Made by a program: the position numbers and the translations under genes
Assembly: GCA_025336685.1 (NCBI GenBank)
Contig: GCA_025336685.1_4717.1
Reading direction: 5' to 3' (one strand)
DNA: 64,000 nucleotides
Source: Escherichia coli
GTDB lineage: Bacteria > Pseudomonadota > Gammaproteobacteria > Enterobacterales > Enterobacteriaceae
In this document: positions 1-64,000 of the stretch, piece by piece
How positions within the stretch are numbered: the first letter of the stretch is position 1
Layout: every line of letters starts with the position of its first letter
Notes under the pieces: model-generated
Seen by the model: the letters and a program-made list of their open reading frames with translations, nothing else
Told to the model about the DNA's origin: nothing
Database searches by the model: none

Positions 1-2127
1 AACGTTCAGTTGATGATACAGAATCCTCAACGCACGGTTACCACCAATGGGATACTTCTCGAAGTTGGTCGCAATAGGAATCGCTGACGGCTTATCGGTC
101 GCATAGATGCTTTCAGTGATGCTATCCACCTGTTTTGGATTGTTTGCATAGTCCATAAAGACGCTCGCAAACCACCCACCAGCAAAGGCGGTAACTTCGC
201 GATGTTCAGATTCACCACAGTAACGAGTTGGTTGCTCTTTACCAGGAGAACTGTACTTATCGCTATTACTGAGTTTCGACGGTAATCCGTGCGCTTGCAG
301 TTTAGGAATACCCACCGCTGACCAATCGTTCGCCGTCTTCTCCAACATCATGATGTACGTGTCACCGATCGCAATATCGTTCTTGGTTGTCCGCCACTGC
401 CCAGAACGTCCGCGGTACCGTACAGGACCTTTCTTCAACGGGAACTCACGAATCAGATTCTCCATACGTTCTGAACCCGCTGCGATACTGTCTGTCGGGA
501 TATAAACTTCCGTACCGTGGCGTTGTACGTACCGTAAATGATCCCATTTATCCTCATCCGTGATACAGTATTTTTCAACAACCTGTTCCACGAACTCAGG
601 ACTGACGATATAGTAGTAGCGCATCAGTGTGTTCCAAGCGGTCTCCAGATCGCCTGCATCCATCACTGGTTTCAGCTCACGCATGATCTGGTCACCAACA
701 CCGTTGATGTATGGCGCATTAACACGACTTAAACTCATCCTTTTGATTACCGTGCTATCGTCAAACATAAAGTCCGCAACGTTACCCCATTGGTCAACCG
801 GCATTTCATCGTCTTCCATGATGTCGGTTACGACGAATTTATCACCCGCCATACCCGTGAATTTAAACCCGATACCTGGAACAACGTCATACGTGTACGT
901 GATGGTCACACGCCAATCATCGAGATTCTCTTTACGGTAATCGCGGGTTGGTAATACATGACGTAGCTGTCCGTTAGGATTGCGGATATCAATACCGTGT
1001 TCAGCATCAGCCAGGTTCAACCACCACATCACCGTTTGATGATGACGTATCGGCGTACCAACGCGTTCACGTTCGTACTTACGAACAGCATCCTGAATTC
1101 GGGTGTAAAGCAAACCGATTGCGTTTTCATATTTCAGGAATTGACGATACGGAGGACGCATCTTCTCTTCCATCATAATCGCACGCTCGCGGGCTTGACG
1201 TCCAGAACGACGATGTCGATCGCTGACAACATCGATATCCGTTACACGCGCATTCGGTTCAGCGTAAGTGAGATCATCGTAAACATAATCCACGCGCTGA
1301 AGGTTACACGTCATCATGTCAACAACGCTGAGGATAGGATCTATTTCGCGTGTTGCTGCAAGCAACCCATCCTTACGAATGCGCTCACCGTTCTCGGGTA
1401 TTGCTTGGTATACTTCGTCATCACCGTAGAGATTGATTGGGTATCGCGATTTACCTGATGTAATTGTTCGCTTCTCAATACCAGTACTGGTGAAATGCTT
1501 CAATACACCGCGACGGGCAACGCCACCATCTTCAATACACTGGTAGAAGCTACCGAAACACACCTTGCAATCGCGACCGTAACCCCACTCACGTGTTTCT
1601 TGATTGATCGCTGGGCTTTCCATCAAACGAGAATATCGTGGTACGATCTGGCCTCGACGAAGGGAATGGAACAAGTTGGTTGGTCGAAAACGGAAACCGT
1701 ACTGCTGATGCATGATGTGATGCTCGGGCACTTCAAGCAAGCGTAGCTCGTGACGGTTACCATCCTCTTGGTTTTCATACAGCACGTAATGCATCGTGTT
1801 TGTTTTGATGCTGTTTGCTGTATGCCCTGGTTGAAACCGCGGAATGATATCTATGATGCGAGATTCAACTGGAAACTCTACTGACCAAGTGTTTTGTCCG
1901 TACTGGTATTCAATCCCCGTCGTTAGTCGGGACGGCTTCGCATCTTTGATAACCAACGCTTGGCTAAGATGTCCACCAAACATCGCAGCGCGCTGTGCTG
2001 AGTTATAATGCAATAGCCCGTTAAGTCCAGTCCCTACGCCAGTATACTCCTGTTTAATGGGAATGATTTTACCTTCAGCGATTGCCTGCTTCACAGATTC
2101 ATAAAGAGGTTTTTCTTTATAATGCAT
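1..2127 (-). CDS. RNA polymerase beta-like subunit, C-terminal fragment (partial; 3' end lies beyond window start)
   Basis: Unlisted minus-strand ORF, manually translated, starting at ATG 2125-2127 with AGGAAG RBS 6 nt upstream and open to position 1. Contains LLHYNSAQRAAMFGG (cf. beta FLEHDDANRALMG), GMAGDKFVVTDIMEDDEMPVD (cf. GDKMAGRHG...IEDMPYDENG) and GESEHREVTAFAGGW (cf. GEMEVWALEAYG). The plus-strand ORFs 538-1746 inside it are antisense artefacts. Confidence 0.65.
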   Translation of the reverse strand, partial: MHYKEKPLYESVKQAIAEGKIIPIKQEYTGVGTGLNGLLHYNSAQRAAMFGGHLSQALVIKDAKPSRLTTGIEYQYGQNTWSVEFPVESRIIDIIPRFQPGHTANSIKTNTMHYVLYENQEDGNRHELRLLEVPEHHIMHQQYGFRFRPTNLFHSLRRGQIVPRYSRLMESPAINQETREWGYGRDCKVCFGSFYQCIEDGGVARRGVLKHFTSTGIEKRTITSGKSRYPINLYGDDEVYQAIPENGERIRKDGLLAATREIDPILSVVDMMTCNLQRVDYVYDDLTYAEPNARVTDIDVVSDRHRRSGRQARERAIMMEEKMRPPYRQFLKYENAIGLLYTRIQDAVRKYERERVGTPIRHHQTVMWWLNLADAEHGIDIRNPNGQLRHVLPTRDYRKENLDDWRVTITYTYDVVPGIGFKFTGMAGDKFVVTDIMEDDEMPVDQWGNVADFMFDDSTVIKRMSLSRVNAPYINGVGDQIMRELKPVMDAGDLETAWNTLMRYYYIVSPEFVEQVVEKYCITDEDKWDHLRYVQRHGTEVYIPTDSIAAGSERMENLIREFPLKKGPVRYRGRSGQWRTTKNDIAIGDTYIMMLEKTANDWSAVGIPKLQAHGLPSKLSNSDKYSSPGKEQPTRYCGESEHREVTAFAGGWFASVFMDYANNPKQVDSITESIYATDKPSAIPIATNFEKYPIGGNRALRILYHQLNV

Positions 2128-2146
2128 AGGACTTCCTATTATCGAA

Positions 2147-2512
2147 TTGAGGTACGTCATGTCTAACACGCCCCTGAACGACTTTCTTAAGACAAACCCC
2201 GATGACCTCATCCACGATCTTGATTTCAGGAACGTTGTTGAGATGCATCTGGAATATTTCAAAAATGCCGGACTGGTCTCTACGATAGACATACCACCCG
2301 AACGCGCCTACGAATTCGATGGTAACTTTTATGGATTGTGTCGTGTTCTGCTCGGCGAGGGCAGTGAATCAATGCACTGGATCACCATGAGACTCAATGG
2401 TTATCGCGACCCTACGGAATACACCGCCGATGTTCTAACCATGAAGATTGTCGATACAAGCGCAATCAACACATTAAAACAACAGTACCGCACAATCCAC
2501 TACAGCGCTTAA
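2147..2512 (+). CDS. hypothetical protein (121 aa, TTG start)
   Basis: ORF convergent with the 2578-3858 gene and followed by a GC-rich hairpin; no recognisable motif. Confidence 0.35.
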   Translation: MRYVMSNTPLNDFLKTNPDDLIHDLDFRNVVEMHLEYFKNAGLVSTIDIPPERAYEFDGNFYGLCRVLLGEGSESMHWITMRLNGYRDPTEYTADVLTMKIVDTSAINTLKQQYRTIHYSA

Positions 2513-2517
2513 GATAA

Positions 2518-2546
2518 CCCTCCCACAGCGTAAAGCGTAGGGAGGG
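2518..2546. terminator. GC-rich stem-loop CCCTCCC-N15-GGGAGGG between convergent genes (putative bidirectional terminator)
   Basis: Perfect 7-bp inverted repeat read directly in the sequence, placed between the stops of 2147-2512 (+) and 2578-3858 (-). Confidence 0.5.
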
Positions 2547-2577
2547 CATTTATGCCGTCGTTCGTTGGCTTAGCACA

Positions 2578-3858
2578 TCAGAAACGATTTACAGTACGTC
2601 CTGTCCATGCACTCAGGATGTTGTTACGTTCCATCTCAGCCCGACGACGTAAGCCGTTTGGTGACTGCGGTGCTTGCGGCATCCCCCACCCAGCAGGCTG
2701 CATACCCATACCAGGCCAAGCGGAATTATTGAACATCGTACCGTTACGTTCCGCAACACGATTCATTAATGTATCAAACGTGCTATTACCTGCCGGTTGA
2801 TTACCGCCGCTTTCCCATTGATTAGGTTGAACAGGTGTAGTTTTACCCAACAGGTTATCAATCACGTTACTCGTTGCAGCAGGACGCGGTTGCATGCCTT
2901 CATGTGCAGCTGCTGATGGATTTGGCTTAACCGTCGGCTGCGGACGACTGTTCAGCGTTACACCCATGTTGTATTTCGCTGGTGGAATCTGACCACGATG
3001 TTGGGTAATCGGCTCAAAATCCTCGACCCAGGTAACATCGCAATAACCGTTCTCTTTACCGTCGTACTTATCACCAAACAGTTTGATAAGATTGTTCAGC
3101 GGTTCCATCAGCTTCGCGAAGCTGTGGATAAGACAATCGAAATACGGAGCATGAGGATCGCTTGACCCAGCATTATACGTTTCACTTACCTCACCGGAGT
3201 GAGGGATAACGTACTCAACCAGGTTTCTCAGCATGTTAAGATCTTTCTTGGAAATCTCAACACCACACCAGTACGTTTTCTTATCTTTCGTGCTGATGTG
3301 TTCCTCTTCCATGAACGGGAAAGTAACTACCGCAACGCGGGTCATCTTCTTACCCATGTAGGTTGCGCCAGTACGACGAAGATAAATTTTAGACAACGTA
3401 TACGGTGTGTCACGTTTCAACCAAACGGTGACCAGTTTACCTAACGTCGTTAGCGTTTTATCGCTGGCATCCGCAAGGATATTGAAGAACTCTTTTTGCT
3501 TCGGTCCGAAACGTTTTGCTTCTTTAGGATTGATTGCGGTTTCAACCATCCAAATCAGCATGGAACACAGTGTGGCGTTAAAACGAACAACCATTGCACG
3601 ACGCAGGAACTGAAGTACTTCCGATTCACCATTCATCACGTCTTCACTTAGCGGATGGAACAGTACACGTTCGGCGAGTTGATTTCCGGTACGAACTTCG
3701 GGAACCGGCATCAGCAACGGCATGCTTTCCACGGTAGCGGCAACTGCAACAACTTTACCATCCCCATCTGTAAAACGATATTCTAATTCGTGGGCGTCAT
3801 TTTCAAAATAGTTAACGCTTTGCAGCGCTTTGCGATAAGCTTCAATAAGCTTCGACAT
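2578..3858 (-). CDS. hypothetical protein (426 aa) with Q/P/G/M-rich C-terminal region
   Basis: Long ORF; low-complexity C-terminus (GMGMQPAGWGMPQAPQSP); no catalytic motif recognised. Confidence 0.55.
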   Translation of the reverse strand: MSKLIEAYRKALQSVNYFENDAHELEYRFTDGDGKVVAVAATVESMPLLMPVPEVRTGNQLAERVLFHPLSEDVMNGESEVLQFLRRAMVVRFNATLCSMLIWMVETAINPKEAKRFGPKQKEFFNILADASDKTLTTLGKLVTVWLKRDTPYTLSKIYLRRTGATYMGKKMTRVAVVTFPFMEEEHISTKDKKTYWCGVEISKKDLNMLRNLVEYVIPHSGEVSETYNAGSSDPHAPYFDCLIHSFAKLMEPLNNLIKLFGDKYDGKENGYCDVTWVEDFEPITQHRGQIPPAKYNMGVTLNSRPQPTVKPNPSAAAHEGMQPRPAATSNVIDNLLGKTTPVQPNQWESGGNQPAGNSTFDTLMNRVAERNGTMFNNSAWPGMGMQPAGWGMPQAPQSPNGLRRRAEMERNNILSAWTGRTVNRF

Positions 3859-3886
3859 ATTGCGTTTCCTTTTCTTTTACGTCAAC

Positions 3887-3907
3887 GGTCCCCTACAACA
3901 GGGGACC
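3887..3907. terminator. stem-loop GGTCCCCT-loop-AGGGGACC downstream of the 3914-5500 gene
   Basis: 8-bp inverted repeat immediately after the stop of the minus-strand two-gene operon. Confidence 0.4.
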
Positions 3908-3913
3908 TATGGA

Positions 3914-5500
3914 TTAGAAGTTGCCTTTGGTAGTTACCGCATCCACCAGGTTAAACAAATCAACACTCAGCTTGTAAACCTCCTGCTGACTACGGTTGAG
4001 CAGCGGGCTGTACGCGGATGGGTTGATGTTCGGCATGGTGTACGGAATCGGTGAAGAGCCGTCAACGCTGATCTTGAACTGGCTGTCCAGGAACAGGTTA
4101 ATCGCACCACTCACCATAACCGCGTTCGGGTTGTTACCCAACATGGAGGGCAGGATATTGGTAATCATGTCGGAACGCATCTGTTCAGCAGCGCGGTTAC
4201 AATCATACCCTTTAATGAACGGTACAGCGTCAGTAACCGCAACCGCCCATTGCCCAGGCATGATGCCTAGTTCTGGATGGCCGTGGTTATCAGCAATGAA
4301 ACGGAACGACTCCAACATGCGATACGTCATCGCAGCAGGCATCATCGCAGCAAGTGATGAACAATACAGCGTTGGATAATCGATAACGTCCCAGCTCTGG
4401 CTATCGGTCGGCATCCAACCAAACTCGGTGGTTGCCGATGTACCGCGACGAGCTTCCACGTACGGGAACAGTCTTAAGACATCACGGACATGCTCGCCGA
4501 ACATCCGTTTCATATCAGCCCAACTCAGGCTACCGCTGAAGGCGAATCCCTCATCACGCATAATCGCACCGAATACCGGATGCGCAACCAACGGTTCTTC
4601 ACGAACAGCTTGAGCTGCTTCTACGTAAATATCCTCATTCTCTGCGCTACCTGGATGAGACCCGCTTTCGTACGTCTGACGAATAGCCCCGACGTTATCG
4701 AAGGCTTTTCTTAGATAGATGGTTGGGATGTTCGTATCAGCACTCGCTGGTTTGATTTTCTCCGTTGCGAAACACATTGCTGCTTCCACACCACGAAAAA
4801 CCGGTTCCGGTTGCGATTGATAGGAAGAGCGATGAACCACATCAGCGTAGGCTGGATCGAACTGCTGCATCACGTTCTGCATGGCTGGGTCCATGAACTG
4901 GTTATCAAAACCACCATTGCCTACCCAACGTGCAGTCGACGCATAAGTCAGCGTATCCTGAACACGAGTACTGAACTGAACATCACGATTAACAGGGTCG
5001 TATGCGCCAGTCAAAAGGTTCGTTGCGTCCATCGGGGTCGCGCGAACGATTTGCTTACCGAACATATCCGTTGTGGTTGTTTCGGTTACCTGGATTACAT
5101 TCGTGAAGAAGAACACCAGTTCGTTCGGCAGATCGATGGCACGTGTTGTAAACGCATCGAGGCTTACCGAATGGTCGGTGTATCCAGAAATGTAATGGAC
5201 GCGCTTGGTTCCTGGTGCAAGGGCCAAGGATTCTTCCACAGCCATCATGAAATGGAAACGACGTGTGCCCCAACCATTCGCAATCTCCGAAACCCCCTCA
5301 GGTTCTGCAGACTGCTGTAACAAACCGGTTGCAAGCTTATTGATTGCTGATGGGGTTGTTGCCGTACCGAACTTCGTCGTGTTAATAAAGTCTTCGATGC
5401 TACGCATGCTATCTGCATGGAATCGTAGTGGACGACGTTGTACGTTGTTGTACGGTGCGGTTTCAACCATCAGTATTTCACGAACATTCATCGGGATCAT
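3914..5500 (-). CDS. hypothetical protein (528 aa)
   Basis: Long ORF starting 1 nt after the stop of the upstream 5502-7088 gene, so probably co-transcribed from the promoter at 7184; no motif recognised. Confidence 0.55.
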   Translation of the reverse strand: MIPMNVREILMVETAPYNNVQRRPLRFHADSMRSIEDFINTTKFGTATTPSAINKLATGLLQQSAEPEGVSEIANGWGTRRFHFMMAVEESLALAPGTKRVHYISGYTDHSVSLDAFTTRAIDLPNELVFFFTNVIQVTETTTTDMFGKQIVRATPMDATNLLTGAYDPVNRDVQFSTRVQDTLTYASTARWVGNGGFDNQFMDPAMQNVMQQFDPAYADVVHRSSYQSQPEPVFRGVEAAMCFATEKIKPASADTNIPTIYLRKAFDNVGAIRQTYESGSHPGSAENEDIYVEAAQAVREEPLVAHPVFGAIMRDEGFAFSGSLSWADMKRMFGEHVRDVLRLFPYVEARRGTSATTEFGWMPTDSQSWDVIDYPTLYCSSLAAMMPAAMTYRMLESFRFIADNHGHPELGIMPGQWAVAVTDAVPFIKGYDCNRAAEQMRSDMITNILPSMLGNNPNAVMVSGAINLFLDSQFKISVDGSSPIPYTMPNINPSAYSPLLNRSQQEVYKLSVDLFNLVDAVTTKGNF

Positions 5501-5501
5501 T

Positions 5502-7088
5502 TTATTTTTTTCCTCTTAAATTTACTACATGTTCATTTAATCGAACAACTAATTGCACAAGCTGCTGACGGATATCTGCTGGGCAAAGCATCAATCCTTT
5601 ACGATCAGCTGGGACTTTCTCAAGGATTTCCGGACCTGCTGCGGAAACATCCCAATCCCATTCACAAAACGCATCAGCCACCATGTTAATACCGACAACC
5701 GGTAAAGTTGTACGTTCATCTTCATACATGGCATGCGGATACAATTTATTGACGGTAATGACCTCCTGTGGTTTTAACTGATGGATAATCTGGTAAACGT
5801 CGTCGCGTTTAACCTGGATACCTACGGTCAGCGCAGCCAGTTGAGGAAAACCCCAATGGTCTAATAAGCACGCTGCGATTGCTAACGCTTTTGCCTGATG
5901 TACGGCTTCAATCGGTGATAGACTTCTCGCTGGAAGATGACTATCAAGCAACCATTGTGCCAATGCTCGGCATCCACGGTTGATTGGTTTTAACTCAATG
6001 CTGTCATCATGTTTAGCGTAGGTGTATCCGTCGTAACGTTTTGCGATACGCGCATACATGTCTTCAACTTTACCGTAAGGTGCTGTTTCGTCGACGTCAT
6101 GCAACACCCGTTCCATCTGGGTAAGATACGCGATATCAAGGATGAGTACGCGTGGTGAACGTTTATCTTTCACCATCAACGCATCAATCACGCCTTGACT
6201 GTCTTCATCTTGCGCATTCCCTCGCGGCGTTTTCTCGCGAATCGGTCCGCTGAAACGTCGTTCCGTACAAAGGTTATTCACATAGCTAAAGATCAACGTT
6301 ACCAGGTGCGTACAACTCACCAACACTCCATCTTTAACGACAGGCTGTACGGCTTGGTCCAAATCGCGTACTGCGAGACGGCGAACGATGGCTTGTGAAC
6401 GCAACCAACCAGGTACTTTCTCTGTCGACATGTAATCCACCGTCATCGACAGCGTGATCTTTTTATCGCCTGTCTGTGCACGGATATAATCTTCCAGTCG
6501 GTCGTAAGCAGCGATATCATGAATGCGTGTTTTATACATCAACGACATAGCCACTTCTTCTTTACGTACCGTCCCGTACGTTTTCCCTGCGTCAATCAGA
6601 AACTCCGCCCAAATCGGCACCATCAGCCGGACGTAGATCGCTAACGCCGTTAACTCAACGTAATCGTTTCGTAAATAGGTTTTCTCAGGTATGTCATCCT
6701 CACCTAATGTTGTTTTCATGTCTGGCGGTAATTTTACCCAACCTGGGGTATTACACAACGCCAGAATCTCTTCATAGACGATCGGTTTGTAAATTTCACC
6801 GACGGCGCGGCTCAACTCCTCCATTTGTTGCTGTGGAGCAATGTAGTTATCCATCGCTTCACGTGCTTTAACGAACCCTTCGAAGATGTCGTCGATTCGA
6901 CGTGGGTTCTTTTGTTCTATCCAAGCGAGATACTTATTAATCTCTCGCATCTGATTGCTAGCCATATCCCCATCAATCTTGATGTAGCCTTGGCCTGAAA
7001 ATTCCACGGCACGTCCGTCACGATGTTTGATGAGATAGTGATCCAGCTTTTCTTTGCCTTGCGTCGTAATGACGGGCACAATGTGCAT
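5502..7088 (-). CDS. hypothetical protein (528 aa), first gene of a promoter-driven operon
   Basis: Long ORF about 96 nt downstream of a TATATTAC-type promoter motif. Confidence 0.55.
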   Translation of the reverse strand: MHIVPVITTQGKEKLDHYLIKHRDGRAVEFSGQGYIKIDGDMASNQMREINKYLAWIEQKNPRRIDDIFEGFVKAREAMDNYIAPQQQMEELSRAVGEIYKPIVYEEILALCNTPGWVKLPPDMKTTLGEDDIPEKTYLRNDYVELTALAIYVRLMVPIWAEFLIDAGKTYGTVRKEEVAMSLMYKTRIHDIAAYDRLEDYIRAQTGDKKITLSMTVDYMSTEKVPGWLRSQAIVRRLAVRDLDQAVQPVVKDGVLVSCTHLVTLIFSYVNNLCTERRFSGPIREKTPRGNAQDEDSQGVIDALMVKDKRSPRVLILDIAYLTQMERVLHDVDETAPYGKVEDMYARIAKRYDGYTYAKHDDSIELKPINRGCRALAQWLLDSHLPARSLSPIEAVHQAKALAIAACLLDHWGFPQLAALTVGIQVKRDDVYQIIHQLKPQEVITVNKLYPHAMYEDERTTLPVVGINMVADAFCEWDWDVSAAGPEILEKVPADRKGLMLCPADIRQQLVQLVVRLNEHVVNLRGKK

Positions 7089-7182
7089 AACAACCTCTTT
7101 TCGCGGTTCCCTGTTGAAACGTCTTCTGTGACGTCTACCACAAAGGTAACATTTATGTCGCCTCTATGACTTTGTTCATAGA

Positions 7183-7200
7183 GGTAATATAAGCGTGAAT
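7183..7200 (-). promoter_or_regulatory. phage promoter, minus-strand core TATATTAC with extended consensus (attcacgCTTATATTACC)
   Basis: Plus-strand gtaatata at 7184-7191. One of five sites sharing ttcaSg-N-YTATATTACC with an A/T-rich upstream flank, all upstream of minus-strand genes. Core matches the early promoter element reported for phiKZ-like phages. Confidence 0.6.
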
Positions 7201-7330
7201 AATTTTGGATTCCAGCTGAGTTATCGCTCAGCATGCAAGGCATCCCGCCGAAGCGAGACACCTTGCACTAACGGAAAGTATTCGCGTTACCTTCTGAGTC
7301 TTCGATTCAGAATGCGAAGCTAAAGCATTA

Positions 7331-8119
7331 TTAGAACGCTAAGCCATCAAAGGCTACAGACGGATCATCGTCGTCATTTGCGCTTGGTGCATCCCAACGG
7401 GTATCAGGGGCAGCTGGGGCCGAACGTGATGCGTTAGAGTTACCGTTGTACTGGCCGTTACCAGCATTACGGTTACCGCCGCCGTTATTATTGTTGCGAT
7501 TATAGCTGTTGTTGCCATTACTTACGCTACGGCTCTCACCATCGAAATTGGTTGCGAGGATGCTTGGCAACACAGCACGATGGATGCGTACGAATTCCAA
7601 TGCACAAAGCGGAGAAACAACCCCGATCTGCAACGGTTGCCCAGACTCATCAACCAGAGAGTGGAAACGTGGTGGTTTGAATACGAACTGGATGTTTGGT
7701 TTCTGGTATGCTGTTACAGCGATGTATACCGAACCATCATCATTCTTACCAACCCATGTTGTACTTTCGGTAATCTGTTTCTTCTTACCTGGGTTATTGC
7801 GATCATCAATAACCTTTTCGTTCTTCATCGCAAAGCGTTGACCTGGTTTACCCTTAGCAACCTGCTCAAGGATCGCAAGCAGGTTGTAGAACGCGTATGA
7901 ACTCATGCGTGCCCAAATGCTTTCAGCGCGACCCTGCTGGTCTTTACGACCTGTATAAACCGTGATACGCGGTTGATTCTTAGCAACGCTAATTTTCAGT
8001 GAGGGGACCGAATTGCCACCCTCAACTTTTTCGTCCGCCCACAGTTTCCAGTTGTTGTCGTCGTAAGCCGTAGGAATAATGTTTCCTTGTGGTTTACTAC
8101 CCGAATTCCAATTGCTCAT
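7331..8119 (-). CDS. hypothetical protein with N/G-rich linker and acidic C-terminal tail (possible ssDNA-binding protein)
   Basis: C-terminus is NGNNSYNRNNNNGGGNRNAGNGQYNGN...DDDDPSVAFDGLAF, resembling the flexible linker plus acidic tip of SSB proteins; the N-terminal domain is not recognisably an OB fold by eye. Confidence 0.3.
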   Translation of the reverse strand: MSNWNSGSKPQGNIIPTAYDDNNWKLWADEKVEGGNSVPSLKISVAKNQPRITVYTGRKDQQGRAESIWARMSSYAFYNLLAILEQVAKGKPGQRFAMKNEKVIDDRNNPGKKKQITESTTWVGKNDDGSVYIAVTAYQKPNIQFVFKPPRFHSLVDESGQPLQIGVVSPLCALEFVRIHRAVLPSILATNFDGESRSVSNGNNSYNRNNNNGGGNRNAGNGQYNGNSNASRSAPAAPDTRWDAPSANDDDDPSVAFDGLAF

Positions 8120-8192
8120 TTTCAGCCTCGTTACGTAGTGTGCATCAATTTCTGGTTCAGATGATTGTCAATATTAGTTAAAAATTACAGCC

Positions 8193-9026
8193 TCAGCGGA
8201 ACATGTCCAACAGAAAACGTTTTGCGAAGGGGTCGCGTAACTGGTTGACACCAAAGCGTGTACGGTCTTCCGTTGTTAACGGATTCCACTGACTCTGTTT
8301 CGCAAGATCTAACAGCATCCTTTTTATTTTCACCGGTCCGCTGTTAAACTGTACGGCTTGGTCACCGAACGTTCCCAATGTCATCTTTGTAAATGGGAGG
8401 TTCGCAACCTCTGGACGATCCCCACCAGTAAGTTTGGTTGACCACTGATGTTTTCGTTTCAAAGTTCCGGTATGACTCTCTACCAAAATAAGTTCACCAA
8501 AACCGGTTCTTGCCAACAAGTCAGAAACATAGTGCGTGGTGATATACGATGTTTTGGTTATCGTGGGTAATTTACAATCCATCGATTCGATATTAGGGAG
8601 TCGATCTACAGACGCCATCAACCCACGATAAAGTGTAGCGAGTCCTTTTTGTTTTTCGGTATGTGGCTCCTTGTGTATAGCGTGCGGATAAACACGCTTT
8701 ATTGATGCATAGGTTGGCGCATATATCCGCAAACGAATATGGGGAACGAGTTCATTCACCAACTGCCTTAGCTGCAGCAACTCGTTTTGAAAATCCCCCG
8801 TTATCATCGATAATGGTAATTTATGTTGCTCGACGTCTTCAAAGCTTTCAACAAAATTGCGCGCTAAAGTACGCAGGTTGAACAACCAATCCATCGGTGT
8901 TTCTGGCTGTTGCTGTACTGCTGATAATGTTGCTGACGTCCCCACCGATAAAGGATAATCACCTAGCGTGCGGGCGTACATATCGCTCATACCCCACAAC
9001 TCCTTCTTATCATGGCAACGTATCAA
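8193..9026 (-). CDS. hypothetical protein (277 aa)
   Basis: ORF in the same-strand operon; no motif recognised. Confidence 0.5.
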   Translation of the reverse strand: MIRCHDKKELWGMSDMYARTLGDYPLSVGTSATLSAVQQQPETPMDWLFNLRTLARNFVESFEDVEQHKLPLSMITGDFQNELLQLRQLVNELVPHIRLRIYAPTYASIKRVYPHAIHKEPHTEKQKGLATLYRGLMASVDRLPNIESMDCKLPTITKTSYITTHYVSDLLARTGFGELILVESHTGTLKRKHQWSTKLTGGDRPEVANLPFTKMTLGTFGDQAVQFNSGPVKIKRMLLDLAKQSQWNPLTTEDRTRFGVNQLRDPFAKRFLLDMFR

Positions 9027-10152
9027 GCCAAGCAGAAACCTTTAAGGCATCAACGTTCGGGTATTTATTACGGATGCGTTCGACCAACAAACGCTTAACG
9101 TTGTCCTTTGTCAAGTCCCCACCCTTCTCGATAACGTTATTGACAAAACTGTTCTTTAATAGCGACTGGTTGTTCTTGGCATCCGTTTTAATTGACCAGA
9201 CAAAACCTGGATACAAAGAAGGGATAGAACGAAACGTTTTCGCTGCGTCGTCTTCCTTATCGCAGCGTATTCGAATATGATCGCCCTTCTTCAATGGAGC
9301 CAATTCCCGTTCCAACACACGGACAATTTCATCTCCAACAAGACCATGCAGTTTTATCGTCTTGTAGACATCTGCTTTCTTGTTCTCAACAAATTCCCAT
9401 TGGTCGTTAAACGATTCTGTTAACGTATAACGGAGGTACCCCTTTGGACCTTCTTCGCCATGCGACAAGCGACCGAACGAACCGCCAACCATGATACGTC
9501 CTTTCTGGGATTGTAAGTGAATATGTCCGCTCACAATCCATCCCTGGGTCTTCTCCACCATTGCGTTATACGCATCACTGCTATGAACACATGTCGCTTT
9601 TAACGCTTCTGGTGGAAGCTGATATTCGAACGCACCGTGCATCAGAATGAAGTCCGGCGATCCCTTCTCATCAATAAGTCGGTTCACGGCTGACAACGTC
9701 ACATCCGGGTCGTGGCTGTAGTTATCTGGAAGATAAAGTACTTTTAAACCAAAGTCTTCATCAACCATGCAGAGGTCATCGTAATAACGAACTTTCGCTC
9801 CTATCTCCATGACCTCGTTCTGCTCAACGAACCACTGGCTTTGCTTCTGGTCGTGTAAATTGGTACCCTCAAGAAAGATCAATGTAATATCGTGTTTTCT
9901 CGCATACCGTAACAACCAGGTACCCCAAGCACGAACAGCAACCACGTCACTCGTTACAAACGTCGTAATACGATCGAAGACATCACCACTGAACGTAATC
10001 ACGTCAAGCAGCGCAGGATCTTCTTTGGTGATGTAATAACGTAGCTGGTTAATCAGGTTTACTGTTGGTGTTTGACGATGGATAAAGTGAATATCCGACA
10101 AATTGATTCCACGTAATACCCCAGGCGTTTTATTTCGACTGAAGTCTCGCAT
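9010..10152 (-). CDS. calcineurin-like metallophosphoesterase (Mre11/SbcD-like nuclease candidate)
   Basis: Ordered phosphoesterase motifs: LSDIHF (D-x-H), GDVFD (GD), GTNLHD (GNHD-like), MHGAFEY, SGHIHLQ (GH-x-H). Confidence 0.6.
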   Translation of the reverse strand: MRDFSRNKTPGVLRGINLSDIHFIHRQTPTVNLINQLRYYITKEDPALLDVITFSGDVFDRITTFVTSDVVAVRAWGTWLLRYARKHDITLIFLEGTNLHDQKQSQWFVEQNEVMEIGAKVRYYDDLCMVDEDFGLKVLYLPDNYSHDPDVTLSAVNRLIDEKGSPDFILMHGAFEYQLPPEALKATCVHSSDAYNAMVEKTQGWIVSGHIHLQSQKGRIMVGGSFGRLSHGEEGPKGYLRYTLTESFNDQWEFVENKKADVYKTIKLHGLVGDEIVRVLERELAPLKKGDHIRIRCDKEDDAAKTFRSIPSLYPGFVWSIKTDAKNNQSLLKNSFVNNVIEKGGDLTKDNVKRLLVERIRNKYPNVDALKVSAWLDTLP

Positions 10153-10934
10153 CAGAATTCCTCTAAATCGCTGCTGCTAATAGTCCCCGTCGTAGACGAC
10201 ATGTTTCTACTGCTCGCCGACGCTGTTGTTGCGGATGTTCTGGCTAGATTCAATCCATTTAATAACCCGCGCTCTTTTACCGTACGACGCGAACCATCAC
10301 GAACATCGTAAAGAGGTACGTTGTAATGGTCAAAAATCCGAAGCCATTGCACGTAATCAGCAACAACATGGTCTTTGCTTTCATTCGGAGCAAAGCGATC
10401 GAGCTGATGGTCAACATACGCTTTTGCGCTTTCAGGATTGAAGTTATACTGTCGACGTGCTTTATCCACCATCGCGAGGAAACATGTGTTGGGGTCACGA
10501 TTGATGTATGAACGCGTCCGGATAAAGATAGCCGGTACCGTAAACAGAACCTTGTTGTTATTCCCGTCAGTGACAATATTAACGGCACGATGTGGCTGAC
10601 CTGCTATCTTACACCAATCATGGACAATGGTGCTATTACTCAACATCTCCGCGTATTCAGGATCCTGAGAAAACATTCCTGCGAACGGATACAAGAAATG
10701 TTTAACAAACAGCGATTCGGGCAGGATGTTGGGACGCGTCATCTCCTGTAAACCTTTTCGTAGAAGCTCGCTGTTGTCTACCAGCTCCTGCCACATGTCC
10801 GGTCGTGTTTTCGGGATGGACGGATCCTGAGCGCGACGAATGCGTTCTTCTTCATTTACAACCACTACCCCGGCCGGATACCCCAATAAATCCGTTCCTT
10901 CGCTAACGTTGCTGTTAGTTTGGTGCGCCTTCAT
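10152..10934 (-). CDS. hypothetical protein (260 aa)
   Basis: ORF abutting the phosphoesterase gene (start/stop overlap); no motif recognised. Confidence 0.5.
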   Translation of the reverse strand: MKAHQTNSNVSEGTDLLGYPAGVVVVNEEERIRRAQDPSIPKTRPDMWQELVDNSELLRKGLQEMTRPNILPESLFVKHFLYPFAGMFSQDPEYAEMLSNSTIVHDWCKIAGQPHRAVNIVTDGNNNKVLFTVPAIFIRTRSYINRDPNTCFLAMVDKARRQYNFNPESAKAYVDHQLDRFAPNESKDHVVADYVQWLRIFDHYNVPLYDVRDGSRRTVKERGLLNGLNLARTSATTASASSRNMSSTTGTISSSDLEEF

Positions 10935-11322
10935 TTACTTCCTCCTGCCACTTGACAAAATTACCACGCTCGGATCGCAGAACACCGCCCAAATCGTACG
11001 ATATACCTTTCTCTGTGACAATCCCGCCAATCTGGAGATCGACACGTTCCGTCGTCGGATCGATATACTTGACACGGACTTTCAATTCCACACGATCGTA
11101 ATAACGCATTAAATAATCATACAACATCCGGTATGTCGCATCTTCCAATTTGGGTGCGCTATACTGCGATGTTGCAATGAGGTACGGTAGTGAAACGATG
11201 GAACCTTGATAGCAATACGACTGGGAATGATTCGATATTGCGAAATTGGTCATTAACCCATCCAGCTTTTTTCCCGACGCGGTTAAAAAGCTCGACAGTC
11301 CAGGTAACGGATTCGATGCCAT
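10915..11322 (-). CDS. hypothetical protein (135 aa)
   Basis: ORF in operon context. Confidence 0.4.
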   Translation of the reverse strand: MASNPLPGLSSFLTASGKKLDGLMTNFAISNHSQSYCYQGSIVSLPYLIATSQYSAPKLEDATYRMLYDYLMRYYDRVELKVRVKYIDPTTERVDLQIGGIVTEKGISYDLGGVLRSERGNFVKWQEEVNEGAPN

Positions 11323-11335
11323 GAGGAACTCCTCT

Positions 11336-11785
11336 TTAAGCGTAATTCATTCCAACCAATCTATCGTAGTTAGGCATATGCCCTAACTTCAGTTCGATAG
11401 GCATGGATACGTTGGTGCGCGGTGCGTAAAATGTTCGCGTATGCATATCGATATACCCACAGTCCAAATAAACAATATCGGACAACTCTGCCGGATGTTT
11501 AGGTGTGGGAATCTTTAGTCGATTATAACACTCGAGCTGCCACCAGGCATGAAAAAAGTTATTGTAAGCGTACGATTTACTGTTGGCAACTTTAAGTCCG
11601 TAGACCACCCATAACGCCGCCATGAAGTTGGTTGCGTTAATTCGCATCGGTTGTTCATTATTGAGCATGTACGTGTAGGTAAACAAGGGCGTGTTACCAT
11701 CACCGAAACGTCCGACCAAGGTATTGTTTGTGCGTTCGACCTCAAAGGAAAAATGCTGGCTGCTATTACCATCAAAATGAATCAT
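11336..11785 (-). CDS. hypothetical protein (149 aa)
   Basis: ORF in operon context. Confidence 0.45.
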   Translation of the reverse strand: MIHFDGNSSQHFSFEVERTNNTLVGRFGDGNTPLFTYTYMLNNEQPMRINATNFMAALWVVYGLKVANSKSYAYNNFFHAWWQLECYNRLKIPTPKHPAELSDIVYLDCGYIDMHTRTFYAPRTNVSMPIELKLGHMPNYDRLVGMNYA

Positions 11786-11902
11786 TCTGTTCTCCCCAAG
11801 CTTTTCATTTCATAGAGTGGTGGAAATTCGTAGAAAGTTACAAAAATAAAAAGAATGGGTAGTCCCTCCCCACCCGAAGGTAGGGAGAGACCACAGATGT
11901 AT

Positions 11903-12367
11903 TTAAACCAATGCTGCGATAACGTCGTTAACATTACGACCACGCAACTCTGCCGCCAAACGAATAACTTCATCCAGGGAACGGTTTGTACGAATCTTAG
12001 CTACTTTCCAATTTTCAGGATACTGTTCGAAGTTAAGTAACCAAGTCATTACCTTTGCTTGTTCCACACCGTTGAGTTTGATTGTCGTGCGTGGATTGGC
12101 TTTGAACCACTTCTTGCTCAGCTGTGCCATACGGCGAACAGGGTAAGCGTAAGCGCGAGTCCAATCTTTGGACAGATTGTCGAGTAACTCACGGTAGCTG
12201 CTATCGTAGTCTTTGTTGATACGACGTAATAACCAGTTGGCGGTCATCTGATAGAGTTTATCATCTTCGCGTAACCGCATCCCTGCTACTGCTAAATAAA
12301 CGATAAGACCTGCACCCATGATGAGAGACAGGATAAACAGAACTTGGGTTTCTTGTGCTAAAGTCAT
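11903..12367 (-). CDS. hypothetical membrane-anchored protein (154 aa)
   Basis: N-terminal hydrophobic segment VLFILSLIMGAGLIVYLAVAG followed by a charged domain; first gene after a TATATTAC promoter. Confidence 0.5.
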   Translation of the reverse strand: MTLAQETQVLFILSLIMGAGLIVYLAVAGMRLREDDKLYQMTANWLLRRINKDYDSSYRELLDNLSKDWTRAYAYPVRRMAQLSKKWFKANPRTTIKLNGVEQAKVMTWLLNFEQYPENWKVAKIRTNRSLDEVIRLAAELRGRNVNDVIAALV

Positions 12368-12459
12368 TTTACTATCCTCGGATTTCGTTAGGATTTGATT
12401 TCCAATATAAGGACAATGTGATATGCCTTATACAGTCGATTGATGTTGTACATCACTTA

Positions 12460-12477
12460 AGTAATATAGCCGTGAAA
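12460..12477 (-). promoter_or_regulatory. phage promoter, minus-strand tttcacgGCTATATTACT
   Basis: Plus-strand gtaatata at 12461-12468, about 94 nt upstream of the 11903-12367 start; matches the extended consensus. Confidence 0.6.
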
Positions 12478-12486
12478 AATGTTGGA

Positions 12487-13302
12487 TTAACGTGTTCTCC
12501 TATCACGATGCGTATACGACTGAAGACCGATGTCCATATGCGGTAACGTCAGCGTCTGCCAGATCTGTCGTGCATAGCGATCGAGCGTATGATCGTCAGT
12601 AACACAATCGACCGGTTCGATGAGGTGCGTCGTATACTGGCTTTTCTCGGAGAAAGGTTCTATGTTAGCGGTGTCCCCTAATCCGCTTTTCACCGTGAAG
12701 ACGAGACGAGTAATTATCATCGCCTTATGCTGCTGTTCATTATAGCGAAGGCTACGATATACGGCATAGCTCCCCCCTTTTAAGCTTCGGGTATAACGAA
12801 GGTCGGAGGTCGTCTCGGAAATCTGATACAGCATCCAATCCAACGTATCTCGCCAGTACGCATCATCCACATCAGGAACCGTGATACCATAACGCGTAGG
12901 CAGCAGTTCTAAAAGCAATTTATAAAGTCCTCGACGCAGACCATGCTCTTCTGTTTCAGACAAACCGTGTCCAACGTAACGTGAGATACGCGTACGTAAA
13001 TACGTACGGATGAACATATTTGTCATCAGTGATTTCGCGCTACTACTGGTATCCTCAAAGCGATCAACACTGAAACTCGTTTCAATCGGCTGCCCATTAA
13101 AGTACAATGCGGCAACATACATCGCATTACTGCTATCTCGTTCAATGTTTAAACGCCCGCAGATATTGGCTGCGTCGTTCATGGTAAATTCTAACTTATC
13201 GTGTTCGATACGATAGATAATATCCTCTTGGGTTGCTAAGCTCGCAATGCGACGATAACCCGGAGAAGTGCGTTTTACACCCATGATTGTCCTCGTTTTC
13301 AA
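12487..13302 (-). CDS. hypothetical protein (271 aa)
   Basis: ORF; no motif recognised. Confidence 0.5.
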   Translation of the reverse strand: MKTRTIMGVKRTSPGYRRIASLATQEDIIYRIEHDKLEFTMNDAANICGRLNIERDSSNAMYVAALYFNGQPIETSFSVDRFEDTSSSAKSLMTNMFIRTYLRTRISRYVGHGLSETEEHGLRRGLYKLLLELLPTRYGITVPDVDDAYWRDTLDWMLYQISETTSDLRYTRSLKGGSYAVYRSLRYNEQQHKAMIITRLVFTVKSGLGDTANIEPFSEKSQYTTHLIEPVDCVTDDHTLDRYARQIWQTLTLPHMDIGLQSYTHRDRRTR

Positions 13303-13325
13303 TTTAAGATTACATGCAGCATAAA

Positions 13326-13350
13326 CCCTCCCCGCATAAGGCAGGGAGGG
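13326..13350. terminator. GC-rich stem-loop CCCTCCC-N11-GGGAGGG
   Basis: Inverted repeat between the 13366-14004 stop and the 12487-13302 start. Confidence 0.5.
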
Positions 13351-13365
13351 TAGCCATTGAATAGA

Positions 13366-14004
13366 TTAACCTAATTTACCACCGGCGATATTGGTGAAAT
13401 CTTCGCCATCAGGAACTTGCAGTAGAATACGTGCCATGTCCCAGTTGGTTAATGTGATTGCTTTATCATCGATACTCAGTTCTGGTAGGTCGAGTTCATG
13501 ATCATCAAACTCGTAGGAAATACTCCACGTTTCATCTGTTTTAGGATCCGTCATCAATACACCGTCTGTCACACGCATGTAGTCCGGATGCAGTTCATTA
13601 CTGAACGTACTGAACGGATCGGTGTAACATTCAGCATACCCCTCGATCTGCTGACGCTGTGCCTTCGTACGTAATTCAGGGCACGCCATGATCAGTTGTC
13701 GAGATATGCCGTTTGCAGCACGGAAGTCTTCCACAGTGTTACATGGCATAACCACATCGTCATGGAAGATGTTCTCCGATTGTCTCAACAGCGTCTTACG
13801 GAGTTCAGCATAGTTTATCTGATTGAATGCATCGAACGTTGCTAACGATTCAGCGTAAAAATGCTTTACGTGTTCGCTTGCGCCACCGAGACTATTCATC
13901 AACTTATGGCCGTACTCCATAAAGCTTTTATCGAGACCGGAGGACATTTCTCCGAACCTCAGTGCACGATAACTGTCTCGTCCACCTGTAAATATTTGCG
14001 CCAT
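13366..14004 (-). CDS. hypothetical protein with RNA polymerase beta 'region I'-like motif (possible small beta C-terminal fragment)
   Basis: N-terminus FTGGRDSYRALRFGEMSSG resembles the universal beta motif GG...RFGEME. Gene starts 13 nt after the beta-prime exon-2 stop with an AGGAGG RBS. Confidence 0.4.
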   Translation of the reverse strand: MAQIFTGGRDSYRALRFGEMSSGLDKSFMEYGHKLMNSLGGASEHVKHFYAESLATFDAFNQINYAELRKTLLRQSENIFHDDVVMPCNTVEDFRAANGISRQLIMACPELRTKAQRQQIEGYAECYTDPFSTFSNELHPDYMRVTDGVLMTDPKTDETWSISYEFDDHELDLPELSIDDKAITLTNWDMARILLQVPDGEDFTNIAGGKLG

Positions 14005-14019
14005 TACAGGCGTCCTCCT

Positions 14020-14257
14020 TTAGCAATGGTTGTTAGTTGCTTCTATTTCATCAAGATACGGTTCTACGTCATCGCCCTCCACGAATTCGTTGAACCAACA
14101 GTCAATGGTAGAAATAACCGGTGACTGGTGTTCACATTTCTTAGATACCTTAAAAGGCACGTTATTATCCATCATACCGAGTTCGGGTCGAAAACGCCCG
14201 AAATGTTTCGCAGTCCAAATGTCTGGGACGATATGGTTGTTCATCGCGTCCCCATCG
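14020..14257 (-). CDS. RNA polymerase beta-prime-like subunit, exon 2 (begins DGDAMNNHIVP...)
   Basis: The reading frame of listed ORF 14020-14244 extends upstream to ...C GAT GGG GAC GCG ATG, encoding DGDAMNNHIVPD (cf. beta-prime NADFDGDQMAVHVP). Joining to exon 1 (ending ...GAC TT) restores NADF-DGD in frame. Confidence 0.7.
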
Positions 14258-15669
14258 CTTCAGTTTAATTTGGTCGAACGTATTCCAATTTCAATCCATG
14301 CCAATCACCGCCTTTACTAATAGCGGTACTTATCGTAGTCGGATGCACTTTATGTTCTTCAGCAAGGGCGAATCTATCAGGATAGACTTTATGTGTACCA
14401 TCCTCAAACACCACCTTTACTGGGAACCTTTGTAATCCACCAGTTTTTGGTCTAGGCTCTTTAGGAATATATTTACATTCGTTCACATCGCCAGGATAAT
14501 TCCTTGTCCACCATGCTTTCCAACCGTTTCTGGAAAACATCTTATCTCCATGACATAAGCTATGACTTAATGTCGCATAGCTCACTCCCACCATTGTTGC
14601 CGCCATTACGGTACTTTCCATGTGATACTTGTCTCCATCGGGCGATATTAAAACCAACCCGCCGTAAATAACATACGACTTACCGGCATCTTCGGATGTG
14701 AAACCGACAAATTCCATTCCGTGGGTAGCCGCATCGTAATATTTCATCAACGGCCATTGTCGTGTAGTACGGAACCATTTTGAAATCTGGGTGTGTGGGA
14801 TACCGTAACACTTAGCCGCATCGCGCATACTGTAATGTTCGGTTATCTCGCCAGTTCTCAAATCCTTTATCCATACTGTTTTAGCTTTCCAGTTCAAGCC
14901 CGTACGATAGGCATGGTACGTATTTTGGGATTGACTCGTCCATTCAAGATTATCCAAGCGGTTGTTATCTTTAACTCCGTCAAGATGGTTACCTACTAAC
15001 ATTGATCCCTCAGGCAGCATAGGTTTTTCACGAAAGGTGGATAAAACAACATGATGAGCTGCTATATCTCTACCTTCATGTCTGACCCTTACATATCCTA
15101 ATACGTTAGTTTTTCCTACTTCCTCTCCAGTATAGGCATCTATAATGACACCCTCCACAGAAGCGGCAAGTCCGGGATAATCTTTACAATGGTAAAATCC
15201 TGGGAATTTTGTCTCTCTAAGTTTCATCTTCTCTCCGCTATCGGCCAACAGAGAGAAAACGTTCCTCGGAGGCCGACGTTTTCAAATTAAACTACGTTAT
15301 CGACTATATCTTCATCCTCATTGCGAGGAGTCTCCCGTTTGGGTCTGTGTTTAACAGAGCCTACTCTACTCGACATCGCGTCTTTCGATAGTCTGTGAGC
15401 ACACATCTTAACGAACATTCGTGGACTCCTAAACAGGTGAACATTCTTGTTAAGATGCTTCGCTGCGGGTTATTCCCGTCCTACCTCTTTTACCATACCC
15501 AGTTCATTACGCTGGCCCTCATCTATGTCGCCACGATGAGTTGGTGTGTAGTCCGATTACAGAAACTTCCCGTCAATTAGAGAGTTTTAACTATGTTCCT
15601 GTTACCAGAAACCCGACTCCGATGATATCAATAAATCAACGTAAGTTATTGATTTAATTGAAGAAACTG
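14258..15669 (-). mobile_element. group I intron (about 1.4 kb) with HNH endonuclease ORF in its 3' part, interrupting the beta-prime-like gene
   Basis: Minus-strand core elements: P/Q-like GGACGGGAATAACCCGCAGCG (plus 15461-15482), R-like GCTCACAGACTATCG (plus 15386-15399), S-like AAGATATAGTCG (plus 15301-15312). The 5' exon ends in U, the intron ends in G, and splicing yields a perfect NADFDGD. Confidence 0.75.
14265..15248 (-). CDS. intron-encoded HNH homing endonuclease
   Basis: HNH motif HHVVLSTF...VGNHLDGVKDNNRLDNLEWTSQSQN plus helix-turn-helix-like repeats (YGIPHTQISKWF, MVGVSYATLSHSL); sits inside the intron; TTG start with an in-frame ATG 7 codons downstream. Confidence 0.85.
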   Translation of the reverse strand: MADSGEKMKLRETKFPGFYHCKDYPGLAASVEGVIIDAYTGEEVGKTNVLGYVRVRHEGRDIAAHHVVLSTFREKPMLPEGSMLVGNHLDGVKDNNRLDNLEWTSQSQNTYHAYRTGLNWKAKTVWIKDLRTGEITEHYSMRDAAKCYGIPHTQISKWFRTTRQWPLMKYYDAATHGMEFVGFTSEDAGKSYVIYGGLVLISPDGDKYHMESTVMAATMVGVSYATLSHSLCHGDKMFSRNGWKAWWTRNYPGDVNECKYIPKEPRPKTGGLQRFPVKVVFEDGTHKVYPDRFALAEEHKVHPTTISTAISKGGDWHGLKLEYVRPN

Positions 15670-16925
15670 AAGTCGGCATTGTATCCCTTAAGGATCATCA
15701 CGCTTAACCCGATGGTGTTATCCTGCGGATCGCGTTTAACCTTGGTGATTTCAAGACATTGGTTACTGCTTCGGTCAAGTGATGGGTTTCGAACAAAACC
15801 ACACACAATCCCATCGAACGGTGTATCGGCAATAAGCTCATCGTGTAGCTCGCTCATCATCGGGTGGTAATTACGGACATGTTCCGCAACGAACGCACGT
15901 GCTGCTCTTGGTGAATAACCACGATGGAATAACTTGGATTGGATGTGTTCTTTATTGGTTAATGTAAATGGCGCGTATGGGAAATGCAGATGATAATAAC
16001 GATGGTTCGCTGTTATCGAACTGATTACGGTACGCGTGGTGAATGGGTGTAATGTACCTAATATGTTTTTACGCGTGATACCTTTCTTCTTACCGATGAA
16101 CTCATCGAAAATCGCCGAGTGGTACTGCAGCAGCTTCAGTTGTACTTTCGCCATCCAGTTTTCTTTCTTTCTGGCGCTCAAAGGTGTTGTTGGGTGATAG
16201 ATACTATTCAATGTGCCGATAGCATCGATCGCACCTTCCATTTTGCTATCTGCATAACGGCCGGTCGGTGTATTTTCGATAACGAACATCATGGCCGCAG
16301 GAAAGCTGATATACTGGCTGAAGAACTTATCACGATGGATACGGATGAATTCTCGTAGCGTGTCAACTTTCTCTGTGTTCTTCGGTCCACGTAACGTAGG
16401 TCCTTTATACAAGATCTCCATGATGCGATCGAAGTTCTGTATAAAGCTATTTACGCCACGTCGTATCCCGAATACATCGAATTGCTGCTCCAGATAGTTC
16501 TTGAGTTCGATGGGTCGTTTTACATTTGGACGGTAACTGGCATCAATGAGCCACGTCATCGTTTCGAAGCTTTTGATATTCAACTCGCTTGCCAGCACGA
16601 GATGGACCAACGGGTTAATGAACGCATCGATTCCTTCAGGGACACGCGCCCAGACCGTCGAACGAATCTCCTGTTCTGCTGGGTAGGTCACAACCGTTTT
16701 ACAGTTTGGACACACCGTGCCGAGCAGCTCACCACGATTGTAAAAACCGCATCCACATTGCGGTGTGATATCCAACGTATCGCTGGAGTAAACACGGGTG
16801 ATAAAACTGTTTAATTTCTTCTTCTCTTCGACGACTTTTGTATCGTAATCGTTCAACAAAATCGGCGTAAAGGGAAGTTCTGCGAGCTGTCTATCGAAAC
16901 TCACGATATCGAGCATGATGGCCAT
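15670..16925 (-). CDS. RNA polymerase beta-prime-like subunit, exon 1 (zinc-finger N-terminus through NADF)
   Basis: CGCGFYNRGELLGTVCPNCKTVV matches the beta-prime zinc-binding motif (E. coli [23 protein letters not shown]); GKKKGITRKNILGTLHPFTTRTVIS matches [24 protein letters not shown]; the listed ORF ends ...KGYNADF followed by SFFN-stop, which is the start of the intron. Confidence 0.8.
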
Positions 16926-16967
16926 GGGACATCTCCTACAAATGAAAAAGAACGTTAGGACGTATAA

Positions 16968-16991
16968 GGGAGGGAGGTTGCCCTCCCTCCC
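16968..16991. terminator. strong GC hairpin GGGAGGGAGG-loop-CCTCCCTCCC downstream of the 17018-18913 gene
   Basis: 10-bp perfect stem with a 4-nt loop, 27 nt after the stop codon, followed on the minus strand by a T-rich stretch. Confidence 0.55.
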
Positions 16992-17017
16992 GTCAGATTA
17001 CATCGAACGTTCTTCCA

Positions 17018-18913
17018 TTAGAACAGGTTGAATGCCCCACCCATGTTGTTACCGCCAACATTCGGACGATCGCTACGTGCATAGATGTTGCCGGAGATGT
17101 TACCCAGACCACGAGCACGTGCTGCTGTGTTACCACGAACAGCGGTACCTGCCAGATGCTGGATGTTCTCAGGACGGATGGTGAAGCCAGCTTCGGCAGC
17201 CGCTTCAATCAATGCCGCAAGCGCATTCGGTTCGAAATCGTAACGCATTGCCCAACCGGTTTGTTCCCAGCTACCAGACAGAACGCGATCGATGATTTCG
17301 TGACGAGCAACAACACGCTGAGACATCGACATATCGGTACGGTCGAAGCTGTCTTCCCAAGCTTCTACGGTATCCGGGTTAGTGATGTTCATCATGTACA
17401 GATCGTCCATATCACGAATATCGTGACGGTGGCCATCCTGGTGGTTGTAGTGACCCAGCGGGATACGGTTACCGGTAGCGTACACTAACGGCTGGCCGTA
17501 TTGATATTTCTTGCTGAAGCAACCCAGGGTGGTATCATCGAATGCACGATAGAGTGCTTTATAGCCTTCGGAGATTTCTTGAACTTTACCGTCAACGTTG
17601 CCCGTAAAGATCTTCTCAGCTGCAGGGATCATACGCAGCAACCAGCTATATTCACCTTCTTCCGGTACATCGATAGAAATCAGCAGAGACGGATACAGTA
17701 CCTGTTGCAGGAACTTGTAAATCTGCTCGTTGGTTTGAGTAGACAGATCCAGCGGTGCGGTAACTTCCGGATCCAGTACCATTGCCAGAGCACCCGGGTT
17801 ATGAGGACCGATGCCACGAGCAGCGTTGCTGATTAAAGACTGTGCCCACGCCATACCGCTGTTCAGCGTAGCGATGGTACCAATCAGACCTAACACGAAA
17901 GTGTTCGGAGTGAACGCATCCAGCTCCAGCGGGTAAGCGCTGGTCATCACGTAACGCGGCTGGTATTGTACAGTCGGCGGTACCGGATAACCGTTAACCA
18001 GAACAGGACCTTGGTTGAAGGTCGGGTTCTGCGGGCTGTAGGTCAGGTCAATGTAACCAGTGGTTGCGACCAGGCGCTGTTGACTATCGTAATCGCTCAT
18101 CGCTTGACGGATACGGTTAGAGATAGTTACAGTGATGTCAGAACGTACTGGGTTACCGACGATATCGCTGTCCTGCATACCGCTGGTGTTGTACTGAACG
18201 CTGCTGATCGGCTGATCGCTTGCCATCATGCCCAGGTTGAACTGCGGCAGGCCCAGTTTATCGCCGAGACGGATTTCGATCGCGGTTTGGATTGCGTTAT
18301 CTGCAGCAGACAACAGGGTGGTTGCCAGATGTGCAGATTCAGCGGTGATTTCATTGGTCACCACAGCCAGACCGGCGATACGAACAGTACCATTAGCCTT
18401 ACCACCAATAGCCGCATACATTGCCGCCATGACTTCGTTGATGAACGTGCCGTTCAGGTTATCAACCCAGGTACGTGGTACCAGAATGTTACCATGCGGA
18501 CCTTGTTCTTCACGACGCGGCAGCGGAGCCAAACCGGCAACCAGCGGAAGCACATAACCGAAGAAGTGGTTATGGTCACCAACTTTTGCACCGCTCATAA
18601 CAACCAGGGTCGGATACGGTACACTGTACTGGTTAGGATCGACGGTCACCATGATGAAGTCGTCTTTGAATCCTTTATCTTCCAGTTCTTTTTCCATCAG
18701 ACGGCGGAGATTCAGTACCTGCTCGGAGCCAGTATTACGGCTAATACGACGGCTCAGTGTACGGTTGATCGTACGCATCGTATGAGTTACTTTAGGCTGG
18801 CCAGCAAAATCTGCAGCGGTTTCCAGCGCCTCATCAGCACGTTGTGCGGTGCGGGTTTCAGCTGCACGAATTTCTACATTATCGTTACCGTTATTACGTA
18901 CGTCTAAGCCCAT
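17018..18913 (-). CDS. chmA: candidate phage nucleus shell protein (chimallin-like), 631 aa; alternative: major virion protein
   Basis: Size typical of chimallin; stand-alone gene bracketed by a TATATTAC promoter (73 nt upstream) and a strong hairpin; flexible N-terminal region and G/N-rich C-terminal tail ending ...GGNNMGGAFNLF; PhuZ present in the same genome. No direct sequence confirmation. Confidence 0.4.
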   Translation of the reverse strand: MGLDVRNNGNDNVEIRAAETRTAQRADEALETAADFAGQPKVTHTMRTINRTLSRRISRNTGSEQVLNLRRLMEKELEDKGFKDDFIMVTVDPNQYSVPYPTLVVMSGAKVGDHNHFFGYVLPLVAGLAPLPRREEQGPHGNILVPRTWVDNLNGTFINEVMAAMYAAIGGKANGTVRIAGLAVVTNEITAESAHLATTLLSAADNAIQTAIEIRLGDKLGLPQFNLGMMASDQPISSVQYNTSGMQDSDIVGNPVRSDITVTISNRIRQAMSDYDSQQRLVATTGYIDLTYSPQNPTFNQGPVLVNGYPVPPTVQYQPRYVMTSAYPLELDAFTPNTFVLGLIGTIATLNSGMAWAQSLISNAARGIGPHNPGALAMVLDPEVTAPLDLSTQTNEQIYKFLQQVLYPSLLISIDVPEEGEYSWLLRMIPAAEKIFTGNVDGKVQEISEGYKALYRAFDDTTLGCFSKKYQYGQPLVYATGNRIPLGHYNHQDGHRHDIRDMDDLYMMNITNPDTVEAWEDSFDRTDMSMSQRVVARHEIIDRVLSGSWEQTGWAMRYDFEPNALAALIEAAAEAGFTIRPENIQHLAGTAVRGNTAARARGLGNISGNIYARSDRPNVGGNNMGGAFNLF

Positions 18914-18984
18914 TTGGGATTCCTCTTTTCTTAACCTTTATTAAATGACGTCATTGAATCAGCTTCTACTCGCTCATTCACCTA

Positions 18985-19002
18985 GGTAATATAACCCTGA
19001 AA
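18985..19002 (-). promoter_or_regulatory. phage promoter, minus-strand tttcaggGTTATATTACC
   Basis: Plus-strand gtaatata at 18986-18993, about 73 nt upstream of the 17018-18913 start; matches the extended consensus. Confidence 0.6.
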
Positions 19003-19167
19003 TTTTTTTCAATATTGGTGTAACCGCATTGAACGATATAAACCCCTAGGCGAACGCTGCCGAGAAGCAACATTCTTTCTACATATAATCAGGATATGTC
19101 TGTAAACTTTTACTTCTCTTATTGAGAGTAATGTCATATCCGTTTACCATCTTCTTACGGAGTTCGT

Positions 19168-20262
19168 ATGTTTCGTGTTTTAAATAACCTCCCGCGAACA
19201 TCATCGGGTGTGCAACCCGTCCCTCAGAAAGACTATCTAATACGCGAAGTTCAAAGAAACCTACAGACAATCCAGAACCACTATCAGGGTTTTACCTTCG
19301 CGGTTCAGAGCGATCACATCCTTGCGTTGCTGCTCGCACAGCTCCCTATGAGATACGACATCTCAGTACAAACTTACTACGACATGATTCTCGATCTTAC
19401 TCCAGAATTGGGTAATCGTGTTAAGTTGACAACATCAAGATACGCGGGTAAGTTATTCGACGGAGCCTTCTATCCGGGATTGCATGAAGCTATTATCGCA
19501 ACCGGTGAAAGTCGTCTTATTTCACGTGACGTTCTTGACAACTGGCGTAATTGGTCACCAGTTAGAATCGTGACGCACCCATACGCAAATCTTCGTTACA
19601 TTCCTCTTCACCAAAAGCAGGTTGAGGAAGGACGGGGGTTTGCGGTCATTATGGTTGATGTACCTTTATTAGCGCTACAGTATCGAATGTGGTCTTTGGT
19701 CATGGGGCATAACGTCGATGGTAAATGGGTGGTTAAAGAACCGGTTACAAGCTTCCTTGCGAGTTTTCCGTTGGTTAACGCATTATACTCACACAACGAT
19801 GTTGTCGTACGCAACCGCTGTTTGTGGGTATCTCCGGCTAAGAATCCACTCAAATCACCAATTTACGTTAACGACCTTGATAACGTATTCGACCAAGTCG
19901 CTCTGTCCGTACAGCATCATTTATTACGAAGAAGACGAAGCTACACCGACATGCTTAAACAGATACCGAGTTTATACGGGGATCAGTACCAAGCAACCCG
20001 AATGGGCTACACCGTTGATCTTCGACAAACCCGATGGGCAAGGGATCTGGGTTGTCTGTCATTATGGCAGCAACTCGTCACGTTGCAAAACGTATCTGAA
20101 AGCGTCGGATTTAGCAGTCAAATCGATAACGACCTGTACCGTGCTGCCGACCGGAGTCTAAAAGAAGGTAACTGGGAATCCTCTCCGTTACCTGGCGATT
20201 TAAGACGTGAAGTTATTGCACAGGTTGCCGACCTCTTAAAAATTCTTCCTGCTGGTGCATAA
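19168..20262 (+). CDS. hypothetical protein (364 aa)
   Basis: Plus-strand ORF convergent with the 20329-22482 gene; no motif recognised. Confidence 0.5.
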   Translation: MFRVLNNLPRTSSGVQPVPQKDYLIREVQRNLQTIQNHYQGFTFAVQSDHILALLLAQLPMRYDISVQTYYDMILDLTPELGNRVKLTTSRYAGKLFDGAFYPGLHEAIIATGESRLISRDVLDNWRNWSPVRIVTHPYANLRYIPLHQKQVEEGRGFAVIMVDVPLLALQYRMWSLVMGHNVDGKWVVKEPVTSFLASFPLVNALYSHNDVVVRNRCLWVSPAKNPLKSPIYVNDLDNVFDQVALSVQHHLLRRRRSYTDMLKQIPSLYGDQYQATRMGYTVDLRQTRWARDLGCLSLWQQLVTLQNVSESVGFSSQIDNDLYRAADRSLKEGNWESSPLPGDLRREVIAQVADLLKILPAGA

Positions 20263-20281
20263 CCACCTCCTTCTTTCCACG

Positions 20282-20313
20282 CATCCTCCCAACCCGTAAG
20301 GGAAGGGAGGATG
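20282..20313. terminator. stem-loop CATCCTCCC-N14-GGGAGGATG between convergent genes
   Basis: 9-bp inverted repeat between the stops of 19168-20262 (+) and 20329-22482 (-). Confidence 0.5.
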
Positions 20314-20328
20314 GGGTGGTGGGTTATG

Positions 20329-22482
20329 TTATTCTGCGGTTTCTTGCTTCGGTAAATAACTTGCTGCGATGTCTTGGGCCAACAATGTATTGTTTTTATT
20401 CGAGATGAAAATACCGTAACTTTCCATTAACGCATAATACGAACGAACGAGCGTAGAGATCAGTCGACGAATATCCATACCTTGAATAAAGATATCAGGA
20501 AGCCCGGAGGCTTCGATCACCGGTAATGGTATCGTTAAGTTGCTTATCGTTTTCTTATCGTTACGTACAATCCAATCACGGAAACGTTGTTGTAACCCTT
20601 TATCCTCCCATGAATCAATCCAATCATTAAGAAGCGTTTTGTTCTTCGTCGCCAGCGGTACACGAACCCCAACATAAGGCGGTTCAGAGCAATGGCCGTA
20701 CGATTGAGCAAACACCTCTTCCCACATATCGTAAGACTGTTTCGTTACTGCAACATGTGGTTTCACTTTAACACGTGTTAAGAAATCGGGGTCACCTCGT
20801 TTCATTGACTCAACGATTTCGTTTTCTAACGAGATGATATCATCAAGAACCAATCGAATACTGATCTTCTCGTTACGTAACAGCTTATCCATGATACCAC
20901 ACATCATCCGCTCAACACGTTGGACGATCATCTTCGGCGCTGATGCGTCGCGCATAACAGGGCCTTTCAATTCCAGCTTCGGTGGATTGATAGGAACCCC
21001 TTCACGCATGGTCATGTATCCGTAATAGTTTTTACCCATCGAGGTTAACGACAGGATTAAGAACATATATTCGTTCTTCATCTCCATTACGTACATATGC
21101 TCTTTCGCTACACCGATATTACCAGAACACATCGCCATCAGATGAACCGTAATCTGCGTAACCAGATAGATAAGCGTGTTTGCTAAGCGCGTCGAAATTG
21201 GATTGATCTCCATATTTCCAAATCGCCACTGAACCCACTCCTGGCAGGTAAACACCGTCGAGTCGGTATCAGACAACACACCCACTTCACGGATTGCCGA
21301 CGGAAAAGCATAAACGCCTGCCGGTTGGTTCTCGGTACGCCATAACGCCTTAATTAAATCAGCGTAGCTTTGGATGCGTTGCAGCATTAATTTTGTCGTT
21401 GCTGCAGTAAGACGATAACCGAGTTCATTTCCTTTTTCTAGCGCTACGTAAATCGCTTCCCCGTTCAAGAACTCCGTGCATTGTGCTGTAATCCAAGCTA
21501 CCGTGTTGTTATCCATGGAAGCAATAATGGCTTTAGCCTCTTCCATCGTTTCAACAGGTTCGGATGCCAGTTCACATAACGAGTCAAGAAAATCTCGAAC
21601 AAATTCAGGATTAAGCTCACGTAACGAGTACAGGTTATTGCTGTACATGTAGCAGGCACGTTCCAACGGCGTTAAACCGGTAATTAGCTCCCGGATGGTC
21701 AGCTCTTTCTCTGGGTCGAAAGTATACCGATGTAAGCATTTCGATACGTTAGCCCAAACCTCTTCCGGCGTAGGGTAATGCAGTTTGTATTTTACCATTA
21801 CCTGCTCAATGGCTTTACGATCGCTGTTACGGACAATACTCACGATGTTTTCAATTGCGATATCACAATCGTAATAATGGAAATTACCCGCAAGGAAGCG
21901 TTCGTTGTTCGCATTGGCTGAACCTGAAGCACAGCGACATGTTGTCGTTAGACTCGGATGCGCGATCGGATTGTAAAATGGGTTAAACTTGGACGCTTGG
22001 GTTCCTGACAAGCTGTTGTTATCTAACTTGGTGTTGGTTTGTCGTTTATCGTGTAACTCAGCTTCGTCTTTACGTCCGTGAGCTTGCGCTATCGACATTT
22101 GTTTCTTCTGTTTCTTACGCAACTTACCGTTTTCAACCGCAAAGTCGCTTAGCACACTGGAACGTGTTTCACGTGGATAACAGTTAGCCCATACCGGCGT
22201 GATAATTAAATTATTTTCTTTAATATCGTTGAAGTATTGGCTGAACTTGATGACTTCTTTTTCTCGGTTTCCTTCAGTACGCTGTGTTAGTACAAGGCAG
22301 TCGGGATCAACCATCCCGTATTTTCCACCAGGACTAACCGTATCAAGAACAAACTGCAACGCTTCCTGCTGAGAAATCCCACGCATGCGCATTAAGAACA
22401 GGGTATAATCCTGTACCGCTTCTTTGGTCATATCCAACGTACGGCCATATCCGTTTTCATCGTAAAAGAACGGATTTTCCAT
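20329..22482 (-). CDS. hypothetical protein (717 aa); weak polymerase-like motifs
   Basis: Long ORF containing GVLSDTDS and YDMWEEVFAQSYG, which loosely resemble nucleotidyltransferase / RNAP beta region I motifs; not sufficient for assignment. Confidence 0.5.
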   Translation of the reverse strand: MENPFFYDENGYGRTLDMTKEAVQDYTLFLMRMRGISQQEALQFVLDTVSPGGKYGMVDPDCLVLTQRTEGNREKEVIKFSQYFNDIKENNLIITPVWANCYPRETRSSVLSDFAVENGKLRKKQKKQMSIAQAHGRKDEAELHDKRQTNTKLDNNSLSGTQASKFNPFYNPIAHPSLTTTCRCASGSANANNERFLAGNFHYYDCDIAIENIVSIVRNSDRKAIEQVMVKYKLHYPTPEEVWANVSKCLHRYTFDPEKELTIRELITGLTPLERACYMYSNNLYSLRELNPEFVRDFLDSLCELASEPVETMEEAKAIIASMDNNTVAWITAQCTEFLNGEAIYVALEKGNELGYRLTAATTKLMLQRIQSYADLIKALWRTENQPAGVYAFPSAIREVGVLSDTDSTVFTCQEWVQWRFGNMEINPISTRLANTLIYLVTQITVHLMAMCSGNIGVAKEHMYVMEMKNEYMFLILSLTSMGKNYYGYMTMREGVPINPPKLELKGPVMRDASAPKMIVQRVERMMCGIMDKLLRNEKISIRLVLDDIISLENEIVESMKRGDPDFLTRVKVKPHVAVTKQSYDMWEEVFAQSYGHCSEPPYVGVRVPLATKNKTLLNDWIDSWEDKGLQQRFRDWIVRNDKKTISNLTIPLPVIEASGLPDIFIQGMDIRRLISTLVRSYYALMESYGIFISNKNNTLLAQDIAASYLPKQETAE

Positions 22483-22557
22483 AAATCCTCCAAAAGTTAT
22501 TTAGTCTGTCTACATCATCTCGTATATCTGTTAAAAAAGAAGGACGGCATAAAAAGA

Positions 22558-22583
22558 ACCGATCCAGCCGAAGCCAGATCGGT
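22558..22583 (-). terminator. hairpin ACCGATC-N12-GATCGGT followed on the minus strand by a T-tract
   Basis: Minus strand reads ACCGATCTGGCTTCGGCTGGATCGGTTCTTTTTATG, a rho-independent-terminator-like structure in the 300-bp intergenic region. Confidence 0.4.
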
Positions 22584-22638
22584 TTAAAGGATAATAACTG
22601 ACTGAAAGATATCGATGATGTTCGTGAAACAAGATCTT

Positions 22639-22687
22639 CTCTCGTGTTACAATGATGCCAGATCAGAGGGAGGTTGTAACACGAGAG
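22639..22687. other. long stem-loop (14-bp perfect stem, 21-nt loop) in intergenic region
   Basis: CTCTCGTGTTACAA...TTGTAACACGAGAG inverted repeat read directly; sits between the promoter-proximal end of the 20329-22482 gene and the 22781-23194 stop. Confidence 0.45.
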
Positions 22688-22780
22688 ATGGTTCGCCAAA
22701 GAAGGAATAAAAAACACGAACCTATCTTATTTCACTGATGGCACTAACCACTCAAAATATATAGTACCGTATGTAAAAGT

Positions 22781-23194
22781 TTACTGATTAATCAAGTCGT
22801 TAGCAACAATCTTGGTGTAACCCGCCTGATTAAGAATTTGATTAATTTTTGTCATGTCGGTCGCATCCTCGATAACGATGCTAGGTTTATAGATCAGCGT
22901 CTTGGTAACGACGATCGTGCTCTCCTTAATCCAAGGAATCCCTAAAATCACATACTCACCATCAGCTGTGATGACCTCGACGTAATTGTACTTCGTCGGA
23001 TCGTTCGGTACACTCGACGGGAGCCGGGAATAAATCTGTTGGTGAATGGCGTCCACATCGCGGCCGTTACGTACGGCGGTACGATAATTGTACACCGCGC
23101 TAATTTCTACTCCGTTGAAGTTAACCCCAAGTTCTGGGGCGTACACATCAAAACTCACAACAGAGCCAATCTTTTCTAAATCAGAAGCTGGCAT
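22781..23194 (-). CDS. hypothetical protein (137 aa)
   Basis: ORF; no motif recognised. Confidence 0.45.
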   Translation of the reverse strand: MPASDLEKIGSVVSFDVYAPELGVNFNGVEISAVYNYRTAVRNGRDVDAIHQQIYSRLPSSVPNDPTKYNYVEVITADGEYVILGIPWIKESTIVVTKTLIYKPSIVIEDATDMTKINQILNQAGYTKIVANDLINQ

Positions 23195-23205
23195 AATAGC
23201 ATCCT

Positions 23206-23727
23206 TTATTTAAAAATGTATTCATATCCGAAAGTCGTCGCCGACCAGACCCGGATAGATGATAGTGTTCCACCACGATAAAACGTTTTTGTGAACTCCA
23301 TATCCTGGACAACACGATAATAAACACGTCCGATAATACGTACGATAAGATATCGTGATAACGATCTCTCCTCGCAGTACTCATCGATAAAGTCATCGTC
23401 GATATCCGATAAGACAACATCTGCGATTTCTTGCAGTAGATTCCTCATCAGCATCTGCCTTCCTTCGGTACCCCACCCAGACAAACAGTAATCGTCTTCC
23501 GCCTGACTATAGATGTCGTTAACCGCCTGTTCGAGCAGTTGCTCAAGATAGTAGTCATCGCGCTTTATAACGTGGCGACGGCGCTCAGTGGCGTATTTTT
23601 CCATCCTGTGTTTCTCTTGTTCGGCGTATGTATTAACGACGCCACAGTCTTTTCTGGATCGTCCCACAATGCGCGACGAAAACTGGATACTACCATAACG
23701 GTAGGATAGATTTGTACGACCTCCCAC
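23206..23727 (-). CDS. hypothetical protein (173 aa or less)
   Basis: ORF in a run of frame-shifted overlapping ORFs; the true start is probably internal. Confidence 0.35.
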   Translation of the reverse strand: MGGRTNLSYRYGSIQFSSRIVGRSRKDCGVVNTYAEQEKHRMEKYATERRRHVIKRDDYYLEQLLEQAVNDIYSQAEDDYCLSGWGTEGRQMLMRNLLQEIADVVLSDIDDDFIDEYCEERSLSRYLIVRIIGRVYYRVVQDMEFTKTFYRGGTLSSIRVWSATTFGYEYIFK

Positions 23728-24053
23728 CCGTAACGATGCGTGTTAGTCGTACGACCGACATTGAACAGACATAACTGATTTAAGAAACAGAGCTGCATCT
23801 TCGTAAACAACACCATGTCTTCACGTTTAACGTATCCGAGGATATATGCATTCTCGAACGCCTCGCGTGACAAGACAGGACGATTAAGATACCGCAACGC
23901 TAATACCAGCAACGTTGTTATACGCAACGGATCTTCCGGGTCATTCATGGTGTTCAGCTCTGCTTGTAACCAGTCGGGGATAGTAACCGTCAGACGATAG
24001 GTATCTGTTCCACGATCAACCACATTCAACGTTGAAAAAGGCAACATATCCAT
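23565..24053 (-). CDS. hypothetical protein (162 aa or less)
   Basis: ORF overlapping its neighbours in a different frame; start uncertain. Confidence 0.35.
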   Translation of the reverse strand: MDMLPFSTLNVVDRGTDTYRLTVTIPDWLQAELNTMNDPEDPLRITTLLVLALRYLNRPVLSREAFENAYILGYVKREDMVLFTKMQLCFLNQLCLFNVGRTTNTHRYGWEVVQIYPTVMVVSSFRRALWDDPEKTVASLIHTPNKRNTGWKNTPLSAVATL

Positions 24054-24591
24054 GAATTCCTTCTAGCTCGAGGTTGTTCTCGACGGTCTTCGGTAATAAC
24101 CCACTGGCCGTTAACATCTGTGTCATCGAGTAATCAAAGCACGGAAATATAAGGTTAACGGTTTCCTGGATCGCGTCAACATAACTATAAATGGCTTCAT
24201 AATACTCACCGTCATGATCTACGCTAACCAGTTCCTGACACAGTTCTTCGCTTATCATTTCATATACCGGTGGATACCACGATTGAAATGGTCGCTGCAT
24301 ACGTAACGACCAGTACTCGTACGTCGTATACTGAAGCACGTCATAAGCCGATACGTTAATGCGGTCGAAGAAAGCATACTTGTCCATATGCTGATACAAC
24401 ATCGCCAGTACGGTTTCCAAGCACACCGATATCCGCACGCCATCATCTTTCCCGTTAAGAAAATTAGGTTTCTGCCGATAACGCACAAATGCCGACGGCT
24501 TTGATTGTATTATTCCACCACCAACCATAACGTCATACTCGTATCTAACGTAAAATTGAAATGCCACCAATCTTCTACACGTGGAATCCAT
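24016..24591 (-). CDS. hypothetical protein (191 aa or less)
   Basis: ORF; start uncertain. Confidence 0.35.
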   Translation of the reverse strand: MDSTCRRLVAFQFYVRYEYDVMVGGGIIQSKPSAFVRYRQKPNFLNGKDDGVRISVCLETVLAMLYQHMDKYAFFDRINVSAYDVLQYTTYEYWSLRMQRPFQSWYPPVYEMISEELCQELVSVDHDGEYYEAIYSYVDAIQETVNLIFPCFDYSMTQMLTASGLLPKTVENNLELEGIHGYVAFFNVECG

Positions 24592-25193
24592 GTACGAAGG
24601 ATTTGGTTAACTTCGCTTCGCATCACCGATAAACGACAACGAAAGTCGAACTTCTCATCGTGGCCGTAGTCTTCATGCATGAAAACTTCATCCAAAACGA
24701 ACTCAAGTTGCGTGTCTACATCACGACCGGAGATATTTCGTTTGTACAGATACAGTTCAATCGTGTCGTAAAGCAACGTATGAATATCATAATTTCCGTT
24801 CGGCGAGAAATAAGGTAATCGCTCATCGAGCATCGAAAACAGATACTCACTGTAGTTTAATAACGGGATGATGTACCGACGTCCGGTCTGTGGTGTGCGA
24901 ATATGTATCGAAACCTGACTTGGACGCGGAATAGCCGACGGCTTAGAATCGTCTCTCTGAAATTGCTCTAAAGATCGCAACAAAGGTGGCCGCATTGTAA
25001 CTCTCCAACGCCCAATTGTAAGGCCCTTCCAACATGTGTTCCCATACGTGAATAAACTCACTACCGAAGACAGGCTCGAGCGCCATGGTGAGATTCGTAA
25101 GTTCTGACGCTGCCGCATGGTAAGCATCAACATGTCTTTCCATCGACGGATCGTCTTCATTGAAAATACGTTCTGTGTCGCCAGCCCTCTCAA
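24510..25193 (-). CDS. hypothetical protein (about 160 aa if started at an internal Met)
   Basis: The first 60-80 codons overlap the upstream ORF and have atypical composition; a downstream start is likely. Confidence 0.3.
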   Translation of the reverse strand: MRGLATQNVFSMKTIRRWKDMLMLTMRQRQNLRISPWRSSLSSVVSLFTYGNTCWKGLTIGRWRVTMRPPLLRSLEQFQRDDSKPSAIPRPSQVSIHIRTPQTGRRYIIPLLNYSEYLFSMLDERLPYFSPNGNYDIHTLLYDTIELYLYKRNISGRDVDTQLEFVLDEVFMHEDYGHDEKFDFRCRLSVMRSEVNQILRTWIPRVEDWWHFNFTLDTSMTLWLVVE

Positions 25194-25572
25194 TAAGTTC
25201 GGTAATGAGATCTGTCCATGTTTCGTGGCACGTCATCATTTCCTGTTCTCGACTTAGTATTCCGATGTCTGCGTGGACGCTGGACTCGAACCGGTCTAAA
25301 AGGACCCGAAGAACATGCACCTTGTCGATGTATTTCACCGTTATCCAAGAAAGCGGTCGCCATCGACTCAGCGTCCATCCGGTACTCGGGAACCCCAAAC
25401 TCATATAGTACGGGTTGCACGGGACCGAAGACGGAGCGACGTTGTTTAAATCGTTCCTTAATGGCAATGCCCTGTTTAATGTAAATGGGTTCATTGGCGA
25501 GTTGTTTCGCTTTTCGTTTCGCGTGAGCCAATCGAAGTTCTTCCAATTGCCCAAGCCATTCAAATTGTTCAT
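24943..25572 (-). CDS. hypothetical protein (about 100-200 aa)
   Basis: Overlaps 25190-26167 by about 380 nt; the real start is probably the internal Met near 25250. Confidence 0.3.
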   Translation of the reverse strand: MNNLNGLGNWKNFDWLTRNEKRNNSPMNPFTLNRALPLRNDLNNVAPSSVPCNPYYMSLGFPSTGWTLSRWRPLSWITVKYIDKVHVLRVLLDRFESSVHADIGILSREQEMMTCHETWTDLITELIERAGDTERIFNEDDPSMERHVDAYHAAASELTNLTMALEPVFGSEFIHVWEHMLEGPYNWALESYNAATFVAIFRAISERRF

Positions 25573-26167
25573 CTGTTAGCTCCTGGGGACGTTCAACAAT
25601 CGCGCCAGATGGGCAGACATTGATCGTGATGTTAATTGATGGCATCGCCATCACTTGAGGGTTACTATTACGTACGCGGACAACATGTTCGGTTGCTGAC
25701 TTACGATCAACGCAATACTCTGTTTCTTGGAACTCAAATGCTTTTAACGGTGTTGGTTTTGTTTGATGTTTCTTAACACGACCAAGATCAACGATATAGA
25801 CATAGTCGCACACACGCTCTATTCCGTAAATACGGTTATCCGACCAGTTCTTACCAAACAGCTTGTTGTGATGATAAGACAAATATTCGGTTACCATACC
25901 CTGAACAACATCGAAGTCTTCTCGAAAGTCAGGTTGATACCAAATCGGGCCGAGAATATCTGCGAACGATTCGTGACGATATCGAGGATCATGTCGAGTC
26001 CAGGGCATTCTCTGATTAAGATCGAAATCCACCAACAATTCCGTTAATTGCAGTTTTTCCTTCGGAGAAAGCTGGCGTTGATGATGCAAACTCAAGCAAT
26101 CGATAAGTGGTAATGAAACCCACGATGCTAATGTGTACAAATCGATCCTGGCTAGTCTCTTGGTCAT
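25190..26167 (-). CDS. hypothetical protein (325 aa as listed)
   Basis: Long ORF; the C-terminal third overlaps the next ORF. Confidence 0.4.
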   Translation of the reverse strand: MTKRLARIDLYTLASWVSLPLIDCLSLHHQRQLSPKEKLQLTELLVDFDLNQRMPWTRHDPRYRHESFADILGPIWYQPDFREDFDVVQGMVTEYLSYHHNKLFGKNWSDNRIYGIERVCDYVYIVDLGRVKKHQTKPTPLKAFEFQETEYCVDRKSATEHVVRVRNSNPQVMAMPSINITINVCPSGAIVERPQELTDEQFEWLGQLEELRLAHAKRKAKQLANEPIYIKQGIAIKERFKQRRSVFGPVQPVLYEFGVPEYRMDAESMATAFLDNGEIHRQGACSSGPFRPVRVQRPRRHRNTKSRTGNDDVPRNMDRSHYRTY

Positions 26168-26258
26168 ACTCTTTTCCTAAGTCCCCATTGTTTATACACA
26201 CGATATCTGGGAATAGTTAAAATATACGGCGTAAAACGAAATAGGAGAGTTTCTGGCA

Positions 26259-26558
26259 TCATTTTCTCCCTCTTCGAATACCACCGATACCTCTTCGATC
26301 CAAGACGTCCCAAGCACGCTTTATTTCTTCCTCCCGTTCCTGATTCCAATCGTTAAATCGTTTTCTTATTTTATCCCACCACTCTCCCATGCTTTCTCCT
26401 ACACGGCATAAAAGCCTGCCCCGAAGGACAGGCTCGATAGAACTTAATAACCATCCAATTTCAATGAAGGATGGTTGACGATATGTGCGTGTTTTGCTGG
26501 GTCGTATGGTTGATATGGAAAATAACCATGCCACTGACGACCTTGGCATTTCGTACAT
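26259..26558 (-). CDS. hypothetical small protein (99 aa)
   Basis: ORF; overlaps 26444-26644, so only one of the two may be real. Confidence 0.25.
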   Translation of the reverse strand: MYEMPRSSVAWLFSISTIRPSKTRTYRQPSFIEIGWLLSSIEPVLRGRLLCRVGESMGEWWDKIRKRFNDWNQEREEEIKRAWDVLDRRGIGGIRRGRK

Positions 26559-26644
26559 ACGAACTGACCATCGCTTCGCTGATTCTCGTAAGCGAGTTCA
26601 GTACTATCAACATGACCGCAACGTTCGCAGATAAACAGCGACAT
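26444..26644 (-). CDS. small zinc-ribbon-like protein (66 aa)
   Basis: Two Cys pairs, CERCGH...CTKCQG (C-x2-C ... C-x2-C). Confidence 0.4.
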   Translation of the reverse strand: MSLFICERCGHVDSTELAYENQRSDGQFVCTKCQGRQWHGYFPYQPYDPAKHAHIVNHPSLKLDGY

Positions 26645-26826
26645 AGCGCATCTCCATTCACTTGAACTTTTTGGTTCGGTGTTAGAAAAGCAAGAAACCG
26701 CTGTTCTTCGCTTCCGCTACAGTTTCGTCACCAACTTTCGGTGCCTGTTGACGCGCGTTACGATGTTCGATGTAACGTTTCGCTTCGTCAGCGATTTGTT
26801 TGATAATACCCTAAACGATCCAGTAC

Positions 26827-27660
26827 TTAAAACAAACGACGTCGCTTCTGAATCAGGCTGCTTTCAGGTACAAAACCGTCACAGCTGTAAATAGCGTTAA
26901 CACCCATGACTTTAGTCGCGTCTTTCGGATAAAGCGTACAGAAAGCAATAGGACTATCGTTCTCTTTCGTCCAATCGTATCCCACGAACGTATTCAGTTC
27001 GGTGATCGTTGGTTCCAAACCGGTAACACGTGGATGGTTTAAGAAGTTTTCCAGGTCGGCGCTGTCAAGACGACGGTTCTCACCAGAAAACAGAACACAA
27101 AGCTGGCTAATAACAACCTGCACGTCCAGGTTGACATCCTGCTCCGATTTCCCATTTTCGCCATTCATGTGATAGCTAACAATCACCGGACGTTTCAATC
27201 CTTCTGCAGCTGCCATCAGTCCTTTAAAGGTACGATCGGCGTTGATCGTTTGACGCTCATCATCGAACGAGGCAACGATGCAACACACCACACGTTCACC
27301 GCGTTCCAGCAGGTTAGCAACCAACGCAGGACCTGCAACAGAACCTGAACCACCGCTCAGACTAAAGACCACGATATTAAATTTACCAGGCGTATGCTTA
27401 TTGAGAATGCCTGGGATTTGTGAACAGATCAGTTCAGCGTTCTCATCACGCTTCTTACCAGAACCGTCTAACTCACGACCCGCCGCATCTTTAAAGATGT
27501 AGATATGATCGTCGTCCAGTGCGCTATCGCGTAGGTTAGCCCGGCTGGTATCAACATACGTCATGCTGTGTAATCCTTTCGCGACTTCGCCTTCAAACGC
27601 TGAGCCGATTTCGCCACCACAACCACCAACAGCCCAAATATGTACTTGGTTCTCTTGCAT
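26827..27660 (-). CDS. phuZ: PhuZ-like phage tubulin/FtsZ-family GTPase
   Basis: N-terminal glycine loop IWAVGGCGGEIG and tubulin signature FSLSGGSGSVAGPALV (cf. PhuZ SLGGGSGSV / tubulin GGGTGSG); size and spacing fit the tubulin fold. Confidence 0.8.
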   Translation of the reverse strand: MQENQVHIWAVGGCGGEIGSAFEGEVAKGLHSMTYVDTSRANLRDSALDDDHIYIFKDAAGRELDGSGKKRDENAELICSQIPGILNKHTPGKFNIVVFSLSGGSGSVAGPALVANLLERGERVVCCIVASFDDERQTINADRTFKGLMAAAEGLKRPVIVSYHMNGENGKSEQDVNLDVQVVISQLCVLFSGENRRLDSADLENFLNHPRVTGLEPTITELNTFVGYDWTKENDSPIAFCTLYPKDATKVMGVNAIYSCDGFVPESSLIQKRRRLF

Positions 27661-27724
27661 GTGAACTCCTAATTTAATATGTATTTAACGTACAATGAAT
27701 CTTTCTTTGCTAAAGGGGTGACCC

Positions 27725-28567
27725 ATGGGTGCTATTGACCACAGTGTAGATCGTATCTGTCGTACAATACCGGCAGATATCCTACAGTATTGCTATATCG
27801 ATCGTTACGACTGGCGTAATCGCTATCCTCGTTCCGTAGAAGACATCATTACCGATTGGGTAATCCGTAAACGGGTTATCGGTGACATCGATATCTACGG
27901 GGGACTACAAACCGTTATTCCCCTCGATGATGCTGGCGTCACAGTCGAAGAAGTCACCATTAATTGTTATGTTTTCCACATCCCGTTGGAAGCCACGCAG
28001 GGACGTTATATCACGTCCGCATTATCCATTATCTCAGGGAGCGTGAACAACTACGGAATAAACTATAACGGGCAATGGGGTGCTTTCAACCAAACCCAGT
28101 TTCAACGTCAGCTTTGTGGGTGGAACCCCGCAAGCAACACGTTACAGCAAGGGATGAATGCTTTCGGTCCCATGAACGTTCTTAGTACGGCCAACGTTGA
28201 TATCATCGCCCCTAACACCATCATGGTGAACAACGTCACGCCGGTACAATTTCCCCTGAGTCTACGTTGTTTTCTTGCCCACGATCCGGAACTCACCAAC
28301 CTCAGCATGGAAGTTTGGAACGACTTCTACAAACTCTGTTTATACGCCACGCAAAGTGACATCTACAACAGAACCGTTATCCGTCTCGATAGAGGTGTTA
28401 CAGCACAAGGACAAGAAGTCGGTGCATTCAAGGAATACATCGATCGCTTTGCTGATGCTGAAAACACATATCAGGAATTCCTGAACGAAACGTGGGCTGG
28501 CGTTGCTGCCTGGAACGATCCACAAACTAAACGTCGCGCCATTCGACTACAAACCGGCTACTTCTGA
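27725..28567 (+). CDS. hypothetical protein (280 aa)
   Basis: Plus-strand ORF followed by a hairpin and T-rich tract. Confidence 0.5.
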   Translation: MGAIDHSVDRICRTIPADILQYCYIDRYDWRNRYPRSVEDIITDWVIRKRVIGDIDIYGGLQTVIPLDDAGVTVEEVTINCYVFHIPLEATQGRYITSALSIISGSVNNYGINYNGQWGAFNQTQFQRQLCGWNPASNTLQQGMNAFGPMNVLSTANVDIIAPNTIMVNNVTPVQFPLSLRCFLAHDPELTNLSMEVWNDFYKLCLYATQSDIYNRTVIRLDRGVTAQGQEVGAFKEYIDRFADAENTYQEFLNETWAGVAAWNDPQTKRRAIRLQTGYF

Positions 28568-29175
28568 TTAACGACAGCTTCCTCCCTCGGTGTTTTCGAG
28601 GGAGGTATTTGCCGTTTGAACACTTTCAGCACGTTCGCAAAATCAGCAGCAATAATACAGGCCGAGGCTGATAGCTTATTGCTGAAAATGAGATCGTCCG
28701 GTAAACAATCGAACTGAATACCATATTGCGTCTTTGTCTCGTCAACGATCAGTGACGGTGTCGATCCTGTCTTCGCAATATCGGTGATGTACAAACGTAA
28801 AAATAATTCACCGTCTTCGCTATCAATAAAACGATAAGCGTTACCGGAAAACGCAGCATACGGCGTAACGATAAATTGAACACGATCGTCGGTCGGGTGG
28901 ATTTGTAACCAACGTTCGACATCGTTATTGCTCACATTCTGCATACGTAACACCGTGAATGCGAACAGTGTATCGTGATGCTTGGAATAATGCAGCACAT
29001 ACGCCGCATCTTTCTTTCTGTGAATCCCTTCAATATATTCTATTGTCGTGTAGCCTGATTTATATAGCTTTACTTGCGGTTTATCACTCATCATAACAGC
29101 CCTTCCCGTTTCATCGCAGCGCGCATACTTGCGTAAAGCGCATTCTTCATCGCACCTGGACGCAACGGATAACAA
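28558..29175 (-). CDS. hypothetical protein (boundaries uncertain)
   Basis: ORF whose 3' end overlaps the plus-strand terminator hairpin and whose 5' end overlaps 29091-29390; the real gene is probably shorter. Confidence 0.35.
   Translation of the reverse strand: MLSVASRCDEECALRKYARCDETGRAVMMSDKPQVKLYKSGYTTIEYIEGIHRKKDAAYVLHYSKHHDTLFAFTVLRMQNVSNNDVERWLQIHPTDDRVQFIVTPYAAFSGNAYRFIDSEDGELFLRLYITDIAKTGSTPSLIVDETKTQYGIQFDCLPDDLIFSNKLSASACIIAADFANVLKVFKRQIPPSKTPREEAVVNQK
28581..28605 (+). terminator. rho-independent-like terminator CCTCCCTCG-loop-GAGGGAGG then TATTTGCCGTTTG
   Basis: Hairpin plus T-rich tail 14 nt after the 27725-28567 stop. Confidence 0.55.
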
Positions 29176-29390
29176 ATCTCATATCGACGTCCTTGTTTTA
29201 CAGCAATTTTCCTTCCGTTCAAAAACAGCGTACCATTATCCAGCAACAACTCACCTTGTAGTACCATGAGTCCTGCTTTAACATGCCGTCCTTCTTCTTT
29301 AGTTAAGACCTTATAGCCGTGTTTATCCAATAACCACAATTCGTAGATACCATGCGCAGCCTTCGGCATTACTTTCTTCTTCGTCGTCAT
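29091..29390 (-). CDS. hypothetical protein (99 aa)
   Basis: ORF. Confidence 0.4.
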   Translation of the reverse strand: MTTKKKVMPKAAHGIYELWLLDKHGYKVLTKEEGRHVKAGLMVLQGELLLDNGTLFLNGRKIAVKQGRRYEICYPLRPGAMKNALYASMRAAMKREGLL

Positions 29391-29402
29391 GGAAGATCCT
29401 CC

Positions 29403-29777
29403 TTAAACTCCTTGTCGGACCATCACCAACCGGAGCATGTTGTATTCCAATGTAGCGCTTTCTAATTCGAATTCATATCGATACCAGAAATTCGGCTCTA
29501 GTTGACCTACAACACATTTACGAACGTCTGTCTGCACCTTCCTCGACAATCCCTGTAATAGTTGCGTTATCTCTGGCCTGAAGTAATACGCCAAACCTAA
29601 CTGGTCAGAGTAAAACAGGCCACAATCAAAGATGGCCTGTAAAATAACATATTCAACCATCAGGTGCCGTGCATGGGGCTCAGGGAATGGCGAACGTAAA
29701 GCAAGATCTAACACATCGACGATTGGGCCGACATAAATGGCGGCACGGTACTCACGAATAACACTGATGTTATCCAT
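29403..29777 (-). CDS. hypothetical protein (124 aa)
   Basis: ORF. Confidence 0.45.
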   Translation of the reverse strand: MDNISVIREYRAAIYVGPIVDVLDLALRSPFPEPHARHLMVEYVILQAIFDCGLFYSDQLGLAYYFRPEITQLLQGLSRKVQTDVRKCVVGQLEPNFWYRYEFELESATLEYNMLRLVMVRQGV

Positions 29778-29790
29778 GGTAGCCTATTCA

Positions 29791-30615
29791 TTAACTATCG
29801 CTTTCTGATGTATCAACGTAGTTGAAAATACGATCCCGTAAACACTCATAACGAGGCAACGCACTAAGAATGATCATCTTCAACTGCATCGCGATCGATA
29901 CGCGTTCTTCATCCGATGCATCGTCTCCCCATTTACCCGGCTTAACCTGAATAGGTTCACGCGGATCCTGCGGAAATATGAAACTTAACAACAGATAATC
30001 CGTACGGAACTCCCACACTTCTCGGCCGTCGTTATCGGTTTCTTTACGCAACGTGAAGAGTTGACGTTCGGTGGTTGGATCCAGCATCAGCGGTCGACCA
30101 CGAACGATCTCCAGTTTACGTGGACTGACGAACGTCGTACGTTCAGGAAGGTATTTTTCAACATCATCCGTATCCAACAAGAACAAAATGATGTCGTCGA
30201 AATACTTCGGTGCGTACGTGTGTATCGGTTCGCCATCGCTATACGAAGAGATCTCTTGGAGTATTGGCGTCTTAGACGAAAAGTTCTGGCATGAACCACG
30301 AGTGATCGGTAAGGTGTTCCATTGATGTTCCGTAGACAATTCGACAGGCACCAACGGATAATCATCGATGAAGACCGCGCACGTTGTGCTAATGGGTATT
30401 CTTCCATCATTGTTCGGTTCAAAAACCAGACGTATCTTACCGGTAATTAACGCCATCTCATCTGGCATTAAGTGGCTCGCTGACCGGGCAAGTCTGAAAC
30501 CGCTCGCCTGTTTATAAGGTTCGGGTTTATAGCCACGGACAATAAGAGAGACATCCGCAAGTTCAACGCTCACGAACGCATCTTTGATGTCTTCATTGTT
30601 CGTCGTTAACGTCAT
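29791..30615 (-). CDS. hypothetical protein (274 aa)
   Basis: ORF; a TTTATTACG motif lies about 39 nt upstream on the minus strand. Confidence 0.5.
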   Translation of the reverse strand: MTLTTNNEDIKDAFVSVELADVSLIVRGYKPEPYKQASGFRLARSASHLMPDEMALITGKIRLVFEPNNDGRIPISTTCAVFIDDYPLVPVELSTEHQWNTLPITRGSCQNFSSKTPILQEISSYSDGEPIHTYAPKYFDDIILFLLDTDDVEKYLPERTTFVSPRKLEIVRGRPLMLDPTTERQLFTLRKETDNDGREVWEFRTDYLLLSFIFPQDPREPIQVKPGKWGDDASDEERVSIAMQLKMIILSALPRYECLRDRIFNYVDTSESDS

Positions 30616-31630
30616 TGTTCATTTTCTCCATTGCTACAAATCGTTCAAGTTCACGTAATAAACGCTCTTTTAAAGCAGGATCAACTTCCGGAGCATGTTT
30701 ATCACGATACCATTCGGTCCCGTTGTATTGCAGGCTAACATGCCATGTTCCTAACGGGCTTTCCTCTGCAGCGGCGATGAAATTCTTAACGCCGGTTTTG
30801 GTAGGATACTCCATGATAGGAACAGCCTGCTTCGGATCCATTACGGTAAGATCCTGGAAGTTATAATCCAGGAGTGTTAACGCGCGTTTGTCGCGTAACA
30901 GTAATCCGCAATCCAAGATAGTGAAATCAATACCCCAGAAACGTAACTTACCTCCAACCCCAACAGGGGTATGGCCACGATAAACCGCGAGATAAATCTC
31001 ACCTTTATCGGTTTCTTTGTTGTATCCTGCAATGAAAGCAGCCGTAATTAATGGCTGGTGTCCTTTCGCTAAGAAGACAGGGTGGTTATGATACAACCAG
31101 TCACTACGAATCAGATCGGTAACCTGACCTAAACGTGCTGTTGGTACCATCACCGATCCCAGAGTTTCATCAACAGGAACCTGGTAATATTCAAACAGAA
31201 CACCATCGATTTCTTCGGTAGCGTAAGGCGTACGTGTGGGATCGTTAAGAAGTTTACGGAGTTTTGTGTCGATTTCGTTAACACGGCTACCCTGTTCTTT
31301 CTCGCGGCTACCGATAACAAAAGCAACAAGATTACGTACGCTAACAAAAACATCATCTTTCTCGGTGTCGCTGAGATCAGCCTCATCCGGCATCGTTGTC
31401 CAATGTAACGGACCTTCAACGACCTTAAGCCATCTATCTTCACGTCCCGGATAAATAAAAGGCTTATGTACAGGAACACTGGTATGCTGAACCCGTAATA
31501 ACAGATTACATAACGATGGCAATGTTTTCTCCAGAGGAGGAACAATACCTGATGTAACGGAAATAACGTAACGATTAAGAACAAGAGAAGCTGAATAGGT
31601 GATGTTATCTAATCCTGGTAATTGATCCAT
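30593..31630 (-). CDS. hypothetical protein (345 aa)
   Basis: ORF preceded by a 300-bp AT-rich intergenic region. Confidence 0.5.
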   Translation of the reverse strand: MDQLPGLDNITYSASLVLNRYVISVTSGIVPPLEKTLPSLCNLLLRVQHTSVPVHKPFIYPGREDRWLKVVEGPLHWTTMPDEADLSDTEKDDVFVSVRNLVAFVIGSREKEQGSRVNEIDTKLRKLLNDPTRTPYATEEIDGVLFEYYQVPVDETLGSVMVPTARLGQVTDLIRSDWLYHNHPVFLAKGHQPLITAAFIAGYNKETDKGEIYLAVYRGHTPVGVGGKLRFWGIDFTILDCGLLLRDKRALTLLDYNFQDLTVMDPKQAVPIMEYPTKTGVKNFIAAAEESPLGTWHVSLQYNGTEWYRDKHAPEVDPALKERLLRELERFVAMEKMNNDVNDEQ

Positions 31631-31885
31631 GATAAGAATCCTTAGTATGTTTGATATGTTGTTTAATTGACATATTAAGTTTAAAAGAGGTTATGTTTTA
31701 CGTATTGTTAATAACGTATTCTTATTTCTATTAGGTTATGTTCTATCTAAAGATAGTAAACAGATATAATGCTCCCCACCTCCCCATTCTCCCAAGTAAT
31801 ACTGGCCTACCGGCCCTCTCCTTTTTAAGGGAGAGAGTAAGCATTCAGTATTGCTCAAATGAATAAGCAAAACAGTATAAACTTA

Positions 31886-31909
31886 CCGTCTCGGGATAAC
31901 TCGAGACGG
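31886..31909 (-). terminator. hairpin CCGTCTCG-loop-CGAGACGG with T-rich tail on the minus strand
   Basis: 8-bp inverted repeat downstream of the 31935-32288 stop. Confidence 0.4.
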
Positions 31910-31934
31910 CGTAGTATCTGTTTATCTCTTTATG

Positions 31935-32288
31935 CTAACAACCTATTTCTGCATAAACCTTTAACGATTCGAATACATCTCCCTTCTTTATCATCGTCTT
32001 GTATAAACGTGATTGAGCAATGATCTTTATCCATTGTTGCGGATCGTGTAAATTCACATTTTCAAAACGGGGTGGGGTATTATCTCCGTCGAGTCGGATA
32101 TACCCTAAGAGCAATCCCTCATGGTGTCCTCGACGTATTTCGATATGTGGTTTGAGGAAGGTATGATTGTCTGGTGGATACCAGCTTACGGTGTAATAAT
32201 GGTTTCCTGAAACAACGATTTCGTGAACGGTTTTTGTTTCATCGTCAATAATCGCGTTTACGCAGGGAATCATTAATTTTTGAAGCAT
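31935..32288 (-). CDS. hypothetical protein (117 aa)
   Basis: ORF. Confidence 0.45.
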   Translation of the reverse strand: MLQKLMIPCVNAIIDDETKTVHEIVVSGNHYYTVSWYPPDNHTFLKPHIEIRRGHHEGLLLGYIRLDGDNTPPRFENVNLHDPQQWIKIIAQSRLYKTMIKKGDVFESLKVYAEIGC

Positions 32289-32872
32289 GGGACATAAACC
32301 TCCATCAACATCGCATAAAGCGCACCAAGCCCATGCAGGACTCGGTCAGGTGCAAAGGTTGGTGTGTAACATACTTGTTCGGTTGGTGCTTGTTGACGTA
32401 AGTCTAACGGGTCTCCGTTGATAAGCATCTGCAGGAGATCAACATCATCTTGCAATGTATCCTCATCGATGTATGCATCAACAAAAAGCAATCGGTGTAA
32501 CTGTTCCGGTTTAATTGAGATACCTACAACCATGCAGTTGTTGTAGGTGGCGTTGTCCAGAAAGAAGTGAATGACACCCGCTTGTGGATCGCCGTTGTAA
32601 TGCAGCCATCGCGTAAAGCCAGCCGACATCATCCACAGCGGATTGTGTTGTAGCGCACTGACGACGCGGGTCTCGAATTCCAAACCGAACTTCTGGAAGA
32701 TTGCGCCCATCTGGAAACGATCTTCATCGAGACGGTAACGGAATATACAAGCATCCGATCCCGTTGAGTTGTCGTACACCGAAAGATACCCACGATGGAT
32801 TTCCACGGTAACATTGTTGTCGTCAAGCGTGGCGCTCGCAACACCGTTAGAAAAGGTTGGAACAAAGCTCAT
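32273..32872 (-). CDS. hypothetical protein (199 aa)
   Basis: ORF. Confidence 0.5.
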   Translation of the reverse strand: MSFVPTFSNGVASATLDDNNVTVEIHRGYLSVYDNSTGSDACIFRYRLDEDRFQMGAIFQKFGLEFETRVVSALQHNPLWMMSAGFTRWLHYNGDPQAGVIHFFLDNATYNNCMVVGISIKPEQLHRLLFVDAYIDEDTLQDDVDLLQMLINGDPLDLRQQAPTEQVCYTPTFAPDRVLHGLGALYAMLMEVYVPCFKN

Positions 32873-33420
32873 CTTGTAATCCTTAATTTACCTGAATGAA
32901 TTATCGTTGATGGGTCTACGACGCGACCGTATTTCGCATTGCGTAATACACGATGCCCGAAGAAGTCCGCGGTTTCCAAAACAACCGTGTAACAACCCAG
33001 CTGATGTTGGTGTCCCCAAAACCGTTCAATGGGGATCCAGCATGGCGTCATGCCTTTGTGTCGCCAATCCGTAACACAGCCGAATTCAGCAAACTGTTCA
33101 GTAAACCACTCGTCAATATCGGTATCCGTAAAGAGAAACACGTGGTTTTTAACCAGATAAGCGAACCCTGGATAAAAAAGCTGAGGGTCATCCGGGTCAC
33201 GAAGGTAAACACGAAGTTTGTCTAGCGTACCCTCGATAACGATCGTATCGGGTAATCCCGGCGGTGTGAACCGAAGTTGGAAGTTATCCTCGTTTGCCGA
33301 GGCGTTAACCAAATACCCCAATTGAAGGGGTCGATGCAATTCGAAAAGGTTAAACGTTAATGCATATTCGATATACTCTAATCCTATATTCATGTCTGAC
33401 CTATGTGGTATGGACGGCAT
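32869..33420 (-). CDS. hypothetical protein (183 aa)
   Basis: ORF; 4-nt start/stop overlap with the downstream gene. Confidence 0.5.
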   Translation of the reverse strand: MPSIPHRSDMNIGLEYIEYALTFNLFELHRPLQLGYLVNASANEDNFQLRFTPPGLPDTIVIEGTLDKLRVYLRDPDDPQLFYPGFAYLVKNHVFLFTDTDIDEWFTEQFAEFGCVTDWRHKGMTPCWIPIERFWGHQHQLGCYTVVLETADFFGHRVLRNAKYGRVVDPSTIIHSGKLRITR

Positions 33421-33525
33421 TGCATTGCCTTCCGCGAGTGTAATCAGGAAGGTAATGTAGGTTTATTTTAATCTCCATTTCGCGATGATATGACAGTCTT
33501 TATTACGTTTACCATCTGAGGGAGC

Positions 33526-34770
33526 ATGCTCATGTCTTCTATTTTACAGGTGTTTAATGCGCATGCGGAAGGCATTGACATCGACGAGTATTTTGTTAAT
33601 CAGGTTATCCGTTACGCGACACGCTTCCGCACGCAAGACCAAGAACACATGCGTTTTTTCGGTGGGGTTCTGTTAGGTGTGCAGAAAATCCGATTCACAA
33701 CAAGACATAACGATATGTGGTTTTCCGACGTCTTGATGATGGATGAAGAAAGCTTACGACGCGATTTGAGTAAACTGCCCTTTTACAATACGCAGACCAA
33801 CCGTGTTGCCTCAAACGCATTTAACCTAAGTTGCTGTTGGTTGCTTTATGCGATTTTCCATAGCAAACAAATCAAAAAAGAAAAGGTTCGTGAGGCCGGG
33901 ATGCTTGCTGCAATGCAAGTCCTTCATTATAAATTCATTTGCGGTCTGGTAGCACGACGTTATCCTTATAACGCTGATCCGGCTATCGCTATTAAGGCGT
34001 ACGATGAGTTAACGCTCAAATCAGGTATCAAACGCATGAATAGCTGGAATGAGTACATTGACGAACGCTGTAATGCCATCATTGCGCGTAATAGCACACA
34101 TTTCAGTCGCTGGTCAACCCTGGAACCAGATAGTGTCGCCGAACGTTTTGTACGTGATGTGAATACCGGAATCCGTAAAGTTATCAACCGTATCACCGAT
34201 ACGTACTACGCGATGTACGAAGAAGGTAAGAAGATAGGCACGTCCTCTCAAACCGTAGAATTAGACGATGGTCTTGCTGTTCGCGATATTAAACGCAATG
34301 AAACCACTTACCGTCAATATCTGTTCGAAATCGCTTATGACCGGACAAGTTTCGTTAAACGCGAACTCATGGTCGTCATCCTCGACGTGCATCATACTAC
34401 CAATCTCCTATCCCTTGAGCGAGCGTTAAGCTATATCAGCGCTAACGTAGAGCGGCCAACAAAAGACGGAAAGCAGGTCTCTCAGATGTTGAGGCTTGTA
34501 ATGGAACATGCTATCGAGTATATCATCTTGAATAAGGTTGATATGCGCGATCTTACGTTCTTATTCTACATGCGTAACGTGTATACGTCTAACCGCACTA
34601 GCAACCCGAAACTGTTAGAGCTGCGTAAACTCGGCTCTGAAGTCATTAAGAAAGCAACCAACGCGAGAAACGACGCTGAAGCTGCAGCGACACGCACAGG
34701 TGTCTTTCTGTATATCCTGCTTCGGGTGTTTAGCCGCAACTATTACGTTCGTCGCGCGATGTCTCGCTAA
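33526..34770 (+). CDS. hypothetical protein (414 aa)
   Basis: Plus-strand ORF with GAGGGAG RBS; terminator hairpin about 140 nt downstream. Confidence 0.5.
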   Translation: MLMSSILQVFNAHAEGIDIDEYFVNQVIRYATRFRTQDQEHMRFFGGVLLGVQKIRFTTRHNDMWFSDVLMMDEESLRRDLSKLPFYNTQTNRVASNAFNLSCCWLLYAIFHSKQIKKEKVREAGMLAAMQVLHYKFICGLVARRYPYNADPAIAIKAYDELTLKSGIKRMNSWNEYIDERCNAIIARNSTHFSRWSTLEPDSVAERFVRDVNTGIRKVINRITDTYYAMYEEGKKIGTSSQTVELDDGLAVRDIKRNETTYRQYLFEIAYDRTSFVKRELMVVILDVHHTTNLLSLERALSYISANVERPTKDGKQVSQMLRLVMEHAIEYIILNKVDMRDLTFLFYMRNVYTSNRTSNPKLLELRKLGSEVIKKATNARNDAEAAATRTGVFLYILLRVFSRNYYVRRAMSR

Positions 34771-34911
34771 CAATGTAACAGTAAAACTTTACTGATGTTG
34801 GTTATTATTTGAAGCATAGGGCTTCACCCAGGAGTACCATCCCTGTAAGTCGTTTGTCCTCTCCTGGTTAACTGTCGTTCTCTCACAGTGCTCGACAGAC
34901 CAAAAATGCTC

Positions 34912-34940
34912 AAGCCTCATAGCCTCCTCTGGGAATGGAA
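34912..34940. terminator. hairpin CCTCCTCTGGG-loop-CCCAGAGGAGG followed by a T-rich tract (between convergent genes)
   Basis: 11-bp inverted repeat; the listed ORF 34789-35055 overlapping it is probably spurious. Confidence 0.55.
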
Positions 34941-34963
34941 CCCAGAGGAGGACTATGTTTGCT

Positions 34964-35284
34964 TTAAAATTCAATGCGACCCTTAGTTGTAAACAATACA
35001 CCTCTTTGCCAACAGAAAAGATCCTCCGATTGAGCGCAAACACGAATACCCGCATCGAATAGATGTTTTGTTCTGGCGCTTAAACAATCTGGATCTTCTA
35101 CATACAACAGAAGACGTTGGCATTTATTTTGAATGCGTTCGACAAGGATGTTCTTATCGCTTAAAATAAAATGCGCGTTATCTGTTAAGTTGTCGTCGGT
35201 TTCCAGCTGCCCGACAAGTTTGATTAAAATACGTAATTGCTCAAGTGTGTCATGATCAAATGAATCGCCCATGGCGTACCTCAA
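34964..35284 (-). CDS. hypothetical protein (106 aa)
   Basis: ORF downstream of the terminase gene. Confidence 0.4.
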   Translation of the reverse strand: MRYAMGDSFDHDTLEQLRILIKLVGQLETDDNLTDNAHFILSDKNILVERIQNKCQRLLLYVEDPDCLSARTKHLFDAGIRVCAQSEDLFCWQRGVLFTTKGRIEF

Positions 35285-35331
35285 CGTTATACGTCGTTAG
35301 TATTATAATACGTTATAGTCTCCCTGCCGGT

Positions 35332-37584
35332 TTAACGGGGAGTCTGCGGACTACTCTTAGAAACCTCCGGTCGGTATTGGCCCATCGTCATCCACGCGTT
35401 ACGAGAAATATTCCGTTCGTTCGAAGAGCGACTTATTTGACGATACGTATTCGCTCGTTCCTCCCTTGCTTTCGTAATCATCGCGTCGATAGAGACAGAC
35501 GCTGAATCCTCCCCGCGTATTTTTCCTTTATAGGTAAGAAGCTCCGCCTCCAACCGATCCAAGATAAGGCCATTGGTTTCGGTCTTAAGCAGCTCATAGA
35601 TTTCAGCAACGCGTTGACGTAGCTTCGCCTGCTGTTGGTTAAGATAAGCTTCATACGGATCTATTTCACCCGTCACAGATGCCGGTAAACGACTCATGAC
35701 TTTAAGCGGATCGATACCGTAATGAATCTGTTTCTTAGCACGCTTGATGAACCACATCGCTAACATCCATGCGAACGTCATGTCATCGTGCATTCCATCC
35801 TGGTGGTCGACACGCCCATCTTTGATAACCAATCCGAGAATCTCGGAACACAGCATCTTATCGCGTAACTGCCCGCGGGTTTCTACGATACCTTCCATCA
35901 AGATGTCGGAGTACAACTCCATGCGTTTGCGTGCATCCGTCGTGAAGCCCAAGTGTCGTTTACGCTGAGCGTACCAACTTTCATCACGCATGCTCAACGG
36001 CAGTTTCAGGTCTTCGAACATTGCTGGATTATCAGCATGTCTGTCCACAATCGTGTTGTATACACGTTTGAATACGTCGATGCCTGCTTGCCGCAAGAAC
36101 TCTTCAATTGCGTCTAACAACATGATTGCACTGCTCTTACGTTCGGGAATCAACGTAACGTTCTTATAGCGCATCATGAAGTTGGCCATCCAACGAGCAA
36201 AAGAAAGCAGACTCAGTTTATTAAAACGTCCTGTCGCAACAACTTCTGCTGTTTCCACATCCACCATCACCAAACCGATCGCGTCACGACCTATCGCGTC
36301 ACTGGTATCTAAACCAGCAACCACCTTGTTGTTCTGCATGTATGTCTCGATTTGACCTCGAGGTATATACCAGTTAATGCAGTAGCCTTCAGGTGAGATC
36401 TCGATATGGTCGATTTCACGTTGTCCTGCCATGATCATCTCAACCATCTCAGCGGTTAACGGGCTTTCTGCTGAACCGTTGGTCCAAATGTTCATGTAGT
36501 CACGGTCTTTCTGAAGCTTATCACCTTCCGTTTCGTTCATGGTTTTTGCTAACCATTCGTCACTGAATCCTAATTGAGCATGGTTCCATTGTGCCCCGAT
36601 CCTGACGGTCGCCTTGCTAAGTTCACACGGTACGTTGTTCAATACCGTCTGATGCAGATGCTTTTCGTTACGGCAGTCAAAGAAACTTTCAGAAAACGGT
36701 GCGGAACGCATGAAAACTTCATAAGCCCATTTACCCTCGCGTTTATCCAATTCACCTGCTGTTGTCGTATAGATGATACTTGTCAGGTCGCCGTTGCTTA
36801 ATGCTTCATCGCGTGCTGCACCCATCGCACCGATACCGGCAGGGACAATGATTTCGATGTATTTCGTAAACGCGGTTTCGTCGCTATGGAATATCGGGGT
36901 TGTTAGACCACGACCGATGTTTGTTGCTTGTTTCTTATCCGAACGTGGAATCTTTACCGATAACTTGTTCTTGAAACGTGTGTAGGTTACGTTCTCTTTG
37001 TTCGATGAATCACGGCTATCCAGCGTCCAGAGATACGCAGGCAGTAGATCACGTATACTACGCACGTCTTCTACTGTTTTCGTACGGGCATCACCGTCTT
37101 TTGTTAACTGAATAACCTCGGTGTTTCGACTACGAACATAGGTTAGATAGCAGAACAATCCTAACATGGTCATGGATTTACCCGTCTGACGTATCTGTAT
37201 CTGATACCAGTTCGTTCGGGTAAATATCCCCCAAAGCATCGGAATGTTACCGCGGTTAGCACGGAACGAGATCTTGTTATCACCCGCCTTAGCCGGAACC
37301 CGCATCACTTCACGGAAGAAGTACCATGGGTTAAGGTAACACTCCGCACTGATCATCTGAATCTGTTCTGACGTCAAATTCGGTGCGTGGGGATCAACAC
37401 CGATTAATCTTGGGTTTAATAGCGCCATGAAAAACGCAGAGTTTCGGACACCGAATTCACGACGATACAAGATCGCTAAATCACGCCAACTTGTGTTTGT
37501 TGTTTCCCAGTGTGGAACAGCTTGAGGAAAATAATCCCAATCTTCCTCAAACAAGATGATTTTCTTCGGATCGACAATCGACAT
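35332..37584 (-). CDS. terL: terminase large subunit (ATPase plus nuclease)
   Basis: Walker A-like QIRQTGKSMTM; C-terminal RNaseH-like nuclease motifs VVAGLDTSDAIGRD...GLVMVD and HQDGMHDDMTFAWMLA; size 750 aa. Confidence 0.8.
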   Translation of the reverse strand: MSIVDPKKIILFEEDWDYFPQAVPHWETTNTSWRDLAILYRREFGVRNSAFFMALLNPRLIGVDPHAPNLTSEQIQMISAECYLNPWYFFREVMRVPAKAGDNKISFRANRGNIPMLWGIFTRTNWYQIQIRQTGKSMTMLGLFCYLTYVRSRNTEVIQLTKDGDARTKTVEDVRSIRDLLPAYLWTLDSRDSSNKENVTYTRFKNKLSVKIPRSDKKQATNIGRGLTTPIFHSDETAFTKYIEIIVPAGIGAMGAARDEALSNGDLTSIIYTTTAGELDKREGKWAYEVFMRSAPFSESFFDCRNEKHLHQTVLNNVPCELSKATVRIGAQWNHAQLGFSDEWLAKTMNETEGDKLQKDRDYMNIWTNGSAESPLTAEMVEMIMAGQREIDHIEISPEGYCINWYIPRGQIETYMQNNKVVAGLDTSDAIGRDAIGLVMVDVETAEVVATGRFNKLSLLSFARWMANFMMRYKNVTLIPERKSSAIMLLDAIEEFLRQAGIDVFKRVYNTIVDRHADNPAMFEDLKLPLSMRDESWYAQRKRHLGFTTDARKRMELYSDILMEGIVETRGQLRDKMLCSEILGLVIKDGRVDHQDGMHDDMTFAWMLAMWFIKRAKKQIHYGIDPLKVMSRLPASVTGEIDPYEAYLNQQQAKLRQRVAEIYELLKTETNGLILDRLEAELLTYKGKIRGEDSASVSIDAMITKAREERANTYRQISRSSNERNISRNAWMTMGQYRPEVSKSSPQTPR

Positions 37585-37596
37585 ATAAACTCCTCC

Positions 37597-37623
37597 GATG
37601 GAGGGTGCCGAGCACCCTCCATC
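37597..37623. terminator. hairpin GATGGAGGGTG-CCGAG-CACCCTCCATC
   Basis: 11-bp perfect stem between the 37635-39374 stop and the terminase start; overlaps the terminase RBS region. Confidence 0.5.
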
Positions 37624-37634
37624 GTTGTATTACC

Positions 37635-39374
37635 TTATGCGACTTTACTAATAACGACTGCGGTGATACCAAGATGTAGGTCAACGCCATTCTGTACTTT
37701 AATCCAGCGGATATACAGGTTAGCGTTATCCTGTCCCGTACCACCTGGGACGTTATTGTTCTTATTCCATTGTGAGATTTCGAAACGTTTCTGCACGTTA
37801 GGACCAACCATGATTTCAAAATGGGTCGGTTCTGGCGCTTTCGATTCCGTCTTCTCAAGATAGAGCGGATGTGTCGCGTAGTAAAGCTGGTTCAACCATT
37901 CACCCAGATCTGAGTGTTTGTTCGTCAAGTCAACATACGCGTTACCAGCAACATCGTAAGTAAACAACGCTTTCGTGTTACGGCCATACACGTCCGTTGT
38001 CGTCGGCGTTGTTTGCGAACTAAATGTTACTGTCCAGTAATCACCGGATGTTGCCGAACCTGCTTGCAGTAACGTCATTCGAATAGTCTGCGTATGACGT
38101 ACGCGTTTGTAAACGGTAGGATCGACTTCATCTAACCAGATATTGTACGCAAATTCCTGGGGTTGTCCGTATTTCTTCGGATTAAACTCAGGACTGTTCA
38201 GTGCCAATTGTACTTTATCGGTTACGTTGTAGTATCGCTCACGGTCAACGTTGTACAACCAGAATACCAGCTCATATCCCACTGCATCAGATACCCATTG
38301 CGGATAGCAGAACAGTTTAACACTGTATGCCCCTTTCGCTTCTTTAGAAACAACTGTATAAGGGACACTAATATGTTTCACTGCACCAGGTAACGCGTAG
38401 GATGTGTCCTCATCGTCGTCCAGGTAGTAGTGTAACGCCAGCGGATGTTTGCTGTTGATGACCTGGGACGTGAAGACGTTAAGACCATCCAATACAACCT
38501 TGTTACCAGTAACCGGCCAATGTTTAATGGAGCCGTCACTGTAAGTGACTTCAGCCTGAAGGTCAACGGAGTCCAGGTTGACGTTGATCGGCAACTCAAG
38601 CAGTTTGGTATCGCTGCTGCTCAGCCACGTTGACTTCAGTCGTACCCCGTCTTCCAGAATATATTTAATACCCTGGTCTGGAGTGCGTACGTAGTCAGTG
38701 ATACGAACGATCATGCGCTTCATGGATAACGGCTGCGGACCGTCACCATAACCCACTACCATCACCTGCTCAAAATCTTCGACGGGTTTAATGCAGTAAC
38801 CTTCGCGGGGTGCCCAGATGGCTTTATTCGTTCCGTCTTTGTAAGCGATAAGCTGACACGGAATGAAGTCACTGATCTTATTTCCGCTGTTGTCATACAT
38901 TGCACTGATGATTTCGCCTTTGGCGCTAATATCAGAACCACGGAACACCGCGATACGTCGAATATCCGAACCATGTAGATGGAAACGACGATCGATATTC
39001 ATCGTAGCTGGGATCGTGTTCGTATTAATCAATACACGCCATGTGTCGTACGACCACGTCGGATCGATACCTTCAAAGGTTGTCGTCCCATCGCCCTGAC
39101 CGTCGAACGGAGCAGATAGCTGACCGATAAGTTTAAGGGTACTTAGCTTCGTACGATCATCTACAGCGATAACACGGTATACCGCATTCGTATCCCAGTC
39201 TTCAACCTTATCATCCACGTTGGGAACATAAAGTTTCCAGTCTTCTTCAACGCCATTATAGATCTCTTTATACGCATAGGTGGTATAGCGTCTGTCGAGA
39301 TCCTGAATAGCGAGTTTATCCGGATGCTGTTGTGCGTAAAGCACCGGATTGGTAATTTCTCTTCCCATTATCAC
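37635..39374 (-). CDS. hypothetical protein (579 aa), possible virion protein
   Basis: Long ORF in the structural/packaging block; no motif recognised. Confidence 0.5.
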   Translation of the reverse strand: MIMGREITNPVLYAQQHPDKLAIQDLDRRYTTYAYKEIYNGVEEDWKLYVPNVDDKVEDWDTNAVYRVIAVDDRTKLSTLKLIGQLSAPFDGQGDGTTTFEGIDPTWSYDTWRVLINTNTIPATMNIDRRFHLHGSDIRRIAVFRGSDISAKGEIISAMYDNSGNKISDFIPCQLIAYKDGTNKAIWAPREGYCIKPVEDFEQVMVVGYGDGPQPLSMKRMIVRITDYVRTPDQGIKYILEDGVRLKSTWLSSSDTKLLELPINVNLDSVDLQAEVTYSDGSIKHWPVTGNKVVLDGLNVFTSQVINSKHPLALHYYLDDDEDTSYALPGAVKHISVPYTVVSKEAKGAYSVKLFCYPQWVSDAVGYELVFWLYNVDRERYYNVTDKVQLALNSPEFNPKKYGQPQEFAYNIWLDEVDPTVYKRVRHTQTIRMTLLQAGSATSGDYWTVTFSSQTTPTTTDVYGRNTKALFTYDVAGNAYVDLTNKHSDLGEWLNQLYYATHPLYLEKTESKAPEPTHFEIMVGPNVQKRFEISQWNKNNNVPGGTGQDNANLYIRWIKVQNGVDLHLGITAVVISKVA

Positions 39375-41965
39375 TCACCTTTGATTGTGTAAAACTTCGT
39401 GAAGTCCACGCGATCTTTCAAGAACTCACGACTGACACGTTCTAAGAATCGCAGTTGTTTAACCGTAACTTCGAGCGGTGTCCAACTGTCGTGTGGATGA
39501 ATAGAAACCATCCGCCAATCGTATTTACGTAACGCAGGATCATAGTCATAGAACCATTTATACGGCTCCATGAAATCCATCAGTTTAACGTCCTGCATAT
39601 CAGGATCGGGATCGATAACACCGTTGATGAGATCGTACGTTACAGCCATCAGCGTTGGACTGATAAGCTGGTATTTGTTTTCAATCGTTACCGGCGTATC
39701 ATACTTCACACGAGGGAAATACAAGGACATATAGTCTTCAACGCGTTTATCGGTTTCAAGACTTTTGTCGCGTAGATAATACGTGTCTGTGTTCACGAGA
39801 CCGCGGATAGGGGCAATAACACGGTAAATCGCATAAGGCACCCCGTCGTTGACTTTGATGTCGGTCGGGTATTGCGTGTCCTCTGCGGTAACCACTTCGC
39901 TACGATCGTAAATACGTCCACCAACCACAACACGAACAACATGGTCATCACGAACATTAAACACGTCGTCGTAAGAAAGCTGACCGTGCATCGTCCAACC
40001 AGTATCGTAAACAGCTTCACCGGTTAAGTCCGCGCGCGGAAAACCGGTGCATCTCACGGTAACCGTGTGTGTGTTCCCTTCACTGAAATAACGTTTCGCG
40101 TTGATCATGATCGTTGGCCATTTTACGATATAATCAATATCGCGCACCAAGCTGTAGCTTTTGGTTGCTCGCTCGTCACCTAACCACACTTCGATTTGAC
40201 CAGGTTCGAACGGCAGCGGGTATTCAACATCGATACCCGTGGTAACATCCAACCATACGGTGTGGTTACGATGTTGTATTGTGGTCTTATACGCTAAGAA
40301 GTAGGTGTCGAACAACACTAAACCGGTTTGCTTTCTTCCATCCAACGACCATTTTATTACCCCGTTCTCTTCCGTTACCACAGAAGCATCGTCGGTAACA
40401 TCCTTCCATGTGTTCGCAACAGGTTGTCCGTTACGAAGGTTTACGCTATAGCAACGGTAACTCGCCCATTCACGGATTGGGACGTCGGCAACACCCATCA
40501 CGTAATCGAGCGTTCTTCCACCAACACCCGATCGACCCTCAACATAGGACGTGGTTTCATATTGCGGATAAAAAAGTCGACCTGCGGGATGTTGCGTGAT
40601 ACCCAATAACAGACCGTTACTGTCGTACTCGAAGAACGTCGCGTTTGCACGCAATCCCCATGGTACTTCAGCCGCGGGTGTGCCCATTTTGTCAGTAACA
40701 CGTTGGGGGCTGTCTGCAACCAGTTTCGCCATCGCGTTATACCCGTAAGCAGAGGTCACCATGTCGATCGTGATATTGCTTTCCTTATTACGCATGATAC
40801 GCGTATAGTCACTGGCTTCAAGCGTACGTGCAAAGAACTCAGGTATATTGGCGTTCTGTTCCAACATCGCACCGACGATAACGTCGTCTGGAAGTTTATA
40901 CAATTCGTGGATGCGGTTATGTTCAAAGGTTAAATACGTTTTCAAACCGCTATCACGGACAACCACTTCCAGGGTTAAATCACGAAGCGAATCCGCACCA
41001 TCAATTCGTTCAACGAAATAGCTGACGTAATCAACAGGAATCCCATAATCACGATGTGTGAGCATGCGGATACTGTTTTCCTGGTTGGTGTGGTAATAAC
41101 GTCCTTTTCCGTTAGGGCCTTTCACGTAGATATCAACGTCATCACGATATTGGATTTTAGTATCCACTTCATCTTTCGGTGGGTGAATAAGATACTTCAC
41201 TTTTTTATCCAGATCGCTGTTGTACGTTTTAAGATCTTCTACACGGAAGCTATATCGATGTACAACCGTACCGTCATAGACGACTTGAATGCTATCACCG
41301 ATCTTAAAACTTGACGGTGGGATATCATCAACCGCTTCACCGTTGATGCTGCAATGCGTCCAACCGATTCCGGTTTCCTGGATCTTTTTACGCCATGCGT
41401 ATAGCTGACGTTGCCACTGCAGAACCTGTGTTGAACTGGTTACAATCCCCCCAAGGACATGCACTTCGCGTCCCGTCGGTTTCGTGTATGATGGATAACC
41501 TTCCGCGAAGTCAGCATTGAGATAGGTGCGCCAGTAATAATCACCAACGCCAAGGTCAGCGATATTCGGTTGGTCTAGCACACAGACCAACATCGTTTCG
41601 TTTTCCAGATTACCTGTCCATGTCAATGTCAGCGGGAATTCTTTACCGTCCTCAGTATAGATGTTGTAATATGAACCCTTCACTTCGCAGAACTTGCTGA
41701 GTTCTCGCCACCACAACCGCCCAGCCCCGACATTAAAATCCTCACCCATATGTCGTCCGATAACAAACACATGGAACGTATTCGTGTCGTCAGGAAGATT
41801 GAATGTACGATGCCAAGCTGTAAAGTTTTTTACGGCACCGGTCTTTCCGGTAATACGACGCATCTTGATACGATGCTGGTTGTCCATTAATGGACGACAG
41901 TTCACATTCAGCGCAGCATGATTTATCAAGTATTGCGCTGTAGGATTAGAAGCGTTCAACACCAC
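39371..41965 (-). CDS. hypothetical large protein (864 aa), possible virion protein
   Basis: Long ORF with 4-nt overlap to the downstream gene. Confidence 0.55.
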   Translation of the reverse strand: MVLNASNPTAQYLINHAALNVNCRPLMDNQHRIKMRRITGKTGAVKNFTAWHRTFNLPDDTNTFHVFVIGRHMGEDFNVGAGRLWWRELSKFCEVKGSYYNIYTEDGKEFPLTLTWTGNLENETMLVCVLDQPNIADLGVGDYYWRTYLNADFAEGYPSYTKPTGREVHVLGGIVTSSTQVLQWQRQLYAWRKKIQETGIGWTHCSINGEAVDDIPPSSFKIGDSIQVVYDGTVVHRYSFRVEDLKTYNSDLDKKVKYLIHPPKDEVDTKIQYRDDVDIYVKGPNGKGRYYHTNQENSIRMLTHRDYGIPVDYVSYFVERIDGADSLRDLTLEVVVRDSGLKTYLTFEHNRIHELYKLPDDVIVGAMLEQNANIPEFFARTLEASDYTRIMRNKESNITIDMVTSAYGYNAMAKLVADSPQRVTDKMGTPAAEVPWGLRANATFFEYDSNGLLLGITQHPAGRLFYPQYETTSYVEGRSGVGGRTLDYVMGVADVPIREWASYRCYSVNLRNGQPVANTWKDVTDDASVVTEENGVIKWSLDGRKQTGLVLFDTYFLAYKTTIQHRNHTVWLDVTTGIDVEYPLPFEPGQIEVWLGDERATKSYSLVRDIDYIVKWPTIMINAKRYFSEGNTHTVTVRCTGFPRADLTGEAVYDTGWTMHGQLSYDDVFNVRDDHVVRVVVGGRIYDRSEVVTAEDTQYPTDIKVNDGVPYAIYRVIAPIRGLVNTDTYYLRDKSLETDKRVEDYMSLYFPRVKYDTPVTIENKYQLISPTLMAVTYDLINGVIDPDPDMQDVKLMDFMEPYKWFYDYDPALRKYDWRMVSIHPHDSWTPLEVTVKQLRFLERVSREFLKDRVDFTKFYTIKGE

Positions 41966-42893
41966 GGCATGCCTCCAGGAGGTATTTCATGTTGGCTTGG
42001 AAATCATTGACGTCACGCGCCATACGACGCTGATCCGCCATGAGACGAGCCAACACGGTATCACGGTAACCACGATCGTGGTCAGCAGCAGAGCATAAAA
42101 GAATAAATGTTGGCGGATGCTCTAAAGCAATCCCAGCAACTTCTTTACTATAACCCCCAACCCAGCTGTAAGCGGTGATTTCAAATAACAACGCTTGGGT
42201 TAACGTGTTCAAACGGGGACTAATATTACTTTCTTTTAATGCTGTTACGAAAGCTGCCATGTTAGGGATATAACCCAGGTTTTCGGTTGCGATACCGATG
42301 CTCGCAAAATCGTAACGAAGCGTTGTCTGGATGGTGCGCACCATAGTTAGTCTTTCATTATTTGTAAGGCTATCTTTAAACAAGCAAAGATAATACCATG
42401 CGGTTATGATGGCAACATCGCGACGTTGCTGAAGATCCAGCCCTAAACGTTGTGTGATTTGTCCGCTAATCCAATCACAAAAGACACGCATCGGGATAGG
42501 GCCAAGACGTTCAAAAGGACGTGTGCCCAAGGATTCCCATCCTACCTGAAGATACGCACGTGATTGAAGAAAGTTATATTCACGTTCGTTAACAACGGTA
42601 GTACGCGATCCTGGGCGTGAGGTGTCTGTTGGGGTGCGTGCGTAAGCGCGCTGGTCGACAACAACGCGTCGTCCATCCATCACCGTTTTAATGACCAACG
42701 GATGGCCAAAAGAAGGGATATCGTCCAGCGTATTTTTGTTGCCGATAACTTCGAGAACGGGGGTGTTTACAGCACTTTCTTCACCTGGTGCACTTAACAA
42801 TCCGCCGACGTAAGCAATTTCGACAGCGGTTCGGATACGGTCAACGCCTTTCAGTTTTGTTCCAACAGTTGTGTCGTAAGGAGAGATGAACAT
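41946..42893 (-). CDS. hypothetical protein (315 aa)
   Basis: ORF divergent from the tail sheath gene. Confidence 0.5.
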   Translation of the reverse strand: MFISPYDTTVGTKLKGVDRIRTAVEIAYVGGLLSAPGEESAVNTPVLEVIGNKNTLDDIPSFGHPLVIKTVMDGRRVVVDQRAYARTPTDTSRPGSRTTVVNEREYNFLQSRAYLQVGWESLGTRPFERLGPIPMRVFCDWISGQITQRLGLDLQQRRDVAIITAWYYLCLFKDSLTNNERLTMVRTIQTTLRYDFASIGIATENLGYIPNMAAFVTALKESNISPRLNTLTQALLFEITAYSWVGGYSKEVAGIALEHPPTFILLCSAADHDRGYRDTVLARLMADQRRMARDVNDFQANMKYLLEACRGVERF

Positions 42894-43036
42894 ATGTAAT
42901 TCCTTTATTACGGCATATAAGAAAACGGGTTAAGCACACAGATTTACGCATAATTGTAATTTTTTACGTTATGCCTATGACATTGTGTCACGTGTGCAAT
43001 TATGTCATACAATTTCCTTAAATTAAGGAGAGTTCC

Positions 43037-45109
43037 ATGAGGCTTAAGAATAGCACGCCTCGCGCGATTTTTACGGGCTTTAAAGAGGGTCTTACCACGG
43101 ATCCGGTTACAGCCCCAGAGATCACGCCCATTCACCTCCCGTATGTATTCATTCAGGGTGGTCGTGGTAAAGAGGACACCTTGCTGTTAACAGGGGACGC
43201 CCTGTCTACAGTTTACGGTGAAGATATGCTGAACTACCGTAGTAAGTACGCTTCTCCAGCAACACTGATTGCTCGCCAAGCTGCTTCTACGGGTAGCGCG
43301 ATCTTCACAAAACGTTTGGTTGCGCCGGATGCAACGGCAGCACGCCTCCGTATCGGTGTTGAAGTGGTCGCCGATAAACTGGTCGTTTACCAGCGTAATG
43401 CTGACGGGTCTTTCAAAAAGGACACCGCCGGTAACAAAATCCCCGACGGCGATAAAACCGTTGATGGGTTGAAACTGCGTTGGGTTGTTAACCACGACAA
43501 AGATGCTGAAACGCCGAATGTTTTCGGTAAAGATGAAGTGGTTATCGGCCAACTGACGGCAACTGACGGTACCCAGAGTAACTACTATCCTATTCTGGAT
43601 GGGTTAGTAAGCTGGCGTGGTGCTGACGGGGATAACATCGGCGTGCGTTTGGAAGCACCGACCGCGCTGAGCAGTAACCCTACCCGTACCGATATTATCG
43701 AACGCATCGGTGCTTTCCTGTACCGCATCCAGTTCGTGGAACGCAAGTCTTCACGTACTGCGCCGACAGTCATTCGTACAATCAGCGGTATGGAACAAGA
43801 AACCTTCGCACTGCAGGAAGGTGTTATCCAACCTGATGATGAAACCGATCTGTCCTTCGGTAAAGTGGTCGTTGACGCCTACGAGTATAATGAGACGGGT
43901 AACACCCCGATCTTTGCTCCGATGGATCAGATGCATCTTTATCAGAAGAACATCGACGAAATCGTCAAGAAGCTGTACGAATCTGAAAGCAAAGCTAACA
44001 ACGATCTGTTAACCGACGTCGAATTCGTCGAAGGCCAGATGAACATCTTCACTGGTGTTGATTACAACGGTATTCCGTATCAAACCATCGAAGTTCTCGA
44101 TGCGGATCAGGGCGGCGCTATCTTCGATGGTACCAGCACCTTCTACGCAATCGATGGTAGTGATGGCGACGTAAGCTGGGATACCTTCGATGCGTTAGCG
44201 AAGCAGCAGTTCGAATCGTTCGGCAACATGGGTGAAGACCTGGAAGACATGGCTTTCTATCCGTTCTCTATTGTGTACGACATTGGTTACAAAGTCGACA
44301 CGAAGAAAGCGATGGCGAATGTCTTGTCTCTGCGTCCTGACGTCATGATCATTGCATCAACCCACACCTGGAAGGGCGTGGAGCTGAACGTCGACGAAGA
44401 AAGCTCCATGGGTGCAATGCTGCGTAACTACTACCGTCTGCATCCAGAAAGCGTGCTTTACAATACCCCAGCCTGTCGTGCTGCTGTGTTCATGCAATAT
44501 GGCGAAAGCATCGAAGCGCCAAGCCTGGGTAAAGTTCCGCTAACGCTGGAAGTTGCTAATAAACTTGCAACGTACATGGGTGCTTCAGATGGTGTTATCC
44601 GCGGTACCCGCATCGATAACAACCCTGGTAACGTTGTCACAACGATGCGTAAAATCAACAAGACGTATCGTAACGCAACGGTCCGCGATCGTGATTGGGA
44701 AAACGGCTTGAACTATGTTCAGACCTACAACCGTAATTCCAACTTCTTCCCGGCTTGGGGCACGATCTACAATAACGACCGTTCGGTATGGCGTTCGTTG
44801 ATCAACGTGATCATCGGCTGCGATCTGACCCGTGTGTGTTATCGTCTCTGGGCAGAAACCACCGGTACTACAGGAATGGATGAAGCGCTGTTCCTGAAGC
44901 TGATGGGTGAACGCTTCCTGGAATACACCACGGGTCGTTACAACGATCACGTGACCGTTAAAGGACGTTTCTACCTGGATAAAGAAGACGGTTACAACGG
45001 CTTCAGCTATCACGGCGATATTAGCCTTATCGGCGATCCGGGTATGACCGTGGGTACGTTTACCATCACCGGGCTGCGTCGTAACACCGAAGCAGCAGAA
45101 GCGGCGTAA
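43037..45109 (+). CDS. putative tail sheath protein
   Basis: 690-aa ORF with strong RBS (AAGGAGAG), followed 15 nt later by a roughly 300-aa ORF and then a strong terminator, which is the typical sheath-tube arrangement. Size matches myovirus sheath proteins. No motif-level confirmation. Confidence 0.5.
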   Translation: MRLKNSTPRAIFTGFKEGLTTDPVTAPEITPIHLPYVFIQGGRGKEDTLLLTGDALSTVYGEDMLNYRSKYASPATLIARQAASTGSAIFTKRLVAPDATAARLRIGVEVVADKLVVYQRNADGSFKKDTAGNKIPDGDKTVDGLKLRWVVNHDKDAETPNVFGKDEVVIGQLTATDGTQSNYYPILDGLVSWRGADGDNIGVRLEAPTALSSNPTRTDIIERIGAFLYRIQFVERKSSRTAPTVIRTISGMEQETFALQEGVIQPDDETDLSFGKVVVDAYEYNETGNTPIFAPMDQMHLYQKNIDEIVKKLYESESKANNDLLTDVEFVEGQMNIFTGVDYNGIPYQTIEVLDADQGGAIFDGTSTFYAIDGSDGDVSWDTFDALAKQQFESFGNMGEDLEDMAFYPFSIVYDIGYKVDTKKAMANVLSLRPDVMIIASTHTWKGVELNVDEESSMGAMLRNYYRLHPESVLYNTPACRAAVFMQYGESIEAPSLGKVPLTLEVANKLATYMGASDGVIRGTRIDNNPGNVVTTMRKINKTYRNATVRDRDWENGLNYVQTYNRNSNFFPAWGTIYNNDRSVWRSLINVIIGCDLTRVCYRLWAETTGTTGMDEALFLKLMGERFLEYTTGRYNDHVTVKGRFYLDKEDGYNGFSYHGDISLIGDPGMTVGTFTITGLRRNTEAAEAA

Positions 45110-45124
45110 TGAGAGGAGTCCATA

Positions 45125-46015
45125 ATGCGTCCTGATAATACCCTACTCGGTGAACAGGGTGTTGGTGCTCTTAGCAACGCGGCTATGGTCGATATTCGTG
45201 CAGGTGCCCAAAACGGGTACATCAGCAATATCGGTACGTACGTTGCTAACGCCAACTACATTCCGAACCAAATGTTCTGTCTCCTGCTGGAGGCACCACG
45301 TGGTTTCAACTATCTACCTAACCCGGATGTACAGATTGGTTATCTGAAGGCGCTGGTAGAAGAGGTTGCGCATTCGATTACCGGTCTGCAACGCGGATTG
45401 GAAGTTGAATTCGTTAGCGTCCCGGTTTCTGGTTCCGGTGAAATCCAGGAAGAAGTCTCTGACGTTAAACGTCCTCGCTCTAACCCGACTTTCGGGATCT
45501 ATGAGAAAGAAGGTCGTTCCGTTAGTTACTTCCTGGAACAATGGATCACGTATCTGTTGATGGATCCGGATGCCAAATATCCGATGTTGTCGTCTATCGT
45601 ATCCACCGGTGGTCCAACCGACCTGCTGGCGGATTATCGTAGCGCAACAATGCTGTTCGTTGAGCCAGACCGTCAACACAAGAAAGTGGTTAACGCCTGG
45701 CTGTGCACGAACATGATGCCTCACGGTACCGGTGACTGGACATCACGTCGTAACAAGAACGATGCGCCAAACGTGGTAGAATTGAGCATTCAGTTCACTG
45801 CGTTAACACAGACCAACTACGGCGTGCGTGCTTTTGCACAACGTCTGCTGGATAAGATGAACCTGCTTAAAGTGAACCCGGATTTCCGTCCGGCTTATCT
45901 GAGCGACATCGATCCTGCTGTGGCAGCGCAGAAGGTTGGCTACACCTTCGACTTTGATAACAGCGATACCTTTGAGGTACCGAACGCTTATCAAAACGTA
46001 ACACCTCGCGTGTAA
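45125..46015 (+). CDS. putative tail tube protein
   Basis: 296-aa ORF immediately downstream of the sheath candidate with GAGAGGAG RBS; terminator follows. Confidence 0.4.
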   Translation: MRPDNTLLGEQGVGALSNAAMVDIRAGAQNGYISNIGTYVANANYIPNQMFCLLLEAPRGFNYLPNPDVQIGYLKALVEEVAHSITGLQRGLEVEFVSVPVSGSGEIQEEVSDVKRPRSNPTFGIYEKEGRSVSYFLEQWITYLLMDPDAKYPMLSSIVSTGGPTDLLADYRSATMLFVEPDRQHKKVVNAWLCTNMMPHGTGDWTSRRNKNDAPNVVELSIQFTALTQTNYGVRAFAQRLLDKMNLLKVNPDFRPAYLSDIDPAVAAQKVGYTFDFDNSDTFEVPNAYQNVTPRV

Positions 46016-46040
46016 CGTAAAAAAAAAGCATATTAACCTC

Positions 46041-46077
46041 CCTTCCTTCCCCGGCCTTGATGGCTAGGGAAGGAAGG
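46041..46077. terminator. bidirectional terminator CCTTCCTTCCC-N15-GGGAAGGAAGG flanked by A-run and T-run
   Basis: 11-bp perfect stem, AAAAAAA upstream and TTTATGGTTTATTT downstream; between convergent genes 45125-46015 (+) and 46090-46629 (-). Confidence 0.6.
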
Positions 46078-46089
46078 TTTATGGTTTAT

Positions 46090-46629
46090 TTACTGTTTGT
46101 TCTTAGCTTCGCGAATGAAAATAACGTCAGGATATTCTTGAGATTCAATGAATTCAGGATTACGATAACGACGAATATGACGCATCGCCGTACAGGCAAG
46201 TTTGTAAAGATGTTCCTCCTCACGTTGCGTTAATAACATCAGCTGTGTGTCTGGAATCACGAATGGAAGTCTTTCATTCACATATTCCCGGAGGTCATCG
46301 AGATCATCATGATGAATACCCTCTGAGAGTTTATATAACGCTTCCAGCAGTTCTAATCCGCCAAACTGGTAACTTCCTATTGTCGTCTTAAACAATGCGC
46401 CAGAACGCGTGGTGGATGCTCTATCGGCAACATCGTACTGTTCCAACACATATCCGTAGACCATGCTACGTCGATCCAGTGTATCTGTAACGAGATTACG
46501 CCATCGTTCCAGTCTTTTGAGCGCCTTGTCGATAGAGTAAACGATCATGCCGTGCTCATCTAACTCTTCTGCGATACCCATTAGTTCGGTGTTGTTCGGT
46601 TTTGCTGCGCCGATAAGAAAAACACTCAT
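46090..46629 (-). CDS. hypothetical protein (179 aa)
   Basis: ORF. Confidence 0.45.
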   Translation of the reverse strand: MSVFLIGAAKPNNTELMGIAEELDEHGMIVYSIDKALKRLERWRNLVTDTLDRRSMVYGYVLEQYDVADRASTTRSGALFKTTIGSYQFGGLELLEALYKLSEGIHHDDLDDLREYVNERLPFVIPDTQLMLLTQREEEHLYKLACTAMRHIRRYRNPEFIESQEYPDVIFIREAKNKQ

Positions 46630-47090
46630 TACTCAAACTCCTTATTCCAAAACTCGATTAACGAATCGAGCTGTTCCTTACTGGTTATCTCACCTCCCTT
46701 AACAAAATGAAATCGTTCTTGAATCGCGATCTTTTCAAGGATATCGGTAAGCAAATGACGATGACAGAAATTTCCTGCAGGACAATAACACCCTAACACC
46801 ATAACCGGATGGGAGAATAAAGACAACCATTCCGATGTATGATCAACAAAGCTTTTACGCATGAGTGCGTAGTAGCCTGCGGTATATTCATCCTCGGTTA
46901 ACGTTTTTGATTTGATTCCTGTAACAAGTTCCCATGAAGGTGCGTAGAGCGGGTTACCTGTTTTCACCGTTGTGTCCAGTAGGAACGCCCGTGTGTCTGA
47001 AAGCCAACGATATTTAGCTAATTGAAGGGTGTATAAAAACATAGCACTAACCCCCAAAGGATAAAAATAAAACCTTAACATAACCACCAC
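46629..47090 (-). CDS. hypothetical protein with Cys/His cluster (GCYCPAGNFCHRHLL)
   Basis: ORF; conserved-looking C-x-C...C-H-R-H motif suggests a small metal-binding domain of unknown function. Confidence 0.4.
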   Translation of the reverse strand: MVVMLRFYFYPLGVSAMFLYTLQLAKYRWLSDTRAFLLDTTVKTGNPLYAPSWELVTGIKSKTLTEDEYTAGYYALMRKSFVDHTSEWLSLFSHPVMVLGCYCPAGNFCHRHLLTDILEKIAIQERFHFVKGGEITSKEQLDSLIEFWNKEFE

Positions 47091-47147
47091 CGCAACCCCA
47101 TTACAGGGCTACGGTGGGGTCATACAGAGAGACGTGTTATGTTACAA

Positions 47148-47627
47148 TCAGTCTTTCAACAGCTCGGCTGCATACGCACTGATGTTGTCGCGAATATGCT
47201 TAACCTGAGTTGTCGGGAAAGATTTCTTATACGCGGTGGTCAGACGTCCGTAAACCTGTTTCTTCTCGTTAGAGCCGAAACCAACTTCAGCGCTACGTTG
47301 AACTGTTGCAGACACAACGTCTTTGCCCAGCGGCAGCGTCACAGAAACAACGTCAACCTGCTTGTTATCCGCCATGAACTGCGCGCCAACACGGCCAACC
47401 GCCAGACCGTGAGCCAGACCGATATCGGTGGTCAGTTTCTGTGCTTTTTCCAGGATTTCTTTTTCTTCCGGCGTTACCAGAGTACCCAGGAAATCACTGC
47501 CCAGCTTCTGGCTACCTGATTCGTCCAGTTTGAGGCCAGCGGCGATTTTATCAGAAAGGGCCTGAACTTCCGGACGTACGTTAGAAGTGGTTTCAGTTGC
47601 TACGGTGGTTTCTACAGCTTCAGACAT
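47148..47627 (-). CDS. hypothetical protein (159 aa)
   Basis: ORF downstream of a TATATTAC promoter. Confidence 0.5.
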   Translation of the reverse strand: MSEAVETTVATETTSNVRPEVQALSDKIAAGLKLDESGSQKLGSDFLGTLVTPEEKEILEKAQKLTTDIGLAHGLAVGRVGAQFMADNKQVDVVSVTLPLGKDVVSATVQRSAEVGFGSNEKKQVYGRLTTAYKKSFPTTQVKHIRDNISAYAAELLKD

Positions 47628-47749
47628 GTTAATACTCCAATTAGTTTTTTCGATCGATCAAAAGGATAAAATCAGAAGATTCTTTCTTCATAGGGAAAAC
47701 ACAAGTCGGTTAAGGTTTACTTCTTAAACTCCTTGCGTTCTATCAGTTA

Positions 47750-47767
47750 GGTAATATAGACCTCAAC
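47750..47767 (-). promoter_or_regulatory. phage promoter, minus-strand gttgaggTCTATATTACC
   Basis: Plus-strand gtaatata at 47751-47758; matches the extended consensus. Confidence 0.6.
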
Positions 47768-48560
47768 TTTTTTCCAATAATGCCGCAACGTTCCGCGCGA
47801 AACGAATAACTTTGTAATTGCGGGTTTGTTTGACATCTTCTCCATCACTATCATCTTCGGACGGATCTTCCCACATGAAGTCTTGTTCGTCCGCTTTCTG
47901 TAAGTAGTGGTATAACTGCACCATGCTGCGTGCGGTTGGAGAGATAGCGCGAAGTTCGTCTAAATCTTCATCGGTAAGCAGAACATGCGGTGAACGCAGT
48001 GGTTCCATTGCCGTATTACACAGCAGACGAATAAGCAGATCGACACACGGAATAACGGAACTTGGTGAGGCGATTTCTGGGTGTAGTGTATAACCCCAGT
48101 ACACGCTGTTAAAATAGGCCAATACCGCAGGTAGTGAAGGATGTTCCATCACACGACCAATTTGCTGTCTTACAATAGATGCACGATCGTTCAGTACATC
48201 GAGAGTAATTTGTTGCGGTTCCATAACAGCGAGTGACATACCGTACGCATCGGCTACGCCAAGGATTTCATGAAGAGCCGAACGCTCTTCTTCTGCGGAT
48301 GTTGTCCCGATCGCTTTACGTCCAGCAAGTTCGATTAGCATCGGTGAAACAGTTTCTTTAACCTCGTTTAAAGAAGCCTGGTAAGCATGTTTGTGAAGGT
48401 ACAGTGTCCACGCTAATGCGCGCTCAGCTGCATGAAGCAGATCGACATAAGACTGTTCTTGATAGCATGGTCCGTACACGCTCACCGCAAGCTTGGTGGC
48501 TTTCTCGGAAGCTTGCATAATAGCATCAGGTGATTTAGGCATATCGCGTTCTTCTTGCAT
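47763..48560 (-). CDS. hypothetical protein (265 aa)
   Basis: ORF. Confidence 0.5.
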   Translation of the reverse strand: MQEERDMPKSPDAIMQASEKATKLAVSVYGPCYQEQSYVDLLHAAERALAWTLYLHKHAYQASLNEVKETVSPMLIELAGRKAIGTTSAEEERSALHEILGVADAYGMSLAVMEPQQITLDVLNDRASIVRQQIGRVMEHPSLPAVLAYFNSVYWGYTLHPEIASPSSVIPCVDLLIRLLCNTAMEPLRSPHVLLTDEDLDELRAISPTARSMVQLYHYLQKADEQDFMWEDPSEDDSDGEDVKQTRNYKVIRFARNVAALLEKS

Positions 48561-48663
48561 CTTTTAAATTCCTACTTAACAATAAAGTTTATATACGGCG
48601 TATGTATCCGTAGAATAATGAGTTCTGGTAAGATCTTACATCAAAATGACGGCATAAAAAGTA

Positions 48664-48689
48664 CCTCCTTACCCATGTGGGTAAGGAGG
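48664..48689. terminator. hairpin CCTCCTTACCC-ATGT-GGGTAAGGAGG
   Basis: 11-bp perfect stem in the intergenic region between 47763-48560 and 48842-49651. Confidence 0.45.
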
Positions 48690-48841
48690 TTCGTCCATCA
48701 CGACGGAAGGACGTTATGTGACGCGGTGTCCATAACGGCCCTGGTAGCAGGCATTAAAAAGATAACAAAAGGATGTAAGTTGAGCTAAACCACCTAAATA
48801 CGGTAACGATTACTTCCGTACACAATATAACGTAACATCTT

Positions 48842-49651
48842 TTACCACTGATTAAAGCTGCCCGCTTTAACGATGTCACAACGCAGATGGTTACATAACT
48901 GATCCAGGAAGACAACCGGACTGTCACCGGACAACATGGCCAGTGCGTGCTGACCGCCAGAACGAACAACCAGATCATCAACCATTGGCGCAGTAATCGG
49001 GAGATCGTACGCGTCCATGATTGCTTTGGCTTCCTGTTCTACGTCTTTCTGAAACCCTTCCATCGTCGGAGAGTCATATTTGGTTGCAAACTCGATCCCA
49101 GGCAAGTTAACGTAATCGTAAGTCATCACGCGGGTCATAACGCGACGGCGCTCACGTTGCCAGATCTGAGGATCGGTTAACGCACGAACCGAAAAACACA
49201 CGTTCACCAGAGGCGTTTCAAAATCCTTACGTAACGCATCACCGTACGGACCACAAGGAATAACGTCCCCCATCACCATCACGACAGGACGACCACGACG
49301 ATCGCGTCCTGCTTCTTCCAACCAAATCTTAGAAAAGCAATGACTCACTTTGGTTTCTTCGATTCGTAACGCTCGCTGTAAAAAGCTGGTGGCATCCTGA
49401 CCGATCTCTGGTTTAGGGTGACCGTATTCACCTTTCAGCGAACGATTGCGTGCGTTTGTTTGCAGTAAGCTGTTTTCCAGGAACAACGGTTTCGAACGCT
49501 CAAGTTCGTAATATTCTTCGGTATTGTTAAAACAGTTAAACCCACCGATAACACAGGTGTAGGCACCGTCAGCGTTAGGACGGATAATACCTTTTTTATT
49601 CACACCGAGATAACTGGTGCAAACAAGATTACTAATTGGTGGTTGCATCAT
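48842..49651 (-). CDS. hypothetical protein (269 aa)
   Basis: ORF. Confidence 0.5.
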   Translation of the reverse strand: MMQPPISNLVCTSYLGVNKKGIIRPNADGAYTCVIGGFNCFNNTEEYYELERSKPLFLENSLLQTNARNRSLKGEYGHPKPEIGQDATSFLQRALRIEETKVSHCFSKIWLEEAGRDRRGRPVVMVMGDVIPCGPYGDALRKDFETPLVNVCFSVRALTDPQIWQRERRRVMTRVMTYDYVNLPGIEFATKYDSPTMEGFQKDVEQEAKAIMDAYDLPITAPMVDDLVVRSGGQHALAMLSGDSPVVFLDQLCNHLRCDIVKAGSFNQW

Positions 49652-49729
49652 AACCCCTTTATAAGCAACTGAATGAAAAACGTTACCTTCCCGCTTTTTA
49701 TATCAAGAAGGCGACACGTAAGCGTTATA

Positions 49730-50461
49730 TCACCATTCATACGATCCGGCGCACTGATGTCCCAACAGCACCAATGCGTCGTCTTTGGCGGCCAGGTATT
49801 TTTCTAACGTTATCCGTGAAACAGACACATTGGAGAAATCCATCACACCTAAGCGATGATCGTAATGGTTAATTTGCATCCGGTAATAACCTTTCTTTAC
49901 CACCAAAAACTCACCCTGACGCAACCATAACGGAACGTTGTCCACCTCCGCATGGATATAAAACACCGGACATTCTGTCGTAACGGAGTTTTCCTTCCCA
50001 TCACTATCCGTGATCTTCCCTTTGGGAACAGCCGCGATAAAACATTCTCCGATACGTTCGGTTTGATACCCGTTGGGATAGCGTGGATCGTGAAATAGCC
50101 AATGCTCATCGCTGATATCAACATCGGATAACAGCGTACGATGTGGACGTAAGGCGATGTCAAACGGAACACGATAGATAATGTACCCGCCTAACCAATG
50201 CGCTAAGTGACCACCGGAATAATACTGCTTGATTGCGGTACTGTAACCGTATACACAACCCATCAAACTGCTGGATACACAGATCCTTGGAAACGATCCA
50301 TCCTCCATACGCAAGGTACGTTGAGGAATACGCGGCATCATCGTTTTCAGTTCGGTATCGGTGCTAATATGCAATAAACCGAAAGGAAGCGTTTTACTCG
50401 GGACCCACGCGCAACGTTCCATAATCGCTCTTGGGACAATAGTCTCGATAGACGATAACAT
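49730..50461 (-). CDS. hypothetical protein (243 aa)
   Basis: ORF. Confidence 0.5.
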   Translation of the reverse strand: MLSSIETIVPRAIMERCAWVPSKTLPFGLLHISTDTELKTMMPRIPQRTLRMEDGSFPRICVSSSLMGCVYGYSTAIKQYYSGGHLAHWLGGYIIYRVPFDIALRPHRTLLSDVDISDEHWLFHDPRYPNGYQTERIGECFIAAVPKGKITDSDGKENSVTTECPVFYIHAEVDNVPLWLRQGEFLVVKKGYYRMQINHYDHRLGVMDFSNVSVSRITLEKYLAAKDDALVLLGHQCAGSYEW

Positions 50462-50462
50462 A

Positions 50463-51173
50463 TCACCCCCTCAGAATCGCTTCTGTTTCGCTGATCGTAT
50501 CCGCAGGATAAACCAAACTACTGTCGATTGCGTTATTCACGTAACCACCCATTAAGTTGGTGATGGTGTTTGTACCACTATCGATAATGTTTCGTAATCC
50601 GATGTCGATGGCTTTTAAGGTGCTGCGTTCCTCATCCGAAAGTAAACGCCACGCTCGACGACGATCGTTGGGGTCACGTGTGGTGATAGAAGCCAGAACA
50701 GAATAGATGCTGCTGTCTGCGTTCAGTTTAACACCCGCCAATTTCGCTGACGTGTAGAGCAGCTGATATTTTTCTTTTTCGGTATACCACCATGGCACTT
50801 TACCGAGCGTATAGATCTCGTTATACATCAGCCATGGGAAAGAGTTTCGCATCACGACATCGGTTGACACCAACACCGTGTCGCCGGGAAGAAATACAAA
50901 TTCGTAAAACGGCTGACCATCCATGGTAATCTCACGGATGTCAGATGGGTCGATATGGAGCTGAGTCAATGCGTGGCTGACACCATACTGACCATCGGGA
51001 AGAATAATCGGGCAGCACGCACAAACCCGGTTCTCACTCCCGATGATAGATAAACCCAATCCCTCGTAACGGACGGGCGTCAGAATCGAACACCCGCCAC
51101 GAGTAACAACAGATTTATCTTCTTGTATGTCCCAGTCCGCAAGCACCGCAGCACCGTTGCGGACAAGCGCCAT
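50463..51173 (-). CDS. hypothetical protein (236 aa)
   Basis: ORF starting 1 nt after the stop of the upstream gene. Confidence 0.5.
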   Translation of the reverse strand: MALVRNGAAVLADWDIQEDKSVVTRGGCSILTPVRYEGLGLSIIGSENRVCACCPIILPDGQYGVSHALTQLHIDPSDIREITMDGQPFYEFVFLPGDTVLVSTDVVMRNSFPWLMYNEIYTLGKVPWWYTEKEKYQLLYTSAKLAGVKLNADSSIYSVLASITTRDPNDRRRAWRLLSDEERSTLKAIDIGLRNIIDSGTNTITNLMGGYVNNAIDSSLVYPADTISETEAILRG

Positions 51174-52697
51174 TTACACCTCGCTAATCTGGATAACGTA
51201 AAGCTGTTGGGCCACGTAATCGGTGGTCAGATGCATTGTTGCGATGGTCGCAGCTTCGAATACCGTGAGTTCAGGACGTTCACGCATAATCAAATCGATC
51301 TCGTCGATGAGACGGTTAACGCCTTGAGCGTCTTCATGATGCATGGTTTTCACGTACAGTGTGCGGAAATACTGCTGGAAGTTAGCTACGTCGGTATCGG
51401 TAAGAGTAGCAACTTCACCACGCACAATTTCCATAACCTTCTTACGGGTATCTTCATCGAGGTCCACCGTAATCAGGTCAGCAAATACACCCTGCAATGC
51501 CAACGCGTATGCACGTAAGCGGTTTGCGGCTTGCTGGCTGGCTTTCATGTTGATGTAGTTACGGTAATGCTGCATGAAGCCAGCACCGTTAGCCAACAGT
51601 TCGTCTTTACTGATGAGTTCGCGTTCTAACAGGACGGCTGCGGTTAGTGCTTCCGGTGAACCGCCTTCTTGCAGATAACCCATGTAGACATCCGCATTAA
51701 CGAAAATCGTCATCGTTGATGCGTCTTCAGCACGTTGAATCTGAGAAGCTGATGGTGCAGAAAGAATCAGCTCACCACGCTCCATACGCAGGATACGATC
51801 ACGACCGACGCGTGCCATCCCATTGATCGCCGCAGCACGAGCTTGTTGCATTTTAGCGCGGTAGTTTTCAAGCATCATGTCGTTGCCGTCCTGGATATCT
51901 TCCAGCAGGTTAACGGCCCACATGTAGCAGAGGAATGCAGGAGTTGCCGCAGCGCGCGAACCATGGAATGCAACGTTGTCGCTATCCGGATACGTAATCA
52001 GATAAGCGGTGGTGTTCGAAGAAGGAGCGGAGCCACGGAAGAAATAGTTGTAGATGTCTTCCAGTGCCTGATCGCTCATCCCTTCCGTCGCTTGCTGCAC
52101 AAAACGATCCAGGTTTTCATTACCAGTATACAGCAACGTACGCAGCTTATCACCGGTGATAAACGCAAGCTTTTCGGTTGGGGTGAAATCGTTATTAATC
52201 GAAATCAAGCCGTTGAGATCGTAATCGCCAACTAAGGCCTGGTACTCTTCGGAGTTATAAAACTCAGGATAGTAACTCAGACTTACCGTCGGGATCAGTT
52301 TCGGGGCCAGGATGATCGAATCGATACGTTTTTCCAGTTCCGGGTACAGCGCACGGCATTTCGGCAGGATGGTATTACGTGCCAACTCTTTGGCATACAC
52401 CACTTTTTCCACCACGTCTTGAACTGCGGTCTGTAAAACTTCATCGTGGATATAAACCTCGCGTTCGCTGGCAGGTGCTACAGCGCCATCTTCGGTTTCA
52501 TCAAGTGTTTCAGCAACAACCATACGTTCAGCACTAAGCTGCACCAACGCATCCGCATCTTCCGGCGGCTGGTTCCAATGCATGGTTTCACAAACCGCGG
52601 CTAACGGGGTACCTGGAATGGCTGCGACGATTTGGTTACGTTTGATAAACCCTTCGACAATGGGCTCAACGGCATAAACGGTTTTATTGGTGATCAT
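51174..52697 (-). CDS. hypothetical protein (507 aa)
   Basis: ORF; tightly packed with neighbours. Confidence 0.5.
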   Translation of the reverse strand: MITNKTVYAVEPIVEGFIKRNQIVAAIPGTPLAAVCETMHWNQPPEDADALVQLSAERMVVAETLDETEDGAVAPASEREVYIHDEVLQTAVQDVVEKVVYAKELARNTILPKCRALYPELEKRIDSIILAPKLIPTVSLSYYPEFYNSEEYQALVGDYDLNGLISINNDFTPTEKLAFITGDKLRTLLYTGNENLDRFVQQATEGMSDQALEDIYNYFFRGSAPSSNTTAYLITYPDSDNVAFHGSRAAATPAFLCYMWAVNLLEDIQDGNDMMLENYRAKMQQARAAAINGMARVGRDRILRMERGELILSAPSASQIQRAEDASTMTIFVNADVYMGYLQEGGSPEALTAAVLLERELISKDELLANGAGFMQHYRNYINMKASQQAANRLRAYALALQGVFADLITVDLDEDTRKKVMEIVRGEVATLTDTDVANFQQYFRTLYVKTMHHEDAQGVNRLIDEIDLIMRERPELTVFEAATIATMHLTTDYVAQQLYVIQISEV

Positions 52698-52930
52698 TAC
52701 TGCGCTCCCTCCAACGCATTACTACCTACGGGTTCTTTGGTTTCCAGACGGCTGTTTAAGCGTGCAGCAACCGCATCTTCCAATCCCAACGGCATAACCT
52801 TTTTGTTCACGTCAGGATCGGCGGCATCATTACCAACGGTTTGACGTACGACCTCAGCAACCAACGTTACCGCGTTCGTCAGCGCAACAAAGCTCGCTGC
52901 CCGAGCCGTGTTAAGTTGTTCTTGGTTCAT
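52697..52930 (-). CDS. hypothetical small protein (77 aa)
   Basis: ORF. Confidence 0.35.
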   Translation of the reverse strand: MNQEQLNTARAASFVALTNAVTLVAEVVRQTVGNDAADPDVNKKVMPLGLEDAVAARLNSRLETKEPVGSNALEGAQ

Positions 52931-53006
52931 TCACTTTTCCTTTTAATGTCAGAGCATCGCATTCTTGACGTACGTCAAGAAGGTACTGCGTTCAGCGAAA
53001 TAAACG

Positions 53007-53030
53007 AGCAGGGGCATGAAGCCCCCTGCT
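53007..53030. terminator. hairpin AGCAGGGG-loop-CCCCTGCT with T-rich flanks
   Basis: Inverted repeat immediately after the 53032-54255 stop. Confidence 0.5.
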
Positions 53031-53031
53031 C

Positions 53032-54255
53032 TTATTTAGCGTCGTTAAAGTAAATATCAACAGCTCGTTCCGTTGCGTAGAGGAGACCAAGATTCACAGT
53101 CCCAACCACTTCCGGTGAACCGATGATACGGTTAGCGATACTGGTGCCACTGAAGATAGCATCAAGGGTGTGCCCGTCTTCGGTTTTGTTCACACCATGA
53201 CCCACGGAAGAGACAACGGATTTCGCTTGTGCTGCGAAGGTACCCTTATCACCCATCCCCGCACCAAGGTCGTAACGCATGAAAATACGGATGGCGATCT
53301 GGTTCTCGCCTAACGGATTACCGTCTATTCTCACGTTACTGTTGTTGATACGCCCCGTCGTTGCTTCATTGAGTTTCAGTTCCTTGACGCGTTTAGCTCG
53401 CGCTTTATCTGCGTCACCGACGAGCGCCGCCATGGTTTCACTCATATCCTCAATCTGAGCGCGGTACAGCACATCGATCTGTACAACTTCACCATGAACG
53501 TCAGCACGTGGGTTATACTGACTCATACGACGTAATGCTTCAACGGCTTCCTGACTCTCATCACTCAGATCAGTTGCGATCGGTTCTTCCAGTGTTGCAA
53601 GAATAGTTCGAGGTTCAACATGATCGCCGATTTTTACGAGACCACGAATGTTGAGATGGGCGTCAACAATGAGCGTGCGGCTCTTAATCGATGGTGTTAC
53701 GAGACGATCGGCAAGATTGTCGAAGATATACGAACTGTCCTCGTGAGTCTCTGGAATATCCAGAATACCGACAAGAGACAGAACACCTGCGCGCCAAACA
53801 ACCTGACCTGGGTTCCACCAGTCGCGTTTAAAATAAAGACGATGGAAAACTACCACATCTTGATCCTTAACGCGATCCCCAACTTTATAATCGGTAATGA
53901 GGTCATGCGGATAATACTTACCTGGTCCTTTCCCGATTATCGTACCGAGTTGGAAAACCTCTTCTCCTAACTCTGGATCATCGTATTGTATCGTAAGCGC
54001 AGTTTTGGTGACCTTCTTCACAACACCATCGCCTTGGGCGGCAGCTGCGAAGAGTTTACCAACGCGATGCGCGATAACGGTCTCGCCACCAGTACGCCAT
54101 GGTTGTACATCGTAACCTTCAGCAGCAATCATGCGGTTGTGTTGGATGCCTATAAATACGAGACGCTTTGGCGGAATCCAGCAAAATACATTTACTGTGC
54201 GTCCGGATTGTTCAGATAAGGTCGTTAATCTTATCCCGGAGGCGATGATAGGCAC
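53032..54255 (-). CDS. RNA polymerase beta-like subunit, middle segment (probable 3' exon)
   Basis: [23 protein letters not shown] resembles beta [40 protein letters not shown]...[13 protein letters not shown] resembles GDKMAGRHGNKGVIS...GVPSRMNIGQILE. The listed start is GTG, and the frame stays open a few codons upstream, consistent with an exon. Confidence 0.6.
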   Translation of the reverse strand: [407 protein letters not shown]

Positions 54256-54483
54256 ACCGCCTCCCGCTTACGCTCTCACGTAAGAGCAGACTATATCACA
54301 TCTCGTCTTAGGCTTGTTTTCACAAGTCAAACGGTGCTTCTTCAGCACCTCAACGAGAGTTCACTTCTTCCCAGCGCATCCAGCGCCATTCTCTTATCCA
54401 AGGAGAATGCCTCACTCGAGGGGTACAGGGGGATGAATCCCTTAGTCGTTGAACCGTCACCCTAGAACGTTTCACAACGATCC

Positions 54484-55695
54484 TTAGGCGATTGGCTGCG
54501 GATTACCCTTGGCCTGCGGACCACGAACTTTTGTCGCGGTCAACTCTTCATTTTTAAAGCCTGCTTTACGAGCAATACGTCTCGCTTCTCGCACGTCTAA
54601 CGTTTCCGTTTCCGCTTTGGCTGAAGGCAGCATTGGGCGTCCTCGCAATTCAATGAATCTCGTCCATACGTCACCGTATAAACGGACCCGCTCTTTGTAA
54701 ACAGAATAGTAAATATAACGTTTTCCGTCAGGGAATTTAGTCATCCCATCGGACTTCAAACGGTAATTGAGTAACGTAGTAGATATACCCATTTCTTCGG
54801 CGCAATCAACGGCTGAAAGGTACAATAGCGGTACATCATTTTCAGGAATGACGACAATAGCACGTTTGTTGGTTGTCTTCTCCAACTCCAGGATACTATC
54901 TTCGACTTCCCGCCACGGCGTCTCATCAGTAACCCATTTAACTTGATAACAGCCATTAACGACAGGTTGGTTCTTGTCGTTAACGTACATCGACGCAGTG
55001 GGTAACTTAACACCAATGTGATTAGCGAATTCAGTCAATGATTCGAAAAGATGAATCTCTTTTGTTATCGTTGACCTTGCAATCACGCCCTTACTCCCCG
55101 TATCCGTCAACGTTGCTAACTCGTATTTGGTAGGAATACGCCACGGTTCATCGCCGTAATCTTTGCGGTACTGCTTACGTTCAGGAAACGCTCGCTGTTT
55201 ACCTCTATAGACACGATGATGAATGAAGTCGATATTCACACCAAGATCGCGTGCCGCTTCCGTCATGGATGGATATCTAGTTACAACACCGGTGTCAACA
55301 TCACGAACCTGAATAGGTTTACCGTAAGCAGCAATAGAACGTTTACGCATGTTCATAATGCGGGCATGCTGATTGTTCTCTTTCTGTGTAACCCATTCAA
55401 GATTGTCATTCTCTGTGTTACCGTCGGGATCAAGGTAGTTATTAAGTCTGTTGCCGTCCTTGTGGTTCACATGGAGCAAATGCGCATCATCGATGTTACG
55501 GAACGTTAACATTAGAAGTCTATGCATGGAACGGTAAACCAATGTTCCATCGTGACCTCGAAACGAATAACGATAATACCCAGCAATGATGATGGGCAAA
55601 TATTCAAACTTCGATTCCTTGTTACGCAATGTTCCATCTATGGATATCTCCAGGAACGGGAATTCCGGTACGGTCTTAAATACCTTCTCACTCAT
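54484..55695 (-). CDS. HNH homing endonuclease (intron-associated)
   Basis: HNH motif HRLLMLTF...HVNHKDGNRLNNYLDPDGNTENDNLEWVTQKENNQHA; helix-turn-helix-like repeats; located between the two beta-like segments. Confidence 0.85.
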   Translation of the reverse strand: MSEKVFKTVPEFPFLEISIDGTLRNKESKFEYLPIIIAGYYRYSFRGHDGTLVYRSMHRLLMLTFRNIDDAHLLHVNHKDGNRLNNYLDPDGNTENDNLEWVTQKENNQHARIMNMRKRSIAAYGKPIQVRDVDTGVVTRYPSMTEAARDLGVNIDFIHHRVYRGKQRAFPERKQYRKDYGDEPWRIPTKYELATLTDTGSKGVIARSTITKEIHLFESLTEFANHIGVKLPTASMYVNDKNQPVVNGCYQVKWVTDETPWREVEDSILELEKTTNKRAIVVIPENDVPLLYLSAVDCAEEMGISTTLLNYRLKSDGMTKFPDGKRYIYYSVYKERVRLYGDVWTRFIELRGRPMLPSAKAETETLDVREARRIARKAGFKNEELTATKVRGPQAKGNPQPIA

Positions 55696-55735
55696 TGACT
55701 ATATTCCTCTTGTGCAGTGATATTAACTACACTTT

Positions 55736-55750
55736 CGTAATATAGCCTTA
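55736..55750 (-). promoter_or_regulatory. phage promoter, minus-strand attaaggCTATATTACG, inside the putative intron upstream of the HNH ORF
   Basis: Plus-strand gtaatata at 55737-55744, about 42 nt upstream of the HNH start. Confidence 0.55.
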
Positions 55751-55770
55751 ATTCTGTTTACATTGAAGCC

Positions 55771-58700
55771 TTAATCATCTCTATCAGCAGCAGGTACTGC
55801 AAGTGCTGATGTACTCATTATTGACGAGCTACCATCCGTTTTCTCGTCGTAGGGTTTCGTTTCACCGTATACAGACACAATGTTTGCGTTAGGTGCGAGG
55901 TAAGCAGAAATACCTACATCCCCACTATCCTTCGTACCTTCGGATACAACACCAATGTCCGACTTGTCGTATTCACGATCGCGTGCGCGTCGAAGCGATG
56001 TCTTTGAACGCCCCCCGATACCGGTCATCGTTGCTTCTTCACCCTGCTTGATATCCAGCATCGGGTTGGTTTCATCGATCACGATGGAAGCGCTGTCGTC
56101 GAGAATTTGGTTCCAGACACTCACTGGACTGATTGAGATTTTCTGGCGGTTTCCTTGACTGCTGTTCTCGTTTTGACGAATAGCGCTAACCAGGTCCTTA
56201 TACACCAGTTCGGCGAACTTATCGTACGTTTTAAAACGTTGGTAGTTCACATCGTTCGTGTTAGGTGCCCAGTCATCCAGAAGCAGTTCAACAGCACGCA
56301 GTAACAACATGGCGAAATCGGTAGGTTCTCCCATGTTCTGTAGCAACGTACGGCTCACCGGATCGATGAAAAGACGCTCCATGAGTTCAAGTTCGCGTAA
56401 ATGGCGAACCTTAAGTCCAGCACCATCGACAACGTTAAAATAGATATCTCGATTGTCAAAAGCACCGCGAGCGTAACCGATGTAGTTACGGTACTCGTTG
56501 AACCCACCCAACAGCAACGTCGTCATGCGATCGTCTTTACTGAAGATCAAACTTTCGTCGTCAAAGCTCACCGCGAATTCATCGGGTGCTAGACCCATAC
56601 GAGAGCCGCGAGGTACCGTACGATAGTTCGCTTTAAGGTGTTCTAATAACGGGGTAAGCCCACCCAGATAACTTAGAACAACACCGACCGGAATACGTAC
56701 ACCCATGAATTCAAGATCGGCGGCTTCGATCGGCATCTTAGCCGCATTGATACCGAAGAAATCAGGGAACGTCCCTACAGGTGTTGGTGTTTGTCCTGAC
56801 TGACAGATATAGAGCTGATTGCGTTCATCGATTGCTAAGAATTCACCCAACGTGTTACGTGCAAACGTCAGGAGCCCTTCGGCTAACTGTTCGTTGAACC
56901 GATCTTCCCCAATGAACTCCGGCAATGTCTTTATATCGAGACGTATATCCCAATCAGCGAATTGGATTTGGGTATAGTTGCGTGCAAGCACTGCGAAGTA
57001 ATACGGGACTTTGACAGCCGGATCAAAGACGTTACCGCGTTTTAACGTGGTTAAGGGTGAGGACTTATCGTAATACATCGCCGTAAGTTGACGTGTTAGC
57101 CAACGACCCGCATTATTAACGACGCGCTCTGAACGTTTAACAAACACCTTACCGTAGGCGGTACTCAATGCAACTTCGGATGACGATACCTTTCTAATAG
57201 GTTTATCGACGCGTTGTTTACGCATCCGGTACTTGATGCCGTTAACGACATAAATGCCGTCCTTACGAACCTTCGGTAACATCACCGGGAACGTGGTCGG
57301 GACACCGCCTACGGGGGCCAGTTTAATCGTGATGACTTGATAATCCCCCATCACGTCAACAACATCTTCGACTTTATATCCCGTGACTGGGTAACCTGCC
57401 TGCTGTACCGCAACAACAGCAGCTGCGATGTCCTTTTGCATTACGTGTTCGACGTAATGTTTATCCCACACCGCAAGCGTCGATTTACATAAGCTCTTAT
57501 CGACGATAACGTCCGCTTCCGGCATAACCTTTGCGGGAGCTAATTTCGCGGCTTTTGGTTTAACTTCAACATACTCAGCAAGTGTTAATCCAGAACCGTC
57601 GGGTGCTTCGATTTCATGGATGGCGTCAGCGTTACGCATCGCTGCTTTATATTGGACGCCACTTAACTGCCCCGCATCCGCCAGATCGCCCGCGCGTACC
57701 AACACCGCATCCGATAACGACTGAATATACTCACCGTGTGTTTTTGGTAACGTTGTCGCGTCAAAGACATCAACCTTTTCTTCTTCGGTATCGTCAGTAA
57801 CGACTTCGAAGAGATCGTCGGTAATGTCCTGATCTTCATCAGGTTGGAAATCCGGTTGTACTTCTACCCCGGGTACTTCACGGACATCTTCGAACGTGCG
57901 TTCTACAACGGCGTTCCATGCATCAGCGTCATCGTCTTCATCCGACCCACCGACCAACTCCGCTTCTAACTCATCGGGGTCAAGAACAGTGGCCAGATCC
58001 TCACCGTTAGGAAGCACGACGTCACGATCGTCGTACTCCGCATCCGGGTTGTCGGTAAGAATATCTCGCTCTTGACGAAGAACCTGTTCCTCTTCTTGTT
58101 TCTGTTCTTCTTCATTCGCGCTCTGCGACCACAAACGTGTTACCGCCATCATCCAACGACGTTGGAAGGTTTCAAGTGTCGTTTTGTCGAGTTCTTCCCC
58201 TTCCTTTACAAGCCCGGTACGCCATTCCTCCAGCAGGCCGAGATTCAACGTAAAGAAGTACACACCGTCTGTAAATACAACGTTAAGCTTATCCAGCGTG
58301 GCCCTGTCTAACGAAGCCATCGTGCTGTTCTCACGATCGGTTCCCAACCAGCGGAAGAAGTCAAAGAACGACAGCTCCTCCGGTGTGGCGAAATTCATGA
58401 GGTTGTTACGGGTCGGTGCCTGTTGTGTGGTACGCATCAACGAAATCTTCGGCAATGTTGACGGTAAACGGAACAACAAAAAGTGTTGACGATCGCTTTG
58501 TTGTGCGATTTCGTTGGCTTTCGACCAAATTGTTTTACGTACGTTGAACCATTCATCATACCAACGGGTGAGCGTTGGACGATAGATGTACATGTGGTTA
58601 AGATGCGCGTAGTTAGCAACGATCTGAGCGTTGATGTTTTTCTCCACCGTACTTAGATCGGTAACCAAACGAAAACGACGATGCGATGCACGATAATCCA

Positions 58701-58980
58701 ATTTCGCTCGTGGAAGTTGGAATCGTTGATCGCGTCGAGGTGCGCCTTGTTTGGTTGCGAGATCATCAGCAAACGAAATCCATAGTTGAGCATTTTCTTT
58801 ACTCAGCATGTATTCGTTTTCTGGAGGACCTATCAATGAAGGATCCGTTGCGGTGTAATGATAGACAGCATAACGCGGCAGCTGCAATAGCTGCACTAAA
58901 CGTAATCTTGGTGATAGTAGCTCTTGGTAGCGTCTGACACCGAACTGTCGGTAGTAATCAAGGTATTTAAGTTTTGCCAT
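55771..58980 (-). CDS. RNA polymerase beta-like subunit, N-terminal segment (probable 5' exon), 1069 aa with acidic insertion
   Basis: C-terminus SEGTKDSGDVGISAYLAPNANIVSVYGETKPYDEKTDG aligns with beta region D ([37 protein letters not shown]); contains a D/E-rich insert. Confidence 0.65.
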   Translation of the reverse strand: MAKLKYLDYYRQFGVRRYQELLSPRLRLVQLLQLPRYAVYHYTATDPSLIGPPENEYMLSKENAQLWISFADDLATKQGAPRRDQRFQLPRAKLDYRASHRRFRLVTDLSTVEKNINAQIVANYAHLNHMYIYRPTLTRWYDEWFNVRKTIWSKANEIAQQSDRQHFLLFRLPSTLPKISLMRTTQQAPTRNNLMNFATPEELSFFDFFRWLGTDRENSTMASLDRATLDKLNVVFTDGVYFFTLNLGLLEEWRTGLVKEGEELDKTTLETFQRRWMMAVTRLWSQSANEEEQKQEEEQVLRQERDILTDNPDAEYDDRDVVLPNGEDLATVLDPDELEAELVGGSDEDDDADAWNAVVERTFEDVREVPGVEVQPDFQPDEDQDITDDLFEVVTDDTEEEKVDVFDATTLPKTHGEYIQSLSDAVLVRAGDLADAGQLSGVQYKAAMRNADAIHEIEAPDGSGLTLAEYVEVKPKAAKLAPAKVMPEADVIVDKSLCKSTLAVWDKHYVEHVMQKDIAAAVVAVQQAGYPVTGYKVEDVVDVMGDYQVITIKLAPVGGVPTTFPVMLPKVRKDGIYVVNGIKYRMRKQRVDKPIRKVSSSEVALSTAYGKVFVKRSERVVNNAGRWLTRQLTAMYYDKSSPLTTLKRGNVFDPAVKVPYYFAVLARNYTQIQFADWDIRLDIKTLPEFIGEDRFNEQLAEGLLTFARNTLGEFLAIDERNQLYICQSGQTPTPVGTFPDFFGINAAKMPIEAADLEFMGVRIPVGVVLSYLGGLTPLLEHLKANYRTVPRGSRMGLAPDEFAVSFDDESLIFSKDDRMTTLLLGGFNEYRNYIGYARGAFDNRDIYFNVVDGAGLKVRHLRELELMERLFIDPVSRTLLQNMGEPTDFAMLLLRAVELLLDDWAPNTNDVNYQRFKTYDKFAELVYKDLVSAIRQNENSSQGNRQKISISPVSVWNQILDDSASIVIDETNPMLDIKQGEEATMTGIGGRSKTSLRRARDREYDKSDIGVVSEGTKDSGDVGISAYLAPNANIVSVYGETKPYDEKTDGSSSIMSTSALAVPAADRDD

Positions 58981-58983
58981 GGG

Positions 58984-60672
58984 TTAGGCTCCACGAGGTC
59001 CCGTTAAGTTGCGTAATAGGAACGCAACCGTATCGTAACCAATATCAATGTTGAATTTATTTTTACCACTTACCCAGAAAGCTCGCTTCTTGTGCGAGTT
59101 GGTAATTTCGTCAATGGCTTCCATGGAATAAAGAACGTTAACCGAGACCGTATCACCATCAAAGTCCCCGCCAAGTCCGGCGAGGTATGGGGCAGGGACA
59201 ATAGTCGTTTCTACGAACGAAGCATTAGGTAACCAGTCAGGGTATTCCCATGCGATAAATCGTTCATCCGTTATTGGTTCCCAGTTACTATCCAGTTCGG
59301 TTTTCGGTTTTGCGGCGACGGTTGTACGCGCATAACAGGTTAACGGGATAACGGATTGCATACCCGATACCGGATAACGTGTTACCATTGCAGCCAGGTT
59401 ATTCCAGTACTTATATCCGGCGATGTACACTAATTCGGTATACGTGATGGGGTGAACATCCGCACCAGGTTTATTCAACATTTCTGGGGGTAATTCACTC
59501 ATACCACGGAACAGTCGAAACGAATCATTGTTCACATAGACGAGGCAAAGATAACGTCCATTAACCATGATAGGTTCGTTACGCACGCCTGGATCGCTTA
59601 AGGTGTTCAATAAACGTTCTATTCCGTCCCATGTCGTAAAGTCATCGATGGTGTCTGGATCAAGCGTGACGCGTTCACGTTCCATCGTTTCGGTATCGAT
59701 AAGTTCAACTTCTGTAACATCACGGACAAATATTTCCTGCAAAATCCCCGTACGTAACGCATGTTGCGTCACGGGTAGGGCGGCTTTGCTCATCTGGTAT
59801 AACCCTAACTGAACTGCAGTACAGGAAGGCTGGTTGGGCGATCCTAGTACCTCCGTTGTGGGGTTAATTGCCGAAATAACGTTACGGGTTGAGTTCCAAA
59901 CACGACGTGAGCCGAACTTCCCTTGAAAGATCCCTTTCTTACCTTGGAACATATCCAACAACAAAGCGTAGATATCGTTAAATGTTCTCTGTAAGCTCCA
60001 GCGTTGGCCGTCGTAAACGGGATCGGAATAATCTTTTAATCCATCGGGGACGGTGTTAGAAATTGCAAGGAAACGACGATACAACTCCGTGATTTCTTGC
60101 TCGCTTTCATACCCGCCTTCTTTTACTTCTATTTCACGTAAGCCCGCAGGTAAAACCAGTAAGTGACGGGTCATCGCTTTGAACATGTTCTCTTCGACAA
60201 CTTTAATTCGTAGCTCTCGTTGAGCTGAACCCGTTGAAACGAACTTGATATCCGCGACGTGTTGTGCAAAGAACCCGTACCCTGTCTGTCCTGTTAACGC
60301 ATCAGACGCAACGAAATCGCGTTGTTCAGGATCCCACCGAGCGTACGCCTTCCCCGACATGATATCACCATAGAGGTGTTTTAATCGAATGAGGCGGTCG
60401 TAAATGACAGGATGCAGGATTTCAACTTTGCATTCAATCACCGCAAATCGACGGTCTCGATCTTCACTACCTGCACTACCAAAGATGGTGTAAGAATAGA
60501 AACCATCATCGTGGAAATTACCGGTGCTTGGGTCACGAATGCTCATGCTCGTGATCTTGGGGAGAAAACGTAACTGTTGTTTATCGAGGTGTAAAATACT
60601 AATATTAAACGGCTCTCTGACTTTAGCCATGGAGACACTCCTCTTTACCACCACCGGCTGCGGCGGTATCAT
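58984..60672 (-). CDS. RNA polymerase beta-prime-like subunit fragment with catalytic DFDGD motif
   Basis: GGDFDGDTVSVN matches NADFDGDQMAVH; GKKGIFQGKFGSRRVWNSTRNVISAINP matches [27 protein letters not shown]. No zinc finger in this copy. Confidence 0.75.
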   Translation of the reverse strand: MIPPQPVVVKRSVSMAKVREPFNISILHLDKQQLRFLPKITSMSIRDPSTGNFHDDGFYSYTIFGSAGSEDRDRRFAVIECKVEILHPVIYDRLIRLKHLYGDIMSGKAYARWDPEQRDFVASDALTGQTGYGFFAQHVADIKFVSTGSAQRELRIKVVEENMFKAMTRHLLVLPAGLREIEVKEGGYESEQEITELYRRFLAISNTVPDGLKDYSDPVYDGQRWSLQRTFNDIYALLLDMFQGKKGIFQGKFGSRRVWNSTRNVISAINPTTEVLGSPNQPSCTAVQLGLYQMSKAALPVTQHALRTGILQEIFVRDVTEVELIDTETMERERVTLDPDTIDDFTTWDGIERLLNTLSDPGVRNEPIMVNGRYLCLVYVNNDSFRLFRGMSELPPEMLNKPGADVHPITYTELVYIAGYKYWNNLAAMVTRYPVSGMQSVIPLTCYARTTVAAKPKTELDSNWEPITDERFIAWEYPDWLPNASFVETTIVPAPYLAGLGGDFDGDTVSVNVLYSMEAIDEITNSHKKRAFWVSGKNKFNIDIGYDTVAFLLRNLTGPRGA

Positions 60673-60875
60673 CTGAACACACGAGAGACGTAATGGGTGA
60701 TGGCGTCACCCATCGCTTCCTTGCTTGAGGCGAGGAAGTTATTAGGTTACGTACCTGCCTGATTTTATCAGGTGGGCGATGTGTGAAGTTACGCTTCAAC
60801 ATTATCAATGCCGAAGGTAAACTTCGTGCATCACGTTCCAACGTAACATGGGAACGTATCGAACTGGAGGTATAC

Positions 60876-63479
60876 ATGGTAGATAAAACCCGTGTTGAGG
60901 GTGATGATAATTGGGATAACTGGGATGATGACTTCTCCCTGGATCTCGATTTTAACGAACCCAAAGACGATCGTAAACCGATAACACGCTTTGCGGTAGG
61001 AGCGGTTAAAGGTGCCGCTGAGGATCTTACTTCCTACGAAAGAATGAAGGAGATCGCCAGAAACGCATTGCCTAAGGGCTATAGCGACGGTATGGATCTT
61101 ATCGATTCCGCCGTCGGATCCACGAAGGAACTATACAATGAAGCCGTTCGTGATGTTCTTCCTAAGGTCCAAAGCTCAAAACGGTTAGCTGCACAACTGA
61201 CCAAGAAATACCGTGCGAGCATGCCCGATTTCTCGAAGAAAATTCTTGAGCAATGGGAGCGAGAAGCCAAGGAAGAAGACGAACGTAAACAAGCTGAAGA
61301 AACCCTTCGTCAACGCATGGCGAGCGCGGGGGACGATGAGGTCGCCCGCAAGGTTGCCGAGGCGTTAGGTGAATCAGCAAACCAAAGCGCGGATCAGTTT
61401 GCCGAGCAGCAAGCAAAAGAAAGTATCCGTGACGATATCGCTGACAAACGGTACGCTGTAACCAACAAACAAATGAGTGCGATGCAAGAAGGCGTCGCCA
61501 AGATGGTTGGTTTCAACAATGAATTCGCTGCGCGCTACATGCGTAAAAGCCTGGAACTGAAATATCGTTCCTTAGCGATTCAACGCGCAAGTTTCGATCA
61601 GCATAAAAAGTTAGCCGAAGTCTATATCGGTTTATTACAAAACATCCAGAAGAATACGGCTTTACCTGATGCGGCTAAAGCAAAAATGTCGGAAGAATTC
61701 CGCCGTAGCGCGTACCAACGTTTCTTTGGTAATGCGTTAGATGCGATGAGTTCTTTCGAGAACCGTTTCTTTGCCGATGTTAAGAAAAACCTTGCCACCA
61801 ACGCATTAGGTGCTTTAAAAGGCGTCGTGTCTGGCGCAAACGATGCGTTATACGGTTTAAACGAAGCACGTGACTCGATGTCCATGATGGATGGGATGGG
61901 GTCAGAAGGCGATATTAAGGAAATGCAAGGAAAGATGTTGGGTCAGTTCATTGGCTCAACTGTCGCACCATGGATGGCTAATAAAGGCAGGATGGCGTTA
62001 CGCGATTTAGCAAAACGTCACCCCAATGCTAAATTCGCTAGCGCGTTAAAAGCCGTGGATCAAGGTGGTGAAGCAGCCGCTTACACAACGCGCAATATCG
62101 GTAAACTGCTCCAGGAAGATATTCGTAAGAACGAATTCAATCTTAGCGATCCGTTTTACAAGCAATTGTTACGCGGCGCAGGGCGTTGGGCGTTCAACAT
62201 GGACAGCGGACGTAACTTCCGCGTGATGAACGACTCCGCTGAAACATTGGCTGAGCAAACGTCTTTCGACGGTTTAACCTACCGCAGCATCAACGAGGTT
62301 ATTCCCGGCTTTCTTGCGCGCATTCTGAAAAGCAGTGAGGGTATCCGCACTGGAAACAGCGATCCTGACTACGAGGTCTATGACGGCATCAGCGGGCAAT
62401 TCGTGTCTCAGCGCACGCGTGAACAAAGCGTCAACGACACGCTGTTTAACAAACGTTCGTTTGGTTATTACGCAAGCCGTTTCAATGAGGTTATCTCGGT
62501 CATCGATCCCGATAAACAATTATCGGAAAAAGCCAGAAAGGCGCTGGCTAAGCAGTTGGCACGAGATAGCGACGCAAATATCGCATTCGACCCGGCCCGT
62601 TTTACGGATGAAAGCAACTTCGATCGTAGTATTGACCGCGACGCTATTAAGGAACTTTCCACGTACTTTCGTGATCGTTACGGTATTCGTGACGATATCA
62701 ACGATAAGGGCGAACGTCATCAGGTCGTTGGAAACCGCGGGCAATATTACACGGAACGTAACCGAGCCGATCTTCGTTACGGAAATCTGAAATCTTTACA
62801 ACCGGATATCCAGCGTAACCTTAACCTGCTGAAACGTACTGGTGACGTCCAATATCTGGAACGGATTGGGATTGTAACGAGAAATAGCGACGGAAGCTAC
62901 TCGGTTAATCACGATCGGTATTTCTCTGAAATTGATCAATACATCGACCGACCGGAGTACGCCGAACGTAATGATGTTAATACGCGATTAACCGCTCAGG
63001 AAACAAGAGCGCTGGCGCTGGGTTATCGTGACGCAAAACCATCAGTTGATGACGTGCAAAATGCGGGTCTGCCGAACATCGATCGTAAGGCTGTTGGAAC
63101 AGTAACCGTTGATGAAAACATCGGCTACGATAAATGGTGGAACGACACGGGTGTTATCACCACATCGCTTGAAGAACAGAATCGAGCGTGGCAAGAGCTT
63201 TATCTCGAGGCCTTGTCTGAAGCATCCGAACAACGTGTTGAAATGCTTGCGTTACTGAAAGCCATTTCTGAGAAAGACTGGTCTAATAACGTTTCACTGG
63301 ATGGCGAAGATGTACCTGAAGGTACGGCACCCATTTCATTTATCGATCGTGCCAAACAAAAACTCGGCGCACGCAACCTCTTTAAAGGCGGTCGTAATCT
63401 CCTCTGGAAAGGAATTAAAAATACCGCACGGTTGGGTGTTAAAGGTGCACGCTGGGAGTGCAGAACACACACTAGGTAG
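60876..63479 (+). CDS. hypothetical large protein (about 868 aa), coiled-coil / charged-rich
   Basis: Listed ORF begins at 60783, but the in-frame ATG at 60876 has a GGAGG RBS (ggaggtatacATG); long K/E/A/R-rich helical-looking regions; no catalytic motif. Confidence 0.5.
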   Translation: MVDKTRVEGDDNWDNWDDDFSLDLDFNEPKDDRKPITRFAVGAVKGAAEDLTSYERMKEIARNALPKGYSDGMDLIDSAVGSTKELYNEAVRDVLPKVQSSKRLAAQLTKKYRASMPDFSKKILEQWEREAKEEDERKQAEETLRQRMASAGDDEVARKVAEALGESANQSADQFAEQQAKESIRDDIADKRYAVTNKQMSAMQEGVAKMVGFNNEFAARYMRKSLELKYRSLAIQRASFDQHKKLAEVYIGLLQNIQKNTALPDAAKAKMSEEFRRSAYQRFFGNALDAMSSFENRFFADVKKNLATNALGALKGVVSGANDALYGLNEARDSMSMMDGMGSEGDIKEMQGKMLGQFIGSTVAPWMANKGRMALRDLAKRHPNAKFASALKAVDQGGEAAAYTTRNIGKLLQEDIRKNEFNLSDPFYKQLLRGAGRWAFNMDSGRNFRVMNDSAETLAEQTSFDGLTYRSINEVIPGFLARILKSSEGIRTGNSDPDYEVYDGISGQFVSQRTREQSVNDTLFNKRSFGYYASRFNEVISVIDPDKQLSEKARKALAKQLARDSDANIAFDPARFTDESNFDRSIDRDAIKELSTYFRDRYGIRDDINDKGERHQVVGNRGQYYTERNRADLRYGNLKSLQPDIQRNLNLLKRTGDVQYLERIGIVTRNSDGSYSVNHDRYFSEIDQYIDRPEYAERNDVNTRLTAQETRALALGYRDAKPSVDDVQNAGLPNIDRKAVGTVTVDENIGYDKWWNDTGVITTSLEEQNRAWQELYLEALSEASEQRVEMLALLKAISEKDWSNNVSLDGEDVPEGTAPISFIDRAKQKLGARNLFKGGRNLLWKGIKNTARLGVKGARWECRTHTR

Positions 63480-64000
63480 TTTGGTAAATTCCGGTCGACG
63501 CATTATCAACTTCAACCGATTCGTGTTCGGCGCATTATCCAAGGTTGATCAAGTTCCGTTTGACATTTATGTTAAAAGTCAATACGCATACTGGCTGCCA
63601 AACTTCGTCGGTTATACTTCGACGAAGCGACAGGAAAAACCATAAAACGAATGAAGGATATCAAAGGCCCACTCGTTGATGCTGATGGAAACATCGTAAT
63701 CAGCAGCAACGAGGATATCGAGAAAAGGGTTGGTCACTCGCGCCGGTCGTGCCTTTGAAATTCAGGACTTAAAGCGTGGGCACATGAAGGTCTTAATGGA
63801 ATCACGACAGTCTTATTCTGCCACGGATGTTAAAACGCGGTGCGGTTGAGATCTACAAACAGCTCGACAAAACGCCCGACGTTTACGTCAAGGGAGAATC
63901 AACACCTCGTCTATTATCCATGGTGTTAGCGGCAGGTGGGTATTTCCGTCGCTCCGACGGACAAACCGTCAAAAATCTTGAAGACATCGATGGTGATGTT

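Follow-up and report, generated by a model that had tools for sequence, protein, structure and literature searches.

The closest described relatives of the protein analysed here are the ChmC proteins, also named Imp6, of nucleus-forming jumbo phages. The Goslar, phiKZ and PhiPA3 orthologs carry the name ChmC in Enustun et al. (NAR 2024, PMC11077065), and ChmC/Imp6 is also treated in Kokontis et al. (bioRxiv 10.1101/2024.03.27.586873). PhiPA3 ChmC has a Whirly fold, is a homotetramer by SEC-MALS, and binds ssRNA with a Kd of 58 nM and ssDNA with a Kd of 184 nM, i.e., RNA about 3-fold more tightly (PMC11077065). Nucleic-acid binding is lost in the Kmut and Rmut variants; a protein deleted for its C-terminal tail no longer forms condensates or localises to the shell, but is still tetrameric and binds RNA (PMC11077065). 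The region equivalent to the linker described below drives the condensates of PhiPA3 ChmC, and the S/D/E-rich end of the tail was read by the ChmC authors as an 'electronegative cluster' (PMC11077065). When Goslar gp176 is knocked down with dCas13d, plaquing efficiency falls to ~4% and the nuclei are small and contain less DNA; neither Rmut nor the tail deletion rescues the knockdown (PMC11077065).

Among the non-structural proteins ChmC ranks second in abundance; it is expressed early and is proximity-labelled with nuclear UvsX. It was located on phage mRNAs by eCLIP, and its knockdown leads to mRNA export defects, as seen by mRNA FISH. PhiPA3 ChmC is found at the shell and in the cytoplasm, not over the nuclear DNA, and Goslar ChmC forms puncta inside the phage nucleus. 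In phiKZ, gp67 co-purifies stably with Imp1 as a ~120 kDa complex of about 2:1; the known imported cargos include a RecA-like protein, an RNase H-like protein and host TopA. The gene is essential: no transposon insertions were recovered in it, and it is among the top matches in an antisense-oligomer essentiality screen.

The second point of comparison is bacterial SSB (E. coli SSB, PDB 1EQQ/4MZ9), in which a tetrameric core is followed by a disordered linker that drives condensates and by an acidic tip with a hydrophobic-Pro-aromatic ending. Three reports describe the docking of at least 17 partners by the E. coli SSB tip and the formation of condensates by SSB (PMC10018359, PMC10164576, PMC11947617). 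A search for SSBs in phiKZ-like phages came back empty, which its authors call 'rather surprising' (PMC4889955), and the group is described as being without a classic OB-fold SSB (PMC7824862); the missing recognisable SSB has been noted twice (Kazlauskas 2016, Iyer 2021).

Identity and genomic neighbourhood of the gene

The analysed stretch of Escherichia coli assembly GCA_025336685.1 (64,000 nucleotides of contig GCA_025336685.1_4717.1, hereafter the window) contains a real open reading frame exactly where the original prediction placed one; its strand, which had been left unstated, is minus (Table 1). The frame begins with ATG and ends with TAA, directly followed by another in-frame TAA. The GenBank label of this ORF is 'hypothetical protein'.

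By tblastn, the product is 98.5% identical over 262 aa to Goslar_00176 (gp176), ~32% identical to PHIKZ067 and 27% identical to PhiPA3 061. Four substitutions, two of them in the linker, separate it from Goslar gp176 (which has I38, A153, S231 and S234), and 7 kb of DNA around the gene are 95.2% identical to Goslar. Residues 20-239 match phrog_3284 (E = 1e-35), a family of unknown function in PHROGs. Pfam and NCBIfam gave no match for the protein, and the search of PDB sequences returned just a WD40 match over the first 27 residues (E = 0.4), which is attributable to chance. The description of the N-terminal domain as unrecognised thus holds for Pfam, NCBIfam and PDB sequences, but the protein is assigned to phrog_3284 and is a ChmC ortholog.

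Judged from sequence comparison, the ORF is the ortholog of Goslar gp176, phiKZ gp67, PhiPA3 gp61 and 201phi2-1 gp123, i.e., ChmC/Imp6. The neighbouring genes match phiKZ gp65 (E = 1e-52), gp66 (1e-24), gp68 (2e-34) and gp69 (7e-17) by BLASTP, and together they form a conserved five-gene block (SbcD-like, gp66, ChmC, nvRNAP gp68 and Imp1, also named PicA) corresponding to phiKZ gp65-69; this synteny confirms the orthology to phiKZ gp67. The same five-gene order is found in the metagenomic loci L007 and L008, and because of the five-gene synteny the family members with a canonical tip (see below) are true orthologs. The genes for ChmA and an nvRNAP subunit are located 9-11 kb from chmC.

As a whole, the locus is very probably best explained as chmC of an E. 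coli jumbo phage that resembles Goslar and forms a nucleus (Chimalliviridae); no observation speaks against the identity, and this assessment includes the mechanism proposed below. The gene itself is already known and characterised; what is new is the SSB-like tip found across the family. For the annotation, the gain is a move from 'hypothetical protein' to a characterised essential jumbo-phage factor, together with a corrected expectation of an OB fold.

Table 1. Coordinates of chmC, its parts and nearby features in the window
Feature	Position	Strand	Description
Imp1 homolog	3914-5500		two genes from chmC; BLASTP against phiKZ
Perfect 16-bp hairpin with UUCG tetraloop	7233..7268	minus	in the 242-nt untranslated gap 7089-7330 downstream of chmC
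chmC (imp6) CDS	7331..8119	minus	262 aa plus TAA stop; ORF listing, translation
Acidic C-terminal tip SANDDDDPSVAFDGLAF, residues 246-262	7334..7384	minus	five D, no K/R, C-terminal Phe
Disordered N/G/S-rich linker, residues 194-245	7385..7540	minus	pLDDT 42-54
Whirly/PUR-like core (predicted), residues ~20-193	7541..8062	minus	AlphaFold2 pLDDT 94-99
N-terminal segment, residues 1-19	8063..8119	minus	AlphaFold2 low to moderate confidence
Shine-Dalgarno GAGG	8126..8129	minus	6-nt spacer to the chmC ATG; read from the sequence
nvRNAP subunit gene	15654-16925	same as chmC	
ChmA (PF25677)	17018-18913	same as chmC	

Fold of the core and anatomy of the tail

Two independent AlphaFold2 models, based on alignments of 9 and 149 sequences, have identical core topology. 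In the model from the 149-sequence alignment the core is a tandem beta-beta-beta(-beta)-alpha arrangement, with strands at residues 40-46, 49-59 and 65-71 and a helix at 74-89 in the first repeat, and strands at 95-105, 113-125, 131-136 and 144-146 and a helix at 165-190 in the second. The segment that precedes it is poorly conserved in our alignment A1 (the pLDDT averages 56 over residues 1-10 and 78 over residues 11-20). The repeated four-stranded antiparallel sheet against a helix that defines the Whirly/PUR/MRP fold is present in the protein, and the top Foldseek matches in the PDB are Trypanosoma brucei MRP1/MRP2 and human PURA (8chv_D), with probabilities of 0.96-1.00 and target TM scores of 0.41-0.48. 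The best match is MRP1/MRP2 (2gid_A, E = 3e-3, probability 1.00, target TM 0.48), and the fold similarity to Whirly/PUR proteins is moderate (Foldseek E ~1e-3, TM < 0.5). Among viral predicted structures, Foldseek returned only uncharacterised jumbo-phage homologs. At the sequence level, none of the Pfam models for Whirly, PurA and MRP finds any of the 149 family members at E <= 1, and a profile search of PDB sequences found no Whirly/PUR/MRP match.

From these predicted structures we conclude that the core is a Whirly/PUR-like fold of the type that binds single-stranded nucleic acid. It shares with MRP1/MRP2 and PURA, which are tetramers that bind ssRNA and ssDNA without sequence specificity on a basic beta-surface, the tandem beta-sheet-plus-helix repeats; identity to these proteins is just 7-14%, and they are without the G/N-rich linker and the SSB-like C-terminal tip. 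Plant Whirly proteins are ssDNA-binding proteins of organelles. Residues 1-193 of the window protein have a net charge of +7, and K42, R51 and R71, the positions of the published Goslar Rmut, are all retained. Together with synteny and the N/G-rich, acidic tail, these residues and the predicted Whirly-like core are what the protein shares with ChmC/Imp6.

Another reading is that of a divergent OB-fold protein, in the strongest form a highly divergent OB-fold SSB of the bacterial SSB, T4 gp32 or T7 gp2.5 type. The tail architecture is the one feature that would fit. Against this, the confident models show tandem beta-beta-beta(-beta)-alpha repeats and no five-stranded OB barrel, no OB-fold protein, and hence no OB-fold SSB, is among the top Foldseek matches, the core has no SSB match in Pfam or NCBIfam, and a phmmer comparison to E. 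coli SSB yields E = 0.39. The predicted structure thus refutes an OB-fold SSB, which we consider extremely improbable. The structure nevertheless has a nucleic-acid-binding fold, the Whirly/PUR-like core, and the more general idea of a divergent ssDNA-binding protein survives in part: the PhiPA3 ortholog does bind ssDNA, but it favours RNA, and the family is not uncharacterised. A phmmer search with E. coli SSB against all ORFs of the window found no canonical SSB, a weak test covering 64 kb of a ~237-kb genome.

Residues 194-262, with AlphaFold2 pLDDT of 42-54, form a disordered tail that makes up ~26% of the protein and not a full C-terminal third as first described. Its linker is N/G/S-rich (N 14, G 8, S 7 and Q 1 of 52 residues), so that the earlier wording 'G/N/Q-rich' does not apply. 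The ending SANDDDDPSVAFDGLAF is as originally reported, and the acidic tip reads DDDDPSVAFDGLAF. It can be divided as DDDD-PSV-AFDGLAF: D at -4, L at -2 and the terminal F are kept, and P at -1 and an adjacent D-run are missing. The AFDGLAF ending is a degenerate variant of the SSB-Ct-like motif of the family, D-D-D-[I/L]-P-[F/W/M]-COOH. In the clade relatives P0002 and P0003 (64% identical), the D-run and an AFQGLPL ending are kept despite differing linker lengths. The short string SAPAAP is common to the window tail and the E. coli SSB linker; acquisition from the host was considered and rejected, as Goslar gp176 has SASAAP there and the match is therefore variant-specific and probably compositional.

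In its layout the tail is of SSB type, as originally predicted, with a disordered low-complexity linker and an acidic, aromatic-ended tip whose family consensus D-D-D-[I/L]-P-F corresponds to the C-terminal hexapeptide of E. coli SSB. Unlike bacterial SSB, ChmC combines this tail with a predicted Whirly/PUR-like core without sequence homology to SSB and, according to published work, prefers RNA over ssDNA; the tip of the window protein is AFDGLAF where E. coli SSB has DDDIPF, and partner docking by the ChmC tip is putative. T7 gp2.5 and T4 gp32 are likewise abundant early proteins in which an acidic tail, with a Phe end in T7 gp2.5, recruits polymerase and helicase and autoregulates DNA binding. 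These proteins differ from ChmC in having OB-fold cores, no Whirly tetramer and no long N/G-rich linker.

The C-terminal tip across the family and its candidate roles

We surveyed the tips of 155 representatives of the family (of 1,187), with 200 shuffles of the last 60 residues of each as a control. The pattern [DE][ILMVF]P[FWYML]$ is present in 105 of the 155 representatives versus a shuffle mean of 0.02 (maximum 1), and because the layout recurs throughout the 155 representatives the tail is not a product of chance. Proline is found at -1 in 122/155, D at -3 in 118/155 and I/L/F at -2 in 135/155; the last residue is F/W/Y/M in 142/155 (F/W/M in 139/155), and Phe is enriched at -6. Acidic residues make up 34% of the tips and basic residues 0.7%; of the 40 residues before them, 58% are G/N/Q/S and 6% acidic. 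DDDIPF closes the sequence of 17 representatives and DFDDDIPF that of four, the latter being exactly the C-terminal octapeptide of E. coli SSB, whose tip sequence was verified. The end of P0056, PPMDFDDSIPF, matches the last residues of E. coli SSB at 10 of 11 positions, and the tail of P0093 matches the C-terminal part of the NCBIfam SSB model PRK09010 (E = 6e-6). Searched at full length against PDB sequences, the family profile found SSB tails at non-significant values (E = 1.7 and 4.8). A TIR-APAZ match of this profile in the PDB (E = 0.16) was treated as noise.

On this sequence evidence, we consider the tip to be a short linear motif, conserved and of the same type as the C-terminal tip of bacterial SSB. 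An account of the tail in purely physical terms, as proposed in the ChmC paper, in which the N/G-rich part phase-separates and the acidic end solubilises the protein and dampens non-specific binding by folding back, is possible but somewhat doubtful; it would make the resemblance to SSB tips a case of convergent autoinhibition with no partner docking, which we regard with similar reserve. This account is in line with the loss of condensates on tail deletion while tetramers and RNA binding stay, with the 'electronegative cluster' described by the ChmC authors (PMC11077065), and with the contrast between the acidic family tips and the net positive core. Charge, however, leaves unexplained the position-specific conservation of non-acidic residues at -1, -2 and the C-terminus and the Phe enrichment at -6, a pattern that is the signature of a docking motif. 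Folding back in cis is also known elsewhere, as the acidic tails of SSB, T7 gp2.5 and T4 gp32 bind their own DNA-binding surfaces. The recurrence of the bacterial consensus in phages of unrelated hosts (SEDLPF in Burkholderia phage FLC9, FDTDVPM in Bacillus phage AgentSmith) likewise argues against a purely physical tail.

A tip that docks partners raises the possibility that ChmC is a functional SSB of the phage nucleus, which would be compatible with its RNA role: it would coat the ssDNA of replication and recombination while the tip recruits enzymes. We put this forward tentatively. Candidate partners would be imported host SSB-interacting proteins or the phage RNase H-like, helicase, SbcCD-like and UvsX/RecA-like homologs. 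ChmC could conceivably then be the SSB analogue that has long been missing in phiKZ-like jumbo phages, in the form of a Whirly tetramer, not an OB fold, with an acquired or convergent SSB linker and tip. With the same uncertainty, the tip might bring these partners to single-stranded DNA or RNA in or at the nucleus, and replication and recombination might be linked to RNA handling through one abundant protein.

The part-for-part correspondence with the bacterial SSB layout (tetrameric core, low-complexity linker, D-D-D-[I/L]-P-F tip), the DDDIPF and DFDDDIPF endings, the P0056 and P0093 matches and the syntenic orthology of the canonical-tip members all speak for such a role, and ChmC would then supply the SSB whose lack in phiKZ-like phages is on record (PMC4889955, PMC7824862). 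It is also in keeping with ssDNA binding by the PhiPA3 ortholog, early and abundant expression, proximity to UvsX, DNA-poor nuclei on knockdown, the nuclear puncta and the presence of a gene for an SbcD-like nuclease two genes upstream of chmC. For a replicative SSB, on the other hand, 184 nM is a weak Kd. The eCLIP signal on phage mRNAs, the RNA preference in vitro and the export defects on knockdown count against it as well, as does the location of PhiPA3 ChmC at the shell and in the cytoplasm. The lower DNA content could follow secondarily from lost gene expression. Furthermore, the cultured model phages have off-consensus tips (AFDGLAF in Goslar, ELASFDW in 201phi2-1, DEDMPSF in phiKZ). 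The combination of partner docking by the tip with condensate formation has its parallel in E. coli SSB, as described in the reports cited above. SSB is unmentioned for ChmC in the ChmC paper, the import preprint and the 2025 and 2026 reviews that were searched; with these silent and no detectable SSB in phiKZ-like phages, ChmC is a candidate SSB analogue. Published experiments place ChmC in mRNA binding and export and in condensates, and the evidence favours RNA.

ChmC might instead act mainly as Imp6, the partner of Imp1/PicA at the shell, with the tip as a handle for Imp1, the shell or cargo, or as a putative cytoplasmic decoy that titrates SSB-interacting enzymes of the host, but we think this unlikely. 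The stable phiKZ gp67-Imp1 complex, the Imp1 homolog two genes from chmC, the loss of shell localisation on tail deletion and the RecA-like, RNase H-like and TopA cargos are consistent with it. However, imp6 was not recovered in import genetic selections, and a partner internal to the phage need not hold the motif at the bacterial consensus. Imp1 was moreover bound by 'gp67-FLAG', in which a C-terminal tag would block the free carboxylate, a weak point as the tag placement in the preprint is inconsistent.

Our preferred reading is that of an RNA-binding ChmC with an SSB-like tip. Identity, fold class, synteny, tail anatomy and tip conservation come from the present analysis, and tetramer formation, RNA and ssDNA binding, condensates, essentiality and Imp1 binding from published work on Goslar gp176 and the PhiPA3 and phiKZ orthologs. 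As in the characterised orthologs, the Whirly/PUR-like core would assemble into a homotetramer whose basic surface (K42, R51, R71) binds single-stranded nucleic acid, with ssRNA favoured ~3-fold. The disordered N/G-rich linker would make the tetramer multivalent and drive condensates with RNA, and the tip may act as in SSB, docking partners and/or folding back on the basic binding surface. In the infected cell, early, abundant and essential ChmC would join the phage nucleus and Imp1/PicA and bind phage mRNAs, and would be needed for growth of the nucleus, mRNA export and the production of middle and late proteins. A functional tip would be a candidate hub on which replication and repair factors gather in the phage nucleus, or else a mimic through which the phage hijacks the SSB interactome of its host. 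The phenotypes of the tail deletion would then need re-examination, because the published deletion takes out linker and tip at once.

Transcription signals around chmC

Scans for sigma-70 promoters and intrinsic terminators near chmC gave none above shuffle expectation on the coding strand, which is expected because the phage has its own RNA polymerases. The motif TATATTAC, which we take to be an early-promoter element of phiKZ, has 5 occurrences, all on the minus strand; this number is not significant (2.0 expected, at least 5 in 8/100 shuffles). The hairpin downstream of chmC is not followed by a U-tract, and the intrinsic-terminator scan of the minus strand was empty; the hairpin may be a transcript 3'-end or stability element. 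The RNA of the whole untranslated gap (minus strand) folds with an MFE of -86.9 kcal/mol, versus -58.8 +/- 4.2 for shuffles (z = -6.64).

Identity, genomic setting and published role

The original prediction treated the N-terminal domain of the protein as unrecognised, with a tail arranged as in bacterial and phage SSBs. The open reading frame exists, on the minus strand, and its product ends as described (...SANDDDDPSVAFDGLAF). The last 17 residues include five Asp but neither Lys nor Arg, and the core has a net charge of +7. The linker, given as G/N/Q-rich, is indeed rich in Gly and Asn, but Ser rather than Gln is the third component (14 N, 8 G, 7 S and 1 Q in the 52 residues from 194 to 245). 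The gene itself is already known. Goslar_00176 of the E. coli jumbo phage vB_EcoM_Goslar is 98.5% identical to its product (tblastn, phage genomes), and phiKZ PHIKZ067, PhiPA3 gp061, 201phi2-1 gp123 and others align over residues ~22-199 at 26-34% identity (tblastn). Searches of Pfam, NCBIfam and PDB sequences gave no meaningful match; in PHROGs the protein belongs to phrog_3284 (E = 1e-35), a family of unknown function.

The 7 kb around the gene are 95.2% identical to Goslar, and the minus-strand gene order is SbcD-like, gp66-like, ChmC, gp68-like and gp69-like (see table). Because of this homology, the conserved neighbours and the nearby Chimallin and nvRNAP genes, the window is assigned to a Goslar-like chimallivirus and the gene identified as the ortholog of Goslar gp176; the Chimallin gene confirms that the phage is nucleus-forming. 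The closest database cluster (P0001, 263 aa, 98% identical), on a 241-kb contig, is listed under Salmonella enterica serovar Schwarzengrund as a hypothetical protein, and thus Goslar-like jumbo-phage genomes sit in bacterial assemblies under host names.

Features of the window, with the basis of each assignment
Feature	Coordinates	Strand	Basis or detail
gp69-like Imp1/PicA	3914-5500	minus	BLASTP vs phiKZ gp69
gp68-like nvRNAP subunit	5502-7088	minus	BLASTP vs phiKZ gp68
Untranslated gap, 242 nt	7089-7330	minus	between chmC and the nvRNAP subunit gene
Perfect 16-bp hairpin, UUCG tetraloop	7233-7268	minus	RNA fold; no U-tract after it
ChmC ORF, 262 codons	7331-8119	minus	ATG 8119-8117; TAA 7333-7331, then a second TAA
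Shine-Dalgarno GAGG	6 nt upstream of the ChmC ORF	minus	sequence
gp66-like	8193-9026	minus	BLASTP vs phiKZ gp66
SbcD-like	9010-10152	minus	BLASTP vs phiKZ gp65
HNH homing-endonuclease ORF	14265-15248		next after the intron
Group I intron	15281-15660	minus	Rfam RF00028, 50.3 bits, just over the gathering score of 50
nvRNAP subunit gene	15654-16925	minus	phrog_2987
Chimallin	17018-18913	minus	PF25677
TATATTAC, five copies	7184-7191, 12461-12468, 18986-18993, 47751-47758, 55737-55744	minus	

The name ChmC was given to PhiPA3 gp61, phiKZ gp67 and Goslar gp176 (Enustun et al., NAR 2024, PMC11077065). The protein is a homotetramer by SEC-MALS and binds ssRNA and ssDNA with Kd values of 58 nM and 184 nM, and both activities are lost in lysine or arginine surface mutants. 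Its C-terminal 50-70 residues are disordered, N/G-rich and then S/D/E-rich, and are required for condensates and for localisation to the shell; phage mRNAs are bound in eCLIP. Knockdown of Goslar gp176 with dCas13d reduces plaquing to ~4% and results in small nuclei with less DNA and in defective mRNA export, and middle and late proteins are lost globally; neither gp176 K42A/R51A/R71A nor a 1-203 truncation rescues the knockdown (PMC11077065). For phiKZ gp67, binding to the import factor Imp1 led to the name Imp6 (Kokontis et al., bioRxiv 10.1101/2024.03.27.586873), and the gene is essential according to transposon and antisense screens. The best-supported reading is that the window protein is ChmC/Imp6 and acts as published: a Whirly-like tetramer would hold single-stranded nucleic acid on its basic surface, and the linker would confer condensation.

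Predicted fold of the core

AlphaFold2 models from a shallow 9-sequence alignment (core pLDDT ~80-96) and a 149-sequence alignment (core pLDDT 94-99, pTM 0.73) share one topology: strands 40-46, 49-59 and 65-71 and helix 74-89, then strands 95-105, 113-125, 131-136 and 144-146 and helix 165-190. Residues 194-262 are predicted to be disordered. The best Foldseek PDB matches of both models are T. brucei MRP1/MRP2 (2gid, 2gia, 2gje) and repeats I-II of human PURA (8cht, 8chv), with E ~1e-3 to 1e-2, probability 0.84-1.00 and target TM 0.35-0.48. No OB-fold SSB occurs in these PDB results, and on the predicted structure the core is not the divergent OB fold that had been expected. Viral predicted-structure matches are all uncharacterised jumbo-phage proteins. 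Since the Foldseek matches are moderate and Pfam profiles for Whirly, PurA and MRP match none of the 149 family members, the relation of the core to Whirly/PUR/MRP proteins lies in the fold and is of moderate strength (TM <0.5). The residues K42, R51 and R71 are conserved in the window protein. The original prediction is partly supported: it holds for the tail architecture and, broadly taken, for single-strand binding, but it fails on the OB fold and missed that the protein is characterised.

Positions 74-155 of the family profile (A3) weakly resemble the APAZ region found in TIR-APAZ proteins from short prokaryotic Argonaute systems (PDB 8j7s, 8sp0, 8fex); the similarity is non-significant (E = 0.16-0.18) and probably noise.

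The C-terminal tip and bacterial SSB

A core-only profile retrieved 1,187 cluster representatives at E <= 1e-3 (929 at E <= 1e-10), and the tips of 155 proteins from the top of this ranking (the best 150 of the 1,187 plus earlier hits) were compared. Counting the last residue as 0, the preferred residues are F at -6 (33/155), D at -5 (76/155), D or E at -4 (99/155 and 29/155), D at -3 (118/155), I, L or F at -2 (69/155, 43/155 and 23/155), P at -1 (122/155) and F, M or W at 0 (98/155, 21/155 and 20/155). The motif [DE][ILMVF]P[FWYML]$ ends 105 of the 155 proteins; shuffling the last 60 residues of each leaves 0.02 matches on average and never more than 1. Acidic residues make up 34% of the tips and basic ones 0.7%, and the 40 residues preceding the tips are 58% G/N/Q/S and 6% acidic. 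The ending DDDIPF is found in 17/155 members and DFDDDIPF in 4/155; E. coli SSB ends in ...SAPAAPSNEPPMDFDDDIPF (checked in PDB 1EQQ/4MZ9), and one relative (P0056, PPMDFDDSIPF) is identical to its last residues at 10 of 11 positions. The tail of another (P0093) matches the C-terminal part of the NCBIfam SSB model PRK09010 (positions 98-177 of 177, E = 6e-6). The census shows the family's extreme C-terminus to be a position-specific short linear motif of the bacterial SSB C-terminal (SSB-Ct) type, beyond a mere acidic patch. Members with the canonical tip are true orthologs: two such loci, L007 (DDDIPF) and L008 (SDDIPW), keep the five-gene synteny; the 279-kb contig of L008 also carries Chimallin and RNAP fragments.

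Tips of cultured phages are looser than the consensus: SAFDEDMPSF in phiKZ, SGFDDEIPNF in PhiPA3, GSEDLPF in Burkholderia phage FLC9, SFDTDVPM in Bacillus phage AgentSmith and ELASFDW in 201phi2-1. The Goslar-clade tip consists of a D-run and then AF[DQ]GL[AP][FL], and that of the window protein is thus a degenerate derivative in which the acidic run, the D at -4, the L at -2 and a Phe at the end are retained.

Five relatives (P0018, P0056, P0093, P0098 and P0111, 404-466 aa) have two full ChmC cores in tandem and no further Pfam domain. The first four continue into a linker rich in Q, N, G and P and then into an SSB tip close to the canonical one (PPMDFDDSIPF, PPLDFDTDIPF, PPAFDTDIPF or DYDNDIPF), and P0111 has a shorter tail ending in ...EIVENDIF. 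As dimers, such proteins could mimic the ChmC tetramer. In the AgentSmith ortholog (gp127 of the 200-kb phage vB_BspM_AgentSmith; locus L003, 2992-3654) the N/G-rich linker is almost wholly absent and the end is still ...DSFDTDVPM; the tip appears to be kept even without the condensate-forming linker.

The E. coli SSB tip docks at least 17 partner proteins, and this SSB forms condensates that depend on its linker (PMC10018359, PMC10164576 and PMC11947617); ChmC condensates likewise need the tail. A single-sequence search of the 64-kb window gave no canonical SSB among its ORFs. Two comparative-genomics papers describe phiKZ-like phages as lacking a detectable SSB (PMC4889955, which finds this "rather surprising"; PMC7824862). 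This published lack gives concrete form to the hypothesis, which we hold to be less likely than not, that ChmC serves the phage nucleus as its SSB analogue, as a rival or a complement to its published role. Such a function would fit a tetrameric, abundant and early expressed protein that binds ssDNA, lies in proximity to UvsX, is encoded next to an SbcD-like nuclease gene and leaves less nuclear DNA when knocked down. However, ChmC prefers RNA, its eCLIP signal is on mRNAs, PhiPA3 ChmC is found at the shell and in the cytoplasm, knockdown in Goslar impairs mRNA export, and the tips of the model phages are off-consensus. The published tail deletion takes out linker and tip jointly, and existing data therefore cannot separate condensation from tip docking. 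The term SSB is not used with ChmC in PMC11077065, the import preprint, or the 2025 Annual Review of Genetics and 2026 Nature Communications reviews, and no open-access paper or bioRxiv preprint on jumbo phages, their nucleus or Whirly proteins was found to make a link to SSB. That the family tip has SSB-Ct identity thus appears to be new, and it opens the question of the missing SSB to direct testing.

Untranslated elements and a group I intron

The RNA of the gap beside chmC is predicted to fold more stably than its shuffles (minimum free energy -86.9 vs -58.8 +/- 4.2 kcal/mol, z = -6.6). It could be a phage RNA polymerase terminator, a stability element of this very abundant mRNA, or a small RNA. 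The motif TATATTAC, which we take to be similar to the core of the phiKZ early promoter, occurs only on the strand that also encodes the examined ChmC-ChmA gene block, and one copy precedes the gp68-like gene by ~100 nt; the motif's count alone is not significant (5 vs 2.0 expected, with 8 of 100 shuffles reaching 5).

The nvRNAP subunit ORF directly before the group I intron is truncated, covering positions 1-419 of the 478 in the phrog_2987 profile. An intron is annotated at the corresponding site in Goslar, but this 3.7-kb stretch aligns between the two over only 72% of its length, and the endonuclease region therefore differs between Goslar and the window phage.

Follow-up and report, generated by a model that had tools for sequence, protein, structure and literature searches.

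The window analysed here, a 64,000-nt stretch of DNA from the Escherichia coli isolate assembly GCA_025336685.1, carries on its minus strand, at positions 17018..18913, a long open reading frame (ORF) flanked by a promoter-like motif and a GC-rich hairpin. A preliminary description of the locus considered the product of this ORF to be a candidate chimallin (ChmA), the shell protein of the phage nucleus, with a major virion protein as the alternative, which raises the questions of what the ORF encodes, whether the gene is functional, and how it is expressed. The ORF begins with ATG, ends with TAA, and encodes a 631-aa protein that is indeed acidic, with a pI of 5.17 and 69 Asp and Glu residues versus 51 Lys and Arg residues. 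A GAGGAA ribosome-binding site is located at 18920-18925, 6 nt 5' of the ATG.

A search against PDB sequences revealed an end-to-end match to the solved chimallin of Escherichia phage Goslar (7sqt_A; E = 0, 1384 bits, 610 of 631 residues identical), together with matches to phiPA3 PhuN and to the chimallins of phiKZ and 201phi2-1 (E values from 4e-21 to 1e-11). The comparison to the phiKZ, 201phi2-1 and Goslar proteins, proposed earlier as a check of the candidate identity, has thus given a match in all three cases. In Pfam, the protein matched PF25677 (Chimallin_Phikzvirus) over residues 20-595 with a score of 97.6 bits, the cutoff being 27, and no other family was found in that search, in agreement with the reported lack of an enzymatic motif. 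Residues 19-629 matched PHROG 4795, 'nuclear shell protein' (E = 1e-54), and tblastn identified chimallin homologs in 106 phage records, with jumbo-sized genomes; where named, these homologs are annotated as 'nuclear shell protein' or 'chimallin'. The size and acidity of the protein, the lack of enzymatic motifs and the strong expression signals, generic features when taken alone, would also suit a capsid or other structural protein of the virion. However, every database match is a chimallin, no capsid or virion family was matched in Pfam (E<=1), PHROGs (E<=0.01) or PDB sequences (E<=1), and the 96.7%-identical Goslar protein has been placed in the nuclear shell by localisation and has a solved lattice structure (PMC9891218, PMC9365700), so that the probability left to a major virion protein is negligible. 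We conclude, with a probability of about 0.95, that the ORF at 17018..18913 encodes chimallin, the main phage-nucleus shell protein of a jumbo phage that is Goslar-like and a member of the family Chimalliviridae; its identity and fold family are established at the level of sequence. The chimallin found here is already known, in that its family, structure and role are well established.

The closest characterised relative is the Goslar chimallin itself (YP_009820873, HOV27_gp246, designated gp189 in the Goslar papers; PDB 7SQT/7SQU/7SQV). The two proteins have the same length of 631 aa and 96.7% amino acid identity (21 substitutions per 631 residues), and their genes have the same genomic position and an identical promoter motif and hairpin, while the sources differ, a bacterial isolate assembly in the present case and a phage isolate in the case of Goslar. 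In the chimallin fold, the N-terminal domain is of alpha/beta type, and the C-terminal domain is GNAT-like but lacks the acetyltransferase catalytic residues (PMC9365700). This two-domain core is assigned to the present protein by homology, over all 631 residues, to the fold-defining cryo-EM chain 7sqt_A, and the 96.7% identity to a solved chain settles the fold.

The segments that connect protomers in the published structure are preserved as well. Residues 1-75, which include the N-terminal segment (NTS), are identical to those of Goslar chimallin. The Gly/Asn-rich C-terminal tail with a hydrophobic tip, noticed previously, corresponds to the last 53 residues, among which are 9 Gly and 8 Asn, with GGAFNLF as the terminal sequence; only two sites differ from Goslar in this region (M596T and V621G), and the tip is kept. 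The suggestion that both tails act as inter-protomer links agrees with the published NTS, CTS1 and CTS2, described together with the chimallin structure and pore size (PMC9365700). By analogy with the Goslar ortholog, protomers of about 70 kDa would form tetramers held by the NTS, and these tetramers would join into a flexible square lattice via CTS1 and CTS2, each docked on an adjacent protomer. The resulting shell would surround the replicating phage DNA and keep out ribosomes and host nucleases, with pores of about 1.4 nm through which small molecules could pass. In Goslar-infected cells, GFP-ChmA forms a halo around DNA (PMC9891218); assembly and localisation are experimental for the Goslar ortholog, and for the present allele they may be assumed by homology.

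The whole window is collinear with positions 153,639-218,641 of the Escherichia phage Goslar genome at about 95% nucleotide identity, and the chimallin gene occupies the place of Goslar HOV27_gp246, 'nuclear shell protein'. The preliminary description presented it as a stand-alone gene, which fits its upstream side, where a divergent gene of 364 aa begins 254 nt away (19168..20262, plus strand). This neighbour is an ortholog of Goslar HOV27_gp245 (99.2% amino acid identity) and matches weakly a virion structural protein family (PHROG 3938, 14481). On the downstream side the statement does not hold, since a gene on the same strand starts only 92 nt beyond chimallin. It constitutes the first exon for a non-virion RNA polymerase beta' subunit homologous to phiKZ gp55 (15654..16925, minus strand; 7ogp_A PHIKZ055, E = 4e-62; PHROG 2987). 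The 449-aa variants of this polymerase ORF in related genomes were considered as intron-less forms and rejected, since beyond the shared ...ILKG junction they continue with another sequence. A divergent family B DNA polymerase is also encoded, and the order of DNA polymerase, divergent gene, chimallin, and RNA polymerase subunit with HNH endonuclease is also that of phiKZ gp50 to gp56.1.

The PhuZ tubulin gene, expected about 8 kb away, is present at a distance of 7.8 kb (26682..27660, minus strand; 9pm9_C, 1.7e-179; PHIKZ039, 1.3e-28; PHROG 4733), but it is frameshifted and truncated in this sequence: as assembled, three indels amounting to a net -2 nt lead to a stop after 277 of 326 codons, leaving a 277-aa ORF at 26827..27660. 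PhuZ is intact in all seven related genomes compared, and the frameshift is private to the present sequence. A local assembly error is a possible cause. Widespread sequence error was also considered as a reading of the frameshift and was rejected, since, of the 58 Goslar genes used for comparison, only 2 have frame-breaking indels in the window. The genomic context of a member of Chimalliviridae is nevertheless recognisable from the collinearity with Goslar, the gp55-type RNA polymerase subunit, the PhuZ gene, albeit frameshifted, and the phiKZ-like gene module.

The origin of the sequence from an E. coli isolate assembly and the broken PhuZ gene could suggest that the chimallin gene is a decaying remnant or an assembly artefact that yields no working shell protein. 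Against this, the chimallin gene is intact and has a dN/dS of 0.10 relative to Goslar, 44 contigs carry the identical protein, only the two genes mentioned among the 58 compared carry frame-breaking indels, and a viable phage has a collinear genome across the whole region; we regard a non-functional remnant as very improbable. The low dN/dS, the identical NTS and the nearly identical C-terminal segment suggest that chimallin function is retained. An antisense ORF of 313 aa (17966..18907, plus strand) was dismissed, as it is in the minus-strand frame that the substitutions relative to Goslar occupy third codon positions.

The 44 public contigs carrying the exact protein belong to E. coli and Shigella isolate assemblies and are 235-260 kb in size, and on them the protein is labelled 'hypothetical protein'; its 90% cluster includes Salmonella entries too. 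A search of complete E. coli genomes and PLSDB plasmids gave no match, and therefore this phage type is not a replicon in the finished genomes there. Goslar-like phages in bacterial assemblies have been named 'persistent virulent phages' or 'BAPS', and two papers describe the phages and their chimallin; 237 Goslarvirus genomes have been reported, and 59 of 60 Goslar-like genomes were reported to have a chimallin more than 90% similar to that of Goslar. Compared with the Goslar-like phages of bacterial assemblies, the present genome shows no difference at the chimallin gene and stands alone in its PhuZ frameshift. The chimallins of Pseudomonas phages (phiKZ gp54, 201phi2-1 gp105, and phiPA3 PhuN) are members of the same family with about 24% identity to the present protein. 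Their genes are likewise located beside a gp55-type RNA polymerase subunit with an HNH endonuclease and have in common with the present gene the TATATTAC early-promoter core. The differences include the gap between chimallin and the downstream gene, 92 nt here versus 394 nt in phiKZ, and the CTS2, which in Goslar-type chimallins is reported to be shorter than in those of Pseudomonas phages and to make other contacts (PMC9365700).

Concerning expression, the promoter motif upstream of the gene was found as described, in the form of TATATTAC on the minus strand with its 3' end 72 nt from the ATG. It is part of an early-promoter-like element (18979..19013, minus strand) consisting of the A-rich tract ATTGAAAAAAATTTCAGGGT, followed by TATATTAC (18986-18993), CTAGG, and TG (18979-18980). 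By itself, the octamer shows no significant enrichment in the window, with 5 copies versus 2.0 expected and at least 5 in 8 of 100 shuffles. All five copies are located on the minus strand upstream of ORFs and have in common the extension TATATTACNNNNNTG and an A-rich upstream tract. For the extended pattern with at most one mismatch, the window contains 9 matches versus 4.2 expected, a number reached in none of 100 shuffles. The promoter reading relies on how the extended pattern is oriented, placed and conserved, and on the pattern itself, rather than on the octamer count. The element is identical in Goslar and invariant in 12 genomes, and TATATTAC with its flanks closely resembles the 201phi2-1 consensus ...TTTRARR_BTATATTACDWHDGTG; the same octamer is the core of the phiKZ promoter and of the 201phi2-1 consensus (PMC7058600 Table 2). 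Early motifs of jumbo phages are centred near -10 (PMC7598289), and phiKZ gp54 has its primary start site at an early promoter (PMC8244752). The TG at 18979-18980 is the predicted transcription start region, about 66 nt 5' of the ATG, which would leave a putative 5' untranslated region about 65 nt long (18914..18978, minus strand) holding the GAGGAA site and a TGACGTCA palindrome detected by the inverted-repeat search; this region has one substitution relative to Goslar. A 20-nt element adjoining another TATATTAC site has no second copy in the window. A consensus promoter and terminator scan gave no excess over shuffles, but it is built for sigma-70 promoters and canonical terminators and says little for a phage with its own RNA polymerases.

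At the opposite end of the gene, a compound hairpin begins 3 nt past the stop codon (16948..17014, minus strand), representing a putative terminator or attenuator. Its core is the previously noted 10-bp GC hairpin, GGGAGGGAGG / CCTCCCTCCC, whose arms are 100% complementary; this inner stem (16968-16977 / 16982-16991) has 10 GC pairs and a 4-nt loop, GCAA on the mRNA strand. It is enclosed by an outer stem of 9 bp (16948-16956 / 17006-17014), beyond which a T-rich run on the mRNA strand, TTTTTCATTT, extends over approximately 16939-16950. The compound structure has a predicted folding energy of -41.3 kcal/mol (z = -5.4), and none of 200 shuffled sequences was as stable. The inner stem is directly followed by TTATACG, and the hairpin escaped the consensus terminator scan because no T-run directly follows this stem. 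The compound hairpin is 100% identical to that of Goslar, without a variable column in 12 genomes. Most likely, it is predicted to end or attenuate the chimallin transcript.

The conservation of the noncoding flanks contrasts with that of the coding sequence. Relative to Goslar, the 5' flank is 98.4% identical (4 of 254 nt differ) and the 3' flank 97.8% identical (2 of 92 nt differ), versus 87.3% identity at the third codon positions of chimallin. Among the 12 genomes, variable columns number 6 of 254 in the 5' flank and 2 of 92 in the 3' flank, versus 121 of 632 third positions. Both flanks are under constraint, being far more conserved than synonymous sites.

These features can be read in two ways. 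Chimallin could be the first gene of an operon running into the RNA polymerase beta' gene, with the hairpin acting as an RNA-stabilising or partial attenuation element. The phiKZ gp55 homolog on the same strand is only 92 nt downstream, the gp54-gp55 order is kept in phiKZ, where dRNA-seq placed gp54 within a six-gene operon (PMC8244752), the TATATTAC motif is absent between the chimallin and polymerase genes, and the inner stem lacks a T-run. On the other hand, the very stable hairpin (-41 kcal/mol), with TTTTTCATTT just after its outer stem, would be consistent with termination, the need for chimallin would probably far exceed that for the polymerase subunit, and an unrecognised middle or late promoter could serve the polymerase gene. 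We give the operon a substantial chance, somewhat short of even, and consider the chimallin gene a putative stand-alone transcription unit. Strictly monocistronic and early-only expression is doubtful, since phiKZ gp54 is part of the six-gene operon and has an additional secondary start at a middle promoter (PMC8244752).

For a stand-alone unit, the following model could be proposed from the sequence signals. Chimallin would be transcribed early, probably by the injected virion RNA polymerase, and the phiKZ-type early promoter, whose core is TATATTAC, would direct initiation to the conserved TG about 66 nt 5' of the start codon. The hairpin would then end or attenuate the transcript, leading to chimallin in large amounts relative to the downstream RNA polymerase subunit. 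Promoter use, timing and termination in this model are predictions; for 201phi2-1, gp105 has been described as 'abundant and early-expressed'. Possibly, the invariant compound hairpin serves as a dedicated attenuator by which the proportion between chimallin and the RNA polymerase subunit is set.

Relative to Goslar chimallin, the 21 substitutions cluster in three patches, at residues 76-90, 436-445 and 561-566. Each patch occurs in two alternative multi-residue versions, which reassort among Goslar-like genomes. One could hypothesise, although we consider it unlikely, that these patches represent surfaces of the shell subject to diversifying selection, exerted by a shell-targeting host factor or by phage partner proteins, candidates for the latter being proteins of import, mRNA export or capsid docking. 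Functional differences would then exist between natural alleles of chimallin.

The main value of these findings is the correct annotation of chimallin labelled 'hypothetical protein' in public E. coli, Shigella and Salmonella records. Beyond that, the conserved pair of putative promoter and hairpin offers an expression model open to testing in Goslar-type phages, a group with no transcript map that we could find. The naturally PhuZ-truncated genome may be useful if the frameshift is real, and the natural allele blocks of chimallin could guide mutagenesis of shell surfaces.

The ORF at 17018..18913 on the minus strand opens with ATG, runs for 631 codons and closes with TAA; the ribosome-binding site GAGGAA lies 6 nt upstream of the ATG. 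A search against Protein Data Bank sequences revealed a full-length match to chimallin of Escherichia phage vB_EcoM_Goslar (hereafter Goslar; 7sqt_A, E = 0, 1384 bits), a weaker match to PhuN of phiPA3 (3.9e-21), and matches to the chimallins of phiKZ and 201phi2-1 at about 1e-11. The sole Pfam match was PF25677, Chimallin_Phikzvirus (97.6 bits, cutoff 27), and the sole PHROGs match was phrog_4795, 'nuclear shell protein' (1e-54). The candidate chimallin proposed in the preliminary description is thus borne out by the full-length 7sqt_A match and by both families, while the major virion protein offered there as an alternative was ruled out, since no capsid or other virion family appeared among the Protein Data Bank, Pfam, and PHROGs matches. 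On sequence evidence, we assign the ORF to chimallin (ChmA) with a probability of about 0.95. Homologs were detected by tblastn in 106 of 50,697 phage records; these represent jumbo-sized genomes, the annotated ones carry the name 'nuclear shell protein' or 'chimallin', and all except Goslar show less than 30% identity to the window protein. Every other element described earlier, namely the ORF, the promoter octamer, the 10-bp hairpin, and the C-terminal tail, was found. The protein is acidic (pI 5.17; 69 Asp+Glu versus 51 Lys+Arg), and its C-terminal 53 residues include 9 Gly and 8 Asn, the final residues being GGAFNLF.

The entire window is collinear with the Goslar genome (NC_048170, 153,639 to 218,641), with about 95% nucleotide identity, and the ORF occupies the position of HOV27_gp246, 'nuclear shell protein'. 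The downstream gene on the same strand (15654..16925) is a homolog of phiKZ gp55 (7ogp_A, 4e-62), and its product is a non-virion RNA polymerase subunit. The gene order in phiKZ is the same as in the window: DNA polymerase gp50, opposite-strand gp52, chimallin gp54, gp55, HNH gp56, and gp56.1. Despite an identity of only about 24% between the two chimallins, this kept arrangement supports their orthology. Two other minus-strand genes differ from their Goslar counterparts by deletions: the gp236 ortholog (26259-26390) has lost 189 nt in frame, and the gp183 ortholog (12487-13322) has lost 1 nt at about gene nt 17, so that its start has likely moved to the TTG at 13302.

In vitro, Goslar chimallin assembles into tetramers and cubic 24-mers, and in infected cells into a square lattice, with pores about 1.4 nm wide; the NTS makes within-tetramer contacts, and CTS1 and CTS2 make between-tetramer contacts (PMC9365700). 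GFP-tagged Goslar ChmA appears as a halo around phage DNA (PMC9891218). The window and Goslar proteins are identical over residues 1-75 and show just two differences within the C-terminal 53 residues; therefore, the assembly elements of the window chimallin are intact. The 'hydrophobic tip' of the preliminary description is the extreme C-terminus, which is the CTS2 position by the numbering of 201phi2-1 chimallin (residues 622-631 of 631; PMC9365700). From the published work, the window chimallin would be expected to assemble as its near-identical Goslar ortholog does.

Upstream of the gene, the octamer TATATTAC is located at 18986-18993 on the coding strand, its 3' end lying 72 nt from the ATG. 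This sequence is listed as the phiKZ promoter and lies at the core of the consensus for 201phi2-1, TTTRARR_BTATATTACDWHDGTG (PMC7058600, Table 2); in jumbo phages, early motifs are AT-rich, with their centre near -10 (PMC7598289). Taken alone, the octamer shows no significant enrichment in the window (5 copies versus 2.0 expected). The five copies share the minus strand and a position upstream of an ORF, and all have an upstream A-rich tract and TG at +6/+7 (TATATTACNNNNNTG); with at most one mismatch, this pattern of 15 positions gave 9 matches in the window versus 4.2 expected, a count that no shuffle reached. Strand, position, flanks, and the extended-pattern count argue that the five copies are real sites. 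The copy at the chimallin gene probably serves as an early promoter read by the virion RNA polymerase, with a transcription start predicted near 18979. Another TATATTAC core, upstream of ORF 5502..7088, is directly followed by a 38-nt insertion relative to Goslar (7146-7183, minus strand), which contains a small hairpin, CTCTATGA...TCATAGAG, and has a TTACCT direct repeat on both sides. In Goslar, at about 226,688, a TATATTAC site is likewise followed by a similar stretch with a hairpin, and no second copy of the element was found in the window; this could be a small mobile element placed at the 5' end of early transcripts.

At the gene's opposite flank, a perfect 10-bp inverted repeat, GGGAGGGAGG / CCTCCCTCCC (16968-16977 / 16982-16991, loop of 4 nt), forms the core of a more extensive structure, which starts 3 nt past the stop codon and folds at -41.3 kcal/mol (z = -5.4), with TTTTTCATTT after its outer stem. 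The terminator scan did not call the hairpin at 16968-16991, because the inner stem has no T-run after it. Conservation in both flanks far exceeds that of silent sites: the 254-nt 5' flank is 98.4% identical to Goslar and the 92-nt 3' flank 97.8%, with 6/254 and 2/92 columns variable across 12 genomes, none of them inside the promoter motif or the hairpin, while chimallin third codon positions are 87.3% identical to Goslar and 121 of 632 vary. The structure would act as a terminator or an attenuator downstream of the chimallin gene. The 'stand-alone' character ascribed to the gene is the weakest part of the finding, since phiKZ gp54 has two starts, an early primary and a middle secondary one, and has been assigned to a six-gene operon (PMC8244752). 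By this analogy, substantial read-through from chimallin into the downstream polymerase gene is a serious possibility, at somewhat under even odds. Intergenic identity between the window and Goslar ranges from 81% to 100% (mean 95.5%), reaching 100% at 33394-33531, 47628-47762, 26391-26443, and other regions; many non-coding stretches of the window thus seem more strongly constrained than silent sites.

The gp55-type gene is itself split by a group I intron (15281-15660, minus strand; Rfam RF00028, 50.3 bits), and an HNH endonuclease ORF (14265..15248) comes next (region 14247-15660). In phiKZ, the HNH gene gp56 is found at the equivalent spot after gp55. At the nucleotide level, the window HNH ORF does not match the HNH gene that Goslar has at this place, and in related genomes other sequences follow the common ...ILKG junction, giving ORFs of 434 and 449 aa; this site seems to hold differing intron and endonuclease cargo among genomes. 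The virion RNA polymerase beta gene (gp207 ortholog) is split between ...AADRDD and KRLVFIGIQ by a 1.6-kb insertion (54170-55787, minus strand) that Goslar does not have. Within it are a group I intron signal (54267-54709), which at 49.4 bits is slightly below the Rfam cutoff of 50, and an ORF of 403 aa (54484..55695) for a NUMOD1/HNH homing endonuclease; this ORF has its own TATATTAC motif (55737-55744), and the endonuclease is found in some Goslar-like genomes only (20-member cluster). The second annotated group I intron of Goslar, with the gp206 ORF (211,754-213,798, about 2 kb), is missing without trace at window 59163-59165. The window phage and Goslar therefore differ in the sites at which introns lie in their RNA polymerase genes.

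PhuZ, the phage tubulin reported earlier about 8 kb from chimallin, was located at 26682-27660 on the minus strand (9pm9_C, 1.7e-179; PHIKZ039, 1.3e-28), but its gene is frameshifted here. Three small indels relative to Goslar (net -2 nt), near codon 271 (near 26790-26850), end the ORF at 277 aa versus 326 codons, so that the C-terminal 49 residues are lost; the 42 codons that precede the old stop are still present in another frame, where every change is synonymous. Only one public contig (E. coli) has the truncated form, and all seven related genomes with an identical chimallin and coverage of the region encode intact 326-aa PhuZ. Either the mutation is very recent, or the frameshift is a local assembly error.

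The exact 631-aa chimallin is present in 44 public contigs from E. coli and Shigella assemblies, and the 249 members of its 90% cluster, many Salmonella serovars among them, are on contigs of 235-260 kb; in assemblies of all three, identical and near-identical proteins are always labelled 'hypothetical protein'. Neither complete E. coli genomes nor PLSDB yielded a match. Goslar-like phages in bacterial assemblies are already published in two papers: one found 59 such genomes, with chimallin more than 90% similar to that of Goslar in 59 of 60 Goslar-like genomes, Goslar counted (bioRxiv 10.1101/2024.12.31.630880), and a further study covered 237 Goslarvirus genomes (PMC12768965). The identification is correct, and the protein itself is already known.

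The window and Goslar chimallins differ by 21 substitutions (96.7% identity; dN 0.020, dS 0.19, dN/dS 0.10), which indicates purifying selection on chimallin, albeit weaker than on most of its neighbours; the ratio is several-fold higher than in most neighbouring core genes, many of which have values near 0.02-0.03. The substitutions are strongly clustered, with a median gap of 5.5 residues versus 20.8 expected, a degree of clustering that none of 20,000 permutations reached. Among 16 related sequences, each of three patches occurs as either of two alternative multi-residue blocks, and these blocks reassort between genomes: E-K-G-M-T in the window versus Y-T-R/Q-F-A at residues 76-90, F-N-D-K-Q versus Y-K-E-E-R at residues 436-445, and E-N-A versus D-L-Q at residues 561-566. 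This pattern looks like a mosaic produced by recombination between co-circulating chimallin alleles. With low probability, the patches could be shell surfaces under selection; their variation is the sole mildly novel lead provided by the chimallin gene.

Follow-up and report, generated by a model that had tools for sequence, protein, structure and literature searches.

Split family B DNA polymerases of phages

In phages RB69 and T4, the DNA polymerase gp43 consists of one chain of some 900 aa, whose N-terminal domain, exonuclease and motif A are located on a separate protein, DNAP-N, in the chimalliviruses. The other chain, DNAP-C, belongs to the Pfam family PF20286, "Divergent Family B DNA polymerase", and the palm insertion of this family was described by Iyer et al. 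(2021). In Thomas (2016/2017), gp18 and gp44 of phage SPN3US are termed a 'split subunit DNA polymerase', and the citing literature credits Cornelissen (2012) with the same term for phage OBP.

Two preprints of October 2026, both unreviewed, deal with the phiKZ and Goslar enzymes. The gp82 and gp50 proteins of phiKZ, whose complex has been solved by cryoEM at 2.14 A (PDB 9N52), form a stable 1:1 heterodimer of DNAP-N and DNAP-C that extends primers in vitro, with D562 of DNAP-N and D426 in motif C of DNAP-C as the catalytic residues (PMC13648687). The phiKZ palm insertion consists of DNAP-N 589-638, DNAP-C 1-98 and DNAP-C 221-419 (Basu et al., PMC13648687). In Pseudomonas phages, a 'little finger' insertion has been reported, which sits in DNAP-N, not in DNAP-C (2026 preprint). 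The gp068 and gp244 proteins of Goslar have been co-purified, and their primer extension is stimulated by Rhc, a protein with an RNase H and a clamp-like domain (PMC13648698). In both the phiKZ and Goslar orthologs, the thumb of DNAP-C binds duplex DNA and the clamp domain of Rhc (PMC13648687, PMC13648698). These ortholog preprints are the source for the heterodimer, its activity, its binding of Rhc and the architecture of the insertion domain.

A two-chain family B polymerase is also found in some T4-like phages such as Acinetobacter phage Apostate, in which the gene of a mobile HNH endonuclease lies at the break between gp43A and gp43B. However, the Apostate proteins are adjacent parts of a canonical gp43 without the palm insertion and do not belong to PF20286. 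Judging from the size of gp43B (390 aa), the Apostate break probably lies downstream of the chimallivirus one, which corresponds to RB69 residues of about 433-437. The Apostate split is an independent and recent event, in contrast to the ancient, family-wide split of PF20286.

Here, an ORF in a 64,000-nt stretch of DNA (the window) is compared with these systems. With a probability of about 95%, it encodes DNAP-C, a subunit of the two-chain replicative family B polymerase of nucleus-forming jumbo phages (Chimalliviridae), in this case a Goslar-like coliphage. The enzyme is already known: it is covered by Pfam PF20286 and by Iyer et al. (2021), by the work on SPN3US and OBP and by the two 2026 preprints. 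What is established here concerns its family, motif conservation, fold and orthology to Goslar gp244 and phiKZ gp050, and the absence of motif A from DNAP-C together with its presence in the partner family.

The gene and its Goslar counterpart

The earlier note had described a 717-aa protein, and the gene is real: it is present in the ORF list, starts with ATG, is preceded by a ribosome-binding site (Table 1) and is under purifying selection. The window stems from a phage closely related to Escherichia phage Goslar, whose copy, also of 717 aa, is 95.9% identical to the window gene at the nucleotide and 99.2% at the amino acid level. The 89 nucleotide differences produce six amino acid changes (S50R, K378M, L380F, I429V, Q521K and S599Q, from the window to Goslar), none of which falls within the catalytic motifs, and 81 of the 87 differing codons (93%) are synonymous. 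The small share of nucleotide differences that change the protein indicates that DNAP-C is under purifying selection. The window contributes just a second Goslar-type DNAP-C allele, of which the substitution pattern confirms that this selection is strong. Goslar also shares the neighbors of the gene, with the SH3-fold protein gene SH3DP upstream and a convergent 364-aa ORF, followed by chimallin and the nvRNAP beta-prime gene. The RefSeq product of the Goslar ortholog (HOV27_gp244, YP_009820875.1) is 'DNA polymerase'. Its GenBank record (Goslar_00191, QBO63983.1) still reads 'hypothetical protein'.

Table 1 Features of the DNAP-C locus in the window (amino acid numbers refer to DNAP-C)
Feature	Residues (aa)	Window coordinates	Strand	Basis
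DNAP-C gene (717 aa + stop; C-terminal subunit of split family B polymerase)		20329..22482	-	ORF list, PF20286, PHROG 2927
Ribosome-binding site GGAGG, 5 nt 5' of the DNAP-C ATG		22488..22492	-	upstream ...TTTTGGAGGATTT-ATG read directly
Palm insertion, first segment (two helices and a beta hairpin)	1-89	22216..22482	-	AF2; phiKZ boundaries
Palm hairpin (SPxxxxY), fingers helices and return to palm (LTxxCR helix)	90-197	21892..22215	-	hhalign
LRKKQKK with R122 and K126 (fingers)	121-127	22102..22122	-	aligns to RB69 'RKEHK'
KLDNNSLSG, motif B (KxxxNSxYG, Y replaced by S)	152-160	22003..22029	-	RB69 alignment
Palm insertion, second, all-helical segment between fingers/palm helix and motif C	198-400	21283..21891	-	AF2
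GVLSDTDS, motif C (YGDTDS-type)	401-408	21259..21282	-	conservation, hhalign, AF2
GKNYYG, KxY motif	483-488	21019..21036	-	equivalent to RB69 K705-K-R-Y708
Thumb domain	about 510-717	20332..20955	-	hhalign to RB69 615-902
YDMWEEVFAQSYG, conserved thumb motif	584-596	20695..20733	-	conservation; thumb placement by hhalign, low local confidence
Terminator-like hairpin and T-run between SH3DP and polymerase genes		22557..22584	-	12-bp stem, 6 GC pairs
SH3-fold protein gene (137 aa; PF20287 SH3DP), upstream of DNAP-C		22781..23194	-	PF20287, E 1.3e-36

Family and fold

The protein matches PF20286 over its full length (residues 9-705 on positions 3-704 of the 705-position profile) with 678.2 bits, the gathering cut-off being 25.7 (E 1.7e-203), and PHROG 2927, 'DNA polymerase', with an E-value of 2.5e-205. 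Its homologs are found in 306 phage records, nearly all of them from phiKZ-like jumbo phages, and PF20286 is present in all 116 database homologs. DNAP-C is 32% identical to phiKZ gp050, the DNAP-C of the gp082/gp050/gp155 polymerase, over the full length (E 3e-137; 731 aa in phiKZ against 717 aa here), with the same motifs. It is 30% identical to SPN3US gp18, a member of the same family with the same split, in this case with gp44.

A profile search of PDB sequences returns solely family B polymerases (RB69, T4, poxvirus and Pol delta, zeta and alpha). A profile is needed for such a search, since phmmer with the single DNAP-C sequence gives no match at E<=10 in a PDB sequence set without 9N52. 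When aligned by hhalign with seven T4-type gp43 proteins, residues 399-717 pair with RB69 615-902 (probability 84%, E 8e-6). The full-length alignment is limited to this C-terminal block because an insertion of about 200 aa disrupts collinearity. The N-terminal 215 aa by themselves pair at about residues 78-198 with RB69 residues of about 437-603 (probability 94%).

The AF2 model of DNAP-C (pLDDT 91.9, pTM 0.88) has a palm-fingers-thumb fold, and Foldseek finds this fold to resemble that of solved family B polymerases, with RB69/T4 gp43 and the ASFV polymerase as the top PDB matches (probability about 1). The best 46 PDB matches are all RB69/T4 gp43, with probabilities of 0.63-1.00 (0.95-1.00 for the top 38), E-values of 6e-4 to 1e-2 and global TM scores of 0.18-0.27. 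The TM scores to RB69 are low because the N-terminal and exonuclease domains are missing from DNAP-C, which in addition contains an insertion of about 290 aa. In BFVD, the structural matches are DNA polymerases encoded by phages, giant viruses, poxviruses and herpesviruses, among them the AR9 DNA polymerase with TM scores of 0.70-0.77.

The remote homology search and structure prediction that had been proposed for this ORF thus lead to a family B polymerase and to no unrelated fold. The poor fit to family B that the earlier note had reported does not hold, in view of the PF20286 match, the gp43 profile alignments and the RB69/T4 gp43 structural matches. A second reading, as a subunit of the multisubunit RNA polymerases (RNAPs) of the phage, either RNAP-associated as the earlier note had suggested or beta-like, could draw on the RNAP genes of the same block, such as 15654..16925, the Goslar ortholog of which carries a beta-prime/beta annotation, and on YDMWEEVFAQSYG, which loosely looks like the beta motif GEMEVWALEAYG. 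However, no RNAP family is matched in Pfam (E<=1) or PHROGs (E<=0.01), BLASTP against the RNAP ORFs of the window (15654-16925, 53032-54255, 55771-58980 and 58984-60672) gives a best E-value of 0.59, and the PDB profile and Foldseek matches are all DNA polymerases. Because YDMWEEVFAQSYG lies in the region aligned with the RB69 thumb and has no RNAP matches, its likeness to the beta subunit is coincidental. A role as an RNAP subunit is effectively refuted already; DNAP-C is a genuine polymerase, already described and unrelated to RNA polymerase, and what had been flagged as possibly polymerase-like is the catalytic C-terminal subunit of the known chimallivirus replicative polymerase.

Fingers, motif C and thumb

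Fingers, motifs B and C, KKRY and thumb follow one another in DNAP-C in the same order as in RB69/T4 gp43, which leads the structural matches in the PDB. Conservation was assessed in a set of 92 homologs with 24-64% identity to DNAP-C. The region from the palm hairpin to the LTxxCR helix matches the fingers of RB69, poxvirus and Pol delta/zeta polymerases in the profile search of PDB sequences, and AF2 places fingers helices at residues 110-134 and 138-161. R122 and K126, the counterparts of RB69 R482 and K486, are invariant (92/92) and presumably bind the triphosphate as these RB69 residues do. Motif B is aligned by hhalign with K560, N564 and G568 of RB69, K152 and N156 being the equivalents of K560 and N564; K152, N156 and G160 are found in every homolog, S159 in 90 and S157 in 86. 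DNAP-C therefore has both the motif B and the finger R/K residues of a family B polymerase. Its fingers are much shorter than those of RB69: K126 and K152 are separated by 26 aa, the equivalent K486 and K560 by 74 aa.

The motif GVLSDTDS, which the earlier note had likened to the acidic catalytic motif of nucleotidyltransferases, is motif C of family B. D405, T406, D407 and S408 are each present in 92/92 homologs and S404 in 90/92, and hhalign pairs the motif with 'YGDTDS' of RB69, in which D621 and D623 correspond to D405 and D407. In the AF2 model, motif C is located at a beta-hairpin (strands 401-404 and 409-411), which carries the two aspartates as in other family B polymerases. In the pairwise alignment with phiKZ gp050, D426 aligns to D407, and D407 is accordingly predicted from sequence to be the counterpart of the catalytic aspartate (phiKZ D426, RB69 D623).

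The KxY motif lies C-terminal of motif C, as KKRY does in family B polymerases. K484 and Y486, which correspond to K705 and Y708 of RB69, are invariant, and position 485 is histidine in 87 of the 92 homologs; the profile string 'aKHYya' is aligned with 'KKRYAL' (705-710) of RB69. By its RB69 counterpart, we take K484/Y486 to contact the primer terminus. In the thumb, YDMWEEVFAQSYG is conserved at W587 (90/92), F591 (83/92), Y595 (87/92) and G596 (91/92). The presence of this motif and of GVLSDTDS was thus correctly noticed, and both are conserved far beyond chance expectation.

Palm insertion and absence of motif A

The odd motif order and spacing that the earlier note had pointed out are real: the chain has no motif A, and motifs B and C are about 245 aa apart, compared with about 60 aa in RB69 gp43. 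This layout is unusual because the enzyme is split into two polypeptides and carries a large palm insertion, which amounts to about 290 aa more than in gp43. The phiKZ segments DNAP-C 1-98 and 221-419 map to residues of about 1-89 and 198-400 here, and the boundary of the first segment was carried over from phiKZ DNAP-C 1-98 through the pairwise alignment. Residues 1-89 are without a counterpart in RB69 gp43, and the hhalign alignment with gp43 is confident only from about residues 78-90 onward. AF2 predicts helices at 18-34, 38-49 and 80-90 and strands at 61-66 and 74-79 in this part, which probably interdigitates with the C-terminal tail of DNAP-N. The second segment contains 13 AF2 helices (from 206-219 to 374-380), with pLDDT mostly >90.

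No acidic residue upstream of E194 is conserved among the 92 homologs, and motif A is absent from the DNAP-C chain. Position 25 is D in 38 homologs and Q in 36, position 59 is D in 57 and N in 15, and position 72 is D in 54 and N in 32; this is more variation at D25, D59 and position 72 than a metal ligand would allow. 'QDYTLFL' (residues 24-30), which hhalign of the N-terminal 215 aa tentatively paired with motif A 'FDLTSLYPS', was rejected: the local confidence is near zero, D25 is found in only 38/92 homologs, AF2 predicts a helix at this place and not an Asp-terminated strand, and the partner carries the true motif A. E194, D283, E471 and E494 were considered as substitutes for the motif A aspartate and became superfluous once the motif A of the partner was found. 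The 3'-5' exonuclease (Exo I-III) is likewise absent from DNAP-C, in which gp43 homology begins at about RB69 residue 437.

The lack of motif A within the chain and the nearly 300 aa of non-polymerase insertion could suggest a catalytically dead, polymerase-like scaffold that plays a structural part in the phage nucleus. However, in motifs B and C, the fingers and KxY, the residues for catalysis and substrate binding are invariant among homologs down to 24% identity, 93% of the codon differences from Goslar are synonymous, and primer extension in vitro has been reported for the ortholog complexes of Goslar and phiKZ (PMC13648698, PMC13648687). A dead scaffold is therefore extremely improbable. 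Template-directed DNA synthesis, as reported for the Goslar and phiKZ ortholog pairs, would by analogy be the activity of the DNAP-C pair considered here.

Motif A on the partner chain

The DNAP-N family, represented by SPN3US gp44 and 54 homologs, aligns to RB69 18-432 with a probability of 99.2% (E 1.5e-19). D152/E154 of Exo I and Y395/D399 of Exo III are invariant in this family, and N262/D266 of Exo II are nearly so. Motif A (VADxDxxxAYP) is aligned with that of RB69, with D506, D508, Y513 and P514 invariant; SPN3US gp44 itself carries Exo I-III and the motif A 'DADLTQAYPS'. The collinearity of DNAP-N with RB69 thus extends to residue 432, and DNAP-C resumes at about residue 437. Motif A (DxxSLYPS) is not found in the same polypeptide as motifs B and C but is supplied in trans; it belongs to the holoenzyme and not to DNAP-C alone, and this defines the split chimallivirus subfamily.

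One possible reading of Iyer et al. (2021) is that DNAP-C is a self-sufficient polymerase without an exonuclease, assisted in trans by a separate exonuclease. In favor of this reading, motifs B, C and KxY all lie within the DNAP-C chain. However, none of the acidic residues among the 92 homologs is conserved in a way that could serve motif A, whereas motif A is invariant on a partner that is collinear with RB69 to residue 432. Furthermore, the phiKZ proteins form a 1:1 heterodimer, and D562A in DNAP-N, introduced on top of an exonuclease mutant, abolishes primer extension (PMC13648687). A self-sufficient DNAP-C is thus very unlikely. Joining of the two halves by a split intein was also rejected: the N-terminal 60 aa of DNAP-C are predicted to be helical and not an all-beta HINT fold, and the phiKZ halves are a non-covalent, interdigitated heterodimer (PMC13648687). 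No intein blocks are seen on reading the DNAP-C sequence, and only F5 and Y12 are near-invariant in its N-terminal 60 aa. No evidence contradicting the split-polymerase explanation was found.

DNAP-N was not found in the window by tblastn with SPN3US gp44. In Goslar, its gene (gp068) is located at 79.7-83.2 kb, about 93 kb from the DNAP-C gene, and its exon 2, which follows an HNH gene and a group I intron, encodes 'LDISSSYPN'. The spliced Goslar reading frame is made up of 79690-81186 and 82949-83203 of NC_048170.1. Because of this intron, the Goslar partner gene is misannotated as truncated. Goslar Rhc (HOV27_gp190) is encoded at 233.1-234.6 kb, past the end of the window; a 507-aa ORF at 51174..52697, considered as an Rhc candidate within the window, is without an RNase H domain. 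Given the 96% identity to Goslar in this region, the phage of the window would probably carry the same DNAP-N and Rhc partners.

In the proposed mechanism, DNAP-C would provide the fingers (R122, K126 and K152/N156 of motif B), the motif C hairpin D405-T-D407, KxY, the thumb and most of the palm, and motif A and the proofreading exonuclease would come from DNAP-N. The catalytic centre would be a composite of the motif A aspartate of DNAP-N, the second D of 'VADLD', and D407 of DNAP-C. DNAP-C residues of about 1-90 and 198-400 would build, together with the C-terminal tail of DNAP-N, the helical palm insertion that holds the two chains together. Binding of Rhc to the DNAP-C thumb would shift the enzyme from exonuclease action toward primer extension; Rhc is the processivity partner of the chimallivirus enzyme, whereas gp43 uses a gp45-type ring clamp. 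The biology of note lies in an active site that spans two chains, in their connection by a unique palm insertion, and in the replacement of a ring clamp by an RNase H-clamp protein.

The SH3DP neighbor and the intergenic hairpin

A gene of the SH3DP family lies directly upstream of phiKZ gp050 (as PHIKZ049) and of the SPN3US polymerase gene, and in three distant metagenomic loci it is 0-2 genes away from DNAP-C. It adjoins DNAP-C or lies within two genes of it in 7/7 loci, down to 25% DNAP-C identity. The linkage between SH3DP and the polymerase was noted by Iyer et al. (2021), who raised a subunit role as a possibility. By text search, SH3 is mentioned in neither of the 2026 preprints on the reconstituted enzyme (PMC13648687, PMC13648698). 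We tentatively suggest, as a rather doubtful proposal, that SH3DP is an uncharacterised fourth component or a regulator of the split polymerase. It may be a chaperone that assists DNAP-C in assembly or import, or an ssDNA- or primer-binding accessory protein. The replisome in which such an accessory protein would be placed has no identified primase.

A pattern scan for terminator-like hairpins returned three sites, compared with 2.4 expected, and on its own is weak support for a terminator between the SH3DP and polymerase genes. The Goslar annotation places a terminator between the corresponding SH3DP and DNAP-C genes.

DNAP-C is the C-terminal subunit of a split family B DNA polymerase

DNAP-C, the 717-residue protein that the earlier note regarded as possibly polymerase-like or RNA polymerase (RNAP)-associated, is encoded by an ORF with a GGAGG ribosome-binding site 5 nt 5' of its ATG. 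The ORF lies where that note had placed it, and its two motifs are GVLSDTDS (residues 401–408) and YDMWEEVFAQSYG (residues 584–596). Of 116 homologs gathered from databases, 92 with 24–64% identity to the query were aligned. D405, T406, D407 and S408 never vary, S404 is kept in 90 of the 92, and W587, F591, Y595 and G596 of YDMWEEVFAQSYG are retained in 83–91. Both motifs are hence real, selected features.

DNAP-C matches Pfam PF20286 (Divergent Family B DNA polymerase) from end to end (678 bits, E 1.7e-203) and PHROG 2927 (DNA polymerase) with E 2.5e-205. A tblastn search finds one homolog per phage in about 300 phiKZ-like jumbo phages, many labelled DNA polymerase, and RefSeq gives the same label to the ortholog of Escherichia phage Goslar (HOV27_gp244, YP_009820875.1). 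Every PDB sequence that the family profile finds is a family B polymerase (RB69, T4, poxvirus, Pol delta, zeta and alpha). An AlphaFold2 model built from the 92-sequence alignment is confident (pLDDT 91.9, pTM 0.88), and its best Foldseek matches in the PDB are all RB69/T4 gp43, the canonical single-chain enzyme, followed by the ASFV polymerase. The probability is about 1 with global TM-scores of 0.18–0.27, which are expected to be low because DNAP-C lacks two domains and carries an extra one. In BFVD, the model superimposes on two unnamed viral proteins (TM 0.92–0.93) and on the Bacillus phage AR9 DNA polymerase (TM 0.70–0.77). Thus, the reading as a polymerase with a catalytic acidic motif stands, and the doubt over family B does not.

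The suggested link to RNAP fails as well. Neither Pfam nor PHROGs reports an RNAP family for DNAP-C, the best BLASTP E against the RNAP subunits that the phage encodes in the window is 0.59, and YDMWEEVFAQSYG falls in the region aligned with the polymerase thumb.

Motif map against gp43

Profile–profile comparison with seven aligned gp43 proteins of the canonical T4 type yields two blocks. The first pairs residues ~78–198 with RB69 ~437–603 and takes in the SPNGMMY hairpin, the RKEHK finger residues, motif B and the ITxxGQ helix; the second pairs residues 399–717 with RB69 615–902 and takes in motif C, KKRY and the thumb. The equivalent residues (RB69 in parentheses) are R122/K126 (R482/K486) in the fingers, K152/N156/G160 (K560/N564/G568) in motif B, D405/D407 (D621/D623) in motif C and K484/Y486 (K705/Y708) in KxY, all invariant in the family. 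Between the blocks, residues ~198 to ~400 form 13 helices in the AlphaFold2 model with no gp43 counterpart; this is the "long multi-helical insert" of Iyer et al. 2021. The odd motif order that had been noticed is grounded in fact: E194 is not preceded by any conserved acidic residue in the 92 homologs, and motifs B and C are ~245 residues apart, compared with ~60 in RB69 gp43. A weak hhalign suggestion of residues 24–30 as motif A was rejected, as Asp occurs there in only 38 of 92 homologs and the segment is predicted to be helical.

The partner chain

Motif A resides in a partner chain, DNAP-N. SPN3US is annotated with a second DNA polymerase CDS, gp44 (594 aa), which has exonuclease motifs Exo I (VYDVETNE), Exo II (WNHQFDISRM) and Exo III (YAVYNMMDN) and, near its C-terminus, DADLTQAYPSATNMMNQSRETT, matching an RB69 segment. 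D152, E154, Y395, D399, D506, D508, Y513 and P514 are invariant among 55 homologs, and the family aligns with RB69 residues 18–432 (probability 99.2%, E 1.5e-19). The complementary coverage of RB69 by the two families indicates a gp43-like enzyme divided at about RB69 433–437, just after motif A. Judging from these alignments, each chain must contribute to the catalytic centre.

DNAP-N was not found in the window. In Goslar it is Goslar_00068, ~93 kb from the DNAP-C gene, and a NUMOD1/HNH gene together with a group I intron (44.7 bits, E 1.3e-9) breaks its frame at motif A. The unannotated exon 2 opens with (L)DISSSYPNG and encodes LDISSSYPNGQ..., and the GenBank CDS is therefore truncated. 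Rani et al. (PMC13648698) reached the same conclusion on the interrupted gene, and their spliced gp068 sequence, which contains RLFVADLDISSSYPNG, is identical to that inferred here. Acinetobacter phage Apostate (NC_049491 40420-46608) likewise has a split gp43 of the canonical T4 type, with "gp43B split DNA polymerase" (390 aa) adjoining a MobE HNH endonuclease gene; there, a family B polymerase was divided independently of the chimallivirus split and more recently.

Structure and biochemistry of the orthologs

Earlier literature had already recognised the division into two chains, and two October 2026 preprints settle the mechanism for the orthologs. The 2.14 Å cryoEM structure of phiKZ gp82 (DNAP-N) and gp50 (DNAP-C) by Basu et al. 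(PMC13648687) is an interdigitated, RB69 polymerase-like 1:1 heterodimer with catalytic aspartates D562 (motif A, DNAP-N) and D426 (motif C, DNAP-C) and with both polymerase and exonuclease activities. Its palm insertion domain comprises DNAP-N 589–638 and DNAP-C 1–98 and 221–419. Pairwise alignment with phiKZ gp050 (32% identity, E 3e-137) places D426 at D407 and the insertion segments at residues ~1–89 and ~198–400 of DNAP-C, in agreement with the independently set boundaries. A third protein, Rhc, consists of an RNase H and a clamp-like domain and contacts the thumb and the emerging duplex (PMC13648687). The co-purified complex of Goslar DNAP-C (gp244, YP_009820875.1) and DNAP-N is mainly exonucleolytic alone and shows robust primer extension after addition of Rhc (gp190) (PMC13648698). 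The Goslar Rhc gene lies at 233.1–234.6 kb, outside the window, and a search of the window's candidate 507-aa ORF detected no RNase H domain. DNAP-C is thus already known, down to ortholog cryoEM structures and activity assays, and nothing about it is novel.

Goslar gene numbers differ between MK327938.1 and NC_048170.1, the polymerase subunit being Goslar_00191 in GenBank and HOV27_gp244 in RefSeq. The 2026 Goslar preprint mixes GenBank numbers (gp068, gp189-type) with RefSeq ones (gp244, gp190). Goslar_00190, the 364-aa ORF beside the polymerase, may be misread as Rhc; the Rhc gene is HOV27_gp190, located at 233 kb.

Gene neighbourhood

Window 17000-25000 shares 95.9% DNA identity with Goslar, and a DNA search of the phage collection gave no other match. 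The DNAP-C proteins are 99.2% identical, and 81 of the 87 differing codons are synonymous, a pattern typical of a functional gene. The surrounding genes (SH3DP, a 364-aa ORF, chimallin and an nvRNAP beta-prime piece) are the conserved chimallivirus block, whose order is repeated in SPN3US and a distant metagenomic contig. The 364-aa ORF, without a Pfam match, lies between the polymerase gene, with which it converges, and the chimallin gene; its counterpart has the same position and orientation in Goslar, SPN3US and one distant metagenomic contig. Chimallin is one of several chimallivirus hallmark genes in the window, along with a PhuZ-like tubulin, whose Goslar ortholog RefSeq names "tubulin PhuZ", the terminase large subunit, the tail sheath and an S80 prohead protease. 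A 313-aa TTG-start ORF (17966..18907, +) lies wholly on the opposite strand of the chimallin gene; it shows no sign of coding and is most likely a shadow ORF.

The SH3-fold gene SH3DP accompanies DNAP-C in all seven loci inspected: three distant metagenomic contigs as well as the window, Goslar, phiKZ and SPN3US. SH3 is not mentioned in either reconstitution preprint (PMC13648687, PMC13648698), as judged from a search of their text, and this gene is the only loose end found for DNAP-C.

Features of the window and of the Goslar DNAP-N locus
Feature	Coordinates	Strand	Remarks
HNH endonuclease ORF	14265..15248	-	PF13392
Group I intron	15281-15660	-	Rfam RF00028, 50.3 bits, E 8.9e-10
nvRNAP beta-prime piece	15654..16925	-	
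Chimallin	17018..18913	-	PF25677; PHROG "nuclear shell protein"
364-aa ORF	19168..20262	+	PHROG 3938, function unknown, E 1.1e-53
DNAP-C	20329..22482	-	ATG start, 717 aa
SH3DP	22781..23194	-	PF20287; 137 aa; upstream of DNAP-C
PhuZ-like tubulin	26827..27660	-	PF00091, 30.7 bits, below cut-off 33
Terminase large subunit	35332..37584	-	chimallivirus hallmark
Tail sheath	43037..45109	+	chimallivirus hallmark
S80 prohead protease	48842..49651	-	chimallivirus hallmark
RNAP beta-like piece	53032..54255	-	407 aa
Group I intron within insertion	54267-54709	-	49.4 bits, just under gathering score 50; E 5e-11
HNH endonuclease ORF within insertion	54484..55695	-	
RNAP beta-like piece	55771..58980	-	1069 aa
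Goslar DNAP-N locus pieces	MK327938 77223-83632, local 2468-3967, 4036-5247, 5183-5701, ~5724-5950		

Introns and homing endonucleases in RNAP genes

The nvRNAP beta-prime ORF is directly followed by a group I intron and then by an HNH endonuclease ORF, and Goslar is annotated with the same layout (Intron_gpI and a NUMOD1/HNH gene). In Goslar, one 1448-aa ORF (HOV27_gp207) makes up the RNAP beta-like gene (PHROG 3148), which in the window is split by an insertion of ~1.6 kb that Goslar does not have. This is an intron/homing-endonuclease presence–absence difference between two 95%-identical phages.

Follow-up and report, generated by a model that had tools for sequence, protein, structure and literature searches.

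On balance, and with modest confidence, we read the gap at 22483-22780 of the window (the whole 64-kb stretch of DNA analyzed here) as a transcribed non-coding leader unit, on the minus strand, of the DNA polymerase gene of a Goslar-like chimallivirus. Over 501 bases around the gap, the sequence shares 96.6% identity with Escherichia phage vB_EcoM_Goslar. Goslar is a nucleus-forming jumbo phage of the Chimalliviridae to which the window is closely related, and its annotation of this neighborhood includes the nuclear shell protein, the PhuZ tubulin, and subunits of phage RNA polymerase. On the minus strand, the downstream neighbor of the gap is the gene for a divergent family-B DNA polymerase, and the upstream neighbor is the gene for the SH3DP protein that accompanies this polymerase (Table 1). 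Because both flanking genes lie on the minus strand, the gap was analyzed in that sense.

In the proposed unit, a middle-type phage promoter placed over the SH3DP stop codon (GTAAACTTTTAC, with TTTG about 20 nt further on), together with read-through from the upstream operon, would drive transcription into an RNA of ~200 nt. The core of this RNA would fold as a three-way junction, with a 15-bp stem-loop as its largest arm, and transcription would then reach a phiKZ-type intrinsic terminator ~60-100 nt before the polymerase start codon. Most polymerases would stop at this terminator and leave a short structured RNA, and read-through, or re-initiation at a TATG in the terminator tail, would give the polymerase mRNA. 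Such a unit would set the level of the polymerase message and yield a 5'UTR-derived small RNA like those of phiKZ and 201phi2-1. We infer that the promoter fires, where the RNA has its 5' and 3' ends, and any regulatory role that the junction may have. Overall, the locus is best filed as a further case of the promoter-leader-terminator units known from chimalliviruses, with an unusually long and well-folded leader, and it is most likely a real regulatory element that is fairly ordinary for this virus family.

The gap had originally been described as free of open reading frames, and this description holds. Frames of 86, 33, and 31 amino acids are listed in it, and we regard them as non-coding because 1-nt insertions and deletions among closely related strains disrupt them. 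An ARAGORN scan found no tRNA or tmRNA.

Table 1. Positions in the window of the gap's features and of the genes on either side
Feature	Position	Strand	Details
Divergent family-B DNA polymerase gene	20329-22482	minus	PF20286, E = 1.7e-203
SH3DP protein gene, accompanies the polymerase	22781-23194	minus	PF20287
Palindromic upstream promoter-like element, GTAAACTTTTAC	22773-22784	minus	Overlaps the SH3DP TAA stop codon (22781-22783)
Initiator-like element, TATATATTTTGAG	22751-22763	minus	Predicted start G at 22753, 20 nt after TTTAC
Predicted three-way junction RNA, 112 nt	22624-22735	minus	Minimum free energy (MFE) -44.7 kcal/mol, z = -7.7
P1, closing stem, 12 bp	22724-22735 / 22624-22635	minus	Predicted fold
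Hairpin 1, 7 bp, pyrimidine-rich 19-nt loop	22716-22722 / 22690-22696	minus	Predicted fold
Hairpin 2, the inverted repeat	22638-22688	minus	15-bp stem, 21-nt C/U-rich loop CCUCCCUCUGAUCUGGCAUCA
Linker, 39 nt	22585-22623	minus	Predicted single-stranded; between junction and terminator
Intrinsic terminator	22544-22584	minus	Terminator scan; same site annotated as a terminator in Goslar
Proximal polymerase 5' leader	22483-22543	minus	Read from sequence
Pyrimidine tract, CCTTCTTTTTT	22533-22543	minus	In the polymerase 5' leader
Shine-Dalgarno sequence, GGAGG	22487-22491	minus	Polymerase ATG at 22480-22482

An inverted repeat within a predicted three-way junction

Among perfect inverted repeats with a short spacer, the one in this gap is the longest of the window. 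Its arms, TCTCTCGTGTTACAA and TTGTAACACGAGAGA, are 100% complementary and flank a 21-nt spacer, and a 15-bp repeat arose in only one of 100 dinucleotide-preserving shuffles of the window. The original prediction gave a perfect stem-loop of 14 bp; the perfect pairing and the 21-nt loop stand, and the length is corrected to 15 bp (22638-22652 and 22674-22688). When the minus strand is folded, this repeat becomes hairpin 2, the third and largest arm of the predicted three-way junction, and the MFE structure of the junction alone accounts for 42% of the ensemble. The corresponding fold of the plus strand is weaker (z = -6.3 versus -7.7 on the minus strand), and folding the whole gap on the minus strand (331 nt) gave z = -5.2. 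As had been proposed, the terminator is distinct from the long stem: the stem lies inside the junction, and the terminator beyond the linker.

We compared nine strains, namely the window and eight other Goslar-like genomes, taken from GenBank, IMG/VR, and metagenomes. All nine individually fold into the same junction plus terminator, and the RNAalifold consensus agrees. Standard pairs fill 97.6% of the pair cells of the named structure across these strains, and the pair changes, comprising one GC-to-AU double change in hairpin 1 and eight further pair types, all preserve pairing. Single-sided changes at internal Watson-Crick pairs invariably lead to G·U in the minus-strand RNA: UA-to-UG occurs in a small 5' hairpin and in hairpins 1 and 2, GC-to-GU in hairpin 1, and CG-to-UG in hairpin 2. 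Moreover, two G·U pairs become Watson-Crick pairs among the strains. The broken pairs are mainly the two terminal pairs of hairpin 2, and the sole other unpaired cell belongs to strain L018, whose deletions shift the alignment. Since each such G·U pair would become A·C at the DNA level or in an RNA from the plus strand, the target of selection appears to be the transcript of the minus strand. Covariation was not significant against the shuffle control of the tool because the strains differ too little (by at most 11%), and we thus treat it as supportive rather than proven. Together, the predicted folds and their maintenance support a folded RNA on the minus strand, in line with the structured RNA that had been suggested from the sequence.

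The gap is also under strong purifying selection as a whole, since its nucleotide diversity (pi) lies far below that of third codon positions. The latter reached 0.174 in the SH3DP gene and 0.160 in the polymerase gene, against 0.040 for the whole gap, which is ~4 times more conserved than synonymous sites. Within the gap, pi was 0.009 in the P1 arms, 0.017 in the nearly invariant terminator and its tail, 0.027 in the polymerase 5'UTR, 0.034 in the nearly invariant loop of hairpin 2, 0.038 in the promoter-like motif, and 0.042 in the linker. The whole three-way junction had a pi of 0.059, about one-third of the synonymous rate, and hairpin 1 one of 0.072. The stem arms of hairpin 2 are the most variable and least constrained part of the gap (0.093), still below the synonymous level. 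In the linker, the stretch CGAACATCATCGATATCTTTC is invariant in the nine strains, and further downstream L018 carries a 19-nt insertion.

The 15-bp stem is perfect in only three of the nine strains. The remaining six lack one A in the 3' arm of hairpin 2 (a 1-nt gap), which leaves a bulged U in five of them; in L018, further changes abolish the bulge. A neighbor-joining tree of the locus places L018, L020, and L019, all with the deletion, outside the remaining strains. Because these outgroup strains carry the deletion or bulged helix, the bulged stem appears to be ancestral and the perfect stem derived through an A inserted opposite the bulge. The perfect stem would thus be a strain-level improvement of an older, imperfect helix. 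This helix is kept despite internal changes: C-to-U in L002 and A-to-G in L017 each give G·U, and the changes in L018 are paired. An exact-pattern search for the repeat in IMG/VR returned no match, the pattern of the hairpin 2 loop matched Goslar-like contigs only, and the stem sequence is single-copy in the Goslar genome and the window.

This variation bears on a different account, in which the element works at the level of DNA, as a cruciform, as an operator for a DNA-binding protein (a possibility raised in the original prediction), or as a replication origin beside the polymerase gene. The stem G·U variants in L002, L016, L017, L018, and L019 would be mismatches in DNA or on the plus strand, A·C in place of G·U, and a DNA operator or cruciform therefore fits poorly. 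In addition, the 1-nt deletion in one arm makes the arms asymmetric in six of the nine strains, the stem sequence is single-copy with no iterons, and the cumulative GC skew has no turning point of the kind that an origin would suggest. We consider a DNA-level element highly improbable, even with the AT-richness of the region (38% GC versus 46.7% in the window), the long perfect palindrome in the window's own strain, and the palindromic core of the promoter-like motif (GTAAANNTTTAC) in its favor.

We then searched for the junction elsewhere. A protein search led to two intermediate lineages, L005 and L006, whose polymerases are 64% and 58% identical, respectively (a further genome, L007, is identical to L006 and adds no variation). 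A covariance model of the junction recovered the locus alone, with no paralogue, from the Goslar genome and the window, and in L005, L006, and other chimalliviruses it detected no homologue; E. coli genomes searched by BLAST gave no match. With no detectable homologue in the 58-64% relatives or elsewhere, the shape of the junction is a species-level trait. The Rfam scan that had been put forward as a check gave no relevant family for the region at E <= 10 (Rfam 15), the best matches reaching 11-16 bits (E = 2.5-9.6) against gathering scores of 45-86. At the gathering score, the only hit in the whole window was a group I intron, located elsewhere than the gap.

The structure could also be a neutral, functionless remnant, left either by the insertion of a mobile element with inverted repeats at its ends or by a local duplication involving the terminator region. 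P1 does resemble a pair of 12-bp terminal inverted repeats enclosing an insert of 88 nt, parts of the junction look like the terminator region (repeats D1 and D6), and relatives carry unrelated sequence of similar length at this position. We nonetheless find such a remnant very unlikely because of constraint and copy number: the diversity of the junction is about one-third of the synonymous rate, its substitutions preserve the helices, and neither the genome nor E. coli genomes nor IMG/VR, Goslar-like contigs aside, yielded a second copy.

A promoter-like motif over the SH3DP stop codon

The core of the upstream element, GTAAANNTTTAC, which is itself palindromic, occurs three times in the window (0.08 expected) and has five copies in the Goslar genome (237 kb), all of them intergenic. 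It is invariant in the nine strains, with variation confined to three spacer columns of the motif, and L005 and L006 retain its TTTAC. At four of the five Goslar copies, as well as at a variant copy (GTAAGTTTAT), a (T/A)TG follows TTTAC after 19-21 nt, and the same is seen in L005 and L006; the Goslar copy at 81201 is without this downstream element. One copy resides in a convergent gap, where no gene lies upstream on that strand.

In phiKZ, middle promoters carry the element AAanTTACc centered near -24, and the late and middle start site reads T-A-T-G(+1) (PMC4666361). The TTAC-containing element of the gap (ACTTTTACA, 22772-22780) agrees with this upstream element. The sequence at the predicted start site is TTTG (ATTTTGAG), as against TATG in phiKZ, and the other Goslar copies have either TTTG or TATG. 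At the orthologous locus, PhiPA3 has AAAGTTTTACC followed after 16 nt by TATG, and phiKZ has ATTTTTACT followed after 16 nt by AATG, so that TTTTAC and (T/A)ATG are spaced by 19 nt before the polymerase gene in both phages. Given its intergenic enrichment, spacing, conservation, and match to both the phiKZ/PhiPA3 locus and the consensus, we infer that the motif is a middle-type promoter with its predicted start at the G at 22753. It would provide a candidate sequence definition of the middle-type promoter of the Goslar group, namely GTAAANNTTTAC and then (T/A)TG after 19-21 nt.

Other promoter types were considered as well. Chimalliviruses do not use the host RNA polymerase, and a sigma-70 promoter scan gave no more matches than it did in shuffles. 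Exact copies of the phiKZ-type early promoter (TATATTAC, followed 4 nt further on by GTG) are present at five other intergenic sites of the window, and the gap holds no exact TATATTAC. A local candidate for an early promoter, TATATATT, was rejected, having three mismatches to the core that is exact at the five real sites.

No terminator separates the SH3DP stop codon from the motif. The same RNA would therefore double as the upstream operon's 3' UTR, and strictly speaking it could do without an independent promoter. A less probable explanation takes this one step further: the gap would be a mere 3' UTR or spacer of the upstream PhuZ-to-SH3DP operon and the motif no promoter at all. The junction and its hairpin would then serve RNA stability, or processing by RNase III or RNase E, before the operon terminator, and the polymerase gene would start from the TATG after it. 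The lack of a terminator between the SH3DP stop codon and the leader in Goslar-like phages, unlike in phiKZ and PhiPA3, suits this explanation. So does the TATG of the terminator tail, which is the core of phiKZ late promoters, and P1 and hairpin 2, if stacked, would form ~27 bp, enough in principle for RNase III. However, the motif is conserved where the flanking non-coding sequence diverges, recurs only between genes and with a fixed spacing to (T/A)TG at most copies, and matches the promoter at the same position in phiKZ and PhiPA3. The copy in the convergent gap, with no gene upstream of it, also suits a promoter better than a 3'UTR signal. Should the leader only end the operon, the locus would be a matter of routine annotation.

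Processing sites of this kind are familiar from the early region of T7, whose RNase III hairpins have ~20+ bp and a characteristic internal loop and are found many times per genome. They resemble the present structure in being long imperfect hairpins between the cistrons of a polycistronic phage RNA, whereas the Goslar-like locus has a single arm of 13-15 bp inside a junction.

Terminator and polymerase leader

The terminator hairpin (22557-22584) has 12 pairs, two of them G·U, a UUCG loop, and the tail CTTTTTATGC, with a T-tract (CTTTTTAT) directly after the hairpin on the minus strand. A minus-strand hairpin with a T-tract was part of the original prediction, and both the terminator scan (22584-22557) and the Goslar annotation confirm it. 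The consensus of 61 phiKZ terminators is a hairpin followed by YTTATKYYGT (PMC10914365). The tail CTTTTTATGCCGT at 22544-22556, which contains TATG at 22548-22551, fits this consensus through TTTATGCCGT (22544-22553). The sequence TTTATGCYGT occurs five times in the window (0.34 expected), and a search of Goslar for TTTTATG[CT][CT]GT found five sites, each immediately 3' of a hairpin. The terminator thus shares the combination of hairpin and tail with phiKZ-type terminators, whereas its stem differs from the CCYCCCC...GGGRRGG of phiKZ, and the tail sequence alone is common to both.

From the predicted start at 22753 to the T-tract at ~22550, the RNA would measure ~200 nt in silico, that is, less than 250 nt. 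In phiKZ and 201phi2-1, abundant short RNAs of <250 nt arise through premature termination in 5'UTRs, with some read-through; they were detected by ONT-cappable-seq, and two were confirmed by northern blot (PMC10914365, PMC11512511). Examples include T102 before PHIKZ221 and TU237 before PHIKZ302 in phiKZ, and sRNA005 in 201phi2-1 (PMC10914365, PMC11512511). The Goslar-like unit belongs to the same virus family and shares with these RNAs the layout of promoter, structured RNA, and terminator, as well as the terminator motif. It differs from them in preceding the DNA polymerase gene, in having a junction without a sequence relative, and in that its expression is a prediction.

Beyond setting the polymerase message level as a plain leader, it is possible, if unlikely, that the leader is a working regulatory RNA, either an attenuator or a trans-acting small RNA. 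In the first form, the junction would sense a phage protein or a metabolite and gate the transcription of the replicative DNA polymerase. In the second form, the apical loop CCUCCCUC, which is C-rich and invariant, and the conserved linker would target ribosome-binding sites on phage or host mRNAs by base pairing, operating after export from the phage nucleus.

The evidence on a sensing attenuator specifically, riboswitch-like or protein-binding and altering either read-through to the polymerase gene or its translation, is mixed, and we judge this version quite unlikely. Here, the binding partner of the junction or its loops would be a ligand or a phage protein (for example, the polymerase or SH3DP), in the manner of T4 gp43 autoregulation. 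The order of structured domain, terminator, and gene is the classic one for such a device and precedes the polymerase gene across Chimalliviridae, and the pyrimidine tract of the polymerase 5'UTR recurs in the loop of hairpin 1 (repeat D1). Furthermore, the loop of hairpin 2 (CUGAUCUGGC) can pair with the 3' arm of the terminator (dG -15.0, p = 0.034 versus shuffles), and both strain-level loop substitutions preserve this pairing. The pairing was, however, found post hoc, it is absent in L005, L006, and PhiPA3 (p = 0.7-0.9), and pairing with a 3' arm makes for a kinetically poor antiterminator; we regard the antiterminator idea as a weak lead. Rfam gave no riboswitch match, and the junction is not conserved beyond the species. 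An anti-Shine-Dalgarno arrangement was also considered and rejected: the MFE structure pairs the linker with the polymerase ribosome-binding site, but this pairing does not exceed that of shuffles (p = 0.25) and is lost in L018. The corresponding leader-to-ribosome-binding-site pairing was unremarkable in L005, L006, and PhiPA3.

A well-known precedent for control in such a leader is the translational operator of gene 43 in T4 and RB69, by means of which a family-B DNA polymerase acts as a repressor of the mRNA that encodes it. The likeness lies in an RNA hairpin with an adjacent single-stranded tract in the leader of a family-B polymerase. The T4 operator, however, is small, overlaps the ribosome-binding site, and acts on translation, whereas in the Goslar-like phages the structures are found 100-250 nt upstream and coupled to a terminator.

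In nucleus-forming jumbo phages, the timing and dosage of replication genes are poorly understood, middle promoters are only weakly defined, and the many short 5'UTR RNAs lack an assigned function. The present locus offers a compact and strongly constrained example before a DNA polymerase gene, and Goslar grows on E. coli and is genetically tractable. Its interest is moderate to low unless regulation of the polymerase or action in trans proves true.

Conservation of the layout in more distant relatives

In L005 and L006, the gap between the two genes spans 303 and 312 nt, respectively. Directly after the SH3DP stop codon, both carry TTTAC, ~10 nt, and T(T)AT..ATTTGAG, and at the position of the Goslar-like terminator they have a terminator of different sequence with a T-tract and a Goslar-like TATG tail. 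The central 150 nt cannot be aligned with these lineages, and this stretch is again strongly structured in each of them (z = -4.2 and -4.1).

The orthologous loci of phiKZ (gp049-gp050) and PhiPA3 (gp046-gp047) likewise present SH3DP, TTTTAC, a leader, a hairpin with a pyrimidine tract, and the polymerase gene, in this order. Two differences stand out. Their leader is ~35-55 nt long and has no three-way junction, whereas that of the Goslar-like clade (including L005 and L006) has ~170 nt, and they possess an extra terminator right after the SH3DP stop codon, at a place where the Goslar-like phages have none before the motif. Conservation of the repeat in related phages, which the original prediction had named as a check, is therefore to be seen at two levels: most close relatives carry a degraded form of the exact repeat and more distant ones lack it, whereas a helix at this position and the promoter-leader-terminator layout are kept.

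Further afield, a hairpin with a pyrimidine tract is located 60-100 nt before the polymerase start codon in phiKZ, PhiPA3, Ea35-70, and SURPRISE13, and in the latter two, these are the only parts of the layout that are kept. An analogous device of hairpin plus pyrimidine tract thus stands before the polymerase gene across Chimalliviridae.

Hairpin and pyrimidine tract upstream of the polymerase gene

All chimalliviruses examined have a hairpin, with a long pyrimidine tract 3' of it, 60–100 nt 5' of the start of the divergent family-B polymerase gene (see table). This recurrence suggests that the pair is a family-wide control element of the gene.

Coordinates of the sequence features (in the window unless another genome is named)
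Feature	Location	Strand	Context
Hairpin + long pyrimidine tract	phiKZ (L026) 16378-16578		upstream of polymerase gene
Hairpin + long pyrimidine tract	PhiPA3 (L013) 3885-4068		upstream of polymerase gene
Hairpin + long pyrimidine tract	Ea35-70 (L014) 3906-4030		upstream of polymerase gene
Hairpin + long pyrimidine tract	SURPRISE13 (L015) 3921-4030		upstream of polymerase gene
Middle-type motif GTAAAAGTTTAC with TATG after a 20-nt spacer	19102-19113		gap 18914-19167
Motif GTAAANNTTTAC ... TTATTATTTG + following RNA	34781-34968	+	convergent gap 34771-34963
Motif variant GTAAGTTTAT ... TTATTCATTTGAG	about 31854-31885	-	gap 31631-31934
Exact GTAAAAGTTTAC	Goslar (L009) about 31201-31211		between gp068 and gp069
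phiKZ-type early promoter core TATATTAC, exact (n=5)	55737-55744, 47751-47758, 18986-18993, 12461-12468, 7184-7191	all -
phiKZ-type terminator tail TTTATGCCGT, further copies	2549-2558	+
	26403-26412, 48649-48658, 52669-52678	-
Group I intron	15281-15660	-	Rfam RF00028, 50.3 bits

Early and middle-type promoter motifs

All five exact copies of the early promoter core in the window are intergenic. In every case a T-rich ...TTCA(C/G)GG-like stretch stands in front of the core, and most copies have GTG 4 nt downstream. Upstream of the nuclear shell protein (chimallin) gene (17018-18913, -), the early core stands in tandem with the middle-type motif, an arrangement that suggests that this gene may be expressed in two phases.

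The motif found upstream of the polymerase gene recurs in the convergent gap, where it faces no downstream gene. The RNA predicted 3' of it is about 150 nt long and structured (folding-stability score z = -4.3), making this site a candidate stand-alone small RNA gene; the strong hairpin at the end of the modelled RNA could act as a terminator in both directions. The motif variant lies in a second AT-rich gap of 304 nt, in which the downstream RNA shows only weak structure (z = -2.1) and no terminator was obvious. The Goslar copy directly follows the stop codon of gp068 (DNA polymerase exonuclease-domain), a second polymerase-related gene, and precedes gp069, a homing-endonuclease-like NUMOD1/HNH gene; neither TTTG nor TATG was evident downstream of it.

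Terminator tails and a group I intron

The terminator tail occurs five times in the window, against 0.34 expected. For the two copies compared with Goslar (26403 and 48649), the tail at the counterpart sites lies directly 3' of a hairpin.

The group I intron is adjoined by an ORF (14265-15248, -) that is the positional counterpart of an HNH endonuclease annotated in Goslar. This site neighbours a phage RNA polymerase beta-subunit gene, and the same intron is annotated in Goslar.
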